Source: Nitrospirota bacterium (GTDB lineage: Bacteria > Nitrospirota > Thermodesulfovibrionia > Thermodesulfovibrionales > UBA9159). Taken from it: a stretch of 64,000 nucleotides of DNA. The DNA lies in contig CAVOUE010000006.1 in assembly GCA_963699545.1 (NCBI GenBank), positions 288,001-352,000 on the forward strand. The letters are read 5' to 3'. Positions 1-64,000 of this stretch are shown piece by piece (within the stretch, counting starts at the first letter, position 1; every line of letters begins with the position of its first letter). The position numbers and the translations under genes were made by a program. The notes under the pieces were generated by a model, which saw only the letters and a program-made list of their open reading frames with translations, was not told where the DNA came from and did no database searches.

Positions 1-36
1 AAGAAGCCTTAAGGGACCATGTTTTTTTTAAAGGAG

Positions 37-71
37 AGCAAAAGGGAGCGGCACCTTCGCTCCCTTTTGCT
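37..71. other. Perfect 14-bp stem-loop just upstream of ccoG
   Basis: AGCAAAAGGGAGCG-gcacctt-CGCTCCCTTTTGCT. Confidence 0.6.
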
Positions 72-1237
72 TGCCCCTTGTGTGGAAGAAATATAGAAGC
101 ATTGCCGCGATCATGCAGGCGCTCCTTATCCTTGGGCTGCCGTTTCTGAAGATAAACGGCCAGAGCGCCCTGAGATTTGACGTTCCGACGCTCAGACTCT
201 TTTTTTTCGGAAAGGTCATATGGATGCAGGAATTCTTTGTTGTGCTCCTCGCCCTCCTTACCCTCATGCTCCTGTTCATCTTCATCACCAACCTCCTGGG
301 AAGGGTCTGGTGCGGCTGGCTCTGCCCCCAGACAACCCTCCTCGATATAAGTCAGAGGTCCGGCCTGGTGAGGAGCAGGCTCAGCCTGATACTACCTCAT
401 ATCATTTTAGTCCCATTGTCCATGGTCGTCTCCGCATCACTGATCTGGTACTTCGTCTCTCCTTACGACTTTTTCCGGGTCATCTTCGGAGAAACGAAAA
501 GCCGAGTGGTCATCTGGTTCTTTATCATCATGTTTGCCATCGTCTATCTCGACCTGGAATTCCTCGGAAGGAAGTTCTGCAAGACCATCTGTCCCTATGC
601 AAAGCTCCAGTCAACCCTCTTCGACGGGAACACCCTTGTGGTGGAATTCGACACGGACCGCGCGGACAGATGCATGGGATGCGACAAATGCGTGGCGGTA
701 TGCCCGATCGGTATCGATATCAAAGACGGGCTTCAGATGGAATGTATCGCCTGCGCCCAATGCATTGATGCCTGCAGATCCATGACTGAACCAAGGGACA
801 TGAAGTCCCTCATCAGGTACACTTTCGGAGAGGGGAAAGTGATCCGGCCGAAAGCGGTCATCCTCTTTGCGCTCTCTCTTATTTCCTTTTTGTTCCTGCT
901 TTACAGGATCTCCTCTTTGCCTCCCTTTGAATTCGATGTGCTGCGGTCCGGAGAACTGTACCGCGTTACGGAAAAAGGTGAAATAATGAACATCTACGTG
1001 CTCAGCATAAAGAACATGAGTAACAGGGACATCGCCCTTGGCATAACCGTTGACAGACCTGATACAATTAAGGTAATCGGCCCGGCATCTGTATCGGCAA
1101 AGGCAGGTCAGATATACCATCAGAACATTGTTCTCCTCTCAGCAGGCCGGACGGCCAAGAGAGAGCCGGTTGTTTTTGCACTCAGGGATCCCGGGGGATA
1201 CGACCTAAAAAGACCAGGAACATTCTTCTCGCCATAA
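71..1237 (+). CDS. ccoG: CcoG/FixG family 4Fe-4S membrane protein (cbb3 oxidase accessory)
   Basis: GRVWCGWLCPQT, FCKTICPYAKLQ, two CxxCxxCxxxC ferredoxin motifs, TM helices, C-terminal Ig-like region; cco context. Confidence 0.88.
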   Translation: MPLVWKKYRSIAAIMQALLILGLPFLKINGQSALRFDVPTLRLFFFGKVIWMQEFFVVLLALLTLMLLFIFITNLLGRVWCGWLCPQTTLLDISQRSGLVRSRLSLILPHIILVPLSMVVSASLIWYFVSPYDFFRVIFGETKSRVVIWFFIIMFAIVYLDLEFLGRKFCKTICPYAKLQSTLFDGNTLVVEFDTDRADRCMGCDKCVAVCPIGIDIKDGLQMECIACAQCIDACRSMTEPRDMKSLIRYTFGEGKVIRPKAVILFALSLISFLFLLYRISSLPPFEFDVLRSGELYRVTEKGEIMNIYVLSIKNMSNRDIALGITVDRPDTIKVIGPASVSAKAGQIYHQNIVLLSAGRTAKREPVVFALRDPGGYDLKRPGTFFSP

Positions 1238-1249
1238 AGGAGGTGGGCA

Positions 1250-1390
1250 TTGAGCGGATGGGTTTATTTCGGTTTCACCGTAGCTCTTTTTGCGGTGCTC
1301 GTCGGGATCATCATCCATTACTACAACCCGAAAGAGAAAGAAAAGGTCGAAAAGCCGAAGTACAGGATATTTGACGAGGATGACAGATGA
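1250..1390 (+). CDS. Small CcoQ-like membrane protein (46 aa)
   Basis: Not in the ORF track. AAGGAGG RBS then TTG; translates MSGWVYFGFTVALFAVLVGIIIHYYNPKEKEKVEKPKYRIFDEDDR (one TM plus KYRIFDED tail). Confidence 0.75.
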   Translation: MSGWVYFGFTVALFAVLVGIIIHYYNPKEKEKVEKPKYRIFDEDDR

Positions 1391-1844
1391 GAAGAAACTT
1401 GCTCATGGTTCTGGTGTCTTTCATGGGGATGCTGCTGCTCGGCAATTCTACGGACGCTGAGGATCCCCTGACTGCGATCCGCTCAGAGGCAGTTGCATAA
1501 AAAAGATCGGGGACAAAGAGATCATCTTCGGCATTTCCCCTGCACCGGTGAAGGCCATGGAAGAGCTCGTTTTCCGTCTCGTTATCAGGCGAAGTCCCCC
1601 CTCGCCCCCTTTAATAAAGGGGGGGGAGGAGGGGATGAAAGAGCTGCCGGAAGAAATTGCCGTCGATCTCAGCATGCCCGGCATGTATATGGGGGAAAAT
1701 CGGGTTATGCTCAAAAGAAGTCCTGACGGGACTTACTCAGGGAAAGGAGTGATCCCAAAATGCCGGAGCGGCAGAAGGCTCTGGAAGGCGACAGTGACTG
1801 TCCCTGGCGCCGGAGCAGCCGGCTTTCTCTTCAATGTTTACTGA
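1387..1844 (+). CDS. FixH/YtkA-like exported protein (CcoH-like); apparent frameshift near 1460-1468
   Basis: Signal peptide from ATG 1387 joins the frame DCDPLRGSC...PVKAMEEL...DLSMPGMYMG...PKCRSGRRLWKATV; carries an in-frame palindromic insert. Confidence 0.65.
1595..1634 (+). repeat. In-frame palindromic element (PPSPPLIKGGEEG)
   Basis: CCCCCTTTAATAAAGGGGG hairpin; related copy in tatD. Confidence 0.75.
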
Positions 1845-2523
1845 TTCGATCTTTGTCATTATGTTCACGTCCGGCCTTCTGGGAGGCTTCGGACACTGTA
1901 TCGGCATGTGTGGTCCTGTCGTGACAGCGTATTCTGTGCAGCTGGAGAAGAGGAGCGTCCTCCCCCAGGTTCTGTATTCTCTCGGCAGAATAACAACCTA
2001 CAGTATCCTCGGGGGCATCGTGGGACTGGCCGGTTCCTTTGTCTCTGTCGTCAGGCACATTGAGAGATTCCAGGTCATCACCCTTGCTGTCACAGGGCTC
2101 GCGATGATCGCTTTCGGCCTTGCTGCAGGGGGCTGGCTGCCATTCCTCAGGAGGAAACTCGAAGGTGCGGAGCGGGTCTCCTTCTGGGTTGGGAAGACGC
2201 TCCGGTACATCTCGGAAGGAAAGACGGCCGGGGTTTTTTATCCCATGGGGCTTATCATGGGCTTTATCCCCTGCGGTTTGCTCTACACGGCGCTCATCGC
2301 AGCCGCAGGAGCGGGGGTCAGCGCGACCGAACATGTGGAAGGCTTCCTTCGGGGAGCGCTCCTCCTGTTCCTCTTCGGCCTCGGGACAGCGCCGGCATTG
2401 GTGCTTCTTGGGCAGATCGTCGCGATGAAAGGAGAGCGGATAAGAAACAGACTGCATAAGGCCTCGGCGCTCCTCATGATCCTTATAGGGGTCATGTTCA
2501 TTTACAGGTCATTCAGCCAGTGA
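1834..2523 (+). CDS. DsbD_2 / TauE-SafE-like membrane protein (cbb3 biogenesis)
   Basis: GHCIGMCGP, LGRITTYSILG, GFIPCGLLY, FGLGTAPAL motifs. Confidence 0.88.
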   Translation: MFTDSIFVIMFTSGLLGGFGHCIGMCGPVVTAYSVQLEKRSVLPQVLYSLGRITTYSILGGIVGLAGSFVSVVRHIERFQVITLAVTGLAMIAFGLAAGGWLPFLRRKLEGAERVSFWVGKTLRYISEGKTAGVFYPMGLIMGFIPCGLLYTALIAAAGAGVSATEHVEGFLRGALLLFLFGLGTAPALVLLGQIVAMKGERIRNRLHKASALLMILIGVMFIYRSFSQ

Positions 2524-4995
2524 GTGATCGGGTCATTCGCTCATGATGTGCAGGAAATGTGGTGTGATGCGATGAACATGCTGAAGTGTGACCATTGCCT
2601 TCTGCCGTTCCGCGAAAGGGATGCGCTCCGGGCTACAGTGGAAAGTGCGGAGAAGGTGTTTTGTTGCAACGGATGCAGGGGGATATACCGGCTCATCCAC
2701 TCCGAGGGACTTGATGAGTTTTATGAGAAGAGGTCGGGGTGGGTACCGGGCCCGCCTGAAGAGGTCGAGCTTGCGACGGATGCGTTCGAGGACTCGGTCA
2801 GAGTGTCAGCCGGCGAAGCAGAGATAGACCTTGCGCTCTCGGGAATCCGGTGCACCTCCTGCATATGGCTTATCGAGCGTTTTCTCGGGAAGATCAAGGG
2901 AATTACTTATATCACCGTGAATTATGCCACGCACATGGCAAAGGTCAGATGGCTTCCTGAAACGATATCCCTCGATTCGGTCCTCAGGAGAATCGCAGCA
3001 CTTGGCTATACGCCGCGCCCCTGGGCGGCATCAGACCTCGAAGAACGACTGAAGGCCGAAAAAAGGGACCTTCTCATTCGACTGGGCACCGCTTCTTTTC
3101 TGACGATGCAGCTCATGCTCTTCACTACCGCACTCTATGCGGGGTATTTCCAGGGCATTGACCCGCTCTACCGGAAGGTCTTTGAGCTCATCGCCCTTGG
3201 GCTCTCCACCCCGGTAATCTTTTACTGCGGTTATCCCTTTCTGAAGAATACCATCAGGGGGCTAAGGAACCGCTCGCTGAACATGGACACTCTTGTTTTT
3301 ACCGGATCGTTCAGCGCGTATTTGTACAGCATCATAGCTATGGTGAAAGGAGGAGGGGTCTATTTTGATACGTCGGCCATGATCGTGACCCTGATACTCC
3401 TCGGAAGGTTCATCGAATCAGGAGCGAGGGCAAAAGCAACAGGGGCTGTCTCCTCCCTTATCGGTCGACAACCGAAAGAAGCAAGACTTATAAAGAAGTC
3501 CCCGGGTGAAACGAAAGGGCTGCCTGTGAACATCTCCCTATCTGCACTCGGGATAGGCGATCATATCGAGGTCATCCCCGGAGAAAAAATTCCCGTCGAT
3601 TGTGTGGTAGTTCAAGGTTCTTCAGAGATCGATGCATCAATGCTCACAGGAGAATCCATGCCTGTCAGAAAGATGGAGGGTGCGGAGGTCTTTGGAGGGA
3701 CCCTTAACCTCAATGGGAGGCTTATCCTTGAGGTCAGAAGGACAGGGAACGATACGGTGCTGGCCCAGATAACAAGGGCCGTGGAAGATGCCCAGGCAAG
3801 GAAGGCCCCTATCCAAAAGGTCGTTGACAGGGTCGTCGGCTGGTTCGTGCCTGCTATCATCGCTCTATCAATGGCCACCTTCGTCCTCTGGTTTGTCAGA
3901 GGGAGTACTATGACATCCTCTTTAATGAACGCGATCTCGGTCCTCGTCATCGCATGTCCGTGTGCTCTGGGGCTGGCCACACCGTTGGCGATCCTCATAG
4001 GTTCAACGCTCCTTTCTTCCAGGGGTATCCTCGTCAAGGGAGGAGATATTATCGAGACCCTTGCCCGGTCGGATTTTGTATGCTTTGACAAAACAGGGAC
4101 ACTGACCGCGGGAACACCCTCCTTAGTGGAGATAGTGAGCTACGGAACGGACAGAGAGTATTTGCACGTCCTTGCAGCATCCCTCGAGAAAGGCTCGGAA
4201 CACGCCGTTGCAAAGGCTTTATGGACAGGTGTGAGTGAATCTGATCTCTATCCCATTGAGGCTTTCAAAGCATCCCCGGGGATGGGTGTAGAAGGGACCA
4301 TGGAGGCCGGGCATCTCGTTGCCGGGAATATCACTTTCCTGCGGTCATTCCATGTGGTGATCACTGAGGCACAGATGAGGGATCTCCATTGCCTTTCGGC
4401 AAAGGGCAACACCGTAGTGGGCCTCGCTGTTGCCCAGGAACTCAAAGGGTGGTTTGTGATCTCTGATGACCTCAGACCTGATGCGCCTGACGTTGTGAAG
4501 GATTTGGAACAGCAGGGATGCAAAGTGAGCCTTCTCACCGGGGACCATCGGGCTGTTGCCGAAAAGATAGGGGAAAAGGCGGGCATCTCGATGATCGATG
4601 CAGAGGTCTTGCCGGTTCAAAAGGCGGAGAAGATCAGGGAGATGAAGGAAGCCGGCCACAGGGTGACGATGGTGGGCGACGGCATCAACGATGCTCCCGC
4701 GCTCACGGAGGCTGATGCAGGAGTTGCCATTGGCAGTGCAACGGATATAGCAATTGAAAGTGCTGATGTCGTGCTGATGCGGAATGACCTGAATCTAGTT
4801 CCTCATCTCATCAGGGCGTCGAGAAGAATTCTCTCTGTCATAAAGCAGAACCTCTTCTGGGCATTCTCTTATAACCTCATCGCAATTCCCCTGGCAGTCG
4901 CCGGGATGATCCACCCCATTATCTCCGCAGCCTTCATGGCCACAAGTTCTCTCCTTGTGGTGGGGAACTCGCTCAGACTGTACAGGAAAAAGTGA
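2524..4995 (+). CDS. ccoI: Cu-type P1B ATPase, CcoI/FixI family (true start may be ATG 2572)
   Basis: CDHC and FCCNGC N-terminus, HMA CTSC, TGES, CPCALGLATP, DKTGTLT, GDGINDAPAL. Confidence 0.92.
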   Translation: MIGSFAHDVQEMWCDAMNMLKCDHCLLPFRERDALRATVESAEKVFCCNGCRGIYRLIHSEGLDEFYEKRSGWVPGPPEEVELATDAFEDSVRVSAGEAEIDLALSGIRCTSCIWLIERFLGKIKGITYITVNYATHMAKVRWLPETISLDSVLRRIAALGYTPRPWAASDLEERLKAEKRDLLIRLGTASFLTMQLMLFTTALYAGYFQGIDPLYRKVFELIALGLSTPVIFYCGYPFLKNTIRGLRNRSLNMDTLVFTGSFSAYLYSIIAMVKGGGVYFDTSAMIVTLILLGRFIESGARAKATGAVSSLIGRQPKEARLIKKSPGETKGLPVNISLSALGIGDHIEVIPGEKIPVDCVVVQGSSEIDASMLTGESMPVRKMEGAEVFGGTLNLNGRLILEVRRTGNDTVLAQITRAVEDAQARKAPIQKVVDRVVGWFVPAIIALSMATFVLWFVRGSTMTSSLMNAISVLVIACPCALGLATPLAILIGSTLLSSRGILVKGGDIIETLARSDFVCFDKTGTLTAGTPSLVEIVSYGTDREYLHVLAASLEKGSEHAVAKALWTGVSESDLYPIEAFKASPGMGVEGTMEAGHLVAGNITFLRSFHVVITEAQMRDLHCLSAKGNTVVGLAVAQELKGWFVISDDLRPDAPDVVKDLEQQGCKVSLLTGDHRAVAEKIGEKAGISMIDAEVLPVQKAEKIREMKEAGHRVTMVGDGINDAPALTEADAGVAIGSATDIAIESADVVLMRNDLNLVPHLIRASRRILSVIKQNLFWAFSYNLIAIPLAVAGMIHPIISAAFMATSSLLVVGNSLRLYRKK

Positions 4996-5035
4996 CCAGG
5001 GGCGCTTTGAGAAGTGGGGTGTCGCGTACACCGAC
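4463..5035 (+). repeat. 573-bp direct repeat, copy 1 (ccoI 3' end plus 40 bp)
   Basis: Ungapped match to 6949-7521, about 34 mismatches by manual count. Confidence 0.95.
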
Positions 5036-5087
5036 AGTCGACACTTTCAGAAAACCGAAACTAGTGAGGATTCCCGTAGATAATGTG

Positions 5088-5150
5088 CAGTAACGTGGAG
5101 CTAAGGGGCTGCGCGCTTTTGCGCAGTCCCGCTTGAGCGTAGGGTTAGGG
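5088..5150 (-). mobile_element. Integron attC site (cassette 1)
   Basis: Minus strand CCCTAAC-CCTAC-GCTCAAG-CGGGACTGCGCAAAAGCGCGCAGCCC-CTTAGC-TCCAC-GTTACTG: R''/L''/L'/R' layout with an extrahelical base. Confidence 0.88.
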
Positions 5151-5194
5151 GCGTACAAGCCAACCTGCTTTTGCGCAGACCCGAAGCTAAAAAC

Positions 5195-5788
5195 TCAGCA
5201 AGCACGATGATAACTTCCGGGGTTATTCGGTTTGCTCAATGTTCCGAATAGCGCGGCGTTCTGTTTATGGTAAGCGAATACTGCTCGGTCAATTTCCCTC
5301 AAGCTCCATTTCGGGTAACTGCCTCGTATCGCCAAAATAGCCTCCATGAATGATGGGTATTGATTGATACCAGTGGACTTATGCTGGATGTAGCCAAAAT
5401 GCCTAAGTACGTCTACAGTTCTACGGTCAATAATTGGGAAGAACGACGGATAAAGAAACTGGAGAAATGTTGATGCTACGGGTGCGCCGATACCAGGCAA
5501 CTCGACAAGCAGTTTCATCCTTTCCATACCAGAAGCCGCATGGCACTTTCTTATCGCGTTTGTGTATATCTCGAAATTGATCCAATCAATGCGCCCCTTA
5601 ACTCTGGCCGATTTCCAGTTCAGGATTTCAGTGAATGTCTGTTTTGTCACAGAGCCGTCGGCGCTCATCTCTAAGCTGACTCTGTTTAACAGCCTCTTGT
5701 ACTCTGACTCATCATCTTCAGTTTCATCGTACCGGGGATGCCAAGCCTGAATGAACTGGTCGTCAACTCTATTTGGCATGGCGCACAT
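5195..5788 (-). CDS. Cassette-borne helix-hairpin-helix protein, HhH-GPD glycosylase-like
   Basis: LVELPGIGAPVAS HhH motif followed by FPIIDRR; lower GC than flanks; lies between GTTAGGGGC and the attC. Confidence 0.65.
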   Translation of the reverse strand: MCAMPNRVDDQFIQAWHPRYDETEDDESEYKRLLNRVSLEMSADGSVTKQTFTEILNWKSARVKGRIDWINFEIYTNAIRKCHAASGMERMKLLVELPGIGAPVASTFLQFLYPSFFPIIDRRTVDVLRHFGYIQHKSTGINQYPSFMEAILAIRGSYPKWSLREIDRAVFAYHKQNAALFGTLSKPNNPGSYHRAC

Positions 5789-5826
5789 ATTTGCTTTCCT
5801 TTTTACCTGATAATTCCACGATAAGC

Positions 5827-5860
5827 CCCTAACCAGTTATTAGATAGTTTCTCGATAACA
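5827..5860 (-). mobile_element. attI-like site 1 (cassette 1 crossover GTT at 5833-5831)
   Basis: Minus strand ATCTAATAACTG-GTTAGGGGC, same CTAA-N6-GTT spacing as attI1; core complementary to GCCCCTAAC of attC1; no attC hairpin upstream. Confidence 0.6.
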
Positions 5861-6030
5861 CCGGAATTTTCCAGTCTCCGCAATCTGCCATAGACATCAC
5901 GCTCAGCGTAACTGCTTGATTTATCGTGCTATCATGATTGGATAACATTACTTTTGTGATGTTAGCGAGTTTTCTGTCTAACATATGAATGAGCATGTCA
6001 TGGGGTCAGGTCTTGTGTCTTGCATTTCAA

Positions 6031-6879
6031 CTATCTCCCCCTATTTACCACCCGACTTACAGTAGCATAATGTATCCCAAGATAATCAGCCACCTCTTTT
6101 TGGCTGTACCCGTACCTCTCGACTGACTCTTTGATAGCTTTCTCCGCTGACTCATTATCTGCTGTTTCTTGCTTCAATAATTTGGCAAGGCCAGGTCTTC
6201 CGATATATCTCTGACTCTTCGGTATTTCTTTTATTCGTTCCCGTCCCTTTGCGTATCCTATCAGGTTTTCGATAAATTCATCATCCCCTATAATGCTTTG
6301 TCCCTTCACCTCATTCCATATCTTCTTGGCGTCTATCCCTGCATCAACAAACTCACGGTATCTTTTCTCTGCCGGTCCCCTCTTCGAGCCAAACTGTCCC
6401 AGTATCCAGTCTTTTGTGAGGCAGGGATGAGGTTTTTCCATTCCCGCAGTTGCCCGGTAGCTGCTCCATTGCCACTTTTCAGGTCTTTTCACTGCCTTTG
6501 CCCTGACAGGATTCAATACTACATACCGGCTGACTTCAAGCAAATAGCTGTCTTTTTGTACCAGTATCGCCTTATATCTCCCTTGGAATATATGTCCCAC
6601 TCGATGATGCCTTCGGTTGAATTGTTGTGTATAGACTCCGTTGAGCTGCCTCATCCCTTTCGACAGGTTGCCGTCAGGAGTTTCGATGACGAGATGATAA
6701 TGGTTATTCATGAGGCAGTAGGCATGGCATAGCCAATTATATCGTTTATTTACTTTGTAAAGGGCTTCTATGAATACTTTTCGATCTTCATCGTCTTTGC
6801 AGATAGGTTTTCGGGCATTCCCACGCGAGGTTACATGATACAGCGCACCGTCGTATTCAATCCTTAATGGTCTTGCCAT
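6031..6879 (-). CDS. REP-associated tyrosine transposase (Y1_Tnp, HUH) with C-terminal HTH
   Basis: MARPLR..YHVTSRGN, AYCLMNNHYHL (HUH), GHIFQGRYKA, RYVVLNPVRA, WSSY; C-terminal SQKEVADYLGIHYATVSR. Confidence 0.9.
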   Translation of the reverse strand: MARPLRIEYDGALYHVTSRGNARKPICKDDEDRKVFIEALYKVNKRYNWLCHAYCLMNNHYHLVIETPDGNLSKGMRQLNGVYTQQFNRRHHRVGHIFQGRYKAILVQKDSYLLEVSRYVVLNPVRAKAVKRPEKWQWSSYRATAGMEKPHPCLTKDWILGQFGSKRGPAEKRYREFVDAGIDAKKIWNEVKGQSIIGDDEFIENLIGYAKGRERIKEIPKSQRYIGRPGLAKLLKQETADNESAEKAIKESVERYGYSQKEVADYLGIHYATVSRVVNRGR

Positions 6880-6885
6880 ATCAGC

Positions 6886-6914
6886 ATCCTATCAGAAAAA
6901 GCCGCCAATTGCAA
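6886..6914 (-). promoter_or_regulatory. Putative sigma70 promoter of the RAYT gene; -35 overlaps the inner end of the inverted repeat
   Basis: TTGCAA-N17-TAGGAT on the minus strand. Confidence 0.5.
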
Positions 6915-6948
6915 GAAACAAGACCTGACCCCAATGACCGTCGTTGAA

Positions 6949-7521
6949 CTGATGACCTCAGACCTGATGCGCCTGACGTTGTGAAGGATTTGGAACAGCA
7001 GGGATGCAAAGTGAGCCTTCTCACCGGGGACCATCGGGCTGTTGCCGAAAAGATAGGGAAACGAGCGGGTATTTCGATAATCGATGCAGAGGTCTTGCCG
7101 GTTCAGAAGGCGAAGAAGATCAGGGAACTCAAAGAATCAGGCCACAGGGTGACGATGGTGGGCGACGGCATCAACGATGCTCCCGCGCTCACGGAGGCTG
7201 ATGCAGGAGTTGCCATCGGCAGTGCAACGGATATAGCAATTGAAAGTGCCGATGTCGTGCTGATGCGGAATGACCTGAGTCTAGTTCCTCATCTCATCAG
7301 GACATCAAGAAGAATACTCTCTGTCATAAAGCAGAACCTCTTCTGGGCATTCTCTTATAACCTCATCGCCATTCCCCTGGCAGTCGCCGGGATGATCCAT
7401 CCCATCATCTCGGCGGCCTTCATGGCCACAAGTTCTCTCCTTGTGGTGGGAAACTCGCTCAGGCTCTACAGGAAAAAGTAACCAGGGTCGCCTTGAGAAG
7501 TGGGGTGTCGCTTACACCGAC
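6949..7521 (+). pseudogene. ccoI: Duplicated 3' fragment of ccoI (repeat copy 2; ORF 6981-7481)
   Basis: Begins mid-gene with no N-terminus or phosphorylation motif; about 94% identical to 4463-5035. Confidence 0.92.
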
Positions 7522-7563
7522 GACTCCTCAAGGTCAAGGAAGGTCGAGGACTAAAGATTTACG

Positions 7564-7632
7564 GTAGAACGCTCGGGCTGACAGGTGCGCGGGCGCTTTT
7601 TCCGCGCATCCTCGTCCAGCCCGTTGTTAGGC
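7564..7632 (-). mobile_element. Integron attC site (cassette 2)
   Basis: Minus strand GCCTAAC-AACGGGCTGGAC...GCGCGG-AAAAAGCGC-CCGCGC...GTCAGCCCG-AGC-GTTCTAC; imperfect hairpin with an extra base. Confidence 0.85.
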
Positions 7633-7661
7633 CGTAATGCAGAAATGTTCTCTTGGTAATA

Positions 7662-8288
7662 CTACGCACGCACAAGGACATTAGCCATTGCATAATCGGA
7701 CAACTGAAGTAATGGCTTTCCAAAGTTACCACCAATGATCTCAAACAGGGGATAATTTGGAGCATCGAGTGCCTTTCCAATCCATTTCCCGAATCGCTCA
7801 AGTTCACTCCCGCGTTCTTTCACGAGTGCAGCCCGATATTCCTCCAAACGATTGAGCGGATCAAGGTGATCCCCGAACCCAAATGTTGGCTTCGGATCAA
7901 TTGACACAAGCGTTATTTCACGAAGATTCTTCATTCCGGCATTACGACAAAGTTCCATGAGTGCTGTGGCTAATGCGCCATCAAATAGTCCAATAAGCCT
8001 CTGGCTTGGTCGTTTACCAAACCATTTCTTTTCTGTAAGGTGTTTTGGTGACTGCAAGCTGGCAAAGAATGTGCAAAAACACAAGCACTCGAAACGCAGC
8101 CTGAGGCGCATTTCGTCAGTGATAGGCTTTTCCGATATATTGAGTCTACGAGCTTCATCACCACGACAGAATTGAGTGTATGTCTCCAAGATGGATTCGA
8201 CGATTTTTTGGTCAAGCAGGAAATGGTCAATGCCCACAAGAACATTTACAGCAAGACGATCTAATGTTTCTATCGAGGGCAATGACAT
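7662..8288 (-). CDS. Cassette-borne hypothetical protein (208 aa)
   Basis: Low-GC ORF filling the space between GTTAGGC (8317-8311) and attC2. Confidence 0.7.
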   Translation of the reverse strand: MSLPSIETLDRLAVNVLVGIDHFLLDQKIVESILETYTQFCRGDEARRLNISEKPITDEMRLRLRFECLCFCTFFASLQSPKHLTEKKWFGKRPSQRLIGLFDGALATALMELCRNAGMKNLREITLVSIDPKPTFGFGDHLDPLNRLEEYRAALVKERGSELERFGKWIGKALDAPNYPLFEIIGGNFGKPLLQLSDYAMANVLVRA

Positions 8289-8310
8289 ATATTTATTCCC
8301 TTTGTTGTTG

Positions 8311-8340
8311 GCCTAACATTGTTTTTTATGCCGACTATTC
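8311..8340 (-). mobile_element. attI-like site 2
   Basis: Minus strand GTCGGCATAAAAAACAAT-GTTAGGC resembles attI1 GTCGCCCTAAAACAAA-GTTRRRY; core complementary to GCCTAAC of attC2. Confidence 0.65.
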
Positions 8341-8351
8341 AGTTTTTGTGA

Positions 8352-8380
8352 ATTATAGGATTAGTCCGGGCTACTGTCAA
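8352..8380 (-). promoter_or_regulatory. Consensus sigma70 promoter (Pc-like) facing cassette 2
   Basis: Perfect TTGACA-N17-TATAAT on the minus strand. Confidence 0.85.
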
Positions 8381-8633
8381 TATAATTATTCCCCCCCGCG
8401 TAAGAACTGGACGGATAACAAAGGATAATTACTGCGATTGTAATAGTTATAACGCGTCCACATAATAAAGACCTAATTTTATCTTTACTATTATACGGAG
8501 GTTCTCACAGAGAATAAAAAAATATGTCCAGTGTTGATTTTCGAGAGTACTTGATTATCCCACCTTGCTCTCAGCGGTGTCGGTTCCAGGAAGGACTTCT
8601 TTTCCGATCAAGGAACATTTCCCAGGCAAAAAA

Positions 8634-8894
8634 TTATCGGTAGATATCCTTTCGATGGCGCACTTTGAGGATCGTTATCATTTCCTCTGGAATATCTACT
8701 ACATACATAATTCGATAATCCCCGAAACGGTATCGAAATAAACCGGCCAGATTTTCCTTGAGAGGCTTTCCGAGCTTAAGCGGATCCTGGACCAGATATC
8801 TTGTTATGCGGTGGATGACCTTCAGTGCGAGCTCTTTGTCCAGGTCCCGGAGGTCCTTCCAGACATCCTCGTGCCATCGAACCTTATAGGCCAA
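8634..8894 (-). CDS. RelE/ParE family toxin
   Basis: YKVRW...GKPLKENLAGLFRYRFGDYRIMY...VRHRKDIY. Confidence 0.9.
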   Translation of the reverse strand: MAYKVRWHEDVWKDLRDLDKELALKVIHRITRYLVQDPLKLGKPLKENLAGLFRYRFGDYRIMYVVDIPEEMITILKVRHRKDIYR

Positions 8895-9093
8895 GCCGCT
8901 TTTCCAGTTCCTTTGTGTTCAGATATTTTGCGTTCTTATCGTTCAGCCGATCGAGAGCAAGATACGCATCTTCGTATTCTTCAAGGTACTCACTAAGCGC
9001 CTCCCTCATATAGTAGCTTTTCGGCCTCCTGGTCTTTTCTGAGAGCCTATTAAGCCTGCTCTCTAAATCAACAGGCAGTTTCAGGGTTAACAT
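8884..9093 (-). CDS. RHH (RelB/CopG-like) antitoxin
   Basis: LTLKLP..LESRLNRLSEKTRRPKSYYMREAL; overlaps toxin start; GGAGG RBS. Confidence 0.88.
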   Translation of the reverse strand: MLTLKLPVDLESRLNRLSEKTRRPKSYYMREALSEYLEEYEDAYLALDRLNDKNAKYLNTKELEKRLGL

Positions 9094-9114
9094 GACACCT
9101 CCTACTTATGTATT

Positions 9115-9138
9115 ACTGTTATTACCTATAATAACAGT
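9115..9138. promoter_or_regulatory. Probable TA autoregulatory operator
   Basis: ACTGTTATTA-ccta-TAATAACAGT perfect inverted repeat upstream of the antitoxin. Confidence 0.6.
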
Positions 9139-9273
9139 TGAACAGAAGAAAGTCCACAGGGGCCTACTTGCATGGCAAGAAGAAGCTATTCATGTAAACT
9201 TACTAATCCGCACCCTTCGTGACTTCCACTCGAAGCTAGACTTCAGGAAGAACATACTACAATTTCAGAACGT

Positions 9274-10005
9274 TTACGAACCTGAACGCAGAGATTCCTG
9301 GCCATCCCTCCAGCGTATCCACTTCAGTGAACTTCTGCGGATGAGTTCAGGCCATATCTGTGAAGGTTCCTTTTCGAAGATGGTCTCTGCATCTGCGTTC
9401 ATGACATGCCAGCCTCCCAGGGCCACCTCCCGGTCCAGCTGCCGGGGCGACCATCCTGCATAGCCTGCAAATACATGGAATCCCCTTCCGCTCTCTCCCT
9501 TGTCGACCATCCGCCGAAGGAGCTTCGCGCTTCCGCTGACATAGATATCCTTAAACACGTGGCCGGAATCTTCGGGCTTTTGAGCAGATCGAACGAGCAT
9601 GAGCATCTGATCGGTCCTGACCGGACCTCCGAAGTAGAGGGGGTCCATCCGCTTCTTCAGTCCCTCCATATCCGGAAACGCCCTTGACAGCCTGGCATCA
9701 GAAGGACGATTGATCACCAGCCCGACGGCGCCCTGGTCGCTATATTCCACCAGGAATATAACTGTCTCCAGGAACCTCGGGTCCTTCATTTCCCTCCCCG
9801 CAACAAGAAACTTCCCTCTGGAGAGGTTCGCATCCGGCTCGGGGAGAAAAGGCGAAACAGGCTCGACAGGTATTCTGGCCGCAAGAAGCCTGGTATCGCC
9901 GGGAAGAACTGGCCCGGCTGTCATCGCAAGAAGTGTGATGAGAAGTGTCGCGGTCAGCAGGAAGACAGCAGGACAAGAAAAGACCGGGTGTTCCGATTTG
10001 TTCAT
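9274..10005 (-). CDS. YqgE/AlgH (DUF179) family protein with N-terminal signal-like segment
   Basis: GKFLVA..MKDPRF.ETV, GAVGLVINRP, YFGGPV, FAGYAGWSPRQLDREV..GGW. Confidence 0.88.
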   Translation of the reverse strand: MNKSEHPVFSCPAVFLLTATLLITLLAMTAGPVLPGDTRLLAARIPVEPVSPFLPEPDANLSRGKFLVAGREMKDPRFLETVIFLVEYSDQGAVGLVINRPSDARLSRAFPDMEGLKKRMDPLYFGGPVRTDQMLMLVRSAQKPEDSGHVFKDIYVSGSAKLLRRMVDKGESGRGFHVFAGYAGWSPRQLDREVALGGWHVMNADAETIFEKEPSQIWPELIRRSSLKWIRWRDGQESLRSGS

Positions 10006-10327
10006 TTGATGGCGCTTTCAGTGGACATTCTCACAGGAGTACCGTGACGAAATAAAAGAAGGTGGCTCTCGCTTTTTTCTTCTTTGCCCGTTATCTCTCC
10101 GAGACTAATCGTCTCACGACTGAATTTCTTACAGCTCATGCCGCACGAGATACGGAACAAAGAGAGCAAGACCACCACCTTTACCGCCTCTCTTCTTGAT
10201 TTCAGCGTACTCCTTTTCATGGTGGCTGTCAAGCATTAATTTCGATCCCGGTGAGTGAGGGGATGAGCACAATGAGCACAAGATGACAGGTGCACTAACC
10301 GCCGAAAAGAGTATAATGAGATCAGCC

Positions 10328-10480
10328 ATGTGGACAATCTTTCTCCTCATCGTTCTCACCGTGGTATTCGGGATAGCGGCATGGCTCTTCTTCCTGTGGG
10401 CGGTGAAGAGCGGCCAGTACGATGACCCCGAGAGGCCGAAGCACCGGATGCTGGATGACGAAGACAGCGGAAAGAAGTAA
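10328..10480 (+). CDS. ccoS: cbb3 oxidase assembly protein CcoS
   Basis: FFLWAVKSGQYDDPE signature. Confidence 0.9.
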   Translation: MWTIFLLIVLTVVFGIAAWLFFLWAVKSGQYDDPERPKHRMLDDEDSGKK

Positions 10481-10527
10481 GCCGTTCATTGAAAAAAAAG
10501 CCTCTGTGCTTTAAACTAAATCTCACC

Positions 10528-11736
10528 ATGCAGAAACTGATAACGCCGCTGATACAGAAAAATAATTCAAGGATCGTCCTTGTTGTACTGGATGGGTTGG
10601 GCGGTCTTCCTCTGAACGGCAGGACGGAGCTCGAGACTGCCAGGACGCCGAATCTCGATGCCCTTGCAGCCCGTTCAGCATGCGGACTCCATGTCCCTGT
10701 GGCCTACGGGATAACGCCGGGAAGCGGTCCGGGACACCTCGGCCTCTTCGGATACGACCCCGTGGAATGCCGGATCGGAAGAGGGGTGCTGGAGGCCCTT
10801 GGTCTCGGCCTTGAGGTGAAAAGAACGGATATTGCGGTAAGGGGTAACTACGCCTCCATGAGAGATGGAGTGATCACCGACAGGAGAGCGGGGAGGATCC
10901 CGACGGAGCAGAGCAAGAGACTCACCGAAAAACTCCAGAGGGAAATACCACGAATTGACGATGCGGAGTTCATCTTTGCCCCTGGCATGGAGCACAGGTT
11001 TGCTGTGGTGATGAGGTTCCCTCAGCCCCTCACACCGGAAGCAGCAATGATCAGCGATACCGATCCCCAGAAAGAGGGAAAGCCTCCGCTCGATGCACTG
11101 GCCCTCTCCAGGGATGCAGAGGCAGCGGCAGGGGTTGCCTGCCGTTTCGTGGGTGAGGCGCAGAAGGTGCTGAGAAACGAGGCCAAGGCAAATCACCTCT
11201 TGCTGAGGGGGTTTTCAGGCATGCCCCATGTCCCGACCTTCGAAGAGGCCTTTGGACTCAACGCCGTTGCCATCGCTACGTATCCCATGTACAGGGGTCT
11301 TGCAAAGATCGTGGGGATGGATACGCCTGCCCTTGAGGGAAGCGTTGAAGATGAAATACGGTTCCTGAAAAAGAACTTCGGCGAATATGACTTTTTCTTC
11401 CTGCACGTAAAAAAGGTTGACTCCTATGGCGAAGACGGCAATTTCCCGGGGAAGGCTGCGCGGATCGAGGAATTTGATGCACTCCTGCCGGAGATACTCT
11501 CCTTGAACCCTGACGTCCTGGTCATCACCGGGGACCATTCGACCCCTTCAGTCATGAAGGGCCACAGCTGGCACCCTGTGCCCCTGCTCCTGAGTTCCCC
11601 CTACGTCCTCGGGGGGTTATGCGCCTCGTTCTCGGAGAGGGAATGCGTGCGGGGCGAACTGGGCATCTTCCCTGCCGTGAACATCCTCCCCCTTGCCCTC
11701 GCCAATGCAGGAAGACTGAAAAAGTTCGGCGCATGA
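10528..11736 (+). CDS. apgM: 2,3-BPG-independent phosphoglycerate mutase, archaeal type
   Basis: VLDGLGG, TPNLD, PGSGPGHLGLFGYDP, GRGVLEALG, TGDHSTP. Confidence 0.92.
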   Translation: MQKLITPLIQKNNSRIVLVVLDGLGGLPLNGRTELETARTPNLDALAARSACGLHVPVAYGITPGSGPGHLGLFGYDPVECRIGRGVLEALGLGLEVKRTDIAVRGNYASMRDGVITDRRAGRIPTEQSKRLTEKLQREIPRIDDAEFIFAPGMEHRFAVVMRFPQPLTPEAAMISDTDPQKEGKPPLDALALSRDAEAAAGVACRFVGEAQKVLRNEAKANHLLLRGFSGMPHVPTFEEAFGLNAVAIATYPMYRGLAKIVGMDTPALEGSVEDEIRFLKKNFGEYDFFFLHVKKVDSYGEDGNFPGKAARIEEFDALLPEILSLNPDVLVITGDHSTPSVMKGHSWHPVPLLLSSPYVLGGLCASFSERECVRGELGIFPAVNILPLALANAGRLKKFGA

Positions 11737-13181
11737 TCGATACCCACTGTCATCTCGATATGTTCCCCTGCGATGCTGAACCTTCAGAAAAAGGAGCTGG
11801 ATTGACGGGAGACGGCAGGGAGGCTGTCATCCGCAGGGCATCAGAGGCGGGTCTCGAAGCCATCATAACGATAGGGTCTGACTTTCAGAGCAATCTTACC
11901 AATAATGCGATCACAGATGAGTATGAAATGGTATACGCTTCAGTCGGTATCCATCCTCACGATGCGAAAGATTTTACTGACGATGTGTACAAGCAGTTGA
12001 AAGAATGGGCAACGCCACGGATCACGCCTTCACCCCCCCATCCCCCCCTTATCAAGGGGGGGCAACGGGGGGGTAAGATTGTCGCAATCGGAGAGACCGG
12101 CCTGGATTACTATTATAATCATTCGCCCCGGGATACACAGAGGGAGGTCTTCAGAAAGCACCTTGAACTTGCGGGAAAGACCGGGCTTCCCGCCGTTATC
12201 CACAGCCGTGACGCAAAGGAGGATACGCTGGAGATATTGGGGGAATCAGGCATCGCAAAAGGAGTTCTGCACTGTTTCTCCGGGGACATGGATATGGCGG
12301 AGAGGGTCATGGAGATGGGACTCTACATTTCCTTTGCCGGGCCCGTCACCTTTAAGAACGCAGGAAAACTCTCCGAGATAGCGAAGGAAATACCCGACGA
12401 CTACCTTCTCATCGAGACGGACGCCCCCTACCTTGCGCCTGAGCCGATGAGAGGGAGAAGAAATGAGCCGTCCTATATCATTCACACGGTGAAGCGTCTC
12501 GCTGAGTTAAGGGGAGTGAGCGGGGAGGATATCGTGAGAATCACGACCCTCAATGCTCGCAGGCTCTTCGGGATAGGCGGGCTGCCTTCGCAAGGGGAGA
12601 TCGCATACAGGATCAGGGACAGCCTCTATCTGAATATCACGAACCGGTGCACGAACAGATGCTCCTTCTGTGTGAGATTCCATTCCGATTATGTCAAGGG
12701 ACATAACCTCAGGCTTCCTGAGGAACCGACGGAAGAAGTATTAAAAAGAGCTATCGGCGATCCGACCCGCTATCGGGAGGTCGTGTTCTGCGGATACGGC
12801 GAACCCCTCCTGAGGCTTGAAACCGTCAGGAATCTTTCCCGATGGATAAAGGAAATGGGTGGCTTCGTACGGATCAACACGAACGGTCACGGGAACCTGA
12901 TCCACGGACGGAACATCCTTCCGGAACTCGAGGGTATCGTGGATTCCGTCTCTGTGAGTCTCGATGCCCATGATGAGGAGTCATATAACAGGATCTGTGC
13001 TCCGGCATTCGAGAACGCATTCCGGGAAGTCGTTTCATTCATCAGGGACGCGAAGGCATGTATCCCCCACGTTCAGGCCACCGTGGTAGAAGTGGAAGGT
13101 GTGGATCTGGAGAGATGCAGAAAGATAACGGACGAGCTGGGAGTGACGCTCAGGGTACGGAAGCTGGATGTTGTTGGGTAG
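11733..13181 (+). CDS. tatD: TatD hydrolase fused to TatD-associated radical SAM domain
   Basis: DTHCHL, GIHPH, IGETGLDY, HSRDA, HCFSG, ETDAPYL; then YLNITNRCTNRCSFC, FCGYGEP, RINTNG. Confidence 0.9.
   Translation: MIDTHCHLDMFPCDAEPSEKGAGLTGDGREAVIRRASEAGLEAIITIGSDFQSNLTNNAITDEYEMVYASVGIHPHDAKDFTDDVYKQLKEWATPRITPSPPHPPLIKGGQRGGKIVAIGETGLDYYYNHSPRDTQREVFRKHLELAGKTGLPAVIHSRDAKEDTLEILGESGIAKGVLHCFSGDMDMAERVMEMGLYISFAGPVTFKNAGKLSEIAKEIPDDYLLIETDAPYLAPEPMRGRRNEPSYIIHTVKRLAELRGVSGEDIVRITTLNARRLFGIGGLPSQGEIAYRIRDSLYLNITNRCTNRCSFCVRFHSDYVKGHNLRLPEEPTEEVLKRAIGDPTRYREVVFCGYGEPLLRLETVRNLSRWIKEMGGFVRINTNGHGNLIHGRNILPELEGIVDSVSVSLDAHDEESYNRICAPAFENAFREVVSFIRDAKACIPHVQATVVEVEGVDLERCRKITDELGVTLRVRKLDVVG
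12030..12073 (+). repeat. In-frame palindromic element (SPPHPPLIKGGQRGG)
   Basis: CCCCCCCTTATCAAGGGGGGG hairpin; related to 1595-1634. Confidence 0.75.
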
Positions 13182-13254
13182 CCCGCCGCGGGATGGTCAG
13201 CGTATCCTGTTCATCCATAAGAACGGCCTTGCTCATTCCTCTCGTCCCGGACAG

Positions 13255-14529
13255 TCACATGCCACGCAATGCAGAGGAAAGAAACTCTTCTATCCCCGCG
13301 ATATCAACCTCTCCCTGGGAGCCGTCCCTGAGATTTTTCCATTTCACCCTGCCCGAAGAGAGTTCATCATCACCAAGAATCAGGACATAACGGGATGACA
13401 GCCTGTCCGCCTTGCGGAGCTGACTCCTCAGGGAAGACCCGTCATAGCCGGCCTCGGCGCATATCCCCCTTGCCCGCAATCTCCCGGCCATAAGAAAGGA
13501 CTCTCTTGTCGCCTTTTCACCTATGGGGGCGATATAGACATCGGGAAATGCCTCTGCGACACCCTCCTTGTCCCTGATGAGCGTCGTCAGCCTCTCCATT
13601 CCAATGGCGAACCCGATGCCGGGAGTGGGAGGTCCGCCGAATTCCTCCACCAGTTTGTCGTATCTCCCACCGGCAGCCACCGCCTTCTGCGCTCCAAGGT
13701 GTTCACTGGTGACCTCAAAGGTGGTCCTCATGTAGTAATCGAGACCCCTCACCATGTCGGGATTCAGCACGTAGGGAATATTGAAACGGGTGAGCGAAGA
13801 AAGGACCTCATCGAAGTGGACCCTGCAGTCGCCGCAGAGAAAGCCGGTCACACGGGGCGCTCCCTTCCGGACTTCAATACACCGTTCCACCTTGCAATCC
13901 AGTATCCGCAAGGGATTTTGCTCGTATCTCCTTTTGCAATCCGGGCAGAGGTCACCAAGTCTTGACGAGAAAAAAACCTGCAAGGCGTTCCTGTAGGCCG
14001 GCCTGCACTTCTCACAGCCGATGGAGTTTACCTCAAAGCTCACCCCTTTCAGTCCCAGCCTCTCCAGAAGGACCTTGAGCATCACGATAACCTCTGCATC
14101 GAGAAGGGGAGAAGCCATACCGAATGCCTCGACGCCTATCTGGTGGAACTGCCGGAACCGTCCCTTCTGCGGCCTCTCATACCTGAACATCGGACCGGAA
14201 TAGAAGAACCTCTGGGGAGCAGGGAGGTTGTAAAGATGGTGCTCTACATAAGCCCTCACCACAGAAGCGGTCCCTTCGGGCCTCAGGGTAATGCTCCTGC
14301 CCGCCTTGTCAGGGAAGGTGTACATCTCCTTCTCGACGATATCGGTTGTCTCCCCGATGCTTCTGGTAAAGAGGGTCGTGGGCTCTATGATCGGGGGCCT
14401 GATCTCCTGAAATCCATAGAGGGCGAAGACATCACGGGCTGCCGCTTCAACCTTCTGCCACAGGGAACTATCAGGGGGAAGGATGTCCTGGACGCCTTTG
14501 AGGGCACTGAACCGGGGGGAAGAACTCAC
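13255..14529 (-). CDS. hisS: Histidyl-tRNA synthetase
   Basis: LRPEGTA, FRYERPQKGRFRQFHQ, RGLDYY, GGRYD. Confidence 0.97.
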   Translation of the reverse strand: MSSSPRFSALKGVQDILPPDSSLWQKVEAAARDVFALYGFQEIRPPIIEPTTLFTRSIGETTDIVEKEMYTFPDKAGRSITLRPEGTASVVRAYVEHHLYNLPAPQRFFYSGPMFRYERPQKGRFRQFHQIGVEAFGMASPLLDAEVIVMLKVLLERLGLKGVSFEVNSIGCEKCRPAYRNALQVFFSSRLGDLCPDCKRRYEQNPLRILDCKVERCIEVRKGAPRVTGFLCGDCRVHFDEVLSSLTRFNIPYVLNPDMVRGLDYYMRTTFEVTSEHLGAQKAVAAGGRYDKLVEEFGGPPTPGIGFAIGMERLTTLIRDKEGVAEAFPDVYIAPIGEKATRESFLMAGRLRARGICAEAGYDGSSLRSQLRKADRLSSRYVLILGDDELSSGRVKWKNLRDGSQGEVDIAGIEEFLSSALRGM

Positions 14530-15005
14530 GCCGAGATACCGCCTGCCTCTTCCCCTTCGCGCTCTTTGTCAAACTCCAGCATCCGCGCGTGGCTCTCGAT
14601 GAGCCTCTTCAATTCTTCCTTGAAGTGCCTGCGGATCCCCTTAAGGTCAACGATATCCTCATGGATCTTCACCACCTTTTCCTGGGCCTCTTTCATTACG
14701 CCATCAGCCCTGATCTCAGCCTCCCTTATGAGAAGCTCCGCCTCCTTCCGCGAATTGGTCTTGTATTCTTCCACCATCTGCTGGGCTGTCATGAGGGTCT
14801 CACGGAGGGTCGTTTCCATGTCCCTGTATTCCTTTATCTGGTTCTCTGCACGGTGGATATGTTCCTTCAGAGTGGCGTTTTCCCTGAGAAAGTCCTCCAT
14901 CTCCTCCCTCACGACCTCCAGAAAGGCATAGACCTCCTCCACATCGAACCCCCTGAACTTCATGGGGAACTGCTTTTGCTGAATATCTAGCGGCGTGATC
15001 CTCAT
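14526..15005 (-). CDS. divIVA: DivIVA domain protein
   Basis: MRITPLDIQQKQF..KFRGFDVEEV plus coiled coil. Confidence 0.9.
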   Translation of the reverse strand: MRITPLDIQQKQFPMKFRGFDVEEVYAFLEVVREEMEDFLRENATLKEHIHRAENQIKEYRDMETTLRETLMTAQQMVEEYKTNSRKEAELLIREAEIRADGVMKEAQEKVVKIHEDIVDLKGIRRHFKEELKRLIESHARMLEFDKEREGEEAGGISA

Positions 15006-15006
15006 A

Positions 15007-15312
15007 TTAACCACCTCCCAATTTATACCCGAGTTTTATTAAAGACCGTACCATAAACATTTGAATGAATATAATAACAAGAATGACGATCATAGGGGAA
15101 ATATCGACAGGTCCCAGCCGGAAGCCGATGAGCCTCCTTATGGGTCTGAGCACAGGCTCCGTAACGGCATAGAGGAACCGCACTATGGGATTGTATGGGT
15201 CCGGACTGACCCAGCTTACAACGGCCGCGATGATGATAACCCAAAAATAGATATCAAGCACAACATTCAATATCTGTGCTATGGCCAGGACCAGATTGCC
15301 GAAAAGAAACAC
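15007..15312 (-). CDS. yggT: YggT family membrane protein
   Basis: SWVSPDPYNPIVRFL...TEPVLRPIRR...DISP. Confidence 0.92.
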   Translation of the reverse strand: MFLFGNLVLAIAQILNVVLDIYFWVIIIAAVVSWVSPDPYNPIVRFLYAVTEPVLRPIRRLIGFRLGPVDISPMIVILVIIFIQMFMVRSLIKLGYKLGGG

Positions 15313-16100
15313 TATTCCCTCCTCCCCAATTCCTCCGCCCTCCTGAGGGCAGCCAGCAGGGCGTCCCCCACGATACCCGTGAGACCCTTCGCCCCGAAGA
15401 CCTTTAATCCCGCCGCGGTGGTTCCCCCCGGCGAGGTCACCATCTCCCTCACCCTTTCAGGGGTCATGCCGGTTTCAAAGAGCCGTGCAGTGCCGATGAG
15501 GGTCTGCACAGCCAGCTCAGCGGAGTTGTTCCTGCTTAATCCCATGGTAACTCCGGCCTCTATCATGGCCTCCGCAAACAGCGCAACAAAGGCAGGCCCG
15601 CTTCCGGACAACGCCGTCACCGCATTCATATACTTTTCAGGCAGGACAAGGACCTTGCCCACCGACATGAATATCTCCCGCACCGCAAGGATGTCTCCCT
15701 CGGTAAAACATTCGCACAGGGACATCACGGCCATACCTTCCTGGACCAGGGCCGGTGTATTGGGCATCACCCTTACGAGCCGTCTCGTCTTCAACTTGGA
15801 CTGGAGATACGAGAGAGGAATCCCCGCGGCGATGGAGACCACGGTCTTCTCCTCGGTGATCACATCGGCGATCTCATCAAGAACTGCGGCCATATTCTGG
15901 GGCTTCACGGCGAGGACAATGATCTTGCCTGAGGATGCCACCGGCCTGTTCAGGGGGCTCGTCATTATCCTGTAGGACTGCTCAAGGTAGTTCCGCCTCT
16001 CCTCCCTCGGCTCGGAAACGATGATCTCCCTCATGCCGTGGGAAGTCATCCCCTTGATAAGCGCCTCTGCCATGTTGCCGCCACCGATGAAACCGATCAT
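15312..16100 (-). CDS. proC: Pyrroline-5-carboxylate reductase
   Basis: GFIGGGNMA, AVKPQ, RVMPNTP, SGSGPAF, TSPGGTT. Confidence 0.96.
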   Translation of the reverse strand: MIGFIGGGNMAEALIKGMTSHGMREIIVSEPREERRNYLEQSYRIMTSPLNRPVASSGKIIVLAVKPQNMAAVLDEIADVITEEKTVVSIAAGIPLSYLQSKLKTRRLVRVMPNTPALVQEGMAVMSLCECFTEGDILAVREIFMSVGKVLVLPEKYMNAVTALSGSGPAFVALFAEAMIEAGVTMGLSRNNSAELAVQTLIGTARLFETGMTPERVREMVTSPGGTTAAGLKVFGAKGLTGIVGDALLAALRRAEELGRRE

Positions 16101-16183
16101 CCGACCTCCTTACATACTGCTCTATTCTATCTAAAACCGTTCTCTTTTTCTATCAACCAATTTCCCAGTCGCCGAAAAGCAAA

Positions 16184-16243
16184 GGGGACTGTCCCAGATT
16201 TACGGACGGAGTGAAGCGAAGTCGTAGAATCGGGACTGTCCCC
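16184..16243. repeat. REP/REPIN-like doublet
   Basis: GGGGACTGTCCC...GGGACTGTCCCC with inner GATTTACG/CGTAGAATC pairing, intergenic. Confidence 0.7.
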
Positions 16244-16262
16244 AAAACTGTGCAGGTTCCCC

Positions 16263-16964
16263 TTATTTCCTCTCCCCGAATATCGCCGTGCCGACCCTCA
16301 CCATGGTCGCTCCTTCTTCAATGGCCACTTCAAAGTCGTTGGACATGCCCATGGATAATTCCGGCAGGGAGATACCGCGGTCCTGAGCGGCGTCCCTCAA
16401 TTCTCTCAATCCCTTGAAATAGCGGCGGGCCTCTTCGGGGTTCTCAGAGAAAGGCGGGATGGCCATCAGTCCGCGGAGGAGGAGATGCTTCAGAGACGCC
16501 ACTTCGGCCAGAACAGGCATGAGGTTGCGCTTATCGACCCCGTGCTTCGTTTCCTCCAAGGCGAGGTTGACCTCAACAAGCACGTGCTGCACCTTGCCGA
16601 TCTTTTCCGAAGATTTACTGATCTCGCGCGCGAGCTCGATGGAGTCTACGGAGTGTATGAGATCGAAGAGCTGAACAGCATGTTTTGCCTTATTCCTTTG
16701 AAGGTGACCTATCAGGTGCCACCCGATCTTGAGACTTGAGACCTGAGACTTGAGATGTGAGATCTTTTCCCTTGCTTCCTGGACCCTGTTTTCCCCGAAA
16801 ACCCGCAAGCCCGCATCGATGGCCTCTCTTATCTGCCCAACACCAACGGTTTTGGTCACCGCGATAAGCTTCACCTCTTCAGGATCCCTCCCTGCCCTCA
16901 TGGCGGCATGGGACATCCTTTTGTACACAGCGCTTATGTTCTCCAGGAGTGTGTGCGTGTTCAT
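16263..16964 (-). CDS. yggS: PLP homeostasis protein YggS
   Basis: LIAVTK, FGENRVQE, WHLIGHLQRNK, SMGMSNDF, VRVGTAIFG. Confidence 0.96.
   Translation of the reverse strand: MNTHTLLENISAVYKRMSHAAMRAGRDPEEVKLIAVTKTVGVGQIREAIDAGLRVFGENRVQEAREKISHLKSQVSSLKIGWHLIGHLQRNKAKHAVQLFDLIHSVDSIELAREISKSSEKIGKVQHVLVEVNLALEETKHGVDKRNLMPVLAEVASLKHLLLRGLMAIPPFSENPEEARRYFKGLRELRDAAQDRGISLPELSMGMSNDFEVAIEEGATMVRVGTAIFGERK
16729..16763. repeat. Five tandem heptamers in frame within yggS
   Basis: TTGAGAC TTGAGAC CTGAGAC TTGAGAT GTGAGAT encoding ISHLKSQVSSLK. Confidence 0.8.
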
Positions 16965-17217
16965 TTCATCATGATCTCATCATTCATGTACGTTGTTAAA
17001 CACCCTTGCAGCATCAAATGAGCAGGCATGTCATGTGAAAAAAAGTCTTAGCGACACCATAAAGTATTCGCAACCACATTTCAAATCTGCCGTAATCCCG
17101 ACTTTTATCGGGATTCAAACCACTTTGTTTTTCCCTGATAATGAGTCAAAATCTATTTACAAAATTGTCGCATTAAGACTTTATTGAATCAGGGCATACC
17201 TGCTCACCGCATCATCA

Positions 17218-18855
17218 TCAGCCTGTCTTCAGTGCCTTTTGATACTCATCCCATAGCCTCTCTTTTGGTACATAGTTGTCGATGAAGTCCCATGGCAGTA
17301 TATCATGAAAATCTCTCTGCCGGAAGAGGGAGAAATTCGGATCTATGCCGGCTTCGGCGCACGCCCTTCCCCAATCCTCGACAACCTGCATCTTCTCCAG
17401 AACCCAGGCAATTCTCCTGTCACCCCTTGAGAAGAGTCCCTGCATGTAGGCATATTTCGGGACATCATGAAATACCTTCACCCCCTTGAGCAGGGCGAGT
17501 TCCTTCTTTACGGATTTCAGCCTGCCCTTTACCACCTCCATCTTTTCCATGGGATGCCACTGAAAGGGGGTGAACGGCTTCGGGACAAAGGTGCTCAGCG
17601 TCAGGACAATTTTCCCTTTCTCCGAAATCCTCCTGATCTTTTTCACAAGGGAAATTATCCCTTCCACATCCCTTTCGCCCTCGGTGGGAAGGCCGACCAT
17701 GAAATACAGCCTGAGGGTCTCAATCCCATGGGCGAGGATGTGCTCCGCTGTTTCAACAATGCTCTCTTCGGTTATCCTTTTGTCGATCACGTTCCTCAAC
17801 CGCTGGGTGCCCGCCTCCGGCGCTATGGAGACGCTCTTATGCCCCTTGAGAAGGCCCATGAGTTCAGCGCTTTTCCTGCTCGCCCTGAGAGAGGTGATCG
17901 AGAAATCGACGCCGTCCATGCAAAGGATATCCCCTGCGTGCGGGTAGTCAGTGAGGGAGGGGGCGATAAGCCCGAGCCTGCTGCCCGCTGCCGCTGCCTC
18001 TGCAATCTCCTTTTTTAATGCCCCCGGGTCCTTCTTCCGTACCGGCTTATACACGGAACCGGCAACACAGAACCTGCAGTTCCACGGACATCCCCGCATG
18101 GCCTCGGTGAGATACATGCCGGAAAACTCCGTTTCCGGTGTCATAATGGATGGCCTGAAGGAACGCCCTGATATCTCCTTCACAAATCTTCTCCTTATGT
18201 GCCCCGGCGCATCGGCCCGCGCCGTTCTCCCGTCAATTCTCCCGTCAGATCCGTACGTGATCGCGTACAGGTGCGGCAGGTAAACCCCATCAATGCCCCT
18301 CACCCTCCCAAGGAGATCTTCCCTGCTCCGGGAAGCCCCGAACGAATCCATGAAGTCCGGAAGCATCTCCTCTGCCTCTCCGATAAAGCAGATGTCAAAG
18401 AAGTCCGCCAGCGGCTCCGGATTAAAGAATGCGCACACCCCTCCCATGATGAGGAGGGGATGAACGTCCTTTCGTTCAGCCGCCCTCGCAGGGATCTTCG
18501 CCATCTCAAGGAGCTTCAGGACATTGGGATAATCATTTTCGAAGGAGACCGAAAAAGCAACGATATCGAATCTGTTCAGAGGTCGTTTCGATTCCATGGA
18601 CACAATCTCGCTCCGTGTCCTCAGATATTCCTCCCCGTCCTCTTCGTCGGGGAGGAACGTTCTTTCGCAGACCACCTCTGCCCTCGCATTCAGCGCCGTG
18701 TAAATACCCTGGAAACCGAGGTTTGACATGCCGATGTGGTACGTATTGGGATAGACAATGCAGACGCTGATTCTTCCGCCGGGGTCCTTATGGACGGTCC
18801 CTTTTTCCTTTGCGAGGAGAGAATCTATCTTCGCCGCTAGCTTCCTGCTCACCAT
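17218..18855 (-). CDS. B12-binding-like radical SAM protein
   Basis: YPNTYHIGMSNLG, RGCPWNCRFC, APEAG, YFMVGLPTE, FVPKPFTPFQW. Confidence 0.85.
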   Translation of the reverse strand: MVSRKLAAKIDSLLAKEKGTVHKDPGGRISVCIVYPNTYHIGMSNLGFQGIYTALNARAEVVCERTFLPDEEDGEEYLRTRSEIVSMESKRPLNRFDIVAFSVSFENDYPNVLKLLEMAKIPARAAERKDVHPLLIMGGVCAFFNPEPLADFFDICFIGEAEEMLPDFMDSFGASRSREDLLGRVRGIDGVYLPHLYAITYGSDGRIDGRTARADAPGHIRRRFVKEISGRSFRPSIMTPETEFSGMYLTEAMRGCPWNCRFCVAGSVYKPVRKKDPGALKKEIAEAAAAGSRLGLIAPSLTDYPHAGDILCMDGVDFSITSLRASRKSAELMGLLKGHKSVSIAPEAGTQRLRNVIDKRITEESIVETAEHILAHGIETLRLYFMVGLPTEGERDVEGIISLVKKIRRISEKGKIVLTLSTFVPKPFTPFQWHPMEKMEVVKGRLKSVKKELALLKGVKVFHDVPKYAYMQGLFSRGDRRIAWVLEKMQVVEDWGRACAEAGIDPNFSLFRQRDFHDILPWDFIDNYVPKERLWDEYQKALKTG

Positions 18856-19064
18856 CAGGAATAGTATACATCAAGCATGCCGGGAGAGAGTTATCGCTCA
18901 TGCTGTTGCTCCGGGCCATGTTAATGATCGCAACGGTCAAGGTTGACATTTGTCCGCGGAAGAGTAGTATATGTGGTAGAATATGCCACAAAAAAATGGG
19001 ATCCAGGAATGCAAAAGGCAAGTGCGATCTTCAAAGATAAGGTGAGAGAGGTCTGCGGATCACG

Positions 19065-20406
19065 ATGATAGAACTGAATTTTTCGAACATGATGACAGAG
19101 GTTCTCGGAGAGAAGGGCATCTCCGAGAGACAGATCGAGGCCCTCAGGGAGAAGATCGAGAGGGCCCACCAGGAGATCGTGCAGAAGAAGTGGGCTGAGC
19201 TTGCTTTCATGGACCTCGTGTCCCAGGATACGGACGAGATCAGGAAAACCGCCGAATGGGTGGGAAAGAATGCAGAAGATTTTCTTATCTTCGGAATAGG
19301 CGGCTCGGCCCTCGGCCCCCGTTCCATCCTGGAGGCCCTCAGTCCTTTCCATAACCTCAAAAAAAGGCCGAGGGTGTTCATCTACGACAATGTGGATCCC
19401 GGCACTCTCAGCTCTATTCTCACCCTCGTAGACATGAAGAAGAGCATCGCAAATGTCATCACAAAATCGGGAAACACTGCGGAGAACCATGGCGTCGTTC
19501 ATGGTGATCTGGGATGAACTCTCAAAGGCAATCGGGAGCAACGCAGGGCAAAGAATCATCGCAACCACCGACCCCGAGAAAGGCAACCTCAGGACCATTG
19601 CGCGGGAGAGGGGCTTCAGAACCCTCCCCATTCCCCCGGGGGTTGTGGGAAGATATTCCGTCCTGAGTCCTGTGGGCCTTCTTCTTGCCGAGGTGATCGG
19701 AATTGAAGCAAAAGAGATGCTTCGCGGAGCTGCCGATATCACCGGCAAGTGCTCCGAAGCGGAAATATGGAAAAACCCGGCGTACCTTTTTGGGACACTC
19801 CTCTACCTCATGGACAAGGAAGAGAAAAGAAATATCAGCGTCATGATCCCCTACGCGGACGGTCTGAAATACCTTTCTGAATGGTTCAGCCAGTTATGGG
19901 CGGAGAGCCTCGGGAAGCTCGGCATGGGCATGACACCCTACCCCTCCCTCGGCACAGTGGACCAGCACTCCCAGCTCCAGCTCTGGATGGAAGGACCTGA
20001 AGACAAGGTCTTCATCTTCATGAGGGTCATGGATTACGGAAGAGACATCAGGATACCTGAAGTCTTTAAGGATATGGAGGGGATCGGTTATCTGGGAGGA
20101 CACCTCCTTTCGGGATTGATCAAGGCAGAGGAAGAGTCCACGGAGCTTGCCCTCACAAAGAACAAAAGACCGAACATGACCATTCACGTTCCTTCCGTCG
20201 ACGCATACCACATCGGCCAGCTCTTCCAGTTCTTCGAGATCGCAACGGCATTTACGGGATTTCTTTACGGAGTCAACCCCTTTAATCAGCCCGGCGTGGA
20301 AGAGGGCAAGAACTTCACCTACGGGATGATGGGGAAAAAGGGCTTTGACCAGAAACGGGAGGAAGTGGAGAAGGCACGGGAGAAGAAGATTTGCTACAGG
20401 CTCTAA
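19065..20406 (+). CDS. pgi: Glucose-6-phosphate isomerase; +1 frameshift at about 19485 (probable sequencing error)
   Basis: GIGGSALG, TKSGNTAE|TMA, GRYSVLS, QLWAESLGK, DQHSQLQL, FNQPGVE across two ORFs. Confidence 0.93.
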
Positions 20407-20547
20407 AGAACGACCTTTATCCTCTGCGCCACTATGGGGAACAACCGGACAGGGACATCCATCATTCCTGACGACATCTTCATCAGAGGGCACAGGATCC
20501 CTTGGTTCCCTATTTACAAACCTACGTAATTGTGCTATTTTCTGCTT

Positions 20548-21198
20548 ATGGATACCGGCCTTATTGATAATCCTACACGAAGGAAAATACTCCTCGCTCT
20601 GAAGAAGAACGGCAGTATGTCCGTAGACGACCTCAGCGACACGGTTAAGATCACACCCATGGGGGTGAGACAGCACCTCCTCATCCTCGAAAGAAAGGGC
20701 GCTGTTGAATACATAACCAGAAAGCACGGCGTGGGACGGCCGTGCTTTCTTTACCGGCTGACGGAGACCGCCGACGACCTTTTTCCGAAGTCATATCAGA
20801 CCTTTGCCATGGACGTACTTACGGAACTCGAACGTCTCGACGGAAAGGGAAAGGTCGACGATATATTGAGAATGAGAAAAGAGAGGATCTCGGAGAAAAT
20901 GACACGATTGTTTTCGGGTAAGGAAACGCTTTCCGAACGACTTCACTCTCTGAGCGATCTGCTCGATCGGGACGGGTTTATAACTGAACTGGAAGAAGAT
21001 GACGCGAACTTCAAGCTCAAACAGTTCAATTGCCCCATCTCAAAGGTGGCTCTCCGCTTCCGGGAAGCATGCACGCACGACCTTCAGCTCTTCAGGGAGG
21101 TCATCGGAAAGGGTGTCTCAAGGGAACAGTGCCTCGCCGATGGTGATCAGGCGTGCGTCTACGTGATTCCCAAGTACGACCAGACCCCTATGAAGTAG
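20548..21198 (+). CDS. ArsR/SufR-like HTH regulator with C-terminal Cys cluster
   Basis: TRRKIL..LK, TPMGVRQHL, GRP, DDLFPKSY, NCPI..C..C..C. Confidence 0.82.
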   Translation: MDTGLIDNPTRRKILLALKKNGSMSVDDLSDTVKITPMGVRQHLLILERKGAVEYITRKHGVGRPCFLYRLTETADDLFPKSYQTFAMDVLTELERLDGKGKVDDILRMRKERISEKMTRLFSGKETLSERLHSLSDLLDRDGFITELEEDDANFKLKQFNCPISKVALRFREACTHDLQLFREVIGKGVSREQCLADGDQACVYVIPKYDQTPMK

Positions 21199-21204
21199 CT
21201 GTAT

Positions 21205-22134
21205 CTATTTCTTGGTATCAGGCGTTGAGGGTTGACCCGTTTTATTACCCTCGGCCTCAGGTTTCCCCTTTCCCTTGATTGAACCCCCTATGCCGGCGAT
21301 AGCCTCCTTGTTCTTCTCCACGCTATACGACTTCTTGAGGCCCTCCATATAGGAATCAAAGGCTTCCTTCTGTTTTTCGGCAGTCACCTTCTGCGTCAGC
21401 AGGTCCTTCACTTTGTCGAACTCCACGATCTTTCCCTCTTTTTTCCCGGTGACCTTGATGATGTGGTATCCGAACTGTGTCTTCACCGGACCGGCCACCT
21501 CACCTTCCTTGAGGCTGAAGGCAGCCCTGTCAAATTCGGGGACCATTTGACCTCTCGAAAAGTAACCGAGATCCCCCCCGTTCTGTGCCGAACCGGTATC
21601 TATGGACTTAGCCTTTGCGATCTTTGCAAAATCCGCGCCCTTCTTCACCTGGTCAAGGATCTTCTTTGCATCATCCTCCGACTTCACCAGGATATGGCTT
21701 GCCCTGACCTGGTTATTGGTGGTGAGGTCGCCCTTGTGTTTTTCATAGTAGTCCTTCACATCCTTGTCGTTCACTTTTGCCTTATCCTCGATCTCCTTTG
21801 CCAGGAGCAGGCCGATCAGGGTAAGTTTCTTAAAATCCTCAAGTTTCTTCTGATAGTCGGAATTGCCCTCAAGGCCCTTCTTCTTTGCCTCCTGATAGAG
21901 CATCTCCTTTTTTACCAGCTCATCCACAAACTTCTCTGCGCCCTCGGGTCCTTCGAACATCCTCTGTATCTGCTCAGGAAGCCCCTTCAGCTCCCTGTTC
22001 ACATCCTCCTGGGTAATGGTCACAGAACCGACCTTGGCGACGTATGCGGACGACTTCTGTTCTCCCTTTTTCCCGCATGAAAAAAGCAGGGCGAACATCA
22101 TCAGCATCGCCAGCAATGGTAATCTCTTCATCAT
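21205..22134 (-). CDS. Parvulin-type peptidylprolyl isomerase lipoprotein (PrsA-like)
   Basis: Lipobox FSC, RASHILV, GGDLGYF, MVPEF, TQFGYHII. Confidence 0.92.
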   Translation of the reverse strand: MMKRLPLLAMLMMFALLFSCGKKGEQKSSAYVAKVGSVTITQEDVNRELKGLPEQIQRMFEGPEGAEKFVDELVKKEMLYQEAKKKGLEGNSDYQKKLEDFKKLTLIGLLLAKEIEDKAKVNDKDVKDYYEKHKGDLTTNNQVRASHILVKSEDDAKKILDQVKKGADFAKIAKAKSIDTGSAQNGGDLGYFSRGQMVPEFDRAAFSLKEGEVAGPVKTQFGYHIIKVTGKKEGKIVEFDKVKDLLTQKVTAEKQKEAFDSYMEGLKKSYSVEKNKEAIAGIGGSIKGKGKPEAEGNKTGQPSTPDTKK

Positions 22135-22357
22135 TTCCTCCCTGGTAGTTTTTTGATTTTTCTTTATACCATATTATGCGCGGTGATGTAAATGAAAATA
22201 CGAATCTTTGACATTTTTTCATCGTCTATGCTATTTTTATAAGTTACGTAAATGAGAGGTAATGAGGCTAAATCCCGGGAGTTGTTGGTCTGTTTCGGGT
22301 CAGTGTTGTCCTCATCGGTCATAGTCCCGTTGCCGGGGAACTGAACACTAGAGAGAT

Positions 22358-23641
22358 ATGAACTGGGGAAAATCGAGGAGACTTTATAACAGGGCGATGA
22401 AGGTAATCCCCGGGGGCGTCAACAGCCCTGTTCGCGCATTCAAGGCTGTGGGCGGCAACCCCCTCTTCATCACAGGGGCCAAAGGCCCGAAGATCTATGA
22501 CGCAGACGGAAACGTCTACATAGATTATGTGCTTTCCTGGGGTCCGATGATTCTGGGACATGCTCATCCGAGGGTCGTGAATGCACTCAAGGCCGCGGTA
22601 GAGAAGGGCACGAGCTATGGCGCACCCACCTCACTCGAAACAGAGCTGGCAGAACTCGTTATCAAGGTCTATCCTTCCATAGAGAAGGTCCGGATGGTAA
22701 ATTCCGGCACAGAGGCCACCATGAGCGCTATCAGAGTGGCGCGGGGATTCACGGGAAGGGACAGGATCATCAAATTCGAGGGGTGCTACCATGGACATGC
22801 CGATGGTCTTCTCGTAAAGGCGGGTTCAGGCGCCACTACCTTCGGTGTGCCCGACAGTCCCGGAGTCCCGAAGTCCTATGCAAAAAATACCATCACCCTC
22901 CCCTTTAACAATCTTAAGATCGTAAAGGAAGCAATCGAAAAAGAGTGGAAAAATATCGCCTGCGTTATCCTGGAGCCGGTAGTGGGCAATATCGGGTGTG
23001 TGCTTCCGGGTGCAGGCTTCCTCGAAGGCCTGCGAAGGCTCACAAAAAAATACGGGATCGTCCTCATCTTTGACGAGGTGATGACTGGTTTCAGGGTGTC
23101 GTATGGCGGCGCACAAGCATATTACGGCATCGAGCCTGACATGACCTGCCTCGGAAAAGTGATCGGCGGAGGCCTTCCAGTGGGAGCCTACGGCGGGAAA
23201 AAGGAGATCATGTCCATGGTTGCCCCCGAAGGTCCGGTATATCAGGCCGGAACGCTCTCGGGAAACCCCCTGGCGATGACAGCGGGGATAGAAACACTGA
23301 AGATACTTTCAATGAAAGGAAAATACGATGCGCTCCTGGAAAAGGCGGCCCTGCTTGAGGAAGGACTGAAGGACGCGGCAAGGAGAGCGGGTGCCGAGAC
23401 AAAGTTTTACCGTGCGGGGACCATGTTCTGCACCTACTTCACAGGGAAGGAAGTGGTTGATTACGAGTCTGCCAAGACCTCCGACACCATGAGTTTTTCA
23501 CGGTTCTTCAGAGGCATGCTCTCCAGGGGGATCAATCTCGCTCCTTCCCAGTTCGAGGCGGGATTCATCTCCCTTGCCCATACCGAACGTGATATCAAGA
23601 AGACCATAGACGCTGCATACGATGCATTTAAAGAATGCTGA
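22358..23641 (+). CDS. hemL: Glutamate-1-semialdehyde 2,1-aminomutase
   Basis: [49 protein letters not shown]. Confidence 0.97.
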
Positions 23642-23660
23642 ATTGCGAGGAGGATAGAGA

Positions 23661-24665
23661 ATGTTCCGGAGGATAAAGGAACTCATGCTTCGCCCTTTCA
23701 GGTGGCTGGAGACCGGTATGCCGCTGAAAGCCAAGATCATCATAGCGGTGCTCCTTCTCCTGATGCTGGTAGGCGCCGGTTACGGCTCCTTCAGGTTCTA
23801 TGACTTCACCCAGAACAACCCGAAATTCTGCGTAAGCTGCCATTTGATGAAGACGTCCTTCGAGGCGTGGGAAAAGAGCGAGCACAAGGCGATCAACTGC
23901 CATGAATGTCATCATCTCACGGTGCCGGAGATGAACAACCTGCTCATAAGCTTCGTATTGAAGCGTCCCACTGCGGTCCCTGACAGGCACGGCAAGATCA
24001 TCGTCCCCTGGAAGTTCTGTATACGATGCCACTGGGAGAAAGACGCAAGGTATCCGAATGCCCCTATGATAAACAAATCGAACCTCCATGCCAAACATGT
24101 ATTTATAGAGCAGACGGAATGTTCCAAGTGCCACGGTTATATTGTCCACAAATTCACTCCTGAAGAGAGGTTCTGCACGAAGTGTCATCAGGGCAAAGAA
24201 GTGCACGGCGAAGGAATGGAAGCACTTGCCTGCCTCAACTGCCATACCGACAGGACGAAGGATCTCAGACCCGGGAGAAAGAAATGCCTCTTCTGTCACG
24301 GCGGGGAAGAGATCAGAAAAGAGCTGATAGCCGATCGCTCCATGGACGTGATGCACTATCAGCCCTCCCAGGCCACTATCAAGAGAGCGATAAAGATCAA
24401 TGTGCCATCGGATGCCCCGATGCAGTTCCACTGCTACCAGTGCCACCAGCCCCACGCAAAAGGCAGACCTGACTGGGGTGACTGCCTTAACTGTCACAGG
24501 AACATCCCCGACACGGGCAAGCACACTCTTCACATAAAGGTTGTGGGCATGAAATGCAAGGAATGCCACAAGCCCCATGTATGGCGAGTGACTGCTGAGA
24601 ACGCGAAGAAGGACTGCATCAAGTGCCATGAGTACAGGGAACCGAAGAAATTCATCGGTTCCTGA
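23661..24665 (+). CDS. Membrane-anchored 11-heme cytochrome c with NapC/NirT-like N-terminus
   Basis: One TM helix, then FCVSCH and 10 further CxxCH motifs. Confidence 0.88.
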   Translation: MFRRIKELMLRPFRWLETGMPLKAKIIIAVLLLLMLVGAGYGSFRFYDFTQNNPKFCVSCHLMKTSFEAWEKSEHKAINCHECHHLTVPEMNNLLISFVLKRPTAVPDRHGKIIVPWKFCIRCHWEKDARYPNAPMINKSNLHAKHVFIEQTECSKCHGYIVHKFTPEERFCTKCHQGKEVHGEGMEALACLNCHTDRTKDLRPGRKKCLFCHGGEEIRKELIADRSMDVMHYQPSQATIKRAIKINVPSDAPMQFHCYQCHQPHAKGRPDWGDCLNCHRNIPDTGKHTLHIKVVGMKCKECHKPHVWRVTAENAKKDCIKCHEYREPKKFIGS

Positions 24666-24702
24666 GAACAGACTCTAAGGGATCCGGGAGAAGCGGGGAG
24701 GC

Positions 24703-24732
24703 GCATTGGGGGAGCCGACGCTCCCCCAATGC
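24703..24732. other. Perfect 13-bp intergenic hairpin
   Basis: GCATTGGGGGAGC-cgac-GCTCCCCCAATGC, no U-tract. Confidence 0.55.
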
Positions 24733-24799
24733 CGGTTGTCCGGACCCGGATTATACTATACAATAACAATAACCTGGAGAAGAAGGGGAGGGAGAAGCG

Positions 24800-25276
24800 G
24801 TGAAGAGTCATGTGTGGCGACCACTTTTTGTGGTGGTAGGGATCGTTATCCTTATACTCATTGGGAGACAGTTCCTGGTGCCTAAGGACTTCGGCATACA
24901 CGAGCGCGGTTACATGTACGGCTTCCATAACAAGGGCAATGAGCAGTGGTGGAAGGAATTCAAGGTGAAATACAGGTTCGACAGCGAATACTGCAAGGGC
25001 TGCCACAGCGATAAATATGAGAGCATAATGAAGACGCCTCACGCCATTATTCAGTGTGAGAATTGTCATGGACCCGCGTTGGACCATCCCTCAGACCCCC
25101 CAAAGCTTGCAATCGACAAAAAGAGGGAGCAGTGCCTGCGGTGCCACTATCCTCTTGCCTATCCCTCGAGCGGGAGGGCGAACATCAGGGGAATAGATCC
25201 GGAAAAACATAATCCCGGCATCGAATGTTCCATGTGCCATAACCCGCACAGCCCCAAGATTGGAGGGATGATATGA
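24800..25276 (+). CDS. Tetraheme cytochrome c, membrane anchored
   Basis: CKGCH, CENCH, CLRCH, CSMCH. Confidence 0.88.
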   Translation: MKSHVWRPLFVVVGIVILILIGRQFLVPKDFGIHERGYMYGFHNKGNEQWWKEFKVKYRFDSEYCKGCHSDKYESIMKTPHAIIQCENCHGPALDHPSDPPKLAIDKKREQCLRCHYPLAYPSSGRANIRGIDPEKHNPGIECSMCHNPHSPKIGGMI

Positions 25277-26069
25277 TGAACAGACGCGACTTTCTGAAAA
25301 ACGCGGTGACGGGGATTGCCGGGCTGGCATTACCCCTTGCCGCAGTCGAAATAGTCAGCCCGAGGAGTATCTTCGCGGCCAGGGGCGAAACCGGCAAGGA
25401 ATCCAAGGTGCGGTGGGCATTCCTGGTTGATACGTATAAATGTGTCGGGTGCGGGCTCTGCGTTAAGGCATGCAAAATGGAAAACGAGTATACCCGTATG
25501 AGGCCAACGTGACAAGAACGTGGGTAGAGCGTTACGTACTGACAAAGGATGGCAGAATATTTGCTGACACACCCAAAGGTGCACGGGATGGTTTTCTCAC
25601 CAGCAAGATCGACCTCGGCGAGGGAAGATTTCAGGACATAAAGAAGGAAGATATCGAAAAGGCCTTTTTTGTCCCGAAGCTCTGCAATCAGTGTGAAAAC
25701 CCTCCCTGTGTCCAGGTATGTCCCGTGGGTGCGACCTATCAGGCTGCGGACGGAGTGGTGCTTGTTGACCGGAAGTGGTGCATAGGCTGCGGATATTGCA
25801 TCATGGCCTGTCCCTACGGCGTGAGGTTTTTCCATCCGGTTTATAAGGTGGCCGAGAAATGCACGTTCTGCTACCACAGGATAACCAAGGGCATGAAGAC
25901 GGCCTGTGTGAGCGCATGCCCGTTCGGTGCAAGGCAGATTGGGAACATCAGAGACCCCAACGACCCGGTATCGCGAATCATACGAACCGAAAGGGTCAGC
26001 GTTCTGAAGGACGAATACGGAACCAGACCGCAGGTGTATTACCGGGGCATAAGCAGGGAGGTAATCTAA
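25273..26069 (+). CDS. Tat-exported 4Fe-4S protein (NrfC/DsrO-like); frameshift at about 25490
   Basis: NRRDFLK Tat motif, CVGCGLCVKAC | CNQCENPPC, CIGCGYC, CTFC. Confidence 0.88.
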
Positions 26070-26071
26070 AT

Positions 26072-27326
26072 ATGGTACACGGAGAAATCTGGACGGTAAA
26101 AGAATTATTTGTAACCCCAAACGAGTATATCTACTGGAGCATACAGATCGTCATGTACCCTTTCATGACCGGGCTCGTTGCAGGGGCCTTTGTCCTTTCG
26201 TCCCTGTATCATGTCTTTGGGATAAAGGAGCTCAAGGAGATTGCCCGGTTCGCCCTGGTCTTCTCCCTGGCCCTCCTGCCGGTTGCCATGATGCCCCTCC
26301 AGCTGCACCTTCAGCAGCCCCGAGCGGGGAATCGAGGTTTTTCTGACGCCTCACTTCACCTCGGCCATCGCCGCCTTTGGTATTGTGTTCAGCACCTACG
26401 CCGCTATTGTCGCTTCCGAGATCTGGTTTGTCTATAGAAAATATATTGTCGATACCGCCCTTGCTTTGCGTAATAAGGCGGATAAGAACATGGGAGAAAA
26501 AATATATCATCTTATTTTCTCCATCCTGACCCTCGGCTCTTACGATTTAAGCGAGAGGGCCCTGCATCAGGACGAGAAGGCAGTGAAGATCCTTGCGGGG
26601 ATAGGTATCCCGATTGCCTGTTTCTTACATGGCTATGCGGGCTTCATCTTCGGCTCTGTCAAGGCAAATGCGTTATGGATGACACCCCTCATGCCGGTCA
26701 TCTTCATCATGTCTGCAGTGGTATCCGGTATCGCCCTCTGCATGTTCACCTATATCGTCGTTATGGAAATAAGGAGAATCCTCGCGGCGAGAAAGAAGAC
26801 CACCTATGGGATGTATCAGTCCATAGAAGAGATAAAGGGCATCGAGATAAGTGTGATCAAAATGACCGCAAAGTACCTCCTTTTCTTCCTCATCTTCGCC
26901 ATTAGCCTCGAGCTCCTGGACCTTATCTTCAGGGGATATACCGCGGTCAAGACCTGGGACATCCTGAGGAGCGTTATTTACGGCAAGGACTTCATGGACA
27001 TCTTTGTTTTCCAGTACGGCATCGGGAACCTCCTTCCCTTCATCCTCTTCCTGCTTCCCGGGTTGACTATACGGCGAACGGTGGTCGGCGTCCTCCTCGT
27101 GCTCTTCGGCGTGTTCATGATGCGGTGGAACGTCGTTATCGGCGGACAGTCCTTCTCCCTGACTTTTGCAGGATTCATGCATTACCACCTTCCGATCATT
27201 CCCCATGACATGGAAACCTTCAAGGAAGGACTCTTCGGCGCTCTCCTGGTTATCATAACCCCCTTTGTGCTGTTCTGGGGATTGAACAAGATCTTCCCGG
27301 TCTTCATCAAGGAATCGGCTGACTGA
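26072..27326 (+). CDS. NrfD/PsrC family membrane protein; frameshift at about 26320
   Basis: WSIQIVMYPFMTGLVAGAF, HLQQP|ERG, LHGYAGFIF, MRWNVVIGGQ. Confidence 0.87.
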
Positions 27327-27399
27327 TCCTTGAAATGGCAAAAAGAAGAGAAAGTGTCTTATAATAGAAGAGTGTATAATGTTGCCCGGGTGAGAAGCG

Positions 27400-27915
27400 A
27401 TGAGCGATAAAAAGAGACACGTGCTGGTAATGTTTGGAGCGTTTTTCCTTCTGCCACTTTTCCTTTCCTTGGCCGAAGCCGCCGAGCAGGATATCCCGAA
27501 GAAGTTCTTCGTTCCCCCTCCCCCTTTCACGCCCGGCATATTTCCTTGTTCGCAGTGCCATCAGGGCATGCCGGTGAACAGGAAACCGAGGAAGCTTGAA
27601 ATGATGCACCAGGATATTATTTTGAAGCACATGCCGGACGGATGGTGCTTTGACTGTCATAACCCCGACAACAGAGACACCCTGAGACTCGCCAACGGCA
27701 AACTCGTGAAGTTCGAGGAATCATATAACCTCTGCGGTCAATGCCACGGCACCATCCTTCGCGAATGGAAAGCGGGACTCCATGGTAAAAGGACGGGGAT
27801 GTGGAATGGAGAAAAACAGTATCTTCTTTGCGTCCACTGCCACTGGCCCCATGAACCGGTTTTCAAACCTATAAAGCCTCTTCCTCCCCCGGTGAGGCCT
27901 TCGGATATTAAATAG
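27400..27915 (+). CDS. Tetraheme cytochrome c
   Basis: Signal peptide; CSQCH, CFDCH, CGQCH, CVHCH. Confidence 0.88.
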   Translation: MSDKKRHVLVMFGAFFLLPLFLSLAEAAEQDIPKKFFVPPPPFTPGIFPCSQCHQGMPVNRKPRKLEMMHQDIILKHMPDGWCFDCHNPDNRDTLRLANGKLVKFEESYNLCGQCHGTILREWKAGLHGKRTGMWNGEKQYLLCVHCHWPHEPVFKPIKPLPPPVRPSDIK

Positions 27916-27925
27916 ATGTTTTGAG

Positions 27926-28858
27926 GTGCTTATGAAAAAGGAAAAGAACAATAGAAGGGAACTCTCCCTGGATCGCCGGACCTTTTTGAAGGGCGCTGCC
28001 ATCGGGCTCGCCGGAACTGCCCTTCCCCTTAATAAAGCTGATGCCTCGTTCTGGGAGGCCTTCTTTCAGAAACACTTCCACGAGATGGATGATGCGGAGA
28101 TAAAGAGGGTCATCCAGCGACTTGAAAAAGAGGCCGAGCAGAAATATAAGAAAGCCATCACGATAGGTAACGAGAAGGCGATGCCTGGGGTGCTCTTCGG
28201 TTACGGCCTCGACCTATCGCGGTGCATCGGCTGCAGAAGGTGCGTTTACGCCTGCGTGGACGAGAACAATCAGTCCAAAGATCCGCAGATACACTGGATA
28301 ACGGTTCTCCGCTTTAAAAAGGGTGAGAAATGGGTCGACCTTGAAGAATCCGAGAAATATTATAACCCTCCACAGGTCCCGGAAAAGGAGTACTTCTATA
28401 TGCCGGTACAGTGTCAACAGTGCGAGAATCCTCCGTGTGTCAGGGCATGTCCCACGCAGGCAACATGGAAGGACCCGGACGGCATTGTGGTAATAGACTA
28501 CAACTGGTGCATCGGGTGCAGGTACTGTATGGCCGCCTGTCCTTACGGCGCACGGCATTTCAACTGGAAGGAACCCGGAAGGAAAGCGGAAGAGATCAAT
28601 CCCAACACGCACTATCTCGGCAACCGGCCCCGCTACAGAGGAGTTGTGGAGAAGTGCACTTTTTGCATACAGAGGACACGGAATGGCAGGTACCCCGCAT
28701 GCGTTGAGGCGTGTCCCGTGGGTGCGCGCAAGTTCGGCGATCTCCTTGATCCCAACAGCGAGATGCGATACCTCATCGAGCACAAAAGGGTCTTCAGACT
28801 GAAAGAGCAGTTGAACACCAGTCCGAAGTTCTATTACTTCTTTGCATACGGGAGGTAG
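27926..28858 (+). CDS. Tat-exported 4Fe-4S protein (DsrO/NrfC-like)
   Basis: DRRTFLK; four Cys cluster motifs; RPRYRGVVEKCTFC. Confidence 0.88.
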   Translation: MLMKKEKNNRRELSLDRRTFLKGAAIGLAGTALPLNKADASFWEAFFQKHFHEMDDAEIKRVIQRLEKEAEQKYKKAITIGNEKAMPGVLFGYGLDLSRCIGCRRCVYACVDENNQSKDPQIHWITVLRFKKGEKWVDLEESEKYYNPPQVPEKEYFYMPVQCQQCENPPCVRACPTQATWKDPDGIVVIDYNWCIGCRYCMAACPYGARHFNWKEPGRKAEEINPNTHYLGNRPRYRGVVEKCTFCIQRTRNGRYPACVEACPVGARKFGDLLDPNSEMRYLIEHKRVFRLKEQLNTSPKFYYFFAYGR

Positions 28859-28867
28859 GGTGGATAC

Positions 28868-30082
28868 ATGTTCTATCTCATAAAGAATTTCTTCATAGCC
28901 CTTCGGCAGATATTCATAGGGAGTAAGAAATACTACCTCTGGGTCGGCTTCCTGTTGTTTCTTATCCTCCTGGGAGCCAGCGCCTATTTTGACCAGTTCA
29001 AGAGGGGACTGATTTTGACCGGCATGAGGGATCAGGTCTCATGGGGATTTTATATCTCGAATTTCACCTTCCTCGTGGGGGTTGCCGCAGCAGCAGTCCT
29101 TCTGGTTATCCCGGCATATATCTATAATTTCAAGCCCATCAAGGAAATCGTCCTCTTCGGGGAACTCCTTGCGATCACCGCGATTTCGATGTGCCTGCTT
29201 TTCGTGATGATCGACATGGGCCAGCCCCTGAGGGCCTGGCATATCCTGCCGATCGTCGGCGCCATGCATTTCCCGCAATCCCTTCTTGCATGGGACGTGG
29301 TGGTGCTGAATGGATATCTCGCCATAAATACCTTTATCTCTTTCTATGTCCTTTACCGTCTTTCCATAGGGAAGGAATATAAGATGTCGGTCATCGGCCC
29401 CCTTATCATCCTTTCAATACCCTGGGCGGTCAGCATCCATACAGTTACAGCATTCTTATATAACGGAATGTCGGCACGACCTTTCTGGAACGCCTCGATC
29501 CTTGCCCCAAGGTTCCTCGCTTCCGCGTTCTGCTCGGGGCCGGCCATCATGATCGTTCTTTTCCAGATAATCAGGAAGCAATCGGAAGTTGAAATCGAAG
29601 ACCGCGCCATCTTCAAGATCGCAGAACTGATAGCCTATGCGATGGGACTGAACCTGTTCCTCCTTGGAGCTGAGGTGTTCAAGGAGTTCTATTCGGGGAG
29701 CATCGACATGTATTCCATCGAGTACCTGTACTTCGGCCTCCACGGAAAGTCTGCGCTCGTCCCATGGATATGGACGGCAACCCTGTTGAACATCAGCGCA
29801 TTCTTTCTCTTCCTTCTGCCTAAGACCCGGGAGAATTATACAACGCTTAACATGGCGTGCATTTTCGTCATCACCGGGGTATATATCGAAAAAGGGTTGG
29901 GTCTCGTGATCCCTGGCTTTGTCCCCGATACTCTCGGAGAGATATACGAGTATACTCCTACCACTCCCGAACTGCTCATCACCATTGGTGTCTGGGCGAC
30001 AGGCGCGCTGATTTACACATTGCTGCTCAAGTTCGCTGTCCCGGTCTATACAGGCAAACTGAGATTCGAGACAAAGACGTAA
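28868..30082 (+). CDS. NrfD/DsrP family membrane protein
   Basis: VSWGFYISNFTFLVGVAAA, DMGQP, SIHTVTAFL, APRFLASAF. Confidence 0.88.
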   Translation: MFYLIKNFFIALRQIFIGSKKYYLWVGFLLFLILLGASAYFDQFKRGLILTGMRDQVSWGFYISNFTFLVGVAAAAVLLVIPAYIYNFKPIKEIVLFGELLAITAISMCLLFVMIDMGQPLRAWHILPIVGAMHFPQSLLAWDVVVLNGYLAINTFISFYVLYRLSIGKEYKMSVIGPLIILSIPWAVSIHTVTAFLYNGMSARPFWNASILAPRFLASAFCSGPAIMIVLFQIIRKQSEVEIEDRAIFKIAELIAYAMGLNLFLLGAEVFKEFYSGSIDMYSIEYLYFGLHGKSALVPWIWTATLLNISAFFLFLLPKTRENYTTLNMACIFVITGVYIEKGLGLVIPGFVPDTLGEIYEYTPTTPELLITIGVWATGALIYTLLLKFAVPVYTGKLRFETKT

Positions 30083-30226
30083 ACCGTTTGGGAGAACGCC
30101 GCGCCCGCAAAGAGAACCTCCGACGCTTCTCATCCCATATCAAGGAGTAGCGCTCGCCATTTATGTTAATATATGTGTCCAGTGGCTCCATGGGGCAATA
30201 CTACTTTTTTGTTCGAGGTGAAGCGT

Positions 30227-31582
30227 ATGCAGAGCGTTCTGAAAATAATTGAAGACCTGGCATTAAAACACGATAAGATATCTCCGGATCTTGTGAAGGG
30301 AAAGAACATAAAGCTTGGTCTCCGAAACGAGGACGGGACAGGTGTCTTCGTAGGAATAACGAGCAAAGGACAGGTCATCGGCTACAAGAAAGAGATCCAA
30401 GGGGACGGGACCGAGAAAAAAGTGGACCTCGACGGTGAATTATACTACTGCGGATATAACATAAAGGACCTGGTCAGACACCAGCAGGAAGAAGGGAGGT
30501 TCGGCTATGAAGAGACAGCGTATCTTCTCCTCACAAGCGAGCTTCCGAACCAAAAACATCTTGATATCTTTACCGGCGAGCTTGCGCAGAGAAGATGCCT
30601 TCCGAAGGAAGCGAAAAAAATAATCCTCAACAGACCGCCCCATGACGACCAGATGGGTTCCCTTCACACAATAGTGTCCGCGATGCACTTGTTTGACGAT
30701 AATCCTAACTCCACCGACATAAAAGATCTTTCACGACAATGTATCGACCTTGTCGCAAAGTTTCCGACGATCGTTGCATACAACTATCATGCATCGACCC
30801 GACACAGAAAAGGGGCGTCAGAACTCATGGAGCCAAGAGAGGAATACAGCCACGCGGAAAATTTCCTCTACATGCTGCAGGGCAAGAAACCGGACAGGCT
30901 GACGGCAAACTTGTTCGACATGATGCTCGTCCTCCATGCTGAACACGGTGGCGGGAACAATTCGACATTCACGGTCAGGACCGTGTCCTCCTCCGGTGCG
31001 AACAGTTACATGGCGATCTGCTCGGGGATAGCGTCGCTTTCAGGACACCTTCACGGAGGCGCCAATGAAGCGGTTGAAAGCATGATGGAAAACATAAAAA
31101 CGAACGTGAAAGACTGGGATGATGACGGTGAAGTGTCCCGCTACCTTGAAAGGATACTCGACAGAAAGGCCAATGACAAATCGGGGAAAATATACGGTAT
31201 AGGGCACGCCGTCTATACCAAGTCAGACCCGAGGGCACTTATCCTTGAAGAGAAGGCAGAAGAGATCGCGAAAAAGAACAGCATGGGCAAAGAGTTTGCT
31301 CTGTACAGGAAAGTTGCCGGGCTGGCGCCTACACTCGTTAAAGAGAAGAAGGGGAAGGTGGCATCAGCGAACGTCGACTTTTATTCGGGATTCGTATACC
31401 GGTCGATGGGCATACCGAAAGAGCTCTTCACACCCATCTTTGCAATGTCAAGGGTGGCAGGTTGGTCAGCCCACAGGATCGAAGAGATCATACAGGGGAA
31501 ACTGATGAGACCGTCGTATTACTCGTCATTGCCGGACCTGAGAAAAGATTATGTGCCTCTCGCGCTCAGGAAGGACGGCTGA
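30227..31582 (+). CDS. gltA: Citrate synthase
   Basis: GLRN.DGTGV, LHAEHGGGNNSTF, LHGGANE, GIGHAVY, NVDFYSG. Confidence 0.93.
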   Translation: MQSVLKIIEDLALKHDKISPDLVKGKNIKLGLRNEDGTGVFVGITSKGQVIGYKKEIQGDGTEKKVDLDGELYYCGYNIKDLVRHQQEEGRFGYEETAYLLLTSELPNQKHLDIFTGELAQRRCLPKEAKKIILNRPPHDDQMGSLHTIVSAMHLFDDNPNSTDIKDLSRQCIDLVAKFPTIVAYNYHASTRHRKGASELMEPREEYSHAENFLYMLQGKKPDRLTANLFDMMLVLHAEHGGGNNSTFTVRTVSSSGANSYMAICSGIASLSGHLHGGANEAVESMMENIKTNVKDWDDDGEVSRYLERILDRKANDKSGKIYGIGHAVYTKSDPRALILEEKAEEIAKKNSMGKEFALYRKVAGLAPTLVKEKKGKVASANVDFYSGFVYRSMGIPKELFTPIFAMSRVAGWSAHRIEEIIQGKLMRPSYYSSLPDLRKDYVPLALRKDG

Positions 31583-31594
31583 GGCCTGACTTAG

Positions 31595-31723
31595 TTGACA
31601 ACGCCTGAGATATTCAGAACCGCATGGGGCAGACTGGTGGAGATTCGAGAGTTCAAGCGCAAACACTCAAATGTTGACTTCACCGACTACCTGATAGGTA
31701 TTGCAAATCGAAACTCATGTTGA
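31595..31723 (+). pseudogene. Possible PIN/VapC toxin remnant
   Basis: Translates ...REFKRKHSNVDFTDYLIGIANRNSC*, resembling a PIN C-terminal DFxDxLI segment. Confidence 0.35.
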
Positions 31724-31743
31724 TTTACAGGAGGAATACACAC

Positions 31744-31773
31744 AAAAAAGGGCGAGATATTTAGCCTCGCCCT
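31744..31773 (-). terminator. Rho-independent terminator
   Basis: AGGGCGAG/CTCGCCCT stem with A6 on the top strand. Confidence 0.6.
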
Positions 31774-31881
31774 CAATACTATCATCAGATAGTCTATTTT
31801 AGTTTTCTGTTATTCTCCTTCTCCTCAGATAATACACAGAGCCAAGCCCTGCAAGCACCATAAAGAGTATAAACAGCGGTG

Positions 31882-33861
31882 TCATTGCTGAAAACCAATA
31901 ACAAAATAAGCCGCATAGGCCGCAAAAGCCCAGCAGACAAAAACAGCGATGGCAATAGAGCTGACTATCCTGTTTCGAAGGAAAGGTTCTGCACCGGCTG
32001 CTGCAAGTACCGCATAACAGGGAAGCAGGCCCAGCGTGTAGCTGGCCTTGGCGGTACTGTAAATCGGAAGTCTTATGTAAAGATCCATCATTGCAGCCAA
32101 AAACAATGCGATCGCCCCGATGGAAAAGATAACGGCGTTTCTGTAAACTGCCGTCTTATTCAGCCCGGCCACGACCACACTTGTCACGATAAAAAAACTC
32201 GGCAGCAAGGCCAGCAAGGCCCCTGCCGCCATAAAGTTTTCATTCCAGGGCGGACGCTCTATAAAAACTGTTAATCCGGAACTGAAACCGTCCAACCATA
32301 ATGTTGAATATACCGCATCCCAAAAACCTTTAACACCCGCATAGACAGGATAGCTGAGTGACTGCCCGAAAGACAAAATCTGCGACCACGTTCTATAGCT
32401 CGGGGCCTGCCACCACTGACTCCCGCGCAACGGGTCCCAGCCGCCCACAAAAAATTTGCCGAACTCGATATAGTTTCGGAAGTAATACCAGCCCGCGGTC
32501 AATATCGAGATGCCGAAGATAATAACAGCCGGCATCACCGCCGACTTTAAAGGCCTTTGGACAGCCTTTTTGTGGAAAAGCAGAACAATTATCAAAATGG
32601 GCGCAAGCAGAATCGCGCTAAATTTTGAAAGAAGCGCCAATCCCCACACAAAACCCATAAGAGCAAAAAATCCGGGTCTCCTCTCTTTCTGGACGGGCAT
32701 AACGAGTGACATACAAAAAAAAACTACAAGCGACATAAAACATCCTGCGAGAGGTTCATTGCCCACAACCTGGCACATATATGTGTGCATCGGCAGCAGC
32801 GAACCGGTGACTATGGCGACGATCTGAAGATCCTTCCTTTCCACAAACACAAGCCGCGCCGCACGATACACGATCTCGATCTGCAGCAGCCCGCAGATAA
32901 CCGGGACAATCCGCAGAATCTGGACGACCCTTGGCAGTTCCACCCATTTTGTCAGAAGTGCATAGAGCGGTGCACTTAATACATAGTTGAGCGGTGCCTG
33001 AAACATCTGCCAACCGGCTGAGGCCAGAGGCAGTGAACCTCTTGTCACTATGTACTCGATGTATTCGATATGCCACTTAATGTCAAAGCCGACCTGATAA
33101 TCTATCTTGAACATGTTATTGACCGCAAGTATCGCCCATAAAACAAGCAGCGCCAGTCGTACATAAGAGGGGTCAGGCCGGCATTTTGAAAATTTCTGCA
33201 CCTTGTCTCCATGCAGGCTGCTAAGCAACGCAATGATAAACACCATTACAAGAACGACCGCAAGATAAGGCATTGTTTTGATAAGGGCATCGGCTGCTGA
33301 AGGAAATTCACGCGACACTGCCGCCTCTCTTATCTCCGAAGCAGGCACGGCCGGCTGCCAGCTTTTGCCGTCGAGCGAGGCCAGCCATCCGGAGCCCGTC
33401 CGTATGGGCAATGTGTCACTAAATGCGATAACAGCAGGGAAAGAATTTTCGCTCATGCCAATTATAACGATTTTATGCTGGCCGGCCTTAACCGTAAACG
33501 GCACCGCTATATCATTAACCTGCTTCCAATTATCAAATGCATAAGATGAAGCAAAGATAGTGACACCATCAAAAACAACCCGGACTTGCTTAAGTGCCTG
33601 CACAGTGATCCGGGCATTGTCAACGTCCTCGCTTGCATTAAAACTATATTGAAATCCGCATTTGCGTGGGCCTACCGGAATCGATTCTAGCCGAAATTCA
33701 GAATTGTATTTTATCCACTGAGCCCCGGCACGGTCGGCAAGAAACTGCACATGAGGCGATTCTCTATATTGCAGTATTCTGACTCCGCCCAACACAACCA
33801 CTGCAATAATCACTAAGGCTGCTATGAGAATATGTTGCTTTGATTGTTTAGAAACTGTCAT
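31882..33861 (-). CDS. Polytopic membrane protein, probable GT-C (ArnT/PMT-like) glycosyltransferase with periplasmic N-terminal domain
   Basis: GFD..WH.EYI, QAPLNY, GNE, GLALLSKFS, GWYYFRN; about 12 TM helices; lower GC. Confidence 0.65.
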   Translation of the reverse strand: MTVSKQSKQHILIAALVIIAVVVLGGVRILQYRESPHVQFLADRAGAQWIKYNSEFRLESIPVGPRKCGFQYSFNASEDVDNARITVQALKQVRVVFDGVTIFASSYAFDNWKQVNDIAVPFTVKAGQHKIVIIGMSENSFPAVIAFSDTLPIRTGSGWLASLDGKSWQPAVPASEIREAAVSREFPSAADALIKTMPYLAVVLVMVFIIALLSSLHGDKVQKFSKCRPDPSYVRLALLVLWAILAVNNMFKIDYQVGFDIKWHIEYIEYIVTRGSLPLASAGWQMFQAPLNYVLSAPLYALLTKWVELPRVVQILRIVPVICGLLQIEIVYRAARLVFVERKDLQIVAIVTGSLLPMHTYMCQVVGNEPLAGCFMSLVVFFCMSLVMPVQKERRPGFFALMGFVWGLALLSKFSAILLAPILIIVLLFHKKAVQRPLKSAVMPAVIIFGISILTAGWYYFRNYIEFGKFFVGGWDPLRGSQWWQAPSYRTWSQILSFGQSLSYPVYAGVKGFWDAVYSTLWLDGFSSGLTVFIERPPWNENFMAAGALLALLPSFFIVTSVVVAGLNKTAVYRNAVIFSIGAIALFLAAMMDLYIRLPIYSTAKASYTLGLLPCYAVLAAAGAEPFLRNRIVSSIAIAVFVCWAFAAYAAYFVIGFQQ

Positions 33862-34623
33862 CCTGATCCTCTGTCACCTCGCCTTTCTGCAACCCATTTC
33901 TATCATACCGCCTTTTCTTAGCAAGCCTATATCACGCTCAACAGGGCAAATAGCGGAAAGGTCGTCATATAAAATATCTTCTGAAGCAATATCGAGATAC
34001 ATGAAGATTCAACGACATATGATTTGTTGCCTTTTAGAGCTTCAAAGAGGCCCTCTTTTTTTGTGAACAGGCAGTTCAAAAGGCTCCTCTCTATCTTCTC
34101 GATGACCTTCCCGACAATCATGCATTTATTCTTCCATTTGAAAGGGTATATTTTTATACCAGCTATTCTCAATAATTTCAATATATTTTTTATGCGGGCT
34201 AGCAGGTGAAGCAGACATCCTGTCCTGCAGTCCGTGCCTCTCCGCATATCTGTGCTTAATCGACGAATGTTTGTATCAGAACTTCACACCGAGGAAAGTT
34301 CAACTTTCAACTTCATCTAGATGACTGGTCTCGTTGCTCGGCCGGGGATTAGGCGTGATACGGGGCGTACTCAACAGATATTGAGAAGCTGAAACTCGCG
34401 TTGGTTACTGTGAGGACAAGTAACCCTCCCTGACTCCTATAATCTGTCACTTTGAAATCGTATAAAACAGTTCTCAAAAACTGAAACTGCTGCGGTGTAC
34501 AGGAAGAAGCCGATGGTTAGGTATCCGCTAATTGAATGGTTAATCCGCAGGTTGTTCCGAACTGAGCGCAATTTTCAGACAGGGACTGACTTTGTTGCAT
34601 CCTGATGCACGGAGGGGCGTCTC

Positions 34624-35485
34624 TTACTCTTTGTACGTAGCTGAGAGCATGGCCACCAGGACGGCCAGACCGGCAAAGACAAGCATAAGGAAGGATGAAA
34701 AGTTTCTCCTGAATTTGACCTCGCTAAAGATATGCTTAACGCTTCTCTCTATGGCGTTCAATCTCTTGGTGAACTCATCGGTTCTGTCTTTCACCAAGCT
34801 AACATCAACGCTATGAAAGAGCGTTCGAAATTCAGCCTCGGTACTGAAGAGGGCCTTCTCGTCGTCAGCAGCATAGATCCCTTCTCGTCTTAATTCCTCG
34901 AGAGATGTGCCAATTTCACCTATCTTCTTCTCTGTAAGAAAGAGCGCCTGTTTCATCATCTTGGCTCTTTCGTAAGAGTGGCATCTTGAGCAAAGTCCTT
35001 CGTTGATAATGTCGATACTCGCCTTCTGTATATACTGCTCCTCCTTGTGGGAACCGTGACAGGTAACGCAGTTAGGTCCCTTGCCCGTGGACTTTAATGC
35101 CTTCCCATGACCGCTTTCAAGATAGCTTTTCAATATCCCCACATGACACTTACCGCAGAACTCGGGGACATCCCGATATTTTGGCGCTCCCACAAATCCC
35201 CGCTGGGGTGACATTGACATGGACGCATCTTTCGGGTCGCCACCATGACAGTCGTGACAGGAGAACATTATGAAGATAATGGATACTCATTTGCCATTTC
35301 TGCGGTATGTCCTTGAACTTGGGATCTATTTTTTCGGAGGCATGACATCCAATGCAGACATCCTCTTCGGCCGTTTCGCCCCCCCAGGGTTTTGAGAGGA
35401 ATTCCTTCTCAAAGGTCTCACGGTATCCCGCCATGGTCACGTTTGCAAGGGCAAGAACCATACACAGGGAAAGGATATATCTCAT
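34624..35485 (-). CDS. Pentaheme cytochrome c with C-terminal anchor; frameshift at about 35263
   Basis: CIGCH | CHDCH, CGKCH, CVTCH, CSRCH; ATG overlaps the cyt b stop. Confidence 0.85.
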
Positions 35486-36573
35486 CAGTATTTCCCCCAA
35501 ACAGTCAAGACAATCCATATCGCCATGCAACACAGGATCGCACTCAGAAGGAAAGGCCTTTTCAGTATGTTCTTTTTCTCTTTTATATCGATAAAGGGCC
35601 AGAACAGAACCACCAGTACAAAGATTATCTGCAAGCTGATGCCGAGAAATTTGTTGGGAATGAGTTTCAGCAGCTGATACGGCGCAAGGAAGTACCATTC
35701 GGGCCTTGTGTGTATCGGCGTCTTGAGGGTATCCGCCGGAGTGTTTGCATCAGGGGAGAGGAAAAGGGTCGGCAGAAGAGTGATGAAGAAAAACATCACC
35801 ACGAGATAGGTGAAAACCATAAAAAGCTCTTTGAGAAAAAAATGGGGATAAAAGGGCTGGCCCTGATACTCCTCATGCCTGTATCGGATCCACGGTTCAT
35901 GCTCTTCATCCGTCTCGCCAAAGGAAGGTGAAGAAATCCCGATACGCCTGATGAAAAACAGGTGAACGCCCAAAAGCCCCACAAGGATTGGCGGAAGCAG
36001 AGCAACGTGGAGGGCGAAGAACCTGTTCAGGGTCAACCCTGAAACATGATCGCCGCCCCGAAGGACATTGGCAACAGCATCGCCGAGGTAGGGGAAAGCG
36101 GAGGGCATGGTCGTGACAATAGTCGTCGCCCAATAGCCCTGCTGACTCCAGGGAAGAAGGAAACCGCTGAGACAGAAGAGAAAGATGATGAGTAGCATGA
36201 AGACACCGCCCGTCCATGTCATCTCCCGTGGTTTCTTATAGCTCCCTACGAACAGCGTAGCCAGAATATGGAGGATGAGCACCGACACGATCAGGTGACT
36301 GCCCACCACATGAATTTCCCTGAACAGCCATCCGTACGGGACCTTGGTCATTATGTCCTGGATACTTCTGAATGCGTGTTCCGATTGGGGAACATAGTAC
36401 ACCAGGAGGAAGAAACCGGTGAGGGCCTGTATCACGTAAGCAACCACGGCCACAAAGCCAAGGGTATAGAAGATATTGATGTCCTTCGGTACCCGGTATT
36501 CCCTTAGCTGGGTCCTGACGAGCTCGTCAAGCCCAATCCGTACTTCGATCCAGTCCTTTATTTTTTTCCCCAT
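35485..36573 (-). CDS. Cytochrome b of a Rieske/cyt b complex (unsplit)
   Basis: REIH..LH, YKKPREMTW, LLPWSQQGYWA, RFFALH, PEWY. Confidence 0.93.
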   Translation of the reverse strand: MGKKIKDWIEVRIGLDELVRTQLREYRVPKDINIFYTLGFVAVVAYVIQALTGFFLLVYYVPQSEHAFRSIQDIMTKVPYGWLFREIHVVGSHLIVSVLILHILATLFVGSYKKPREMTWTGGVFMLLIIFLFCLSGFLLPWSQQGYWATTIVTTMPSAFPYLGDAVANVLRGGDHVSGLTLNRFFALHVALLPPILVGLLGVHLFFIRRIGISSPSFGETDEEHEPWIRYRHEEYQGQPFYPHFFLKELFMVFTYLVVMFFFITLLPTLFLSPDANTPADTLKTPIHTRPEWYFLAPYQLLKLIPNKFLGISLQIIFVLVVLFWPFIDIKEKKNILKRPFLLSAILCCMAIWIVLTVWGKY

Positions 36574-36577
36574 GGCC

Positions 36578-37015
36578 TCATCCTATGATGATCAAATCTC
36601 CCTCTACCTTAAGGGGAACCGCTGTCAGAGGACGTGGCGGCGGGCCTGATAGAACATTTCCCTCCAGGTCAAAGGTTCCAGCATGACACGGGCAGATCAG
36701 TTTCCTCAGGCCCTTGTCGTATACCACAAGACATCCGAGATGGGTACAGACTTTTGAAAAAGCAGCTAGCCCTTTTTCGGAGCGGTTGATGACAATCACA
36801 GGCTTTTCACCGAGGACGATCTCCCTGGCGTCTCCCGGACGGATATCGCTTTTTTTGATACTGATGGTCCCGGCTTTGCCGTCTCTGGCGGGTGGAGCAA
36901 AAAATCTCATCAAAGGGTAGGCAAGGGAACCGAACGCAGTTGATCCAAGAACAGCCAGCAATACACCGAGAAATCTGCGCCTCTTCATCGTCCCCCTGTT
37001 ACCGACCATTACCAC
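36578..37015 (-). CDS. Rieske 2Fe-2S subunit
   Basis: KRRRFL Tat-like motif; CTHLGC, CPCH, GPPPRPL. Confidence 0.93.
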   Translation of the reverse strand: MVMVGNRGTMKRRRFLGVLLAVLGSTAFGSLAYPLMRFFAPPARDGKAGTISIKKSDIRPGDAREIVLGEKPVIVINRSEKGLAAFSKVCTHLGCLVVYDKGLRKLICPCHAGTFDLEGNVLSGPPPRPLTAVPLKVEGDLIIIG

Positions 37016-37198
37016 GAGATAGATATTCTATTTTTTTTCAATGTATTTTCGCACAAAGGGTCCTCCTTGTCAAGCAGGAATCACGTCTCTGCCACAGCTA
37101 TGGCCACGTTCCGCAGTAGACTTTTTCTTCAGATAGCGTAAAATAAGAACACATTCTCGGGGACAGGATACCGGGACAACAAGGAGGAATGGGAAGAA

Positions 37199-38026
37199 AT
37201 GGGCACGGGAAAAGTTTATGGATGGCTGATTATTGTTATCTTTCTCTTAATGCCTTTACATGCATCTGCCGAGGACCCTCCCGACACCGGAAAGGCCGAG
37301 GGGGCTGCTCCTGCAGAAAGTGTTGACACACCAAAGGACGGACAGGATGAATTTGCCGAGATAAAACCCGTTGCCGATCCCCTCGAGCCCTGGAACCGCC
37401 TTGTCTTCTTCCTCAACGACAGGCTCTATTTCGCCCTCGCTAAGCCGGTTGCACAGGGATACGGCCTTATTGTTCCTGAATGGGGACGTGTCAGGGTACG
37501 CAATATTTTTGATAACCTCAGGACTCCGGTGAGGTTCGTCAGTTGCCTGCTCCAGGGAAAAATGAAATGTGCAGGCAATGAGCTTGCGAGATTTCTCCTG
37601 AACAGCAGCCTGGGCATGGGGGGCATGTTCGACGTGGCGAACTACAATCTCCAGCTGACAAGCAGCGATCAAGACCTGGGATTGGCCCTCGGGCACTATG
37701 GCATCGGAGAGGGCATCTTCATCGTGTGGCCTTTTCTCGGGCCATCCTCCGCGAGGGATTCCGTGGGAATAGCGGGCGATTTCTTCCTCTATCCCGTGAG
37801 CTACATCACCCCCTTTGAGGACTGGCTTGTCGTCCGCTCATACCAGTTTGAGAACGACGTTTCCCTCAGGATAGGTGAATATGAAGACCTTACGGAATCC
37901 TCCCTCGACCCCTACGTGGCTATGAAGGACGCTTATTCCGAGTACAGAAGGAGCAAGGTGAAAGAAGGTACAGGGGAAGAAAGCGCAGCGGGCCCATCGC
38001 CCACTTCGGGATGGCCAGGCCGTTAA
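37199..38026 (+). CDS. mlaA: MlaA/VacJ family protein
   Basis: DPLEPWNR, RFLLNSSLGMGG.FDVA, PFLGPSS.RD, DPY. Confidence 0.9.
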   Translation: MGTGKVYGWLIIVIFLLMPLHASAEDPPDTGKAEGAAPAESVDTPKDGQDEFAEIKPVADPLEPWNRLVFFLNDRLYFALAKPVAQGYGLIVPEWGRVRVRNIFDNLRTPVRFVSCLLQGKMKCAGNELARFLLNSSLGMGGMFDVANYNLQLTSSDQDLGLALGHYGIGEGIFIVWPFLGPSSARDSVGIAGDFFLYPVSYITPFEDWLVVRSYQFENDVSLRIGEYEDLTESSLDPYVAMKDAYSEYRRSKVKEGTGEESAAGPSPTSGWPGR

Positions 38027-39040
38027 TTGCGGGAAAAATTGTTTACGTCATCGCGGCCCTTCACCGGTGACACACCGAACCCGGAGGGACCCCTACCGTC
38101 CATCGGGAACAGCGGTCGTGTGTTTCCCTTCAGACCGCTTTCGCTATATGCGTTCATCAACTGGTCTTTGAATTTCTTGATATCCTCCACACCATTGAGC
38201 TCATATCTCCCGCCATTAGGAAATTCGATATACTTTGATTTCTTTGGATGCACGCTGAGACGGCATATCCAATTGCGTGAGCCATCAAACGCCACCACAA
38301 TATACCCTTTTGTTCTCCTTAAGCGTAATTTCTCCGTCCGGCGGAAGAACAGTTCTCAAAACCGCTTCCACATCGTAACGTACCTCCGGTTCCCTGTCTG
38401 CAGTTTCGTGTGGGTTTCCTTCCCCCTCTTCAATGGGTCCGGGCGGCAATGTTCTCATCCTCTTGAATATTGTTTCGGGTATGGGTCTGCCAAGCCTTTT
38501 GTACAGGAAACTGATCACCTGCTCTTCCAGGGAAGGGGCTGTTCCATCAGCCCACTTCTCCATTCCCGGGGAGTAACTGTATCGCCTGGCGTCCCAATAG
38601 ACATCTATCCAGGGATCTTCTTCAGTCATTTCCTTCGGAATCATTATCGAAATCCTCTTGCCGCTGATAAGGTCGTCAAACCTCGTTCTGTTCGTGGGAA
38701 AACCCCTGTGACCTTCGGCGCTCCGTTCTATTCCCTCTTTATACAAGATGAGATCTTCAGGCAGTGAATGAGCCTCGGTTAAGCTCCTGACAAGGTGTTT
38801 GCAGAGGCGGCGAGGGTCGTCGTGCCGGAACTGCTCACGCTCGTTCCTGAAATCCGGGCACGAGCACGTTATCGCCCTGGTGTTGATCGCATGGCATTTC
38901 TTGACCTCAGGGTAGAAACTCGTTGCGGCACAAGGAGTTACACAGACCTGGACGTCTTTACTCTGATTCCGGCGTCCCTTGAAATAATAAGCACCGGCTG
39001 CGGCAAGGACAACGGCAGCGATCATGACGGCCCACATCAT
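38023..39040 (-). CDS. Membrane-anchored SWIM zinc-finger protein; frameshift at about 38315 joins two ORFs
   Basis: N-terminal TM; TCSCPDF...LCKHL; removing one A gives ...LKETKGYIVVAFDGSRNWICRL. Confidence 0.6.
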
Positions 39041-39352
39041 TCAAGTCTCTCCCTGCTGGTAGTAACCAAGGAATCTTTGCCCCCCGCAGCGCCGAAAACA
39101 CGTTCTTGGGACTTGTGGCAAGTCCCCGCACGCTCCACGTTATCAAATCCCGGATGGTTTGTCAATAAAAAACAGACCCTTTATTCCGTCCTGGGAGGAG
39201 CCCGCTCCGGACCATTGGTAAGCACATTCCGTTTAAGATCCCGGCCGGAAAAAGCATCCATTCCTATTTAAGAGGACTCCAGGATAGTACTTTCAGGTCC
39301 GAATCCATCATCGACTTTCCATAGAAAATAGCTTATTATAAAATTAAGTGAT

Positions 39353-40360
39353 ATGCCCAAGGTAATCGCAAAATTGCAGAACGGTGAAGAAATAAGGGGA
39401 AACCTCTTATCCTTTAACCCCAACCTGCAAGCATTTTACGTTCACGTTGAGAGCGCTGAGGGGAAGGCCCAGAAGATTGCCGTAACGATGGATTCCCTGA
39501 AGGCGCTCTTTTTTCTGAAGAAGGAAGCGGAAGACGATTCAATCGTCCATATGGAAACCATAGATCAGTCGGTCTTCGCGGGTACCTACGCATTCAGGCT
39601 TCACGTCGAGTTTAAGGACGGAGAGACGATTCACGGTTCAGCCCATAAATACAGCGCCAGCGACAAGGGATTTTATCTCGTGCCTCTTAATCCTGCCGAC
39701 AGGTTTGAGCGTATCTACGTCAGTGCCCTGGCCGCGAAAAGGGTGGACAGCAAAAGGCTCATGGGAAAGATCCTCATCGACCAGAAGAAGATCACAGAGC
39801 CGCAGCTCCACCACGCCTTGAAGTATCAGCAGGAAAAAAAGGAAGAAAAGATAGGTGCCATTCTTAAAGAACATAATTTCATAACCCATGAGCAGCTGGA
39901 GGAGTCACTCAGGAAGCAGACAGAGCGGGCAAAATACCTCGGAGAGATTCTTCTGGAGGCCGGATATATCACCGAAGAACAATTGCAGTGCGCCCTCAAT
40001 GCCCAGCAGGAGAACAGGAAGAAAAAACTCGGGCAGATACTCGTGGAACTCAAGTATATTGCCCCCAACGATATCTGCATTGCTCTTGCATCCCAATTCC
40101 ATCTGCCCTGGGCTGACCTGTCCTCGGGCAATATCCCGGCCGAGATAGCGAAAACGCTGCCTGAGAATGTGGTAAAGGAGCTTGAGGTCATACCTGTGGA
40201 ACGAAAAGACGATACGCTCACCGTCGCAAGTGCCGAGCCGCAGGTACCTGGTCTCATTGATCTGATCAGCAGGTGCACAGATCTCAAGATCGAACTGGCC
40301 GTGGGATACGAGGGATACATCGAAGCCGCCATCAGGCGGTTCTTCCCGAAGAAGGGCTGA
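39353..40360 (+). CDS. Protein with four MshEN-like repeats plus GspE N-domain, no ATPase
   Basis: RLMGKIL..., KIGAIL..., YLGEILLEAGYITEEQL..AL, KLGQILVE. Confidence 0.75.
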   Translation: MPKVIAKLQNGEEIRGNLLSFNPNLQAFYVHVESAEGKAQKIAVTMDSLKALFFLKKEAEDDSIVHMETIDQSVFAGTYAFRLHVEFKDGETIHGSAHKYSASDKGFYLVPLNPADRFERIYVSALAAKRVDSKRLMGKILIDQKKITEPQLHHALKYQQEKKEEKIGAILKEHNFITHEQLEESLRKQTERAKYLGEILLEAGYITEEQLQCALNAQQENRKKKLGQILVELKYIAPNDICIALASQFHLPWADLSSGNIPAEIAKTLPENVVKELEVIPVERKDDTLTVASAEPQVPGLIDLISRCTDLKIELAVGYEGYIEAAIRRFFPKKG

Positions 40361-40395
40361 CCCTGCCTGAACCACCGATCCTTATAGAGGCTCTT

Positions 40396-41016
40396 TTATG
40401 CCGGCTCCTTGAGTGTCTTGTTCTTCAGCCTCTTGACCAGATCTTCGTATGTGCCTGACCGGAGAATACTGTTGAACTGGTTCCGGTAGTTGTTCACAAG
40501 ACTCACCCCTTCGATCACCACGTCATAGACCTTCCACTGGCTGCCTTCTTTGAGGAGCCGATACTCTATCGGTATTGAGACTTCCTTCGTCGTAACGATA
40601 TTCGTTTTTACCGTGGCGTTGGTGCCTTCTGTCTTCTCTGCTCCATAGAGGACCTTTTCGTCCTCATATTTCTCAATCTTCTTTATGTATGCGTTCTCCA
40701 GAAGGTCGGAGTAGAGAGCGACGAACTCCTTCTGTTCTTCGGGCGTTCTTTTCTTCCAGTTCTGGGCAAGGGAGCGTTTCGCCATCTCCCCAAAGTCGAA
40801 CCTCTCTCCCACGACCGCGCGGATCTTTGCCCTCCGCTGTTCGGTCTTCTCGGGTCTTTTCAACTCCTTGTTCTTCAGAACGTCGATCACCGCATCCACG
40901 GTCTGCTTCACCTGGTCCGTCGGTTCTCCCGCAAGGGAATAAGACGGCAGCGCTGATGCGAGGGAAAAACAGAAAAAGAGAAGAATGCCCGCCTTGATCA
41001 TCCCTTTCATATTCAT
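40396..41016 (-). CDS. mlaC: MlaC/Ttg2D phospholipid-binding protein
   Basis: FDFGEMAKRSL, WKVYDVVIEGVSLVNNYRNQF. Confidence 0.92.
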   Translation of the reverse strand: MNMKGMIKAGILLFFCFSLASALPSYSLAGEPTDQVKQTVDAVIDVLKNKELKRPEKTEQRRAKIRAVVGERFDFGEMAKRSLAQNWKKRTPEEQKEFVALYSDLLENAYIKKIEKYEDEKVLYGAEKTEGTNATVKTNIVTTKEVSIPIEYRLLKEGSQWKVYDVVIEGVSLVNNYRNQFNSILRSGTYEDLVKRLKNKTLKEPA

Positions 41017-41024
41017 ACAGCCTC

Positions 41025-41468
41025 CTATACCTTTCCGAATACGTATTTTGATATTAGTTCTTCTATATCCACCGCTGACTCCGTTTCCCGTATTTTCCCC
41101 CCATCTGCGAGCATCTTGTCCGATCCGCCCGGCGTTATCTGGACATAATTCTCGCCGATCAGGCCCTTGGTCTTTACGGAAGCGATGGCGTCCTCCTGGA
41201 GTTTTACCCGCCTGTTGATCTGGAGCCTCACATGCGCCTGATAATCCTTGTCAAGGAGTATGCTCCTCACCCTCCCCACCTCCACCCCCGCGATCTCGAC
41301 ACTGGAACCCGGCTTGATGCTCCCGGCCTTCGCAAAGTCAGCATAGACGGTATAGTAGTCGCCTCCTATCACCTCCAGCTTCCCGAGCTTCACAGAAATA
41401 TACCCGAGACAGAGGATACCGACCACGAGGAAGAACCCAACTGCCAATTCAAGATCAAGTTTCTTCAT
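41025..41468 (-). CDS. mlaD: MlaD MCE protein
   Basis: VEIAGVEVGRV, TKGLIGENYVQITPGG. Confidence 0.93.
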   Translation of the reverse strand: MKKLDLELAVGFFLVVGILCLGYISVKLGKLEVIGGDYYTVYADFAKAGSIKPGSSVEIAGVEVGRVRSILLDKDYQAHVRLQINRRVKLQEDAIASVKTKGLIGENYVQITPGGSDKMLADGGKIRETESAVDIEELISKYVFGKV

Positions 41469-41480
41469 TGGTTGCCCTCC

Positions 41481-42236
41481 CTACATTGAGTGAGCTGTTT
41501 TAATAGGACCTTTTAGGCTCCCTGTAATAAACTGCCGTACGATCCGATCGTCGGAATGCACAATCTCTTGAGGTGTGCCCGCCACTTCTATCATCCCTTC
41601 GAAGAGAAAGGCGATCCGGTTGACAACCTCGTAGATCTCAGGGATATCGTGACTGATCATGACGCCGGTGAAGCCATATTTCTTGTGCATATCCACGATG
41701 AGTTTATGTATGGCGTGGAGCTTGATGGGGTCAAGACCTGTGGTCGGCTCGTCAAAGAGCACTATCTTCGGCTCGGTGATAAGGGCCCGGGCAAGGGCGA
41801 CCCTCTTCCTCATTCCGCCGCTGAGTTCAGCAGGATACTTCTGCTCTATTCCCAAGAGCCCTACGTCGTCCAATGCCTCTTCCACCTTTCTATGGATCTC
41901 ATCTTCAGGGAGCTTTGTTTTCTCCCTCAGAGGAAAGGCGATGTTTTCATATATCGTAAATGAATCAAAGAGGGCCCCTCCCTGGAAAACCACGCCGAAT
42001 TTTTCCCGTATACGGTCAAGCTCCCTCCTGCCGAGATCTGTAATGTCCTCGCCATCGACAATAACGTTCCCCCGATCAGGCCTCAGAAGGCCGATGAGAT
42101 GCCTGAGGAGCACACTCTTTCCCCCTCCGCTTTCGCCGATGATGGCGATGAGCTCTCCCTGGGAAATCCTTAAATTCACTCCCTTCAGGACTGCCTGCCC
42201 CTGAAAAGACTTATGGAGGTTAATAATCTCGATCAT
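41481..42236 (-). CDS. mlaF: MlaF ABC ATPase
   Basis: GESGGGKS, FQGGALFDS, LSGGMRKRVALAR, DEPTTGLDP. Confidence 0.93.
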   Translation of the reverse strand: MIEIINLHKSFQGQAVLKGVNLRISQGELIAIIGESGGGKSVLLRHLIGLLRPDRGNVIVDGEDITDLGRRELDRIREKFGVVFQGGALFDSFTIYENIAFPLREKTKLPEDEIHRKVEEALDDVGLLGIEQKYPAELSGGMRKRVALARALITEPKIVLFDEPTTGLDPIKLHAIHKLIVDMHKKYGFTGVMISHDIPEIYEVVNRIAFLFEGMIEVAGTPQEIVHSDDRIVRQFITGSLKGPIKTAHSM

Positions 42237-42256
42237 CCGGTCTCCTCCCTAAATCC

Positions 42257-43027
42257 CTATATGAACAATGTGCCGAGGAAATAGTCTGATATCAGGATCA
42301 ATATGGATGACATCACCACCGCCTCGGTGGTGGCCCTGCTCACTCCCTCTGCGCCATATCCCGTATAAAAACCTTTATAGCAGCATACCCACAGCACCAT
42401 GATCCCGAAGGCAAGAGATTTGTAGATCCCGATGGTGATATCCTTCATATCCACCCAATGCTCCATCTGGGAGAAATATGTTCCGGAACTCAGCCCGAGG
42501 AGCTTTACGCCCACAAAGTAGCCGCCGTAGATACCCACAAGGTCGTAAAGGGCGGTGAGGAGAGGGAAAACGATGAGGGCGGCGACCATCTTCGGGACGA
42601 TGAGATATCTTATGGGATTCAGGGCCATGGCCGTGAGAGCGTCGATCTGTTCAGTAATCCGCATGATCCCGATCTCGGCGGTAAGGGCGGAGCCGGCCCT
42701 CCCGGTGATGGTCAGCGCACAGAGGACAGGGCCCAGTTCCCGTATGAGGGGAAGGGCAACAGCAGGTCCAAGGAGCGCCTCGGAGCCGACCTTTCTCAGC
42801 ATATGATATCCCTGAAGAGCGAGTACCATTCCGGTGAAGGAGCCCATGAGGATAATGACGGTCATCGATTTTGTGCCGATGAACCGTATCTCCCTCAGGA
42901 GGATCCTGAACTTGAAAGGAGGGATAAAGGCATAGGAGAGGGACTGCAGGAGGAAGATGAACATATGGCCCATCTCCCTCACCAACGAAAGCACCCACGA
43001 ACCTATCGTCCTCAGAGATTTCTCCAT
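42257..43027 (-). CDS. mlaE: MlaE permease
   Basis: RELGPV, GRAGSALTAEIG.MRITEQIDAL. Confidence 0.94.
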   Translation of the reverse strand: MEKSLRTIGSWVLSLVREMGHMFIFLLQSLSYAFIPPFKFRILLREIRFIGTKSMTVIILMGSFTGMVLALQGYHMLRKVGSEALLGPAVALPLIRELGPVLCALTITGRAGSALTAEIGIMRITEQIDALTAMALNPIRYLIVPKMVAALIVFPLLTALYDLVGIYGGYFVGVKLLGLSSGTYFSQMEHWVDMKDITIGIYKSLAFGIMVLWVCCYKGFYTGYGAEGVSRATTEAVVMSSILILISDYFLGTLFI

Positions 43028-43183
43028 CGCACGCTCCCTGTCAGGCCATGACAGTTTCTATTATAAACCATTTTTCACCCCTTGCCGATAGGAAGTTTCG
43101 TTTTCCGCTTCTTTATCATCCAGGAAAGAGTGATTGCACTCCCGGGATATTCTTTCTATAATAGGCAGGTGCTTCGGTGACCT

Positions 43184-43732
43184 ATGGAATTCTACCGCGA
43201 TGAAGAAATGGGACGCGCAGAGCTGTACAAGCTCTTTTCGGCACTTTTTATGGAAGAACCTGAGGAAGGGGTCATCCTTCGGATCAGGGAGATGTTCCGG
43301 ATGAAATTCGATGATAGCCTTCAGGAGATAAGAACGGATTTTATCCGCCTTTTCCTTGGATCTGACCTTCACCTCTCCCCCCATGAATCCCTCCACAATT
43401 TTCCTTTAGGAGAGACCCCGGGGCTCTGGGGAAGGGCAACGGAAGAAGTGCAGGCGGTGTATCATTCAGCAGGCCTCATGATCGATGACGAGAGCAATCT
43501 CATCCCTGATCACCTGGGGGTGGAACTGCTCTTCATGAGCTACCTCATCGAGAAGGGGCTTGTGGGACAGCAGCAGAAGTTCATGGATGAGCACCTCCTC
43601 CGCTGGGTAGCTGAATACTGCGACGAGATGGAGAGACACGCAGCCACCACGTTCTATAAGGAGGTTGCAGTTCTCCTCAGGGAATTTGTGGCATCTGACA
43701 GCAGTGAGCTGATCGGAGGTCGTGATGCCTGA
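43184..43732 (+). CDS. TorD/DmsD family chaperone
   Basis: SPHES, PDHLGVELLFM, EHLLRW. Confidence 0.85.
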   Translation: MEFYRDEEMGRAELYKLFSALFMEEPEEGVILRIREMFRMKFDDSLQEIRTDFIRLFLGSDLHLSPHESLHNFPLGETPGLWGRATEEVQAVYHSAGLMIDDESNLIPDHLGVELLFMSYLIEKGLVGQQQKFMDEHLLRWVAEYCDEMERHAATTFYKEVAVLLREFVASDSSELIGGRDA

Positions 43733-43964
43733 AAAGGAGCCGGAGAAACCCCTGTTCAAACACCTCCTGGAGGCGAGCACAGTGGGCATCCAGCTTGTCC
43801 TCTGCACATTTGTGGGGTTTGCCATAGGATACTACCTCGACAAATTTTTCGGGACCTTCCCGTGGCTTACGGTGATATTCCTCCTTCTGGGCATCATCGC
43901 AGGATTTTATGACCTGCTGAAGGTCGCCAGGAGACAGAATGGACATGACAAAAAAGGTACTTAA
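43725..43964 (+). CDS. atpZ: AtpZ/AtpI (ATPase gene 1) family protein
   Basis: GFAIGYYLDKFFGTFPWLTVIFLLLGIIAGF. Confidence 0.85.
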   Translation: MPEKEPEKPLFKHLLEASTVGIQLVLCTFVGFAIGYYLDKFFGTFPWLTVIFLLLGIIAGFYDLLKVARRQNGHDKKGT

Positions 43965-44331
43965 ACAAACAACAATTGTGATCGTCCCCCTGGTCATCCT
44001 CTCCCTGATTGTAGACTGGAATAAAGAGAGTCTCAGGTTCCTGAGGCCTTTCGGGAACCCGGATTATGTAACCATAAGCATCGTCCTCGGAGCGGTCCTC
44101 GGCATCGCCAACCTGAGGGCGATGATCTGGAGCCTCGAAAGCATGCTCGGCACCCGGCAGGCAAGTGCCAAGCTGGTGTTCCTGAGCCTGCTCCGCCTTT
44201 TCATACTCTTCGCCATCATCATAGTCCTCGCGGCCCTGCAGCTCATCAACTTCCTCGGCCTTCTTGCAGGAATGACCGTGCCCTTTATTTTCCTTATAAA
44301 AGAGGCCCTGAAGATGGCGCAGAAAGAGTAA
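43939..44331 (+). CDS. atpI: ATP synthase I-like membrane protein
   Basis: 4 TM helices, GAVLGIAN...RLFIL, follows atpZ. Confidence 0.65.
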   Translation: MDMTKKVLKQTTIVIVPLVILSLIVDWNKESLRFLRPFGNPDYVTISIVLGAVLGIANLRAMIWSLESMLGTRQASAKLVFLSLLRLFILFAIIIVLAALQLINFLGLLAGMTVPFIFLIKEALKMAQKE

Positions 44332-44360
44332 CGCTCCTCATCCTTCGTCATAGAATTTCC

Positions 44361-44390
44361 TTGACTTACCATTTCAGGACATGCTATGAT
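44361..44390 (+). promoter_or_regulatory. sigma70 promoter of csp
   Basis: TTGACT-N18-TATGAT with extended TG. Confidence 0.6.
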
Positions 44391-44508
44391 GAGATAGAAT
44401 TTTGGAAGTTTTTGCGATCACAGGAGGCCACAAAGACTTTTGACTTTGTGGCCTCTTTTTGTTGAGGCCTTCTGAGATTTCAGTTTAAAAAAAAGGAGGT
44501 AAGAGGAA

Positions 44509-44709
44509 ATGGCACGTGGAACAGTGAAGTGGTTCAACGACAGCAAAGGTTTTGGCTTCATTACTTCTGAAGACAACACTGACGTTTTTGTTCACCATAC
44601 GTCCATTCAGGGCAACGGGTTTAAGTCCCTTGCCGAAGGTGATTCAGTCAGCTTCGATATTGAAAAAGGCCCGAAGGGTCCCAAAGCGATCAATGTCGTC
44701 AAACTCTAA
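44509..44709 (+). CDS. cspA: Cold-shock protein
   Basis: GTVKWFN, KGFGFI, DVFVHH; AGGAGG RBS. Confidence 0.95.
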
Positions 44710-44719
44710 TTAGCTGCGC

Positions 44720-44758
44720 AATGAAAAGGCCCCCTCCACCGGCGGGGGCCTTTTCATT
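44720..44758. terminator. Bidirectional terminator
   Basis: AATGAAAAGGCCCC...GGGGCCTTTTCATT between convergent genes. Confidence 0.85.
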
Positions 44759-44780
44759 TGTAACGCTCCGCATCTTCATT

Positions 44781-46124
44781 CTACCCGTCAAGCACTTCCA
44801 CCCGGTTCCTTCCCAGCGCTTTGGCCCTGTATAATGCACCATCCACCCGTCGAGTGAACCGGAAAAAATCGTCCTCATCGACGAGCTGGGTCACTCCGAA
44901 ACTGCAGGTGACCCTTCCCACACCGGTAAAGCGGTGGTTCTCTATCTTCTCCCTGAATTTTTCCGCAAGCTGCCCTCCACTCTCCAGTCTGTTGTGGCTA
45001 AGAAGGATCATGAACTCTTCTCCACCCCACCGGGCGAAATGGTCGTACCTCCGCAACTCCTTTGCCATCAGGTCAGTCATCTGCTGAAGAACGACGTCTC
45101 CCGCATGGTGGCCGAACGTGTCGTTCACCTCCTTGAAATGGTCAATATCGAACATGACAAGGGAGAGGGGAATGCTATGGCGTCTTGACCTGCTGATCTC
45201 CGCGTGAAGGATATCATCGAATTTCAGTCTGTTATACACGCCGGTAAGAGGGTCAGTGGTCGCCTGGTGTTCGAGCAGTTCGTTTGCCCTGTTCAGTGCC
45301 TCATAGGCCTGTTTGATAGGGGTCATATCGTGAAATGCCGCAACAAAACCCGCTGGCTTCCCATCGTCGATAATGGGATTGCAGACGAAGGAAACGGGAA
45401 TGAGCGTGCCGTCCTTGCCTGTCAGGAATTCCTCTGCATTGCGGCAGGCCTTGCCCGATTGGATGGCCCTCAATATCTGGTGATCAGATAAAGGAATCCC
45501 TGTCCCGTCGGCCTTCTGGAAGTGAATGATATCATGAATCCTTTTCCCTAGGAGTTCAGCATCCGTCCAGCCCAGAAGGCGTTCGGCCTCGGGATTCATA
45601 AAGACGAGACGCCCTTCTTCATTCAGTACGAACACCCCTTCGCCCAGCACCGACACGATGGTGCGTAGCCTGTTCTCACTTTCTTTCAGTGCCTCCTCGG
45701 TCTTCTTCTGCCCTGTAATGTCTTCCATTGCCAGGAGTACGAACGTTTGATCTCCGTAAACGAGAGAGTTTGCCGTGACACTGAACCAGACATCCACGAT
45801 GCGGCCATCCCTGAGCATCCGCATGTTCACCTTCTCATTAAAGACCGGCTCTCCTTGGAACGCCTTTCCCACGGCGTTCCGGATGACACAATCGCTGCAC
45901 GATGATGACCTGCCACACCCTTCCGGCGTTTCATTGGCGTAGAGGCAGTGCAGGACATCCCCTCCCCTCTTCAGGAGAACAGCCTCTTTATCAGGGCCCA
46001 CCACCATGGATGCGGCAGAGTTCAGATGCAGTACCCTCACGTCGTCATCCACGATGAACAGAAAAGAGGGGATGGCATCGATCAGGTTCTGGAGGAAGCT
46101 GCCTTTGGCAATGATTTTTCCCAT
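44781..46124 (-). CDS. PAS-PAS diguanylate cyclase
   Basis: TDPLTG, DIDHFK.VND, RxxD I-site (RRYD), GGEEF. Confidence 0.93.
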   Translation of the reverse strand: MGKIIAKGSFLQNLIDAIPSFLFIVDDDVRVLHLNSAASMVVGPDKEAVLLKRGGDVLHCLYANETPEGCGRSSSCSDCVIRNAVGKAFQGEPVFNEKVNMRMLRDGRIVDVWFSVTANSLVYGDQTFVLLAMEDITGQKKTEEALKESENRLRTIVSVLGEGVFVLNEEGRLVFMNPEAERLLGWTDAELLGKRIHDIIHFQKADGTGIPLSDHQILRAIQSGKACRNAEEFLTGKDGTLIPVSFVCNPIIDDGKPAGFVAAFHDMTPIKQAYEALNRANELLEHQATTDPLTGVYNRLKFDDILHAEISRSRRHSIPLSLVMFDIDHFKEVNDTFGHHAGDVVLQQMTDLMAKELRRYDHFARWGGEEFMILLSHNRLESGGQLAEKFREKIENHRFTGVGRVTCSFGVTQLVDEDDFFRFTRRVDGALYRAKALGRNRVEVLDG

Positions 46125-46221
46125 AATCTCTAGCCCTTCTTGATGATCGTTCCTCCTTTTTCACTCTACACGCTTTGGCCGACACTGTCAATTCGAAGAG
46201 CCCGGAAAAGAGGAAGGGGGG

Positions 46222-46255
46222 AGGGGCCTCCTTTTGGGGGGGAACGGAGGCCCCT
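46222..46255 (-). terminator. Hairpin after ftsZ
   Basis: AGGGGCCTCC...GGAGGCCCCT. Confidence 0.5.
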
Positions 46256-46267
46256 TGGCGGAGGGAA

Positions 46268-47425
46268 CTACATTTCTCGCTGCGGTATCTTTCTCATGAA
46301 CGTGGGGACATCAAGGGAATCTTCATACGGCATAAGGTCAGAAGATACGCTGTTCACCATCATTCCGGAGGCAAGGTTCTTGGAAAGAACCCGTGACGAT
46401 GCCTTCAGCGCCACAGGATCGCTCAGAGGTGTCCATTTCTTCACCTGTGGCAGATCCACCTTTTCCTTCTTTTCCTCAAAACCGGTGGCGATGACCGTAA
46501 TCCTCACTTCATCCTCTATGTCCGGGTCTATCACATTACCGATGATGATCGTCGCATTTTCATGTGCCGAGTCATAAATGATGGAGGCAGCCTCCTGCAC
46601 TTCATTCAGGGAAAGGTTGATGCCTCCCGTGATGTTAAAGAGGATGCCCCTGGCCCCATCAATGGTCGAGTCCTCGAGAAGAGGGTTCAGGATCGCTTTC
46701 TTTGCCGCTTCTGCAGCGCCTCCTTCACCCTTGCCTATGCCCGTTCCCATCACCGCTTTCCCCGTGTTCTGCATGATGGTCCTTACATCTGCAAAGTCCA
46801 CGTTGATGAGTCCGGGTTTAAGAATGATATCGGATATCCCCTGCACCGCCTGTCTCAGCACATCATTGGCAATACTGAAGCCTTTGAGCAGGGGAGTATT
46901 CTTGTCAACGACGAGGGTTATGCGGTCGTTGGGGATCACGATGAGGGTGTCCACATTGCTCCTCAGCTCCCGTATGCCCTCTTCCGCATTGATGGCCCTT
47001 ATCTTTGCCTCGTAGAAGAAAGGCTTTGTCACAATGGCGACAGTGAGGGCGCCCATTTCCTTTGCCACACTGGCAACCACCGTGGAAGCCCCTGTCCCTG
47101 TGCCCCCGCCCATACCGGCAGTGATGAAGACCATATCAGCACCTTCAATGGCCTCTGCGATGGAGGCCCTGTCTTCAAGGGCCGACTGCCTGCCCACCTG
47201 GGGATTCGAGCCAGCACCAAGTCCTTTCGTAATTGACGCCCCTATCTGGACCTTTACCGGCGCAAGGGATGTCTCGAGGACCTGGGTATCGGTATTCACA
47301 GCGATGAACTCCACCCCCTGAAGACGGGAGGCGATCATGTTGTTGATAGCGTTCCCGCCTGCCCCTCCTACCCCCACAACCCTAATCTTTGCTGACTGCC
47401 CTTTCACATCATCGATTTCAAACAT
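46268..47425 (-). CDS. ftsZ: Cell division protein FtsZ
   Basis: GVGGAGGNA, GMGGGTGTG, NVDFADV. Confidence 0.98.
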   Translation of the reverse strand: MFEIDDVKGQSAKIRVVGVGGAGGNAINNMIASRLQGVEFIAVNTDTQVLETSLAPVKVQIGASITKGLGAGSNPQVGRQSALEDRASIAEAIEGADMVFITAGMGGGTGTGASTVVASVAKEMGALTVAIVTKPFFYEAKIRAINAEEGIRELRSNVDTLIVIPNDRITLVVDKNTPLLKGFSIANDVLRQAVQGISDIILKPGLINVDFADVRTIMQNTGKAVMGTGIGKGEGGAAEAAKKAILNPLLEDSTIDGARGILFNITGGINLSLNEVQEAASIIYDSAHENATIIIGNVIDPDIEDEVRITVIATGFEEKKEKVDLPQVKKWTPLSDPVALKASSRVLSKNLASGMMVNSVSSDLMPYEDSLDVPTFMRKIPQREM

Positions 47426-47455
47426 GCCACTCCTCCTTTCCTTCCTTCATTTTGT

Positions 47456-48709
47456 CTATGTAAAGTATTCCCTGGCCCAGTATTTCATCCGCTCGAATAT
47501 GCTGACGGTCGTGAGCTGTTCCTGCGGCGTGTTGTCAGCCAGCTGTTCCCTTTGGTCCAGACCGTACTGGACAAGCCCGACACCGGTAGCGTATTCAGGA
47601 CTGTTCACGAGCCCTTCATTTATTATCTTTACGGGGACCCCTATCCTGATGGGAAGCCCGAGAATAGACCCTGCCATGGCATCAAGCCCCCCGAGCAGCG
47701 ATGTCCCGCCGGTGAGCACCACTGAGGTACGGGAAGGCGACTGTGCCGGAGCCGTTCCTTCTGAGACCGTCCCGATCTCCTTCTGCACCAACGTCATGAT
47801 CTCTTCGCACCGGGGCTGTATGATCTCGACAAGATGGCTAAGCGGCAGTTTCATCATCCTCTCATCCGCTCCCTTCACTTCCAGCTCGCCCCGTTCGTCG
47901 ATGACCCCTGTCACGGCATATCCGTACGTCTTCTTGAGACGTTCCGCCTCCTCGACAGAGATTCCGAGACCGACCGAAATGTCACTGGTGATGTGGTTTC
48001 CCCCCAGGGCAAGGACCGCGGTATGTTTCAACACGCCATCACGGTACACAGCAACATCAGTGGTGCCGCCGCCTATGTCCACGAGGGCAACCCCCCTGTC
48101 CCTCTCCTCATCCGTAAGCACCGCGTCCGCAGAGGCCAGCGGTTCAAGGACGATGTCAGCCACCCTCACCCTGGCCATCTCGCAGCACTTGACGAGATTC
48201 TGGACCGAGGTCACCGAACCCGTGACTATATGTACGATGGCCTCCAGTCTCTCGCAGGACATACCCACGGGATCCTTTACCCCGTTGTTACCGTCCAGAC
48301 GGAATCCCGCAGGTATCACATGGAGGATCTCCCTGTCTACAGGCACATACACCGCACTCGCGGAATCCATCAGCCTGTCCACGTCCTCTTCCCTGACCAT
48401 GCGGCTCTTGACGCCAATGGCACCAAAGCCGCTGAATCCCTTGATATGGCCTCCGGCAATGCCGACGACAACAGACCGTATCTTGATCCCCGCGGCCTCC
48501 TCCGCATTCCTTACCGCCCTCTTTATGGAGTCTGCCGCGAGGCCGGTGTCCACCACCATGCCTTTCCTTAAGCCATAGGAGGGGGATGATCCCACGGAGA
48601 CGATCCTTGTCCTGCCGCCTTCCCGTATACCGGACAGAGCGCATATCTTCGTGGTGCCCACGTCAAGACCGACGGAGAAATCCATCCGGCTGGAACTTCT
48701 CGCGGTCAT
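47456..48709 (-). CDS. ftsA: Cell division protein FtsA
   Basis: GLDVGTTK, DIGGGTTD, VLTGG. Confidence 0.96.
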   Translation of the reverse strand: MTARSSSRMDFSVGLDVGTTKICALSGIREGGRTRIVSVGSSPSYGLRKGMVVDTGLAADSIKRAVRNAEEAAGIKIRSVVVGIAGGHIKGFSGFGAIGVKSRMVREEDVDRLMDSASAVYVPVDREILHVIPAGFRLDGNNGVKDPVGMSCERLEAIVHIVTGSVTSVQNLVKCCEMARVRVADIVLEPLASADAVLTDEERDRGVALVDIGGGTTDVAVYRDGVLKHTAVLALGGNHITSDISVGLGISVEEAERLKKTYGYAVTGVIDERGELEVKGADERMMKLPLSHLVEIIQPRCEEIMTLVQKEIGTVSEGTAPAQSPSRTSVVLTGGTSLLGGLDAMAGSILGLPIRIGVPVKIINEGLVNSPEYATGVGLVQYGLDQREQLADNTPQEQLTTVSIFERMKYWAREYFT

Positions 48710-49494
48710 CTCACCACCTCACTGATGGGCTTCACCACTACCCTGTTCGCAAATCTGAGGTCAACGTAATCAACGGTAATGGCCCGTTTCTTTATCTCTT
48801 CCTCAAGGGCGAAGAGCCTGTTCAGTTTTTGTTCATAATCCCCATGCCCCACCTTGATGACCACATTATCAAGGACCATGGAGATAGTCTCGGGACCATT
48901 GTCAGCGATAATCTCCACACGGTTCCTTTCGGTCGCTATTTTCCTGTCCTTTATCACTTTCGCCAGGTTCAGGGCCTCCATGAGATTTTCCCGGTTCTTA
49001 AAAGGGTCGGCGTTGATGACGGGGAGAAAGGGCACCGTTCCCTTCATCTCCTCAAGCATCCTGCCCCTCTCATCAATGAGAAAAGTGCGTCCTTTCGTCT
49101 CGAGGATCGCAAAGGGAGATGTCTCACCGAGTCTTATCAGAATCCTGTGGGGGAATTCCTTTCTGACGCTCACGTCCCTGATCCAGGGAGACTGTAGAAG
49201 CCTGGTGGAAAGCCCCCTTGCAGAAAGGGTAAGGAGGTTTTCGTTCCCGTTGATCCCCGCTATGGCCTTCAACTCCCCTTCCGAAAGGTGCACGTTCCCC
49301 TGAAAGACGATCTCCTTCACCGGAAAAAGAGTGGTGCCGAGCCGGTAAAGCCGGAGGCTCAACACGACACCTCCCGCGACGGAGAGGACCAGCACACCCA
49401 CAAGGAGGGTGCGAGACCTGAACAGGTTTTTCCATGATCTCTTCCGGCCTTGAGAATATTTGCTTTTCTTTCCGGGATCGAAGGCCTTCATCAC
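48706..49494 (-). CDS. ftsQ: Cell division protein FtsQ
   Basis: TM plus POTRA, YVDLRF; position. Confidence 0.9.
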
Positions 49495-50513
49495 CTTCCT
49501 CCCCTCGCCAGCGTCTCTTTCAGTATTTCCTCAAGGAGAGAAGGAAAATCGAGACCGGACAGCCGTGCGATCTTCGGCAGGAGACTGGTCTCTGTCATCC
49601 CCGGGATGGTATTCACCTCCAGAACACAGGAGTTGCCCTCATCATCCACAATGAGGTCAACCCTCGTGGCACCCGTACAACCCAGGGCCAGATGCGCTGA
49701 AAGGGCGATCCTCTCTGCCTTGTGCAGGGTCTCCGAGCGCACCTCGGGAGGAAGGATATAGTCGGTCATGCCCGGCGTGTATTTTGCCTCATAGCTGTAA
49801 AACTCAAGCTTCGGCCTCACCTCAACCGAGCCGAGTATCTTCCCATTGAGGATCCCCACCTGTATCTCCCTTCCTCGGATAAACTTCTCTATGATCACCC
49901 TCTCCCCAAACCTAAGGGCAGTCCCCATCGCAGCATCTATGGAAGATTCTTCTTTCACGATACTCACTCCAATGCTGGAGCCTTCAGTGGCCGGCTTTAT
50001 CACCCACGGCATAGCGAAAGCAATTCTCAATGTTGAGTTTTGAATTTTGAGTGAAAAATGTTTTCTTGAACGTCGAACGTCGAACTTTGCTGCCTCAGGC
50101 GGCTCGTTCTCTCCAGCGAATCCACCCGAATGCGGACCGGGGCGGGGACCTTGAACGGTCACGAACGGTGCAACAGGAATTTTATGATACAGGAAGGCCT
50201 TCTTAGATGCCTCTTTGTCCATGGCGAGGGCTGATGCAAGAACGCCTGAGCCGGTATAGGGAATTCCGAGCACCTCCAGGAGCCCTTGAATGGAGCCGTC
50301 TTCCCCGTATCCTCCGTGAAGGATAATGAACGCGATCTCAATCCCCTCCCTCTTCAGCACTGCACAGATGTCGGCACCGGCGTCAATGGCAACGGCATTG
50401 TAGCGGAGGCCCTTCAATGTATTAAGCACCGCTGTCCCGCTTTTCAGAGAGACCTCTCTTTCGGCAGAAATGCCGCCCATAAGGACACCGATCCTCTTAC
50501 CCGTTATCGGCAC
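49491..50513 (-). CDS. ddl: D-alanine-D-alanine ligase with an in-frame repeat-derived insertion of about 40 aa
   Basis: [37 protein letters not shown]. Confidence 0.95.
50022..50157. repeat. Heptamer-flanked hairpin element in ddl
   Basis: TTGAACG TCGAACG TCGAACT...GCCTCAGGC...CCGGGGCG...TTGAACG; homologous to 57724-57775. Confidence 0.75.
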
Positions 50514-51459
50514 TGCCGAACCTCCCCACAATCCTTATCTCCGGTTCCAGTACTGCCCCGAAGGCCTTCATCACCCTTTCCTTCACTTCCTCCATCAACC
50601 CCAGGAAGTCCGCCGCCTTCCCATTACCCTTATTGATAAGGAAATTCGCATGGAGGCTGCTCACTTCCACATCGCCCCTCCTCATTCCCTTGCATCCGGC
50701 CTCATCAATGAGCCTGCCTGCATGGGCGCCAGGGGGATTCTTGAATACACATCCCGCAGAAAACTGGGATACGGGCTGTTTCTGCACTTTTTCCCGGAGG
50801 AAATCACCCACCCTTTTCGCCACGTTCCGTGGGTCTTCCTTTTCAAATCTCACATTCGCGCTAAGGACGATCGTCCCTTCAGGGATGGCCGACCGCCTGT
50901 AACCGAACCCGAGGTCGTCCCTGCCGATGGAGAACACCTTGCCCCTGATATCGATAACGGTCACTGACTCCACACTATCTCCGATCTCCTGTCCGAAAGA
51001 ACCGGCATTTCCGCGGAGAGCGCCCCCCATGAGACCGGGGATGCCTGCCAGCCCTTCTATACCTCCATACCCGTGGGCCATGCCAAGATTCACCAGTTTC
51101 TGAAGCGGGGTGCCTGCCTCCACAAAGAGCCTCACCTCATCGGCACTTTCTTCAATGGTCTCTATGTGATTAAGCATAACCGTAGAGATGACCGCCCCCT
51201 GTATCCCGTGATCGGAGACCAGGAGGTTGCTGCCTCCTCCCACGGGCATCATAGTGATGCTTTCATCCTTCAGGGCTATCAACAGGTTCTTCAGGGAAGG
51301 TATGTTTTTCGTGATCACATAGAAGTCGGCGGGACCGCCGATCCTGAGGGTTGTGTGGTCCTTCATTGACTCATCGGCAAACACATCCCCCACGAAGACG
51401 TCCGCACCGAATATCTCCTTCATCCTCTTGTCGGACAACTGCTGGGTCATCACCTTCAT
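50497..51459 (-). CDS. murB: UDP-N-acetylmuramate dehydrogenase
   Basis: [33 protein letters not shown]. Confidence 0.96.
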
Positions 51460-52851
51460 CCTTCGCCCTGCATCCTCTTCAGGAGTTCTTCACCGGCCTT
51501 CCAGACATCACCGGCGCCGATGGTCAGGAACAGGTCATGGGGTCTCAGCCTTTTCATGATGGTTTCCGCAAGCATGTTCCTGTCGGTGAGAGAGACCACA
51601 TCCTTGTGCCCGCTCTCCTTTATCGCCTTTACCACGGCGCCCGCGTTCACCCCCTCTATGGGCTTTTCACCGGCGCGGTAGATATCCATCACGAAGAGGA
51701 CATCGGCATCTGAAAAAGAATTCCCGAACTCATGGAGGAGGTCCCTTGTACGGGTGTATCGGTGGGGCTGAAAGAGCACAAAAACCCTTCCCGTTTTGCC
51801 GTCGGAACAAGTCAGGGACTCCTGCGCCGCCTTCAGGGTTGCCCGGATCTCTGCAGGATGATGCCCATAGTCGTCAAAGAACTTGATGCCATCCGCCTCA
51901 CCCTTGAACTCGAATCTCCTCTGTATACCGCTGAAACCCTGCAACGCTTCCCTTATTCTCGGGAATTCAACCTTCAGTTCCATGGCAACGATGATGCTCG
52001 CGAGGCAGTTGAGGATGCTGTGCATCCCGGGCATCGGGAGGAGAAAACGTCCCATGTCATTTCCTTTGTACTTCACATCAAAGCTCACGGACAGGAATCC
52101 CTTTTCCACGTTGGTAGCAAGAACATCCGCATCTCCTGAAAGGCCGTACGTGATATATCTTCTGTGCACCCTGGGGAGGATCTCGCGGATGAGTTCATTT
52201 TCGATGCAGAGAATGGAGAGACCGTAAAAGGGAACCTTATTGATGAAAGAGACAAAGGCATCCTTCAGGGCGTCCATTGTTCTGAAGAAGTCCATATGTT
52301 CCCTGTCGATATTTGTCACCACCGCAATGGTGGGGGTAAGCTTGAGGAATGATCCGTCACTCTCGTCCGCCTCCGCAATGATGAAGTTCTCCCTTGCCGA
52401 GACGGGCGTTGCTTCCCGTTGCCATGAGTTTACCGCCGATCACCACCGTCGGATCAAAGCCGGCATGACCGAGGATGGTGGCGATGAGGGAAGTAGTAGT
52501 GGTCTTACCGTGCGCTCCGGCTATGAGTATCCCGTACTTTAATCTCCCCAGCTCGGCGAGCATCTCAGCCCTGGGGATCACCGGGACAGACCTTTCCCGC
52601 GCGGCAACCACCTCAGGATTTTCGACCGAAACGGCGGATGAGATCACGACCACATGAGCGTCGTTGATGTTTTCCGGTCTGTGGCCTATGAAAACCTTTA
52701 TACCGAGATATCTCAGCCTCGTCACGGTGTCGGACTCCTTCAGGTCAGAGCCGGTCACTTCATATCCCAGATTATGCAAGACTTCCGCGATCCCGCTCAT
52801 GCCTATGCCTCCGATACCCACAAAATGAATGGTCCTGTATCGTTCAAACAT
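51456..52851 (-). CDS. murC: UDP-MurNAc-L-Ala ligase; +1 frameshift at about 52388
   Basis: [17 protein letters not shown] | [26 protein letters not shown]. Confidence 0.95.
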
Positions 52852-54021
52852 TTTTCCTCGGTCCGTCCGCCGCCCCTGCCGTGCCAGCGCCTTTCCTGTC
52901 CCCCGATCTATGCCCGGCGATCGCCGTATTCTTTATCAGACTCATCACGATCTCCACGATCTTCTGCGCGGCATCAGGCCTTCCGAGGGACCTGCTTGAC
53001 CCCTCCATCTCGGAGCGTATTCCGGCATTGTCAAAAAGATCTCTTATGTTCCTTGCAAGGGTTTCCGAATCGAGCTCGTGGTCAAGAATGACCCGGGCAG
53101 CACCCATCTCGGAAAGCCTTCGGGCGTTCAATTCCTGGTGATTGCCTGCTGCATGGGGATAGGGGACAAGTATTGCGGGCCTGCCCACGGCGGTCAATTC
53201 GGCCAGGGTGGTAGCTCCGGCCCTGGATACCACGATATCCGCCACTGCGTAAGCCTCAGGCATCTGATGGATGAATGCCGCCACCGTGCCCTTGATCCCC
53301 CACTTCCGGTATGTTCTCCCTCACGACGTCATAGTCGCCTTTCCCCGTCTGATGGAGAAACTGGATCTTTTCCCTGATATCGCTGATGCTGGAAAAGGCT
53401 CCGCAGACCGCGTTATTGATCTTTCTCGCTCCAAGGCTCCCTCCAAACACAAACACGGTGAACCTGCCTCTCTCGAGACCGAAGAGTTCATATGCTGACT
53501 GTCTGCTGGCGTTCAGTATCTTCCGCCTCACCGGATTCCCGGTTATATAGGTCTTGTTCCTCGGGAAAAAAGAGAGGCTCTCATGGTAGGTCACACAGAC
53601 GATATCAGCAAAACGGCCGAGGATCTTGTTGGCGAGCCCCGGCACTGAGTTCTGCTCCATGATGAGCGTGGGTATTCTGAGCAGGGGTCCCGCAAATGCC
53701 GGAGCAAAGGATGCATAACCGCCGAGGCCGATCAGTGCATCAGGTTTCAGCTCCTTCAGCATCACGTAGGAGTCATAGAGGGAAAAAACCGTTTTTATCC
53801 CGGCCCTGGCCTTCTTCATGAGCGATCTCCCCGCAATTCCTTCAGCCTTCAAGTACCGAATGGGGTACCCTTCCCCGCGGGACGATAGACGCCTCGATGC
53901 CGTGCTCCGTCCCAATAAAGATCACCTCTGTGGACCCGTCCACTCTCTTCAACTCCTCGGCTATGGCAATCCCAGGGAAGAGATGTCCTCCCGTCCCCCC
54001 GCCCGCCAGCACTATCTTCAC
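52844..54021 (-). CDS. murG: MurG glycosyltransferase; frameshifts at about 53875 and 53315
   Basis: [10 protein letters not shown] | GGYAS, EQN, GNPVR, GGSLGA | [15 protein letters not shown]. Confidence 0.94.
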
Positions 54022-55235
54022 AAATTCCCCCGACCATTCGCTCTTCCGTAACGGCTCAGCGCGTACCCGCGACCGTATACCGACACCATCGCTTTTTTCT
54101 TCTCGATGAGCCCCTCTGTCTTGTCAATAACTCTCCGCACCTCATCCCCCCTGGAGAGCCTCAGGAGCAGTCCCACGGCCACCATGTTCATCAGGAGGGA
54201 GGAGCCGCCATAGCTGACAAAGGGAAGGGGAAGCCCCTTTGTGGGAACAAGCCCTGTGGTGACGCAGAAGTTAATCAGCGCCTGAAGCGCGATCATCATC
54301 GAAAGACCCGACGCAAGATAGTATCCGAAGGGTTCCTTTGTCCTGTTTGCGATAGAGACACCCCTCAGGAACATCAACAGAAAGAGGCAGACGACGAAGC
54401 CTGCGCCGATAAAGCCAAGCTCTTCCCCCACAAGGGAAAAGATGAAATCCGTGTGGGATTCGGGGAGGAAGGCGAGCTTCTGCTTGCTCTCTCCCAGGCC
54501 TATCCCCTTGACACCGCCGCTCCCGAGGGCAATGAACGACTGTACAAGCTGGAATCCCGAGCCCTGGGAGTCTTTCCATGGATCGAGAAACGCGAGTATC
54601 CTCTTCAACCGGTAAGGCTCCATGGCGAGTTTTATAGAGACGGGTACCAGCAAAAGACCGAGCATCATGACATACCGCAGGCGTATGCCGGAGAGAATCA
54701 GCATCGTAACAGTAAGGATACAGAGGCTCATGGCGGCGCCAAAATCAGGCTGCTTAAGGAAGACCGCCTGGAAGAGTCCCATTATGCCGACAGGGACGAG
54801 GAACGAGATGATACTGTCGGTCTTATAGGAAGGCATGGACATGTACTTCGCAAGGAATATGACCATGGCGAGCTTCACCAGCTCAGAGGGCTGGAACGTG
54901 GACGGCCAGAGCCTGATCCACCTTCTCGCCCCGCCGGCGCTGATCCCGACCTTGGGGATAAAGACAAGGATAAGGAGTATGAACGAAAATACCAGCAGGG
55001 GGATCGCCGCTCTTTTCAGAAGCCCGGGGTTGGTCCTGTAAGCAATGTACATGAAGGTCGAACCCATGATCATGGTAAAGATATGCCTCTTGAAGTAAAA
55101 GAAGGGGGTGACATTCTTTTTCGCAAGAACAGGGGTAACCACGGAAGTGGAGCTGTAGATCATGATAGAACCAAAAATGACAAGGACAACCGTTATGAGG
55201 AGAAGCCACCGGTCATGGCAACGGTTGTTCACCAT
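54018..55235 (-). CDS. ftsW: SEDS protein FtsW
   Basis: [31 protein letters not shown]. Confidence 0.96.
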
Positions 55236-56696
55236 CTAGGATAGCTCCGCGACAATCTTCTTGAACTGCTGCCCCCTGTCTTCGAAATCCCTGAACATAT
55301 CAAAGCTGGCGCATGCAGGGGAAAGGAGGACCACGTCCCCTCTCTTCGCCAGCTCCCTCGCCCTCTCCACCGCATCGCGCAGGTCAGAGGCAAGAACCGT
55401 ATCCGTCAGGTCACCCAGGGCAGCCCTGATCTTTTCGGCCGCTTCACCGATGAGGACCAGTGCCTTCACCTTTTCCCGTACAAGAGGTCTCAGTTGTCCG
55501 AAATCACCCGCCTTATCCCTGCCACCTGCGACAAGGATGACGGGTTCAAGGAATCCCTCGAGGGACTTCATTACGGCACCCACGTTGGTCCCCTTGGAGT
55601 CGTTCATATATCTCACTCCCTCCAGTTCCCTCACAAATTCAAGCCGATGTTCAAGGCCGGAGAATTCATGGAGTGCAGTCACGACAGCATCGGGGCTGCA
55701 CCCTGCAAGGAGAGCCATGGCCGAAGCGGCCATGGCATTCTCCAGGTTATGGACCCCTTTAATCCTGATCTCATCAGCATGGATTAGTGCTGAACGTTGA
55801 GCAACGAGTGTTGAGTCAGGAAAGTGACCGTAAAGTCTTCCCTCCCTTAGGTATATCCCATTCACCTCTTTATTGCGGCTAAAATAGAAGATGCGCGGTT
55901 TCTCACCCCTCACTCTCAACTTCCCTTTTTCAATTTTCTGCACTTCTGGATCATCAGCGTTCAGCACAAGAAAGTCATTTTCGCCCTGATTCCTGAAGAT
56001 GGCGGCCTTTGCGTTACTGTATTCGTCCATGGAATGATACCTGTCCAGATGATCGGGAGTTATGTTCAGGAGCGCAGCCCCCGTGGGCCTGAACTCATCG
56101 ATGGATTCCAGCTGAAAACTCGACACCTCCACAACTACAAAGTCAGGGGTCGAGTGTTGAGTGCCGCCCGATGAGTTCCCATTGCTCTTTACCCCTGACT
56201 CGCTACGCCTCACGGCCTTATGAATTTCCTCTGTCAGCGCGTTGCCGATATTGCCGCCCAGGAGGGTACTGAACCCTTCGCTCCTGAGCATTACGTCAAG
56301 AAGCGTCGTGGTAGTGGACTTACCGTTGCTGCCGGTGACCGCCAGAAACGGTATCTGACCTCCGGCTTCATGCTCCCAGCCTCTGGTCATCTCGTATGCA
56401 AGTTCAAGCTCTCCGATGATCTTAAGCCCCTTTTCCCTTGCCTTCGCTATAGGCCCGATCTCCAGCGAGACCCCCGGACTGACCACCACAAGGTCGGTCC
56501 CGTTCATCCTCTCGGGATACCCGCCGAGGCAGAGCTTCACCGAGGGAGAAAGCCGCTGAACGTATTCGCTGAGCTCCGCTTCGGGTTTCCTGTCCGTGAC
56601 CGTGACATCGGCTCCGGAGTCCGACAGCAGGTTCGCTGCGCCCACTCCGCTCCTGCCGAGGCCGAAGATGAGTATTTTTTTACCCCTTGTTTCCAC
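55236..56696 (-). CDS. murD: UDP-MurNAc-L-Ala-D-Glu ligase with several short insertions
   Basis: VVSPG, TGSNGKSTT, EVSSFQL, DHLDR, DSKGTN, SPACASFD. Confidence 0.96.
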   Translation of the reverse strand: METRGKKILIFGLGRSGVGAANLLSDSGADVTVTDRKPEAELSEYVQRLSPSVKLCLGGYPERMNGTDLVVVSPGVSLEIGPIAKAREKGLKIIGELELAYEMTRGWEHEAGGQIPFLAVTGSNGKSTTTTLLDVMLRSEGFSTLLGGNIGNALTEEIHKAVRRSESGVKSNGNSSGGTQHSTPDFVVVEVSSFQLESIDEFRPTGAALLNITPDHLDRYHSMDEYSNAKAAIFRNQGENDFLVLNADDPEVQKIEKGKLRVRGEKPRIFYFSRNKEVNGIYLREGRLYGHFPDSTLVAQRSALIHADEIRIKGVHNLENAMAASAMALLAGCSPDAVVTALHEFSGLEHRLEFVRELEGVRYMNDSKGTNVGAVMKSLEGFLEPVILVAGGRDKAGDFGQLRPLVREKVKALVLIGEAAEKIRAALGDLTDTVLASDLRDAVERARELAKRGDVVLLSPACASFDMFRDFEDRGQQFKKIVAELS

Positions 56697-57786
56697 CGGA
56701 TTCCTTTGCCTCCGCCTTTGCGTTCTCCTTTGCCTTATGTTTTTTCGCGTATTTGCCGGACTTGGTTTTCGCCTTCTTCTTCGTTATCTTTTTCTGAGCC
56801 TGTTTGCCCGGCGCTTCCTTCACTTCCGAGGTCTTCACACTGTAGGAAGCCGGACGAACAGAGGATTTATAATCAGACTTCGTGAAATACATCACCGGGT
56901 CTTCCTTTCCGTTCATGATGGCAAAGCCTTTCTCCATCAATACTTCCGATTCCTTCCATAATGTTCCCCTGCTCGGCGCACCCAGCAATGCAGCAATAAC
57001 CGTCTCATTTCCCTGCTCACTGGCACAAACAAAACAGTGTTTCGCCTCCCTCGTATAGCCCGTCTTGCCGCCGAGGATTGTCTCGTCAGCCCAGAGAAGT
57101 CTGTTGCTGTTCTTGATAAAGATGGACCTGCCATTCTCCGTGGAGATACGGCTCGCCTTGGTGTTGATAATCTCCCGGACAAGAGGATATCTGAGGGCAT
57201 GCCGCAGCATCCTGGCAAGGTCATACGCCGTGGTGTACTGACCATGTCCCGGCAATCCGGTTGAATTGACAAAATAGCTGTCGGACATTCCCAGTGCGAT
57301 CACCTTCTGATTCATAAGTTCCACAAACTTCTCCTCTGAATCTGCCACCGCCTCTGCCAGGGCAAAGGCCGCATCATTGGCGGATTTAATAAGCGCTGCG
57401 TTCAGGAGCGTCTCGACCGATACTTTCTCTCCTGTCTTGAAATTCGCCTTGACGGGTGAGACACCGGCAGCCCGCTCGCTTATGGTGACCGTATCAGCAG
57501 GGTTCAGCCGGTCAAGGGCTATCATGGCAGTCATGAGCTTCGTAGTACTTGCGGGGGGGAGTTTCAGGTTCGGGTTTTTTCCGTAAAGGATCCTCCCCGT
57601 GGACGCCTCCATCACCACCGCGGACTTGGAACTGATCTCGGCAGCGTATGATGTCAAACAGAATGCGTGAAACGTGAAGAGTAAAAAGAAAATGAACAAC
57701 GGGATGTTTCCTTTTTGATCATGGAACTTTGTCGCCTCGGGCGACTCGCCGGGGCGAGAACTTTGAACGTTGAACTGTTGCTTCAT
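56680..57786 (-). CDS. D-Ala-D-Ala carboxypeptidase (peptidase S11) with Lys-rich tail
   Basis: PASTTK (SxxK), SAN, GKTGYT; start taken at ATG 57786. Confidence 0.9.
   Translation of the reverse strand: MKQQFNVQSSRPGESPEATKFHDQKGNIPLFIFFLLFTFHAFCLTSYAAEISSKSAVVMEASTGRILYGKNPNLKLPPASTTKLMTAMIALDRLNPADTVTISERAAGVSPVKANFKTGEKVSVETLLNAALIKSANDAAFALAEAVADSEEKFVELMNQKVIALGMSDSYFVNSTGLPGHGQYTTAYDLARMLRHALRYPLVREIINTKASRISTENGRSIFIKNSNRLLWADETILGGKTGYTREAKHCFVCASEQGNETVIAALLGAPSRGTLWKESEVLMEKGFAIMNGKEDPVMYFTKSDYKSSVRPASYSVKTSEVKEAPGKQAQKKITKKKAKTKSGKYAKKHKAKENAKAEAKESGGNKG
57724..57775. repeat. Heptamer-flanked hairpin element at the carboxypeptidase N-terminus
   Basis: GAACTTT-GTCGCCTCGGGCGAC-TCGCCGGGGCGAGAACT-TTGAACG-TTGAAC. 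Confidence 0.75.
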
Positions 57787-57788
57787 TT

Positions 57789-58871
57789 TCACCTCACCTT
57801 CAATGTTGTAAGGCTTAAGAGGGCAAGCACGATCCCCACGATCCAGAACCTGACGATCACCTTGGGTTCCGGCCATCCCTTCAATTCGAAGTGGTGATGG
57901 ATCGGCGCCATCTTAAATATCCTTTTCCCTGTCATTTTAAATGATGCCACCTGAAGAATGACCGATAAGGTCTCTATCACGAAGATCCCACCCACCAAAG
58001 CGAGCACGATCTCGTGTTTTGTTATTACCGCCAGCGTCCCCAGGGTGCCGCCAAGGCCCAGCGACCCCACATCACCCATGAAGACATCGGCAGGATATGA
58101 GTTATACCAGAGAAATCCCAGGGCTGCGCCGAGCAGTGCTCCGCAAAAGACAGTAAGCTCGCCTGTACCGGGAAGGTAGAGCACCTGGAGATACTGCGCA
58201 AGGTTCTTGTTCCCGGAAATATAGACCAGGGCTCCATTGGCCAGCACCGCGATGCTTACAAGGCCTGTGGCCAGGCCGTCGATACCGTCGGTGAGATTCA
58301 CCGCATTGGATGAGCCCACGATGACAACAATGGAGAACGGGATGTAGAACCAGCCTAGGTCGAACAACCACTTCTTAAAGAACGGAATGCTCAGTACATC
58401 ATTGTAAGGATCCTTGGGGTTCATATAGAGGAAGACGCCGATAAGAAGCGCCAGGAGGAGCTGCGAACCGAACTTGTACCAGCCCCTCAGTCCTCTATGG
58501 TTCTGCTTCATCACCTTAAGGTAATCATCCACAAGACCTATGGCTCCGAACCCTACGAGGGAAAGGAGCATTACCCAGATATACATGTTCCTCAGATCAC
58601 CCCACAGGAGCACAGAGAGGACCACGGATCCTATGATGAGAATCCCTCCCATGGTGGGCGTACCGGACTTGACAGCATGCGTCCCGGGCCCGTCATCCCT
58701 GATCTGCTGTGTCAGGCTCAGTCGCCTCAGCCGCGCCACGATCCAGGGGCCGAAGACAAAAGTGATCAGCATCGCGGTCATGATAGCAACAGCCGTCCTG
58801 AAGGTGATATATCTGAATACATTCAGGGGAGAAAAAACATCGCGAAGGCTGAAGAGGAGACTATAGAGCAT
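57789..58871 (-). CDS. mraY: Phospho-MurNAc-pentapeptide transferase
   Basis: TPTMGG, DD, NAVNLTDGIDG, FMGD, APIHHHFE. Confidence 0.97.
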   Translation of the reverse strand: MLYSLLFSLRDVFSPLNVFRYITFRTAVAIMTAMLITFVFGPWIVARLRRLSLTQQIRDDGPGTHAVKSGTPTMGGILIIGSVVLSVLLWGDLRNMYIWVMLLSLVGFGAIGLVDDYLKVMKQNHRGLRGWYKFGSQLLLALLIGVFLYMNPKDPYNDVLSIPFFKKWLFDLGWFYIPFSIVVIVGSSNAVNLTDGIDGLATGLVSIAVLANGALVYISGNKNLAQYLQVLYLPGTGELTVFCGALLGAALGFLWYNSYPADVFMGDVGSLGLGGTLGTLAVITKHEIVLALVGGIFVIETLSVILQVASFKMTGKRIFKMAPIHHHFELKGWPEPKVIVRFWIVGIVLALLSLTTLKVR

Positions 58872-60306
58872 TTCCGATCTCCTTCATGCCGGCGATGGTA
58901 TCACGGGAACCCCCGCAAGAAATGCCCGCGTTGTTCCCCAGTACCCTTTCCATCTTCATCGCCCTTGAGCCTTTCACAAGAACGGTATCTCCCGTCCCGC
59001 AGATGCCAAGGAGCATCCTTCCTGCCTCCGCAGAGTTCGATACCGCGACAACACGGCAGGATCCAGAGTTCTTTCCGCGCGAGGCGGAAAATTCCTCTGC
59101 TGCCTTCTCCATCATTTCACCCACTGCAATGAACACATCCACCGGAAGCCCCGACATCCATTTTCCGAGCCTTCGGTGAGCCTCTTCTGCATAGGCGCCC
59201 AGCTCGAGCATGTCTCCGAGGACCGCGATGGCCCTGTTCTTTCTCACTCTCACCAGTTCCTTTACCGCCTCTTCCATGGATGCCGGGTTTGCATTGTAAA
59301 CATCGCTTATGACCGCGGCGCCGAAAAGTTCCTTGAACTCAAACCTCATGGGTACGCCGGCGAACGACTCTATTCCCCTTTTTATCTCCTCCAGCCCCAT
59401 GCCCAGCACGGTGCATACGGATGCGGCGGCAAGGGCATTGGAGACATTGAACCTCCCCGGGATATTTATGGTAACGTTCACGTATTTCTTGCCGACACAA
59501 AGGGTGAAAACCGAACGCCGCTCTTCCAGTTCTATATCCTGCGCGTATACATCAGCAGCGCCGCTCATACCGAAGGTGACCCGCTCAGGTCCCCTGCTTC
59601 CTCCCGTCCTTCCAGAGACTCCTTCCATAAGGAAACGGTCATCGGCGTTCAGCACAATGGTCTTTACCGCATCGTAGAGTTCCAGTTTCGTACTCCGCAC
59701 CATCTCCAGGCTTCCGAACCCTTCAAGGTGTGCCGGCCCGATGTTGGTAATGACCCCGTAATCGGGGAGAGCGATGTCGCATAGCTCCCGTATGTCACCC
59801 GGGATGCTGGCGCCCATCTCCATCACCGCAAATTCATCGCCCTCTCCCATCCCCGTGAGGCTCAACGGCAGCCCTATCTGGTTATTGAGGTTCCCCGCAT
59901 TCTTCATGACCTTATGCTGAACCCCCAGTATTGACGCAATGAGTTCCTTCGTAGTCGTCTTTCCGTTTGTTCCTGTGATGCCGATCACCGTGGCGCGACT
60001 TTTCAGCCTGACATGTCGGGCGATATCCTGAAGGGCCCTCAGGGTGTTCTTCACATGGAGGATCGTCCTTCCCCTGACCGGAGCAACCGCCGGATCGCTC
60101 ACCACAGCCCCCCTTCCCTTCCTCATGGCATCCATGACAAAGTCGTGGCCGTCGAATCTCTCGCCTTTGAGAGCAATGAAGAGTTCCCCTTCCCTGATAC
60201 TCCTGGAGTCAATCGAAACCCCGGTAAAGGAAGTCCCTTCGGGAGTCTCGCAGACCACCCTTCCGCCCGTGGCGTTGATTATTTCCTTAAGCGTCAAAGC
60301 TCCCAT
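58861..60306 (-). CDS. murF: UDP-MurNAc-tripeptide D-Ala-D-Ala ligase
   Basis: GTNGKTTTKE, NNQIGLP, YNANP, GDMLELG, KGSR. Confidence 0.96.
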   Translation of the reverse strand: MGALTLKEIINATGGRVVCETPEGTSFTGVSIDSRSIREGELFIALKGERFDGHDFVMDAMRKGRGAVVSDPAVAPVRGRTILHVKNTLRALQDIARHVRLKSRATVIGITGTNGKTTTKELIASILGVQHKVMKNAGNLNNQIGLPLSLTGMGEGDEFAVMEMGASIPGDIRELCDIALPDYGVITNIGPAHLEGFGSLEMVRSTKLELYDAVKTIVLNADDRFLMEGVSGRTGGSRGPERVTFGMSGAADVYAQDIELEERRSVFTLCVGKKYVNVTINIPGRFNVSNALAAASVCTVLGMGLEEIKRGIESFAGVPMRFEFKELFGAAVISDVYNANPASMEEAVKELVRVRKNRAIAVLGDMLELGAYAEEAHRRLGKWMSGLPVDVFIAVGEMMEKAAEEFSASRGKNSGSCRVVAVSNSAEAGRMLLGICGTGDTVLVKGSRAMKMERVLGNNAGISCGGSRDTIAGMKEIGNAL

Positions 60307-60311
60307 GGACT

Positions 60312-61850
60312 TTATGTATGCCTGCTCCCTTCCATCCTGTTCTTTATCACCTCTTCCACGATCTCCCGGTCACTGAACCTGTAGCGCATTCCCTTTATCT
60401 CCTGATACTCTTCGTGTCCCTTCCCTGCGATGAGCAGAATGTCTCCCGCCCGCGCCTTTTCCACCGCGAAATACAGAGCATCCCGCCTGTCAGGAACCGG
60501 GGCATGATTGTCCCTTGCTATACCGGAAACTATCTCCCCTATTATCTGGCCGGGGTCCTCACTCCTCGGATTGTCTGACGTTATGATCACAAAGTCGCTG
60601 AGCCGCGTGGCGATCTCCCCCATGACCGGCCTTTTCCCCCTGTCCCTGTCGCCCCCGCAACCGAACACGGTTATGATGCGGCCGGGTCCGTCCTTGTCAT
60701 GCAGGAGTTCTCTTGCGGTAAGGATCAACCGTTCCAGCGCATCGGGAGTATGGGCATAGTCAACGATGCAGAGGAAATCCTGACCCGCGTCCACCCGTTC
60801 GAGCCTCCCTCGCACGTTTTTTATGTTCCTGATCCCTTCCTGTATCACCTCCACCGGGATATGTAAGGCAATACCCACAGAAGTTGCCGCCAGAATATTA
60901 TAGACGTTGGGGATACCGATCAAGGGAGAATCCATGTGGTATGTCCTGCCTTCGGAGGTCAACGTGAACGAAACTCCTGTAAGAGACTCCTCCTTCTGCG
61001 AAGCGAAGATATCCGCCTTCCTGTCCATGCCGTAGGTGATTATTGCAGGGCATCCACTCCCTTGATCAGCGACACCCGGGCCTTCCTTAAGATCGGCGAG
61101 CAGCGCTCTTCCCCACTCATCGTCCACATTGATCACTGCCGTCCCTGCCTCCGTCAGCAGTTCGGTAAATAAACGCTCCTTCGCTCCAAAATAGCTCTCC
61201 ATCGTCTCATGAAAATCGAGATGATCCCTTGTAAGGTTCGTAAAGACTACGACCACGAACCGCGTATGATCCACCCTCCTCTGGGAAAGGGAATGGGATG
61301 ATACCTCGCTTACCACATGGCTGCAGCCTGCAGAGGCCATCTCGCGGAGAAGGCCCTGGAACTCCAGGGCCTCAGGGGTAGTGTGGAGTGCGGGATACGG
61401 TTTGTCGCCGATAAGGTAAGTGATGGTGCCGATGAGACCTGCTTTCTTTTGCCATGCCTCGAGTATTGATTTGATAAGATAGCTCGTTGTGGTCTTCCCG
61501 TTGGTGCCGGTGACACCGATGACCGAGATATCCTCGGACGGACGTTCATAAAAATTATTCGCCATGCATGCGAGGGTCCTTCTGCTGTCATGAACGCGGA
61601 TAAAGACGGAAGATGGACCGGGGTGGGCGGTCTTTTCCCCCACTACCACCGCTGCACCATTCCTGACGGCATCACCAATAAACCTATGTCCGTCAAGATG
61701 CTCTCCCTTCACCGCAACAAACACACCGTTCTTTGTAACCTTCCTCGAATCACAGGCGATCCCCGGATACTCTGCGGTCAGGGTACCGCCGTCCTTATCC
61801 CCCGGTATCAGCTCATATTCACAGCCGGAAAGGACATCCCCCAGCTTCAT
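60312..61850 (-). CDS. murE: UDP-MurNAc-dipeptide meso-DAP ligase
   Basis: GTNGKTT, TTPE, DYAHTPD, GCGGDRD, DNPR, AGKGHE. Confidence 0.96.
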   Translation of the reverse strand: MKLGDVLSGCEYELIPGDKDGGTLTAEYPGIACDSRKVTKNGVFVAVKGEHLDGHRFIGDAVRNGAAVVVGEKTAHPGPSSVFIRVHDSRRTLACMANNFYERPSEDISVIGVTGTNGKTTTSYLIKSILEAWQKKAGLIGTITYLIGDKPYPALHTTPEALEFQGLLREMASAGCSHVVSEVSSHSLSQRRVDHTRFVVVVFTNLTRDHLDFHETMESYFGAKERLFTELLTEAGTAVINVDDEWGRALLADLKEGPGVADQGSGCPAIITYGMDRKADIFASQKEESLTGVSFTLTSEGRTYHMDSPLIGIPNVYNILAATSVGIALHIPVEVIQEGIRNIKNVRGRLERVDAGQDFLCIVDYAHTPDALERLILTARELLHDKDGPGRIITVFGCGGDRDRGKRPVMGEIATRLSDFVIITSDNPRSEDPGQIIGEIVSGIARDNHAPVPDRRDALYFAVEKARAGDILLIAGKGHEEYQEIKGMRYRFSDREIVEEVIKNRMEGSRHT

Positions 61851-63541
61851 CGTGAAACCACCAGCAGATTTCCCGGGATATCCTCCCTCGGCACATCAAG
61901 ATATGAAAGGGCGTTCTCCGCTATCTTCTGGAAGACAGGCGCAGCTACGACCCCTCCGTAGATCTGTCCCTTTGGCTCGTAAATGACCACGATCATCGCG
62001 ATCCTGGGACTGTCCGCAGGGACGAAACCCACAAAGGAGCTTATAAATTTTTCCGTTGAATACCTCTTTGTGCGCGGGTCCACCATCTGTGCTGTTCCGG
62101 TCTTGCCTGCCACATTGTTTCCGCTCACGGCAGCGCTCTTTGCTGTGCCGCCGTCCTCGGTAACCGTTTTCAGTATATCCCTGAAGGTCTCCGCCGTCTT
62201 CTGCGACAAAACCCTCTTTGTTTCACCGGAGAATGTCCAGACTGTCTTCCCGTCAGGGCTTACGATCGTCGAGACCACATGGGGTGTCACCAGAAGACCT
62301 CCGTTCGCAATGGCGGAATAGGCTCGTAATACCTGAAGGGGAGTTACCGCCACCTCCTGTCCAATGGGCACAGAGCCTATGGATACCCCGGACCATCTTT
62401 CCGGTGGCCTGATCAACCCTGACACCTCGCCGGGCAGGTCGATCCCAGTCTTCTCGCCGAAACCGAAGGCCTTCGCGTACTTGTAGATCCTCTCTTTCCC
62501 CAGCTTCATGCCCACCATCACCGAACCCACGTTGGACGACTTCTGGATCACTTCTTTGAATGTCAGGAGACCATGTTTATGGACGTCGTGTATCACCCGC
62601 CTGCCCACTTCGACCACCCCTCTGCTGCAATCAAAGGGCGTATTAAGAGATACCACCTTCTCTTCGAGCGCAGCGGTGCCGATGATGATCTTGAAGGTGG
62701 AACCGGGTTCATAACAGTCAGTGATGGCCCTGTTTCTCCTCTCAAAGGTCCTGCTCCCCGAGAGAGAGTTGGGATTGAATGAAGGTCTGTTCGCAAGGGC
62801 AAGGATATCCCCTGTGAGGGGGTCCATCATGATGGCGGCGGCGGCAGCGGCACGCCATTTCTCCATTGCTCTGTCCAGTTCCGTCTCGACCATGTACTGC
62901 AGCCCCTCGTCAATGGTCAGGACGAGATTATTCCCCTTTGATTCCATATCCACGCCCTGGGACAGTGTCCTGCCGCTGGCATCCCTGGAGAGCAGGACCT
63001 TTCTGCCGCTGGTGCTGAGGGTACTGTGGTACTGGAGTTCCACGCCCTCTATGCCCCTATTGTCGATATCCACAAAGCCGAGGATGTGAGATGCGAGATA
63101 CCCTTTGGGATAGAACCTCTTTGCGTCGGGAACAAAAGCCAGGCCCTTGATCTTCGTTTCCTTTATCTTCCGCGCCACGTCCGGTTCAAGCTTCCTGTCG
63201 AGCCAGACGAAACGACCCCCTGAGTTCAGCTTCGTGAAGATCGCCTGTGACGTTTTCCCGGTGAGGTCCGACAGGACATATGCGCTCTTCTCCGCTGAGG
63301 CGATCTCGGCCGGATCGCAGTAAAGGGACTCCAGCTCCAGATTCACCGCCATCTCCCTGCCGTGCCGGTCAAATATGGTTCCACGCCTGACCTGTACATC
63401 CTCCCCTTTCAGCTGCTGCATCCTCGCCCGCTCATTGAGCCGTTCATGATTCAGTATCATGATATCCGCAAGTCGCAGGAGTACGATGAAAAACCCGAAC
63501 CCGATGGCGGTATTCAGTATGATCGCCCTCTTTCTCATCAA
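61847..63541 (-). CDS. ftsI: Class B PBP FtsI
   Basis: RGTIFDR, EPGSTFK, SSN, KTGTAQ. Confidence 0.94.
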   Translation of the reverse strand: MMRKRAIILNTAIGFGFFIVLLRLADIMILNHERLNERARMQQLKGEDVQVRRGTIFDRHGREMAVNLELESLYCDPAEIASAEKSAYVLSDLTGKTSQAIFTKLNSGGRFVWLDRKLEPDVARKIKETKIKGLAFVPDAKRFYPKGYLASHILGFVDIDNRGIEGVELQYHSTLSTSGRKVLLSRDASGRTLSQGVDMESKGNNLVLTIDEGLQYMVETELDRAMEKWRAAAAAAIMMDPLTGDILALANRPSFNPNSLSGSRTFERRNRAITDCYEPGSTFKIIIGTAALEEKVVSLNTPFDCSRGVVEVGRRVIHDVHKHGLLTFKEVIQKSSNVGSVMVGMKLGKERIYKYAKAFGFGEKTGIDLPGEVSGLIRPPERWSGVSIGSVPIGQEVAVTPLQVLRAYSAIANGGLLVTPHVVSTIVSPDGKTVWTFSGETKRVLSQKTAETFRDILKTVTEDGGTAKSAAVSGNNVAGKTGTAQMVDPRTKRYSTEKFISSFVGFVPADSPRIAMIVVIYEPKGQIYGGVVAAPVFQKIAENALSYLDVPREDIPGNLLVVSR

Positions 63542-63900
63542 TCAGCCAGGGCCTTCCTGCCATCCCGCCCCAACGGGATTTCGAGGGAAACCCTCTGAGG
63601 ACCCTGCGTTCTCTCCTTTACATACACCACCTTTTTCCTGTCCGGAAATACCAGGCCGATGTCACGGACTGCGGTCTTCTCCACCTTGTGCATCGACATC
63701 AGAGAAGCCTTTTCAGCCATGAGCATCTTCGCCTCCCTGAGCCTGTCCGCCTTCTTGTTCTCGAACTCACTGATGGTGTACTCCGCTGAGATGAAATTCG
63801 ATCTGAGCCAGACAATGCCAAAGAGACCGCACAGGAGAAAGGTGACGAACAGCGGCTTTATTATATATGATACCATACTTCTGCGATATACATTGGTCAT
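63538..63900 (-). CDS. ftsL: FtsL-like protein
   Basis: TM plus coiled coil between rsmH and ftsI. Confidence 0.75.
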
Positions 63901-64000
63901 AGTCTCTCCGCTCCTCTCAGCTTTGCGCTCCTCGCTGAAGGGTTCCGCCTGATCTCATCGTACGAGGGAGTGAGGGGTTTTTTTGTGAGTGTCAGCATCA
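63897..64000 (-). CDS. rsmH: RsmH/MraW C-terminus (partial)
   Basis: [29 protein letters not shown]. Confidence 0.9.

Follow-up and report, generated by a model that had tools for sequence, protein, structure and literature searches.

In this Nitrospirota genome, the 4.2-kb interval between ccoI and an algH-like gene is inserted DNA: two integrase-less integron heads in series, both on the minus strand. We consider it probable, and the best reading, that the heads are satellite docks made of a Pc-type promoter and an attI site, which received their cassettes from an integrase that acts in trans or that has since disappeared.

Two integron heads between ccoI and algH

The window, i.e. the whole stretch of DNA analysed, is 64 kb long. 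The features on which the argument relies are the following.

2524..4995, plus strand: ccoI, intact, 823 aa, cbb3-oxidase maturation P-type ATPase (Pfam E1-E2_ATPase, Hydrolase, ATPase-cat_bd, HMA)
4463..5035, plus: repeat copy A, the last 533 nt of ccoI and 40 nt downstream, ending in TACACCGAC
5029..5093, minus: tail 1, the conserved right-hand part of type-1 platforms, beginning just past the attC crossover G (5094) and running to GTCGGTG (5029-5035)
5088..5150, minus: attC 1 (R'' CCCTAAC, spacer CCTAC, L'' GCTCAAGC, L' CTTAGC, R' GTTACTG)
5094..5831, minus: cassette 1, 738 nt, starting with TTAGGGGC and closing with the G of R'; 9 nt at its 5' end are complementary to the R'' of the same cassette
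5195-5788, minus: ORF of cassette 1, 197 aa
5832..5983, minus: type-1 attI platform, 3' 152 nt only, ending in ...GAAACTATCTAATAACTGG|TT, promoter part missing
6001..6933, minus: IS-like RAYT element with 27-nt terminal inverted repeats
6031-6879, minus: RAYT gene, 282 aa, Y1 transposase with a C-terminal HTH (Pfam Y1_Tnp)
6949..7521, plus: repeat copy B, truncated ccoI 3' end and 40 nt, ending in TACACCGAC
7515..7569, minus: tail 2, between the attC 2 crossover G (7570) and GTCGGTG (7515-7521), as read from the sequence
7564..7632, minus: attC 2 (R'' GCCTAAC, R' GTTCTAC; fold z -3.8)
7570..8316, minus: cassette 2, 747 nt, its 5' end TTAGGCC complementary to R'' GGCCTAA
7662-8288, minus: ORF of cassette 2, 208 aa
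8317..8492, minus: type-2 attI platform with a Pc-type promoter, core GGCATAAAAAACAATG|TT, end ...AACAATG|TT
8634..9156, minus: RelE/ParE toxin (8634-8894), RHH antitoxin (8884-9093) and promoter region (Pfam ParE_toxin, RHH_3, RHH_1)
9274..10005, minus: algH-like gene (DUF179, Pfam), native convergent neighbour of ccoI

The 3' end of ccoI (4463-5035) recurs at 6949-7521, 573 nt with 94% identity, and the second copy holds an open frame of 166 aa (6981-7481). Both copies stop at TACACCGAC (5027-5035 and 7513-7521), past which there is no similarity. After each repeat come an attC site, one ORF and an attI-like head, and the RAYT element, flanked by its inverted repeats, separates the two modules. 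A first-pass annotation, made from the sequence alone, had reported the copied ccoI end with its shared end point, which we confirm; all the elements that it listed are present, at the positions it gave or a few bases off. The pair that it named relBE corresponds to RelE/ParE and RHH genes (8634-9093), a unit with a 524-nt paralogue, 84% identical, on contig C13.

The tails differ in their kinship. Tail 1 resembles those that follow attC at C11 and C5 of the same genome and in genome G003 (0-1 of 300 shuffles reach the score), whereas tail 2 shows no significant similarity to this family in the shuffle test. The two integron pieces, described as unrelated in the first pass, are not entirely so: both tails end in GTCGGTG.

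In three of the four relatives' loci that were read (G013, G001 and G012), ccoI is directly followed by the convergent algH-like gene. None of the four has an integron between the two genes, decayed or otherwise; a decayed integron in relatives, which the first-pass annotation had named among the cases against its own view, was not seen.

Tandem arrangement of the docks

The tandem layout stems either from recombination between two alleles or from an assembly chimera. In the first case, which accounts best for the layout, the partial copy of ccoI would mark the junction of two diverged alleles of one locus, one with a type-1 and the other with a type-2 dock, joined by recombination through, or adjoining, the RAYT insertion element. 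In the second, two strains would have been fused during assembly through a shared RAYT element. We hold such a chimera to be unlikely; of its two strains, one would have the type-1 dock beside RAYT and the other RAYT inside ccoI, upstream of the type-2 dock. It draws on the metagenome-type assembly with 5% estimated contamination, and on the doubtful joint lying directly beside a mobile element of ~930 nt. Moreover, the ccoI ends differ by 6%, far less than from other species compared (at most 72% identity), as is expected of co-existing strains. However, ccoI would have to be disrupted in one of the strains, the assembly comprises only 13 contigs and contains the RAYT element once, and genuine recombination of two RAYT copies would give the identical structure. 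The existence of either dock is unaffected.

attC sites and cassettes

Both attC sites are imperfect hairpins in which AAC is paired with GTT. Each has a spacer that stays unpaired, and the 5' arm of the coding strand carries all three of the single extrahelical bases. We trained a covariance model, distinct from that of IntegronFinder, on 14 attC sites that come from other loci and other genomes, both window sites being excluded. At E<=1 its sole matches in the 64-kb window are attC 1 (36.3 bits, E 2e-7) and attC 2 (38.5 bits, E 5e-8). Both hairpins called in the first pass accordingly pass an independent model and are real attC sites.

The start of each cassette and the R'' of the same cassette are exact complements along 8-9 nt (GTTAGGGGC/GCCCCTAAC in cassette 1, GTTAGGCC/GGCCTAAC in cassette 2). 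The 197-aa product of cassette 1 belongs to no Pfam family, with weak HhH/OGG-like leads only; the 208-aa product of cassette 2 matches no family in Pfam, NCBIfam or PADLOC.

Heads related to intI-adjacent attI sites

The promoter of head 2, TTGACA-17-TATAAT at 8380..8352 on the minus strand, fits the consensus in 12 of 12 bases, bearing out the earlier prediction. Head 2 aligns with another copy in the same genome, C6b (C6:401.6k), with a score of 56 against a shuffle maximum of 34, and with the intI-proximal region of genome G042 at 64 (maximum 44); for G051 the result is marginal, 44 (maximum 39). C6b itself reaches 166 against G051 (maximum 50) and 91 against G042 (maximum 37). Both genomes carry a site of the head-2 type ~445 nt upstream of an intI that is read divergently; this intI scores 419 bits in G051 and 414 bits in G042 (TIGR02249, cut-off 265). 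In G042 a cassette comes after the site, and its start matches the R'' of its attC. The likeness of head 2 to intI-adjacent sites is modest and lies mainly in ~70 nt of promoter and core.

Head 1 is 88-95% identical to three other copies in the same genome. In all four the homology breaks exactly at G|TT and differing ORFs follow, as in 22 copies of relatives. Type-1 modules share a ~285-nt left platform and a ~55-nt right tail with sharp ends; at the defined left end there is a promoter and no intI start. Their core, the exact 21-mer GAAACTATCTAATAACTGG, is found in 27 genome records. It lies ~128 nt from a complete divergent intI in two Nitrospirota records (L116, 384 bits; L120, 381 bits), and adjoins a partial intI in L109 and ~40-codon intI stubs in L104 and L119. 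A variant core adjoins intI in G019, with a verified cassette. Across the 27 core-bearing records, all 24 attC matches are on the strand of the core, and attC lies downstream in 15 of the 27 loci.

The homology to intI-proximal regions, in G042 and G051 for head 2 and in L116 and L120 for the core of head 1, supports the view that the two upstream pieces, termed attI-like in the first pass, are real attI homologues and not mere look-alikes. The predicted promoter of head 2 allows cassette 2 to be expressed. In head 1 the promoter part of the platform is gone, and only read-through from the co-oriented upstream RAYT gene could express cassette 1.

Orphan docks across the genome and the order

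The genome contains at least eight orphan docks, five copies of type 1 and three of type 2, and in addition one dock with a 50-codon intI stub and its own attI (C12:68.1-68.2k). The platforms of the window heads recur at seven other places. Cassettes at C11, C5 and C6b end in strong attC sites (77, 76.9 and 50.4 bits), with R'' matching the cassette start; docks at C3, C7 and C5:23180 have weak attC-like matches only (12-20 bits), and the C12 stub dock none with the covariance model.

Beyond this genome, the type-1 platform was matched in 37 of 251 genomes of the order, and the contigs bearing the core are labelled Nitrospirota or Thermodesulfovibrionales in their record titles. The platform loci of the order have no common neighbouring genes. 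Two metagenome scans for population data returned 0 matches. The spread of the platforms over the genome and the order runs counter to the locus-specific route of delivery proposed at first: since orphan docks are scattered through the genome and its relatives, cassette capture is probably not bound to a single integron locus. The shared left piece and tail of type-1 modules fit the spread of whole pre-loaded modules equally well as loading in place.

Origin of the docks

The window had been noted to lack intI. Across the whole assembly, which is 3.04 Mb long and 87% complete, no integron integrase exceeds the cut-off of 265 bits set by TIGR02249, the highest score being 70.8 bits. Genome G003, 99% complete, also has a loaded dock without an intI match at E<=1e-40, and four of the 12 platform-carrying genomes among G001-G060 have an intI over the cut-off.

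The first-pass suggestion of satellite docks served in trans remains the best-fitting one, the cores being homologous to intI-adjacent attI. A head consists of the attI site, then a single cassette that lacks a promoter and carries an attC, and a short tail up to GTCGGTG. An integrase encoded elsewhere in the cell would have put the cassette in place by the usual integron reaction, in which attC, as a folded single strand, recombines with attI and the crossover falls at G|TT. This enzyme might come from a complete integron in the unassembled 13%, a mobile element or a decayed resident integron. Whereas the anatomy, the identity of the attC sites, the attI homology, the number and spread of the copies and the lack of intI are observed, its action in trans, any present-day activity and the way in which platforms spread are inferred. 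The assembly has no intact intI, and the docks in this genome may be frozen.

Alternatively, each dock could be the relic of a complete integron that lost its intI in place, with nothing supplied in trans. This is decidedly unlikely in our estimation. It accords with the ~40-50-codon intI stubs beside the same core (C12 of this genome, L104, L119), with the intI of G012, reduced to its C-terminal ~135 aa at 26 nt from a RAYT element, and with the result that no intact intI was found in this genome. Yet in the relatives no integron separates ccoI from algH, tblastn found no intI remnant at eight docks of this genome, and the high identity of the type-1 copies together with their defined left end means that decay would require a clean loss of intI in many independent integrons, all of one class.

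In the first-pass proposal of RAYT-driven capture, the Y1 transposase would carry single-stranded attI-cassette units to this hotspot. We find this very improbable, even though RAYT-family genes occur in six of the 27 core-bearing loci (the six closer homologues being on the strand of the core), four of 19 RAYT loci lie in or beside such arrays, and both here and in L103 the platform is bordered on its upstream side by a RAYT-type inverted repeat. RAYT matches at E<=1e-20 number four in 185 kb of dock loci versus 84 in 61 whole genomes; the comparison is rough and the genomes are related. Seven of the eight orphan docks of this genome lack RAYT, and its element is single-copy; a RAYT fragment is found at one of 29 platform loci of the order, and only one of nine close orthologues (>=60% identity) adjoins an integron feature. 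Four elements compared have no common target or junction sequence, and that of G012 truncates intI, which indicates disruption, not delivery. The GGGGTCAGGTCTTG 14-mer, proposed to co-locate genome-wide with solitary attC sites, has three copies only, the third away from any attC match. Altogether, RAYT elements appear to be recurrent guests that at times abut or truncate integron platforms, as insertions or neighbours rather than carriers.

Insertion of free cassettes at chance GNT/GWT sites (attG), irrespective of the upstream sequence, is scarcely credible: such events and SALIN/CALIN are documented in the accessible parts of the literature (10.1101/2022.09.11.507474; PMC4889954) and single cassettes without a nearby integrase match the SALIN definition, but the points used here are non-random, with conserved 20-30-nt cores identical or nearly so to relatives' intI-adjacent sites and with eight occurrences in this genome, all followed by different cassettes that begin precisely at G|TT.

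Comparison with known systems

CALIN and SALIN are clusters or single attC sites without an integron integrase; the accessible parts of two sources explain them by loss of intI, rearrangement or unrelated attG insertion, and note that most integrons have no known attI, for which a search could not be made (PMC4889954; 10.1101/2022.09.11.507474). The docks likewise have genuine attC cassettes without a nearby intI. By the definition given there, the two attC sites of the window, 2.4 kb apart, form a CALIN; the copies elsewhere in the genome resemble SALIN. Unlike CALIN and SALIN as those parts describe them, the isolated cassettes here stand behind a conserved promoter-bearing site homologous to intI-adjacent attI.

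With sedentary chromosomal integrons the docks share the Pc-type promoter, the attI simple site with its G|TT crossover, the promoterless cassette in expressed orientation, attC and adjoining toxin-antitoxin genes. They differ in having no intI, in that one genome contains several heads, which lie at housekeeping loci unrelated to one another and mostly hold a single cassette, and, for the type-1 family, in its own ~285-nt left sequence and ~55-nt conserved tail.

Delta-attI-type cassettes and attI x attI recombination are described in mobile integrons (PMC12901181, in its accessible part). There too, attI-derived sequence lies away from intI, and it is still a substrate of IntI; according to the same part, these remnants sit at the 3' side of cassettes within class 1/2 arrays, whereas the docks are attI heads upstream of cassettes and outside any integron.

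Finally, the 282-aa protein of the window passes the NCBIfam RAYT model (REP_Tyr_transpos, 93 bits, cut-off 80), and the inverted repeats of its element (6001-6027 and 6907-6933, 93% complementary) are kept in orthologues of relatives, as in RAYT and IS200-like Y1 elements. Unlike a RAYT that keeps REP sequences, its flanking repeat, the above 14-mer, is not amplified; the element acts as a ~0.93-kb single-copy insertion sequence, not as a domesticated REP-maintaining gene.

Two integron modules behind a duplicated ccoI end

The source assembly comprises 3.04 Mb in 13 contigs, estimated to be 87% complete and 5% contaminated, and the window lies in its contig C6. The first-pass annotation had described two integron-like modules around a RAYT transposase downstream of ccoI. 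This map is correct, every mapped element being present in order.

Features of the ccoI locus
2524-4995, plus strand: ccoI, intact
4463-5035: first copy of a 573-nt repeat (last 533 nt of ccoI and 40 nt downstream)
5088-5150, minus strand: hairpin, candidate attC 1
5195-5788, minus strand: cassette ORF 1, 197 aa
5832-5983, minus strand: head 1, upstream of cassette 1
6031-6879, minus strand: Y1-transposase (RAYT) gene between the modules, bracketed by 27-nt inverted repeats
6949-7521: second copy of the repeat, 94% identity
7564-7632, minus strand: hairpin, candidate attC 2
7662-8288, minus strand: cassette ORF 2, 208 aa

Both copies of the repeat terminate in TACACCGAC, beyond which they share no similarity. 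Each is followed by a module that reads, from right to left on the minus strand, as an upstream head, an ORF, a GC-rich hairpin and a tail of ~55 nt; the tails of both window modules, as well as those of related copies on contigs C11 and C5, end in GTCGGTG. Module 2 is followed on its right by a RelE/ParE-RHH pair, algH and ccoS. The pair matches ParE_toxin (5e-12) and RHH_3 (4.5e-8) and its genes overlap by 11 nt, as in small overlapping type II toxin-antitoxin pairs.

In three relatives, G013, G001 and G012, a convergent algH-like gene (recognised by eye from its sequence) follows ccoI at ~30, 200 and 700 nt, respectively; a fourth, G007, has a different ccoI neighbour. An integron is absent from all four of these ccoI loci, and the interval behind ccoI in the window is inserted DNA throughout. 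Other alleles of the ccoI-downstream junction were sought in metagenomes with exact patterns of 27 nt and 41 nt, with 0 hits for each. An Rfam search of window positions 1-14000 and three loci with related heads returned no family at E≤0.1, except two tRNAs elsewhere.

Assignment of the attC sites

The core boxes of the two hairpins are GCCTAAC...GTTCTAC (attC 2) and CCCTAAC...GTTACTG (attC 1). In both, R'' and R' bracket an imperfect palindrome (L''/L') in the inverse-core arrangement. The R'' box of attC 1 starts with C instead of the R of the RYYYAAC consensus; the R' bases after the crossover G|TT need not fit the RRRY of GTTRRRY, since they are derived from the target. In the folded form of each hairpin AAC pairs with GTT, the spacer is single-stranded, and the coding strand has three bulges of one base each in its 5' arm and none in its 3' arm. 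A heuristic requiring extrahelical bases on one arm is passed by three sites genome-wide, two of which are those of the window, and the bracket pattern of attC 1 is identical to that of an attC in an intI-adjacent cassette of the relative G019.

We built a covariance model, R1, distinct from that of IntegronFinder, on 14 sites (2 from other contigs of the genome and 12 from eight relatives), excluding both window sites. At E≤1 over the 64-kb window it finds 7564-7632 (38.5 bits, E 5e-8) and 5088-5150 (36.3 bits, E 2e-7) only. Hand-written attC heuristics were discarded as being too permissive or too stringent: they overlooked the C11 and C5 sites, and an AAC...GTT hairpin at 34734-34829, flagged by one of them, has no match to the model and is probably a chance hairpin.

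Each cassette starts ~30-45 nt before its start codon with bases exactly complementary to its own R'' box: G|TTAGGGGC complements GCCCCTAAC over 9 nt, and G|TTAGGCC complements GGCCTAAC over 8 nt. Such complementarity marks a cassette that was circular and was opened at G|TT. By sequence, fold and model, we assign both hairpins as attC sites. With two of them 2.4 kb apart, as called with our own model, and no intI nearby, the window locus is by definition a CALIN; the other copies in the genome are SALIN-like. The cassette proteins fall in no Pfam or PADLOC family, and offer as leads only an NCBIfam N-glycosylase match at E 0.007, far under the cut-off, and a language-model neighbour that is OGG-like on 18% of its members.

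Head 1 as an attI site

The 152 nt upstream of cassette 1 have three further copies in the genome, on C11, C5 and C3 (88-95% identity), and a fifth, diverged core lies on C7. In the copies outside the window this type-1 platform spans ~285 nt and ends in ...GAAACTATCTAATAACTGG|TT; a TTGAC-N18-TATAA promoter, conserved at C11, C5 and C3, is absent from window head 1. Homology between the copies of the genome ends exactly at G|TT and gives way to unrelated ORFs, and all 22 copies found in relatives likewise continue into unrelated sequence after GTT; conservation that stops at the crossover is expected of an attI at the 5' boundary of a first cassette. Within the 1.5 kb available, 4 of these 22 are followed by an attC whose R'' matches the cassette start over 8 nt. 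On C11 and C5 the cassettes terminate in strong attC sites (77 and 76.9 bits, respectively), with R'' boxes matching the bases after G|TT. The tails that follow the attC of window module 1, C11, C5 and the relative G003 show significant similarity (their score is reached in 0-1 of 300 shuffles); an empty type-1 platform would therefore consist of a left and a right piece, with the crossover between them.

Matches to the type-1 platform occur in 37 of 251 genomes sampled from the order. This recurrence, together with the copies on C11, C5, C3 and C7, speaks against the locus-specific route behind ccoI that the first-pass annotation had envisaged. No intI lies within 1.5 kb of the relatives' platforms, the lone match being a 35-aa fragment at the edge of one locus (L081); the sole other tblastn match to intI is a Xer-like gene ~3 kb from the dock (an attI-like head without intI) on C5.

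An exact 21-mer of the type-1 core is found in 27 genome records, labelled Nitrospirota/Nitrospirae or Thermodesulfovibrionales save for three labelled otherwise. Two of these loci, L116 and L120, have a complete, divergently oriented integron integrase gene ~128 nt away from it (TIGR02249 scores 384 and 381 bits; cut-off 265); at L109 the 21-mer adjoins a partial intI, and at L104 and L119 intI stubs of ~40 codons. No intI or remnant is found beside it in 20 of the 25 loci with enough upstream sequence. All attC hits in the records are on the strand of the core (24/24), and at least one lies downstream of it in 15 of the 27 loci. Two further relatives hold a type-1 core next to intI: in G019 a variant core beside intI precedes a verified cassette, and in G052 the core is at a contig end, upstream of intI. 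The part common to the platform of our genome and the intI-adjacent form is the last 28-30 nt only, upstream of which at least three platform classes differ.

Neither the window nor the assembly has an intact intI beside a head; the homologous sites that do are L116, L120, G019 and G052 for type 1, and G042 and G051 for type 2. By homology, head 1 is an attI and not just a repeat.

Two other possible features of the platform were considered. A frame of ~51-55 codons, present in the copies of the genome and in G003, is broken in most of the 25 sequences compared and was therefore discounted as a coding sequence. A conserved hairpin (CTCGATAAC / GTTATCGAG) is altered on one side in the G003 copy without compensation, as read by eye.

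Head 2 as a second class of attI

The 175 nt upstream of cassette 2 end in the core GGCATAAAAAACAATG|TT and carry a Pc promoter, TTGACA-17-TATAAT (8380..8352), that matches the consensus at 12 of 12 positions. Head 2 aligns with another copy in the genome, at 401.6 kb of C6 (score 56; shuffle maximum 34), and with a region ~445 nt upstream of intI in G042 (64; maximum 44), and marginally with the equivalent region of G051 (44; maximum 39). The C6 copy itself aligns strongly with G051 (166; maximum 50) and G042 (91; maximum 37), whose integrases score 419 and 414 bits, respectively, on TIGR02249. It is followed by a cassette with a 50.4-bit attC, the R'' of which (GTGCAAC) matches G|TTGCAC. A third type-2 core lies at C5:23180. 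The observation of the first-pass annotation is real, and its attC and attI calls are borne out by the hairpin folds, the covariance model and homology to intI-adjacent sites.

Docks across the genome and the missing integrase

The genome holds eight orphan docks. Five have a strong attC; those on C3, C7 and at C5:23180 have weak attC-like hits (12-20 bits) in the expected place and on the expected strand. A ninth dock on C12 (C12:68066-68366; ~2066-2366 of locus L142) combines a 50-codon N-terminal intI stub, which shares 50% identity over 38 aa with IntI of G052, with the related core CTTAATAACATTG|TTAGG. About 130 nt upstream of the stub are a promoter-like TATACT and the attI-like core, then a signal-peptide ORF; the covariance model finds no attC within 7.6 kb. 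Further attC sites of 32-55 bits lie at C12:7126-7214 and C12:8031-8115 (a two-site cluster, 0.9 kb apart), C10:159066-159157, C9:91163-91252 and C4:148945-149071.

An intact intI is absent from the 87%-complete assembly, where the best TIGR02249 match reaches 70.8 bits against a cut-off of 265, and from the window, which thus holds no complete integron. Of the 61 genomes searched, 14 encode an integron integrase above the cut-off, among them the two from the same genus; so do 4 of the 12 platform-bearing genomes among G001-G060. G003, at 99% completeness, carries a loaded dock but gives no match to intI. Docks show no synteny between genomes: 0 of 18 neighbour or cassette proteins match the 29 platform loci of relatives, except for one 22-aa RAYT fragment.

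RAYT elements around docks

The RAYT protein of the window passes NCBIfam NF047646 (93 bits; cut-off 80) and matches Pfam Y1_Tnp at 5e-14; its translation contains what we take to be the H-Y-H and Y-x-x-x-N-P motifs. The element is single-copy in the genome, with a 31%-identical paralogue on C3. A 14-mer of its flanking inverted repeats occurs 3 times in 3.04 Mb, too few for an amplified REP, and the third copy has no attC hit nearby. Orthologues in relatives retain these terminal repeats; it is therefore a discrete insertion element of ~0.93 kb.

The first-pass annotation had suggested that such an element might deliver the modules by capture of single-stranded DNA. RAYT is absent from 7 of the 8 docks of the genome, no common target sequence is seen in a comparison of four elements, and neither target-site duplications nor shared target motifs were found at the ends of the element or the modules. 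RAYT is not needed for docks, and delivery driven by it at one specific locus lacks support.

It is enriched around docks, by a rough estimate from related loci: hits occur in 6 of the 27 core-bearing loci, against a background of 84 matches in 61 whole genomes. The five closer homologues (L100, L101, L106, L119, L120) and the window element are on the strand of the core, while the sixth, a 28%-identical gene at L109, is on the opposite one. Features of attC or intI lie within 1.5 kb of 4 of 19 RAYT loci in relatives. In G012 (C80, L124 1022-2373), a 67%-identical orthologue lies 26 nt away from an intI of which only the C-terminal ~135 aa are left; at L103, the platform is directly bordered, at the point where an intI would begin, by a lone RAYT-type repeat; and in the window the element abuts a platform without its promoter part. 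From these arrangements we read RAYT elements as probable recurrent disruptors and portable homology, not as carriers.

In the complete integron at L120, the DNA directly after the attI core (2811-3200) reads like the C-terminus of a RAYT-type protein (...VEKAEDYQW...), and an intact, inverted repeat-flanked RAYT element lies 400 nt beyond it.

Origin of the tandem layout

At 94%, identity between the two ccoI ends is well above the 72% or less seen with the nearest other species; the second end would therefore come from a close strain or sister lineage in which a type-2 dock occupied the matching position downstream of ccoI. The observed order is precisely what would result if two RAYT copies recombined by crossover, one of them adjoining the type-1 dock and the other interrupting ccoI of the second allele at position 4463. 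The tandem may also be an artefact of an assembler walking through the shared RAYT element, which would yield the same order as recombination. As a further alternative, a one-ended illegitimate join during uptake of foreign DNA could produce it. Whether by recombination or by assembly artefact, a single site is represented by two alleles whose docks differ in class.

A probable family of attI docks

Isolated cassettes and integrase-less arrays (SALIN and CALIN) are as common as complete integrons, and their origin is debated between decay, rearrangement and off-target insertion. To our knowledge, the attI sites of most integron classes are undefined, so that the question of whether such cassettes sit at real attI sites could not be posed. 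Here attI is identifiable by homology to the intI-adjacent sites of relatives, and the question can be answered in the affirmative: the same promoter-bearing heads occur in many copies per genome and in genomes throughout an order, in most cases with no integrase. We favour as the most probable explanation a family of satellite attI docks, either served in trans or orphaned.

The accessible text of Cury et al. 2016 (PMC4889954) gives attI as unknown for most integrons, being matched only exactly and for classes 1-3, and reports no nearby intI pseudogene for 95% of CALIN. A preprint on attG (10.1101/2022.09.11.507474), in the part available, attributes SALINs to insertion into sites unlike att sites, whereas in the window an attI homologue directly precedes each cassette. 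In the available portion of another article (PMC12901181), attI remnants are described within cassettes of mobile integrons. Those parts of the literature on CALIN, SALIN/attG and delta-attI that were accessible yielded no description of dispersed, promoter-bearing attI heads without an integrase.

More broadly, and tentatively, the integron in this lineage may be a distributed system. Compact, self-contained Pc-attI docks with defined left and right ends would move as units into numerous chromosomal positions and between families of the order, persist in genomes that lost or never had intI, and be loaded with single cassettes by any compatible passing integrase. Two dock classes would match two integrase clades, one of ~485-aa proteins (as beside the core at L116 and L120) and one of ~425-aa proteins (as in G051 and G042). 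RAYT-type elements, enriched in arrays, would contribute to the separation of heads from integrases and to the exchange of docks between alleles. If this holds, many unexplained CALIN and SALIN would be cassettes at true attI sites and not attG accidents. The data provide a concrete model that can be tested, with a single integrase serving many docks poised for expression, along with two matched integrase/attI pairs for this purpose, and suggest that functional capture sites are undercounted by integron-finding software.

Genes and repeats adjoining the docks

Toxin-antitoxin pairs are known for a stabilising role in cassette arrays, and the pairs adjoining three docks fit that role. The relBE of the window (8634-9156) has an 84%-identical paralogous unit of 524 nt at C13:9450-9973, an RHH-RelE pair directly follows the C5 tail (L062 3329-3851), and a HicB-like gene, called by eye, comes after the attC at 402 kb of C6 (~402.39k). 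The cassette region of the C3 dock (L063 5295-6871) encodes a SLATT-domain protein (NCBIfam SLATT_4 3e-33; PADLOC 2TM effector 2e-19), then a HAD-type hydrolase, a predicted defence-like pair.

Directly after many type-1 cores and some cassettes, we observed short GC-rich units of the form G|TTCCC...GGGAA(C/T)...CAGTCAAGACGG...CCGCTTACCG. They are found at L079, L081, L093, L094, L098, L111-L113, L115, L116 and L119, and in the genome itself at C3 ~423.3-423.5k, C7:16.1k and C9:91.25k. They look like ORF-less mini-cassettes with a divergent type of attC, and score weakly (16-31 bits) with the covariance model.

Elsewhere in the window, two unrelated ORFs (1548-1844 and 11619-13181) share the peptide PPLIKGG in a P/G-rich stretch, at ~1600-1640 and ~12050-12090, respectively, which points to a short DNA repeat that inserts into genes in frame.
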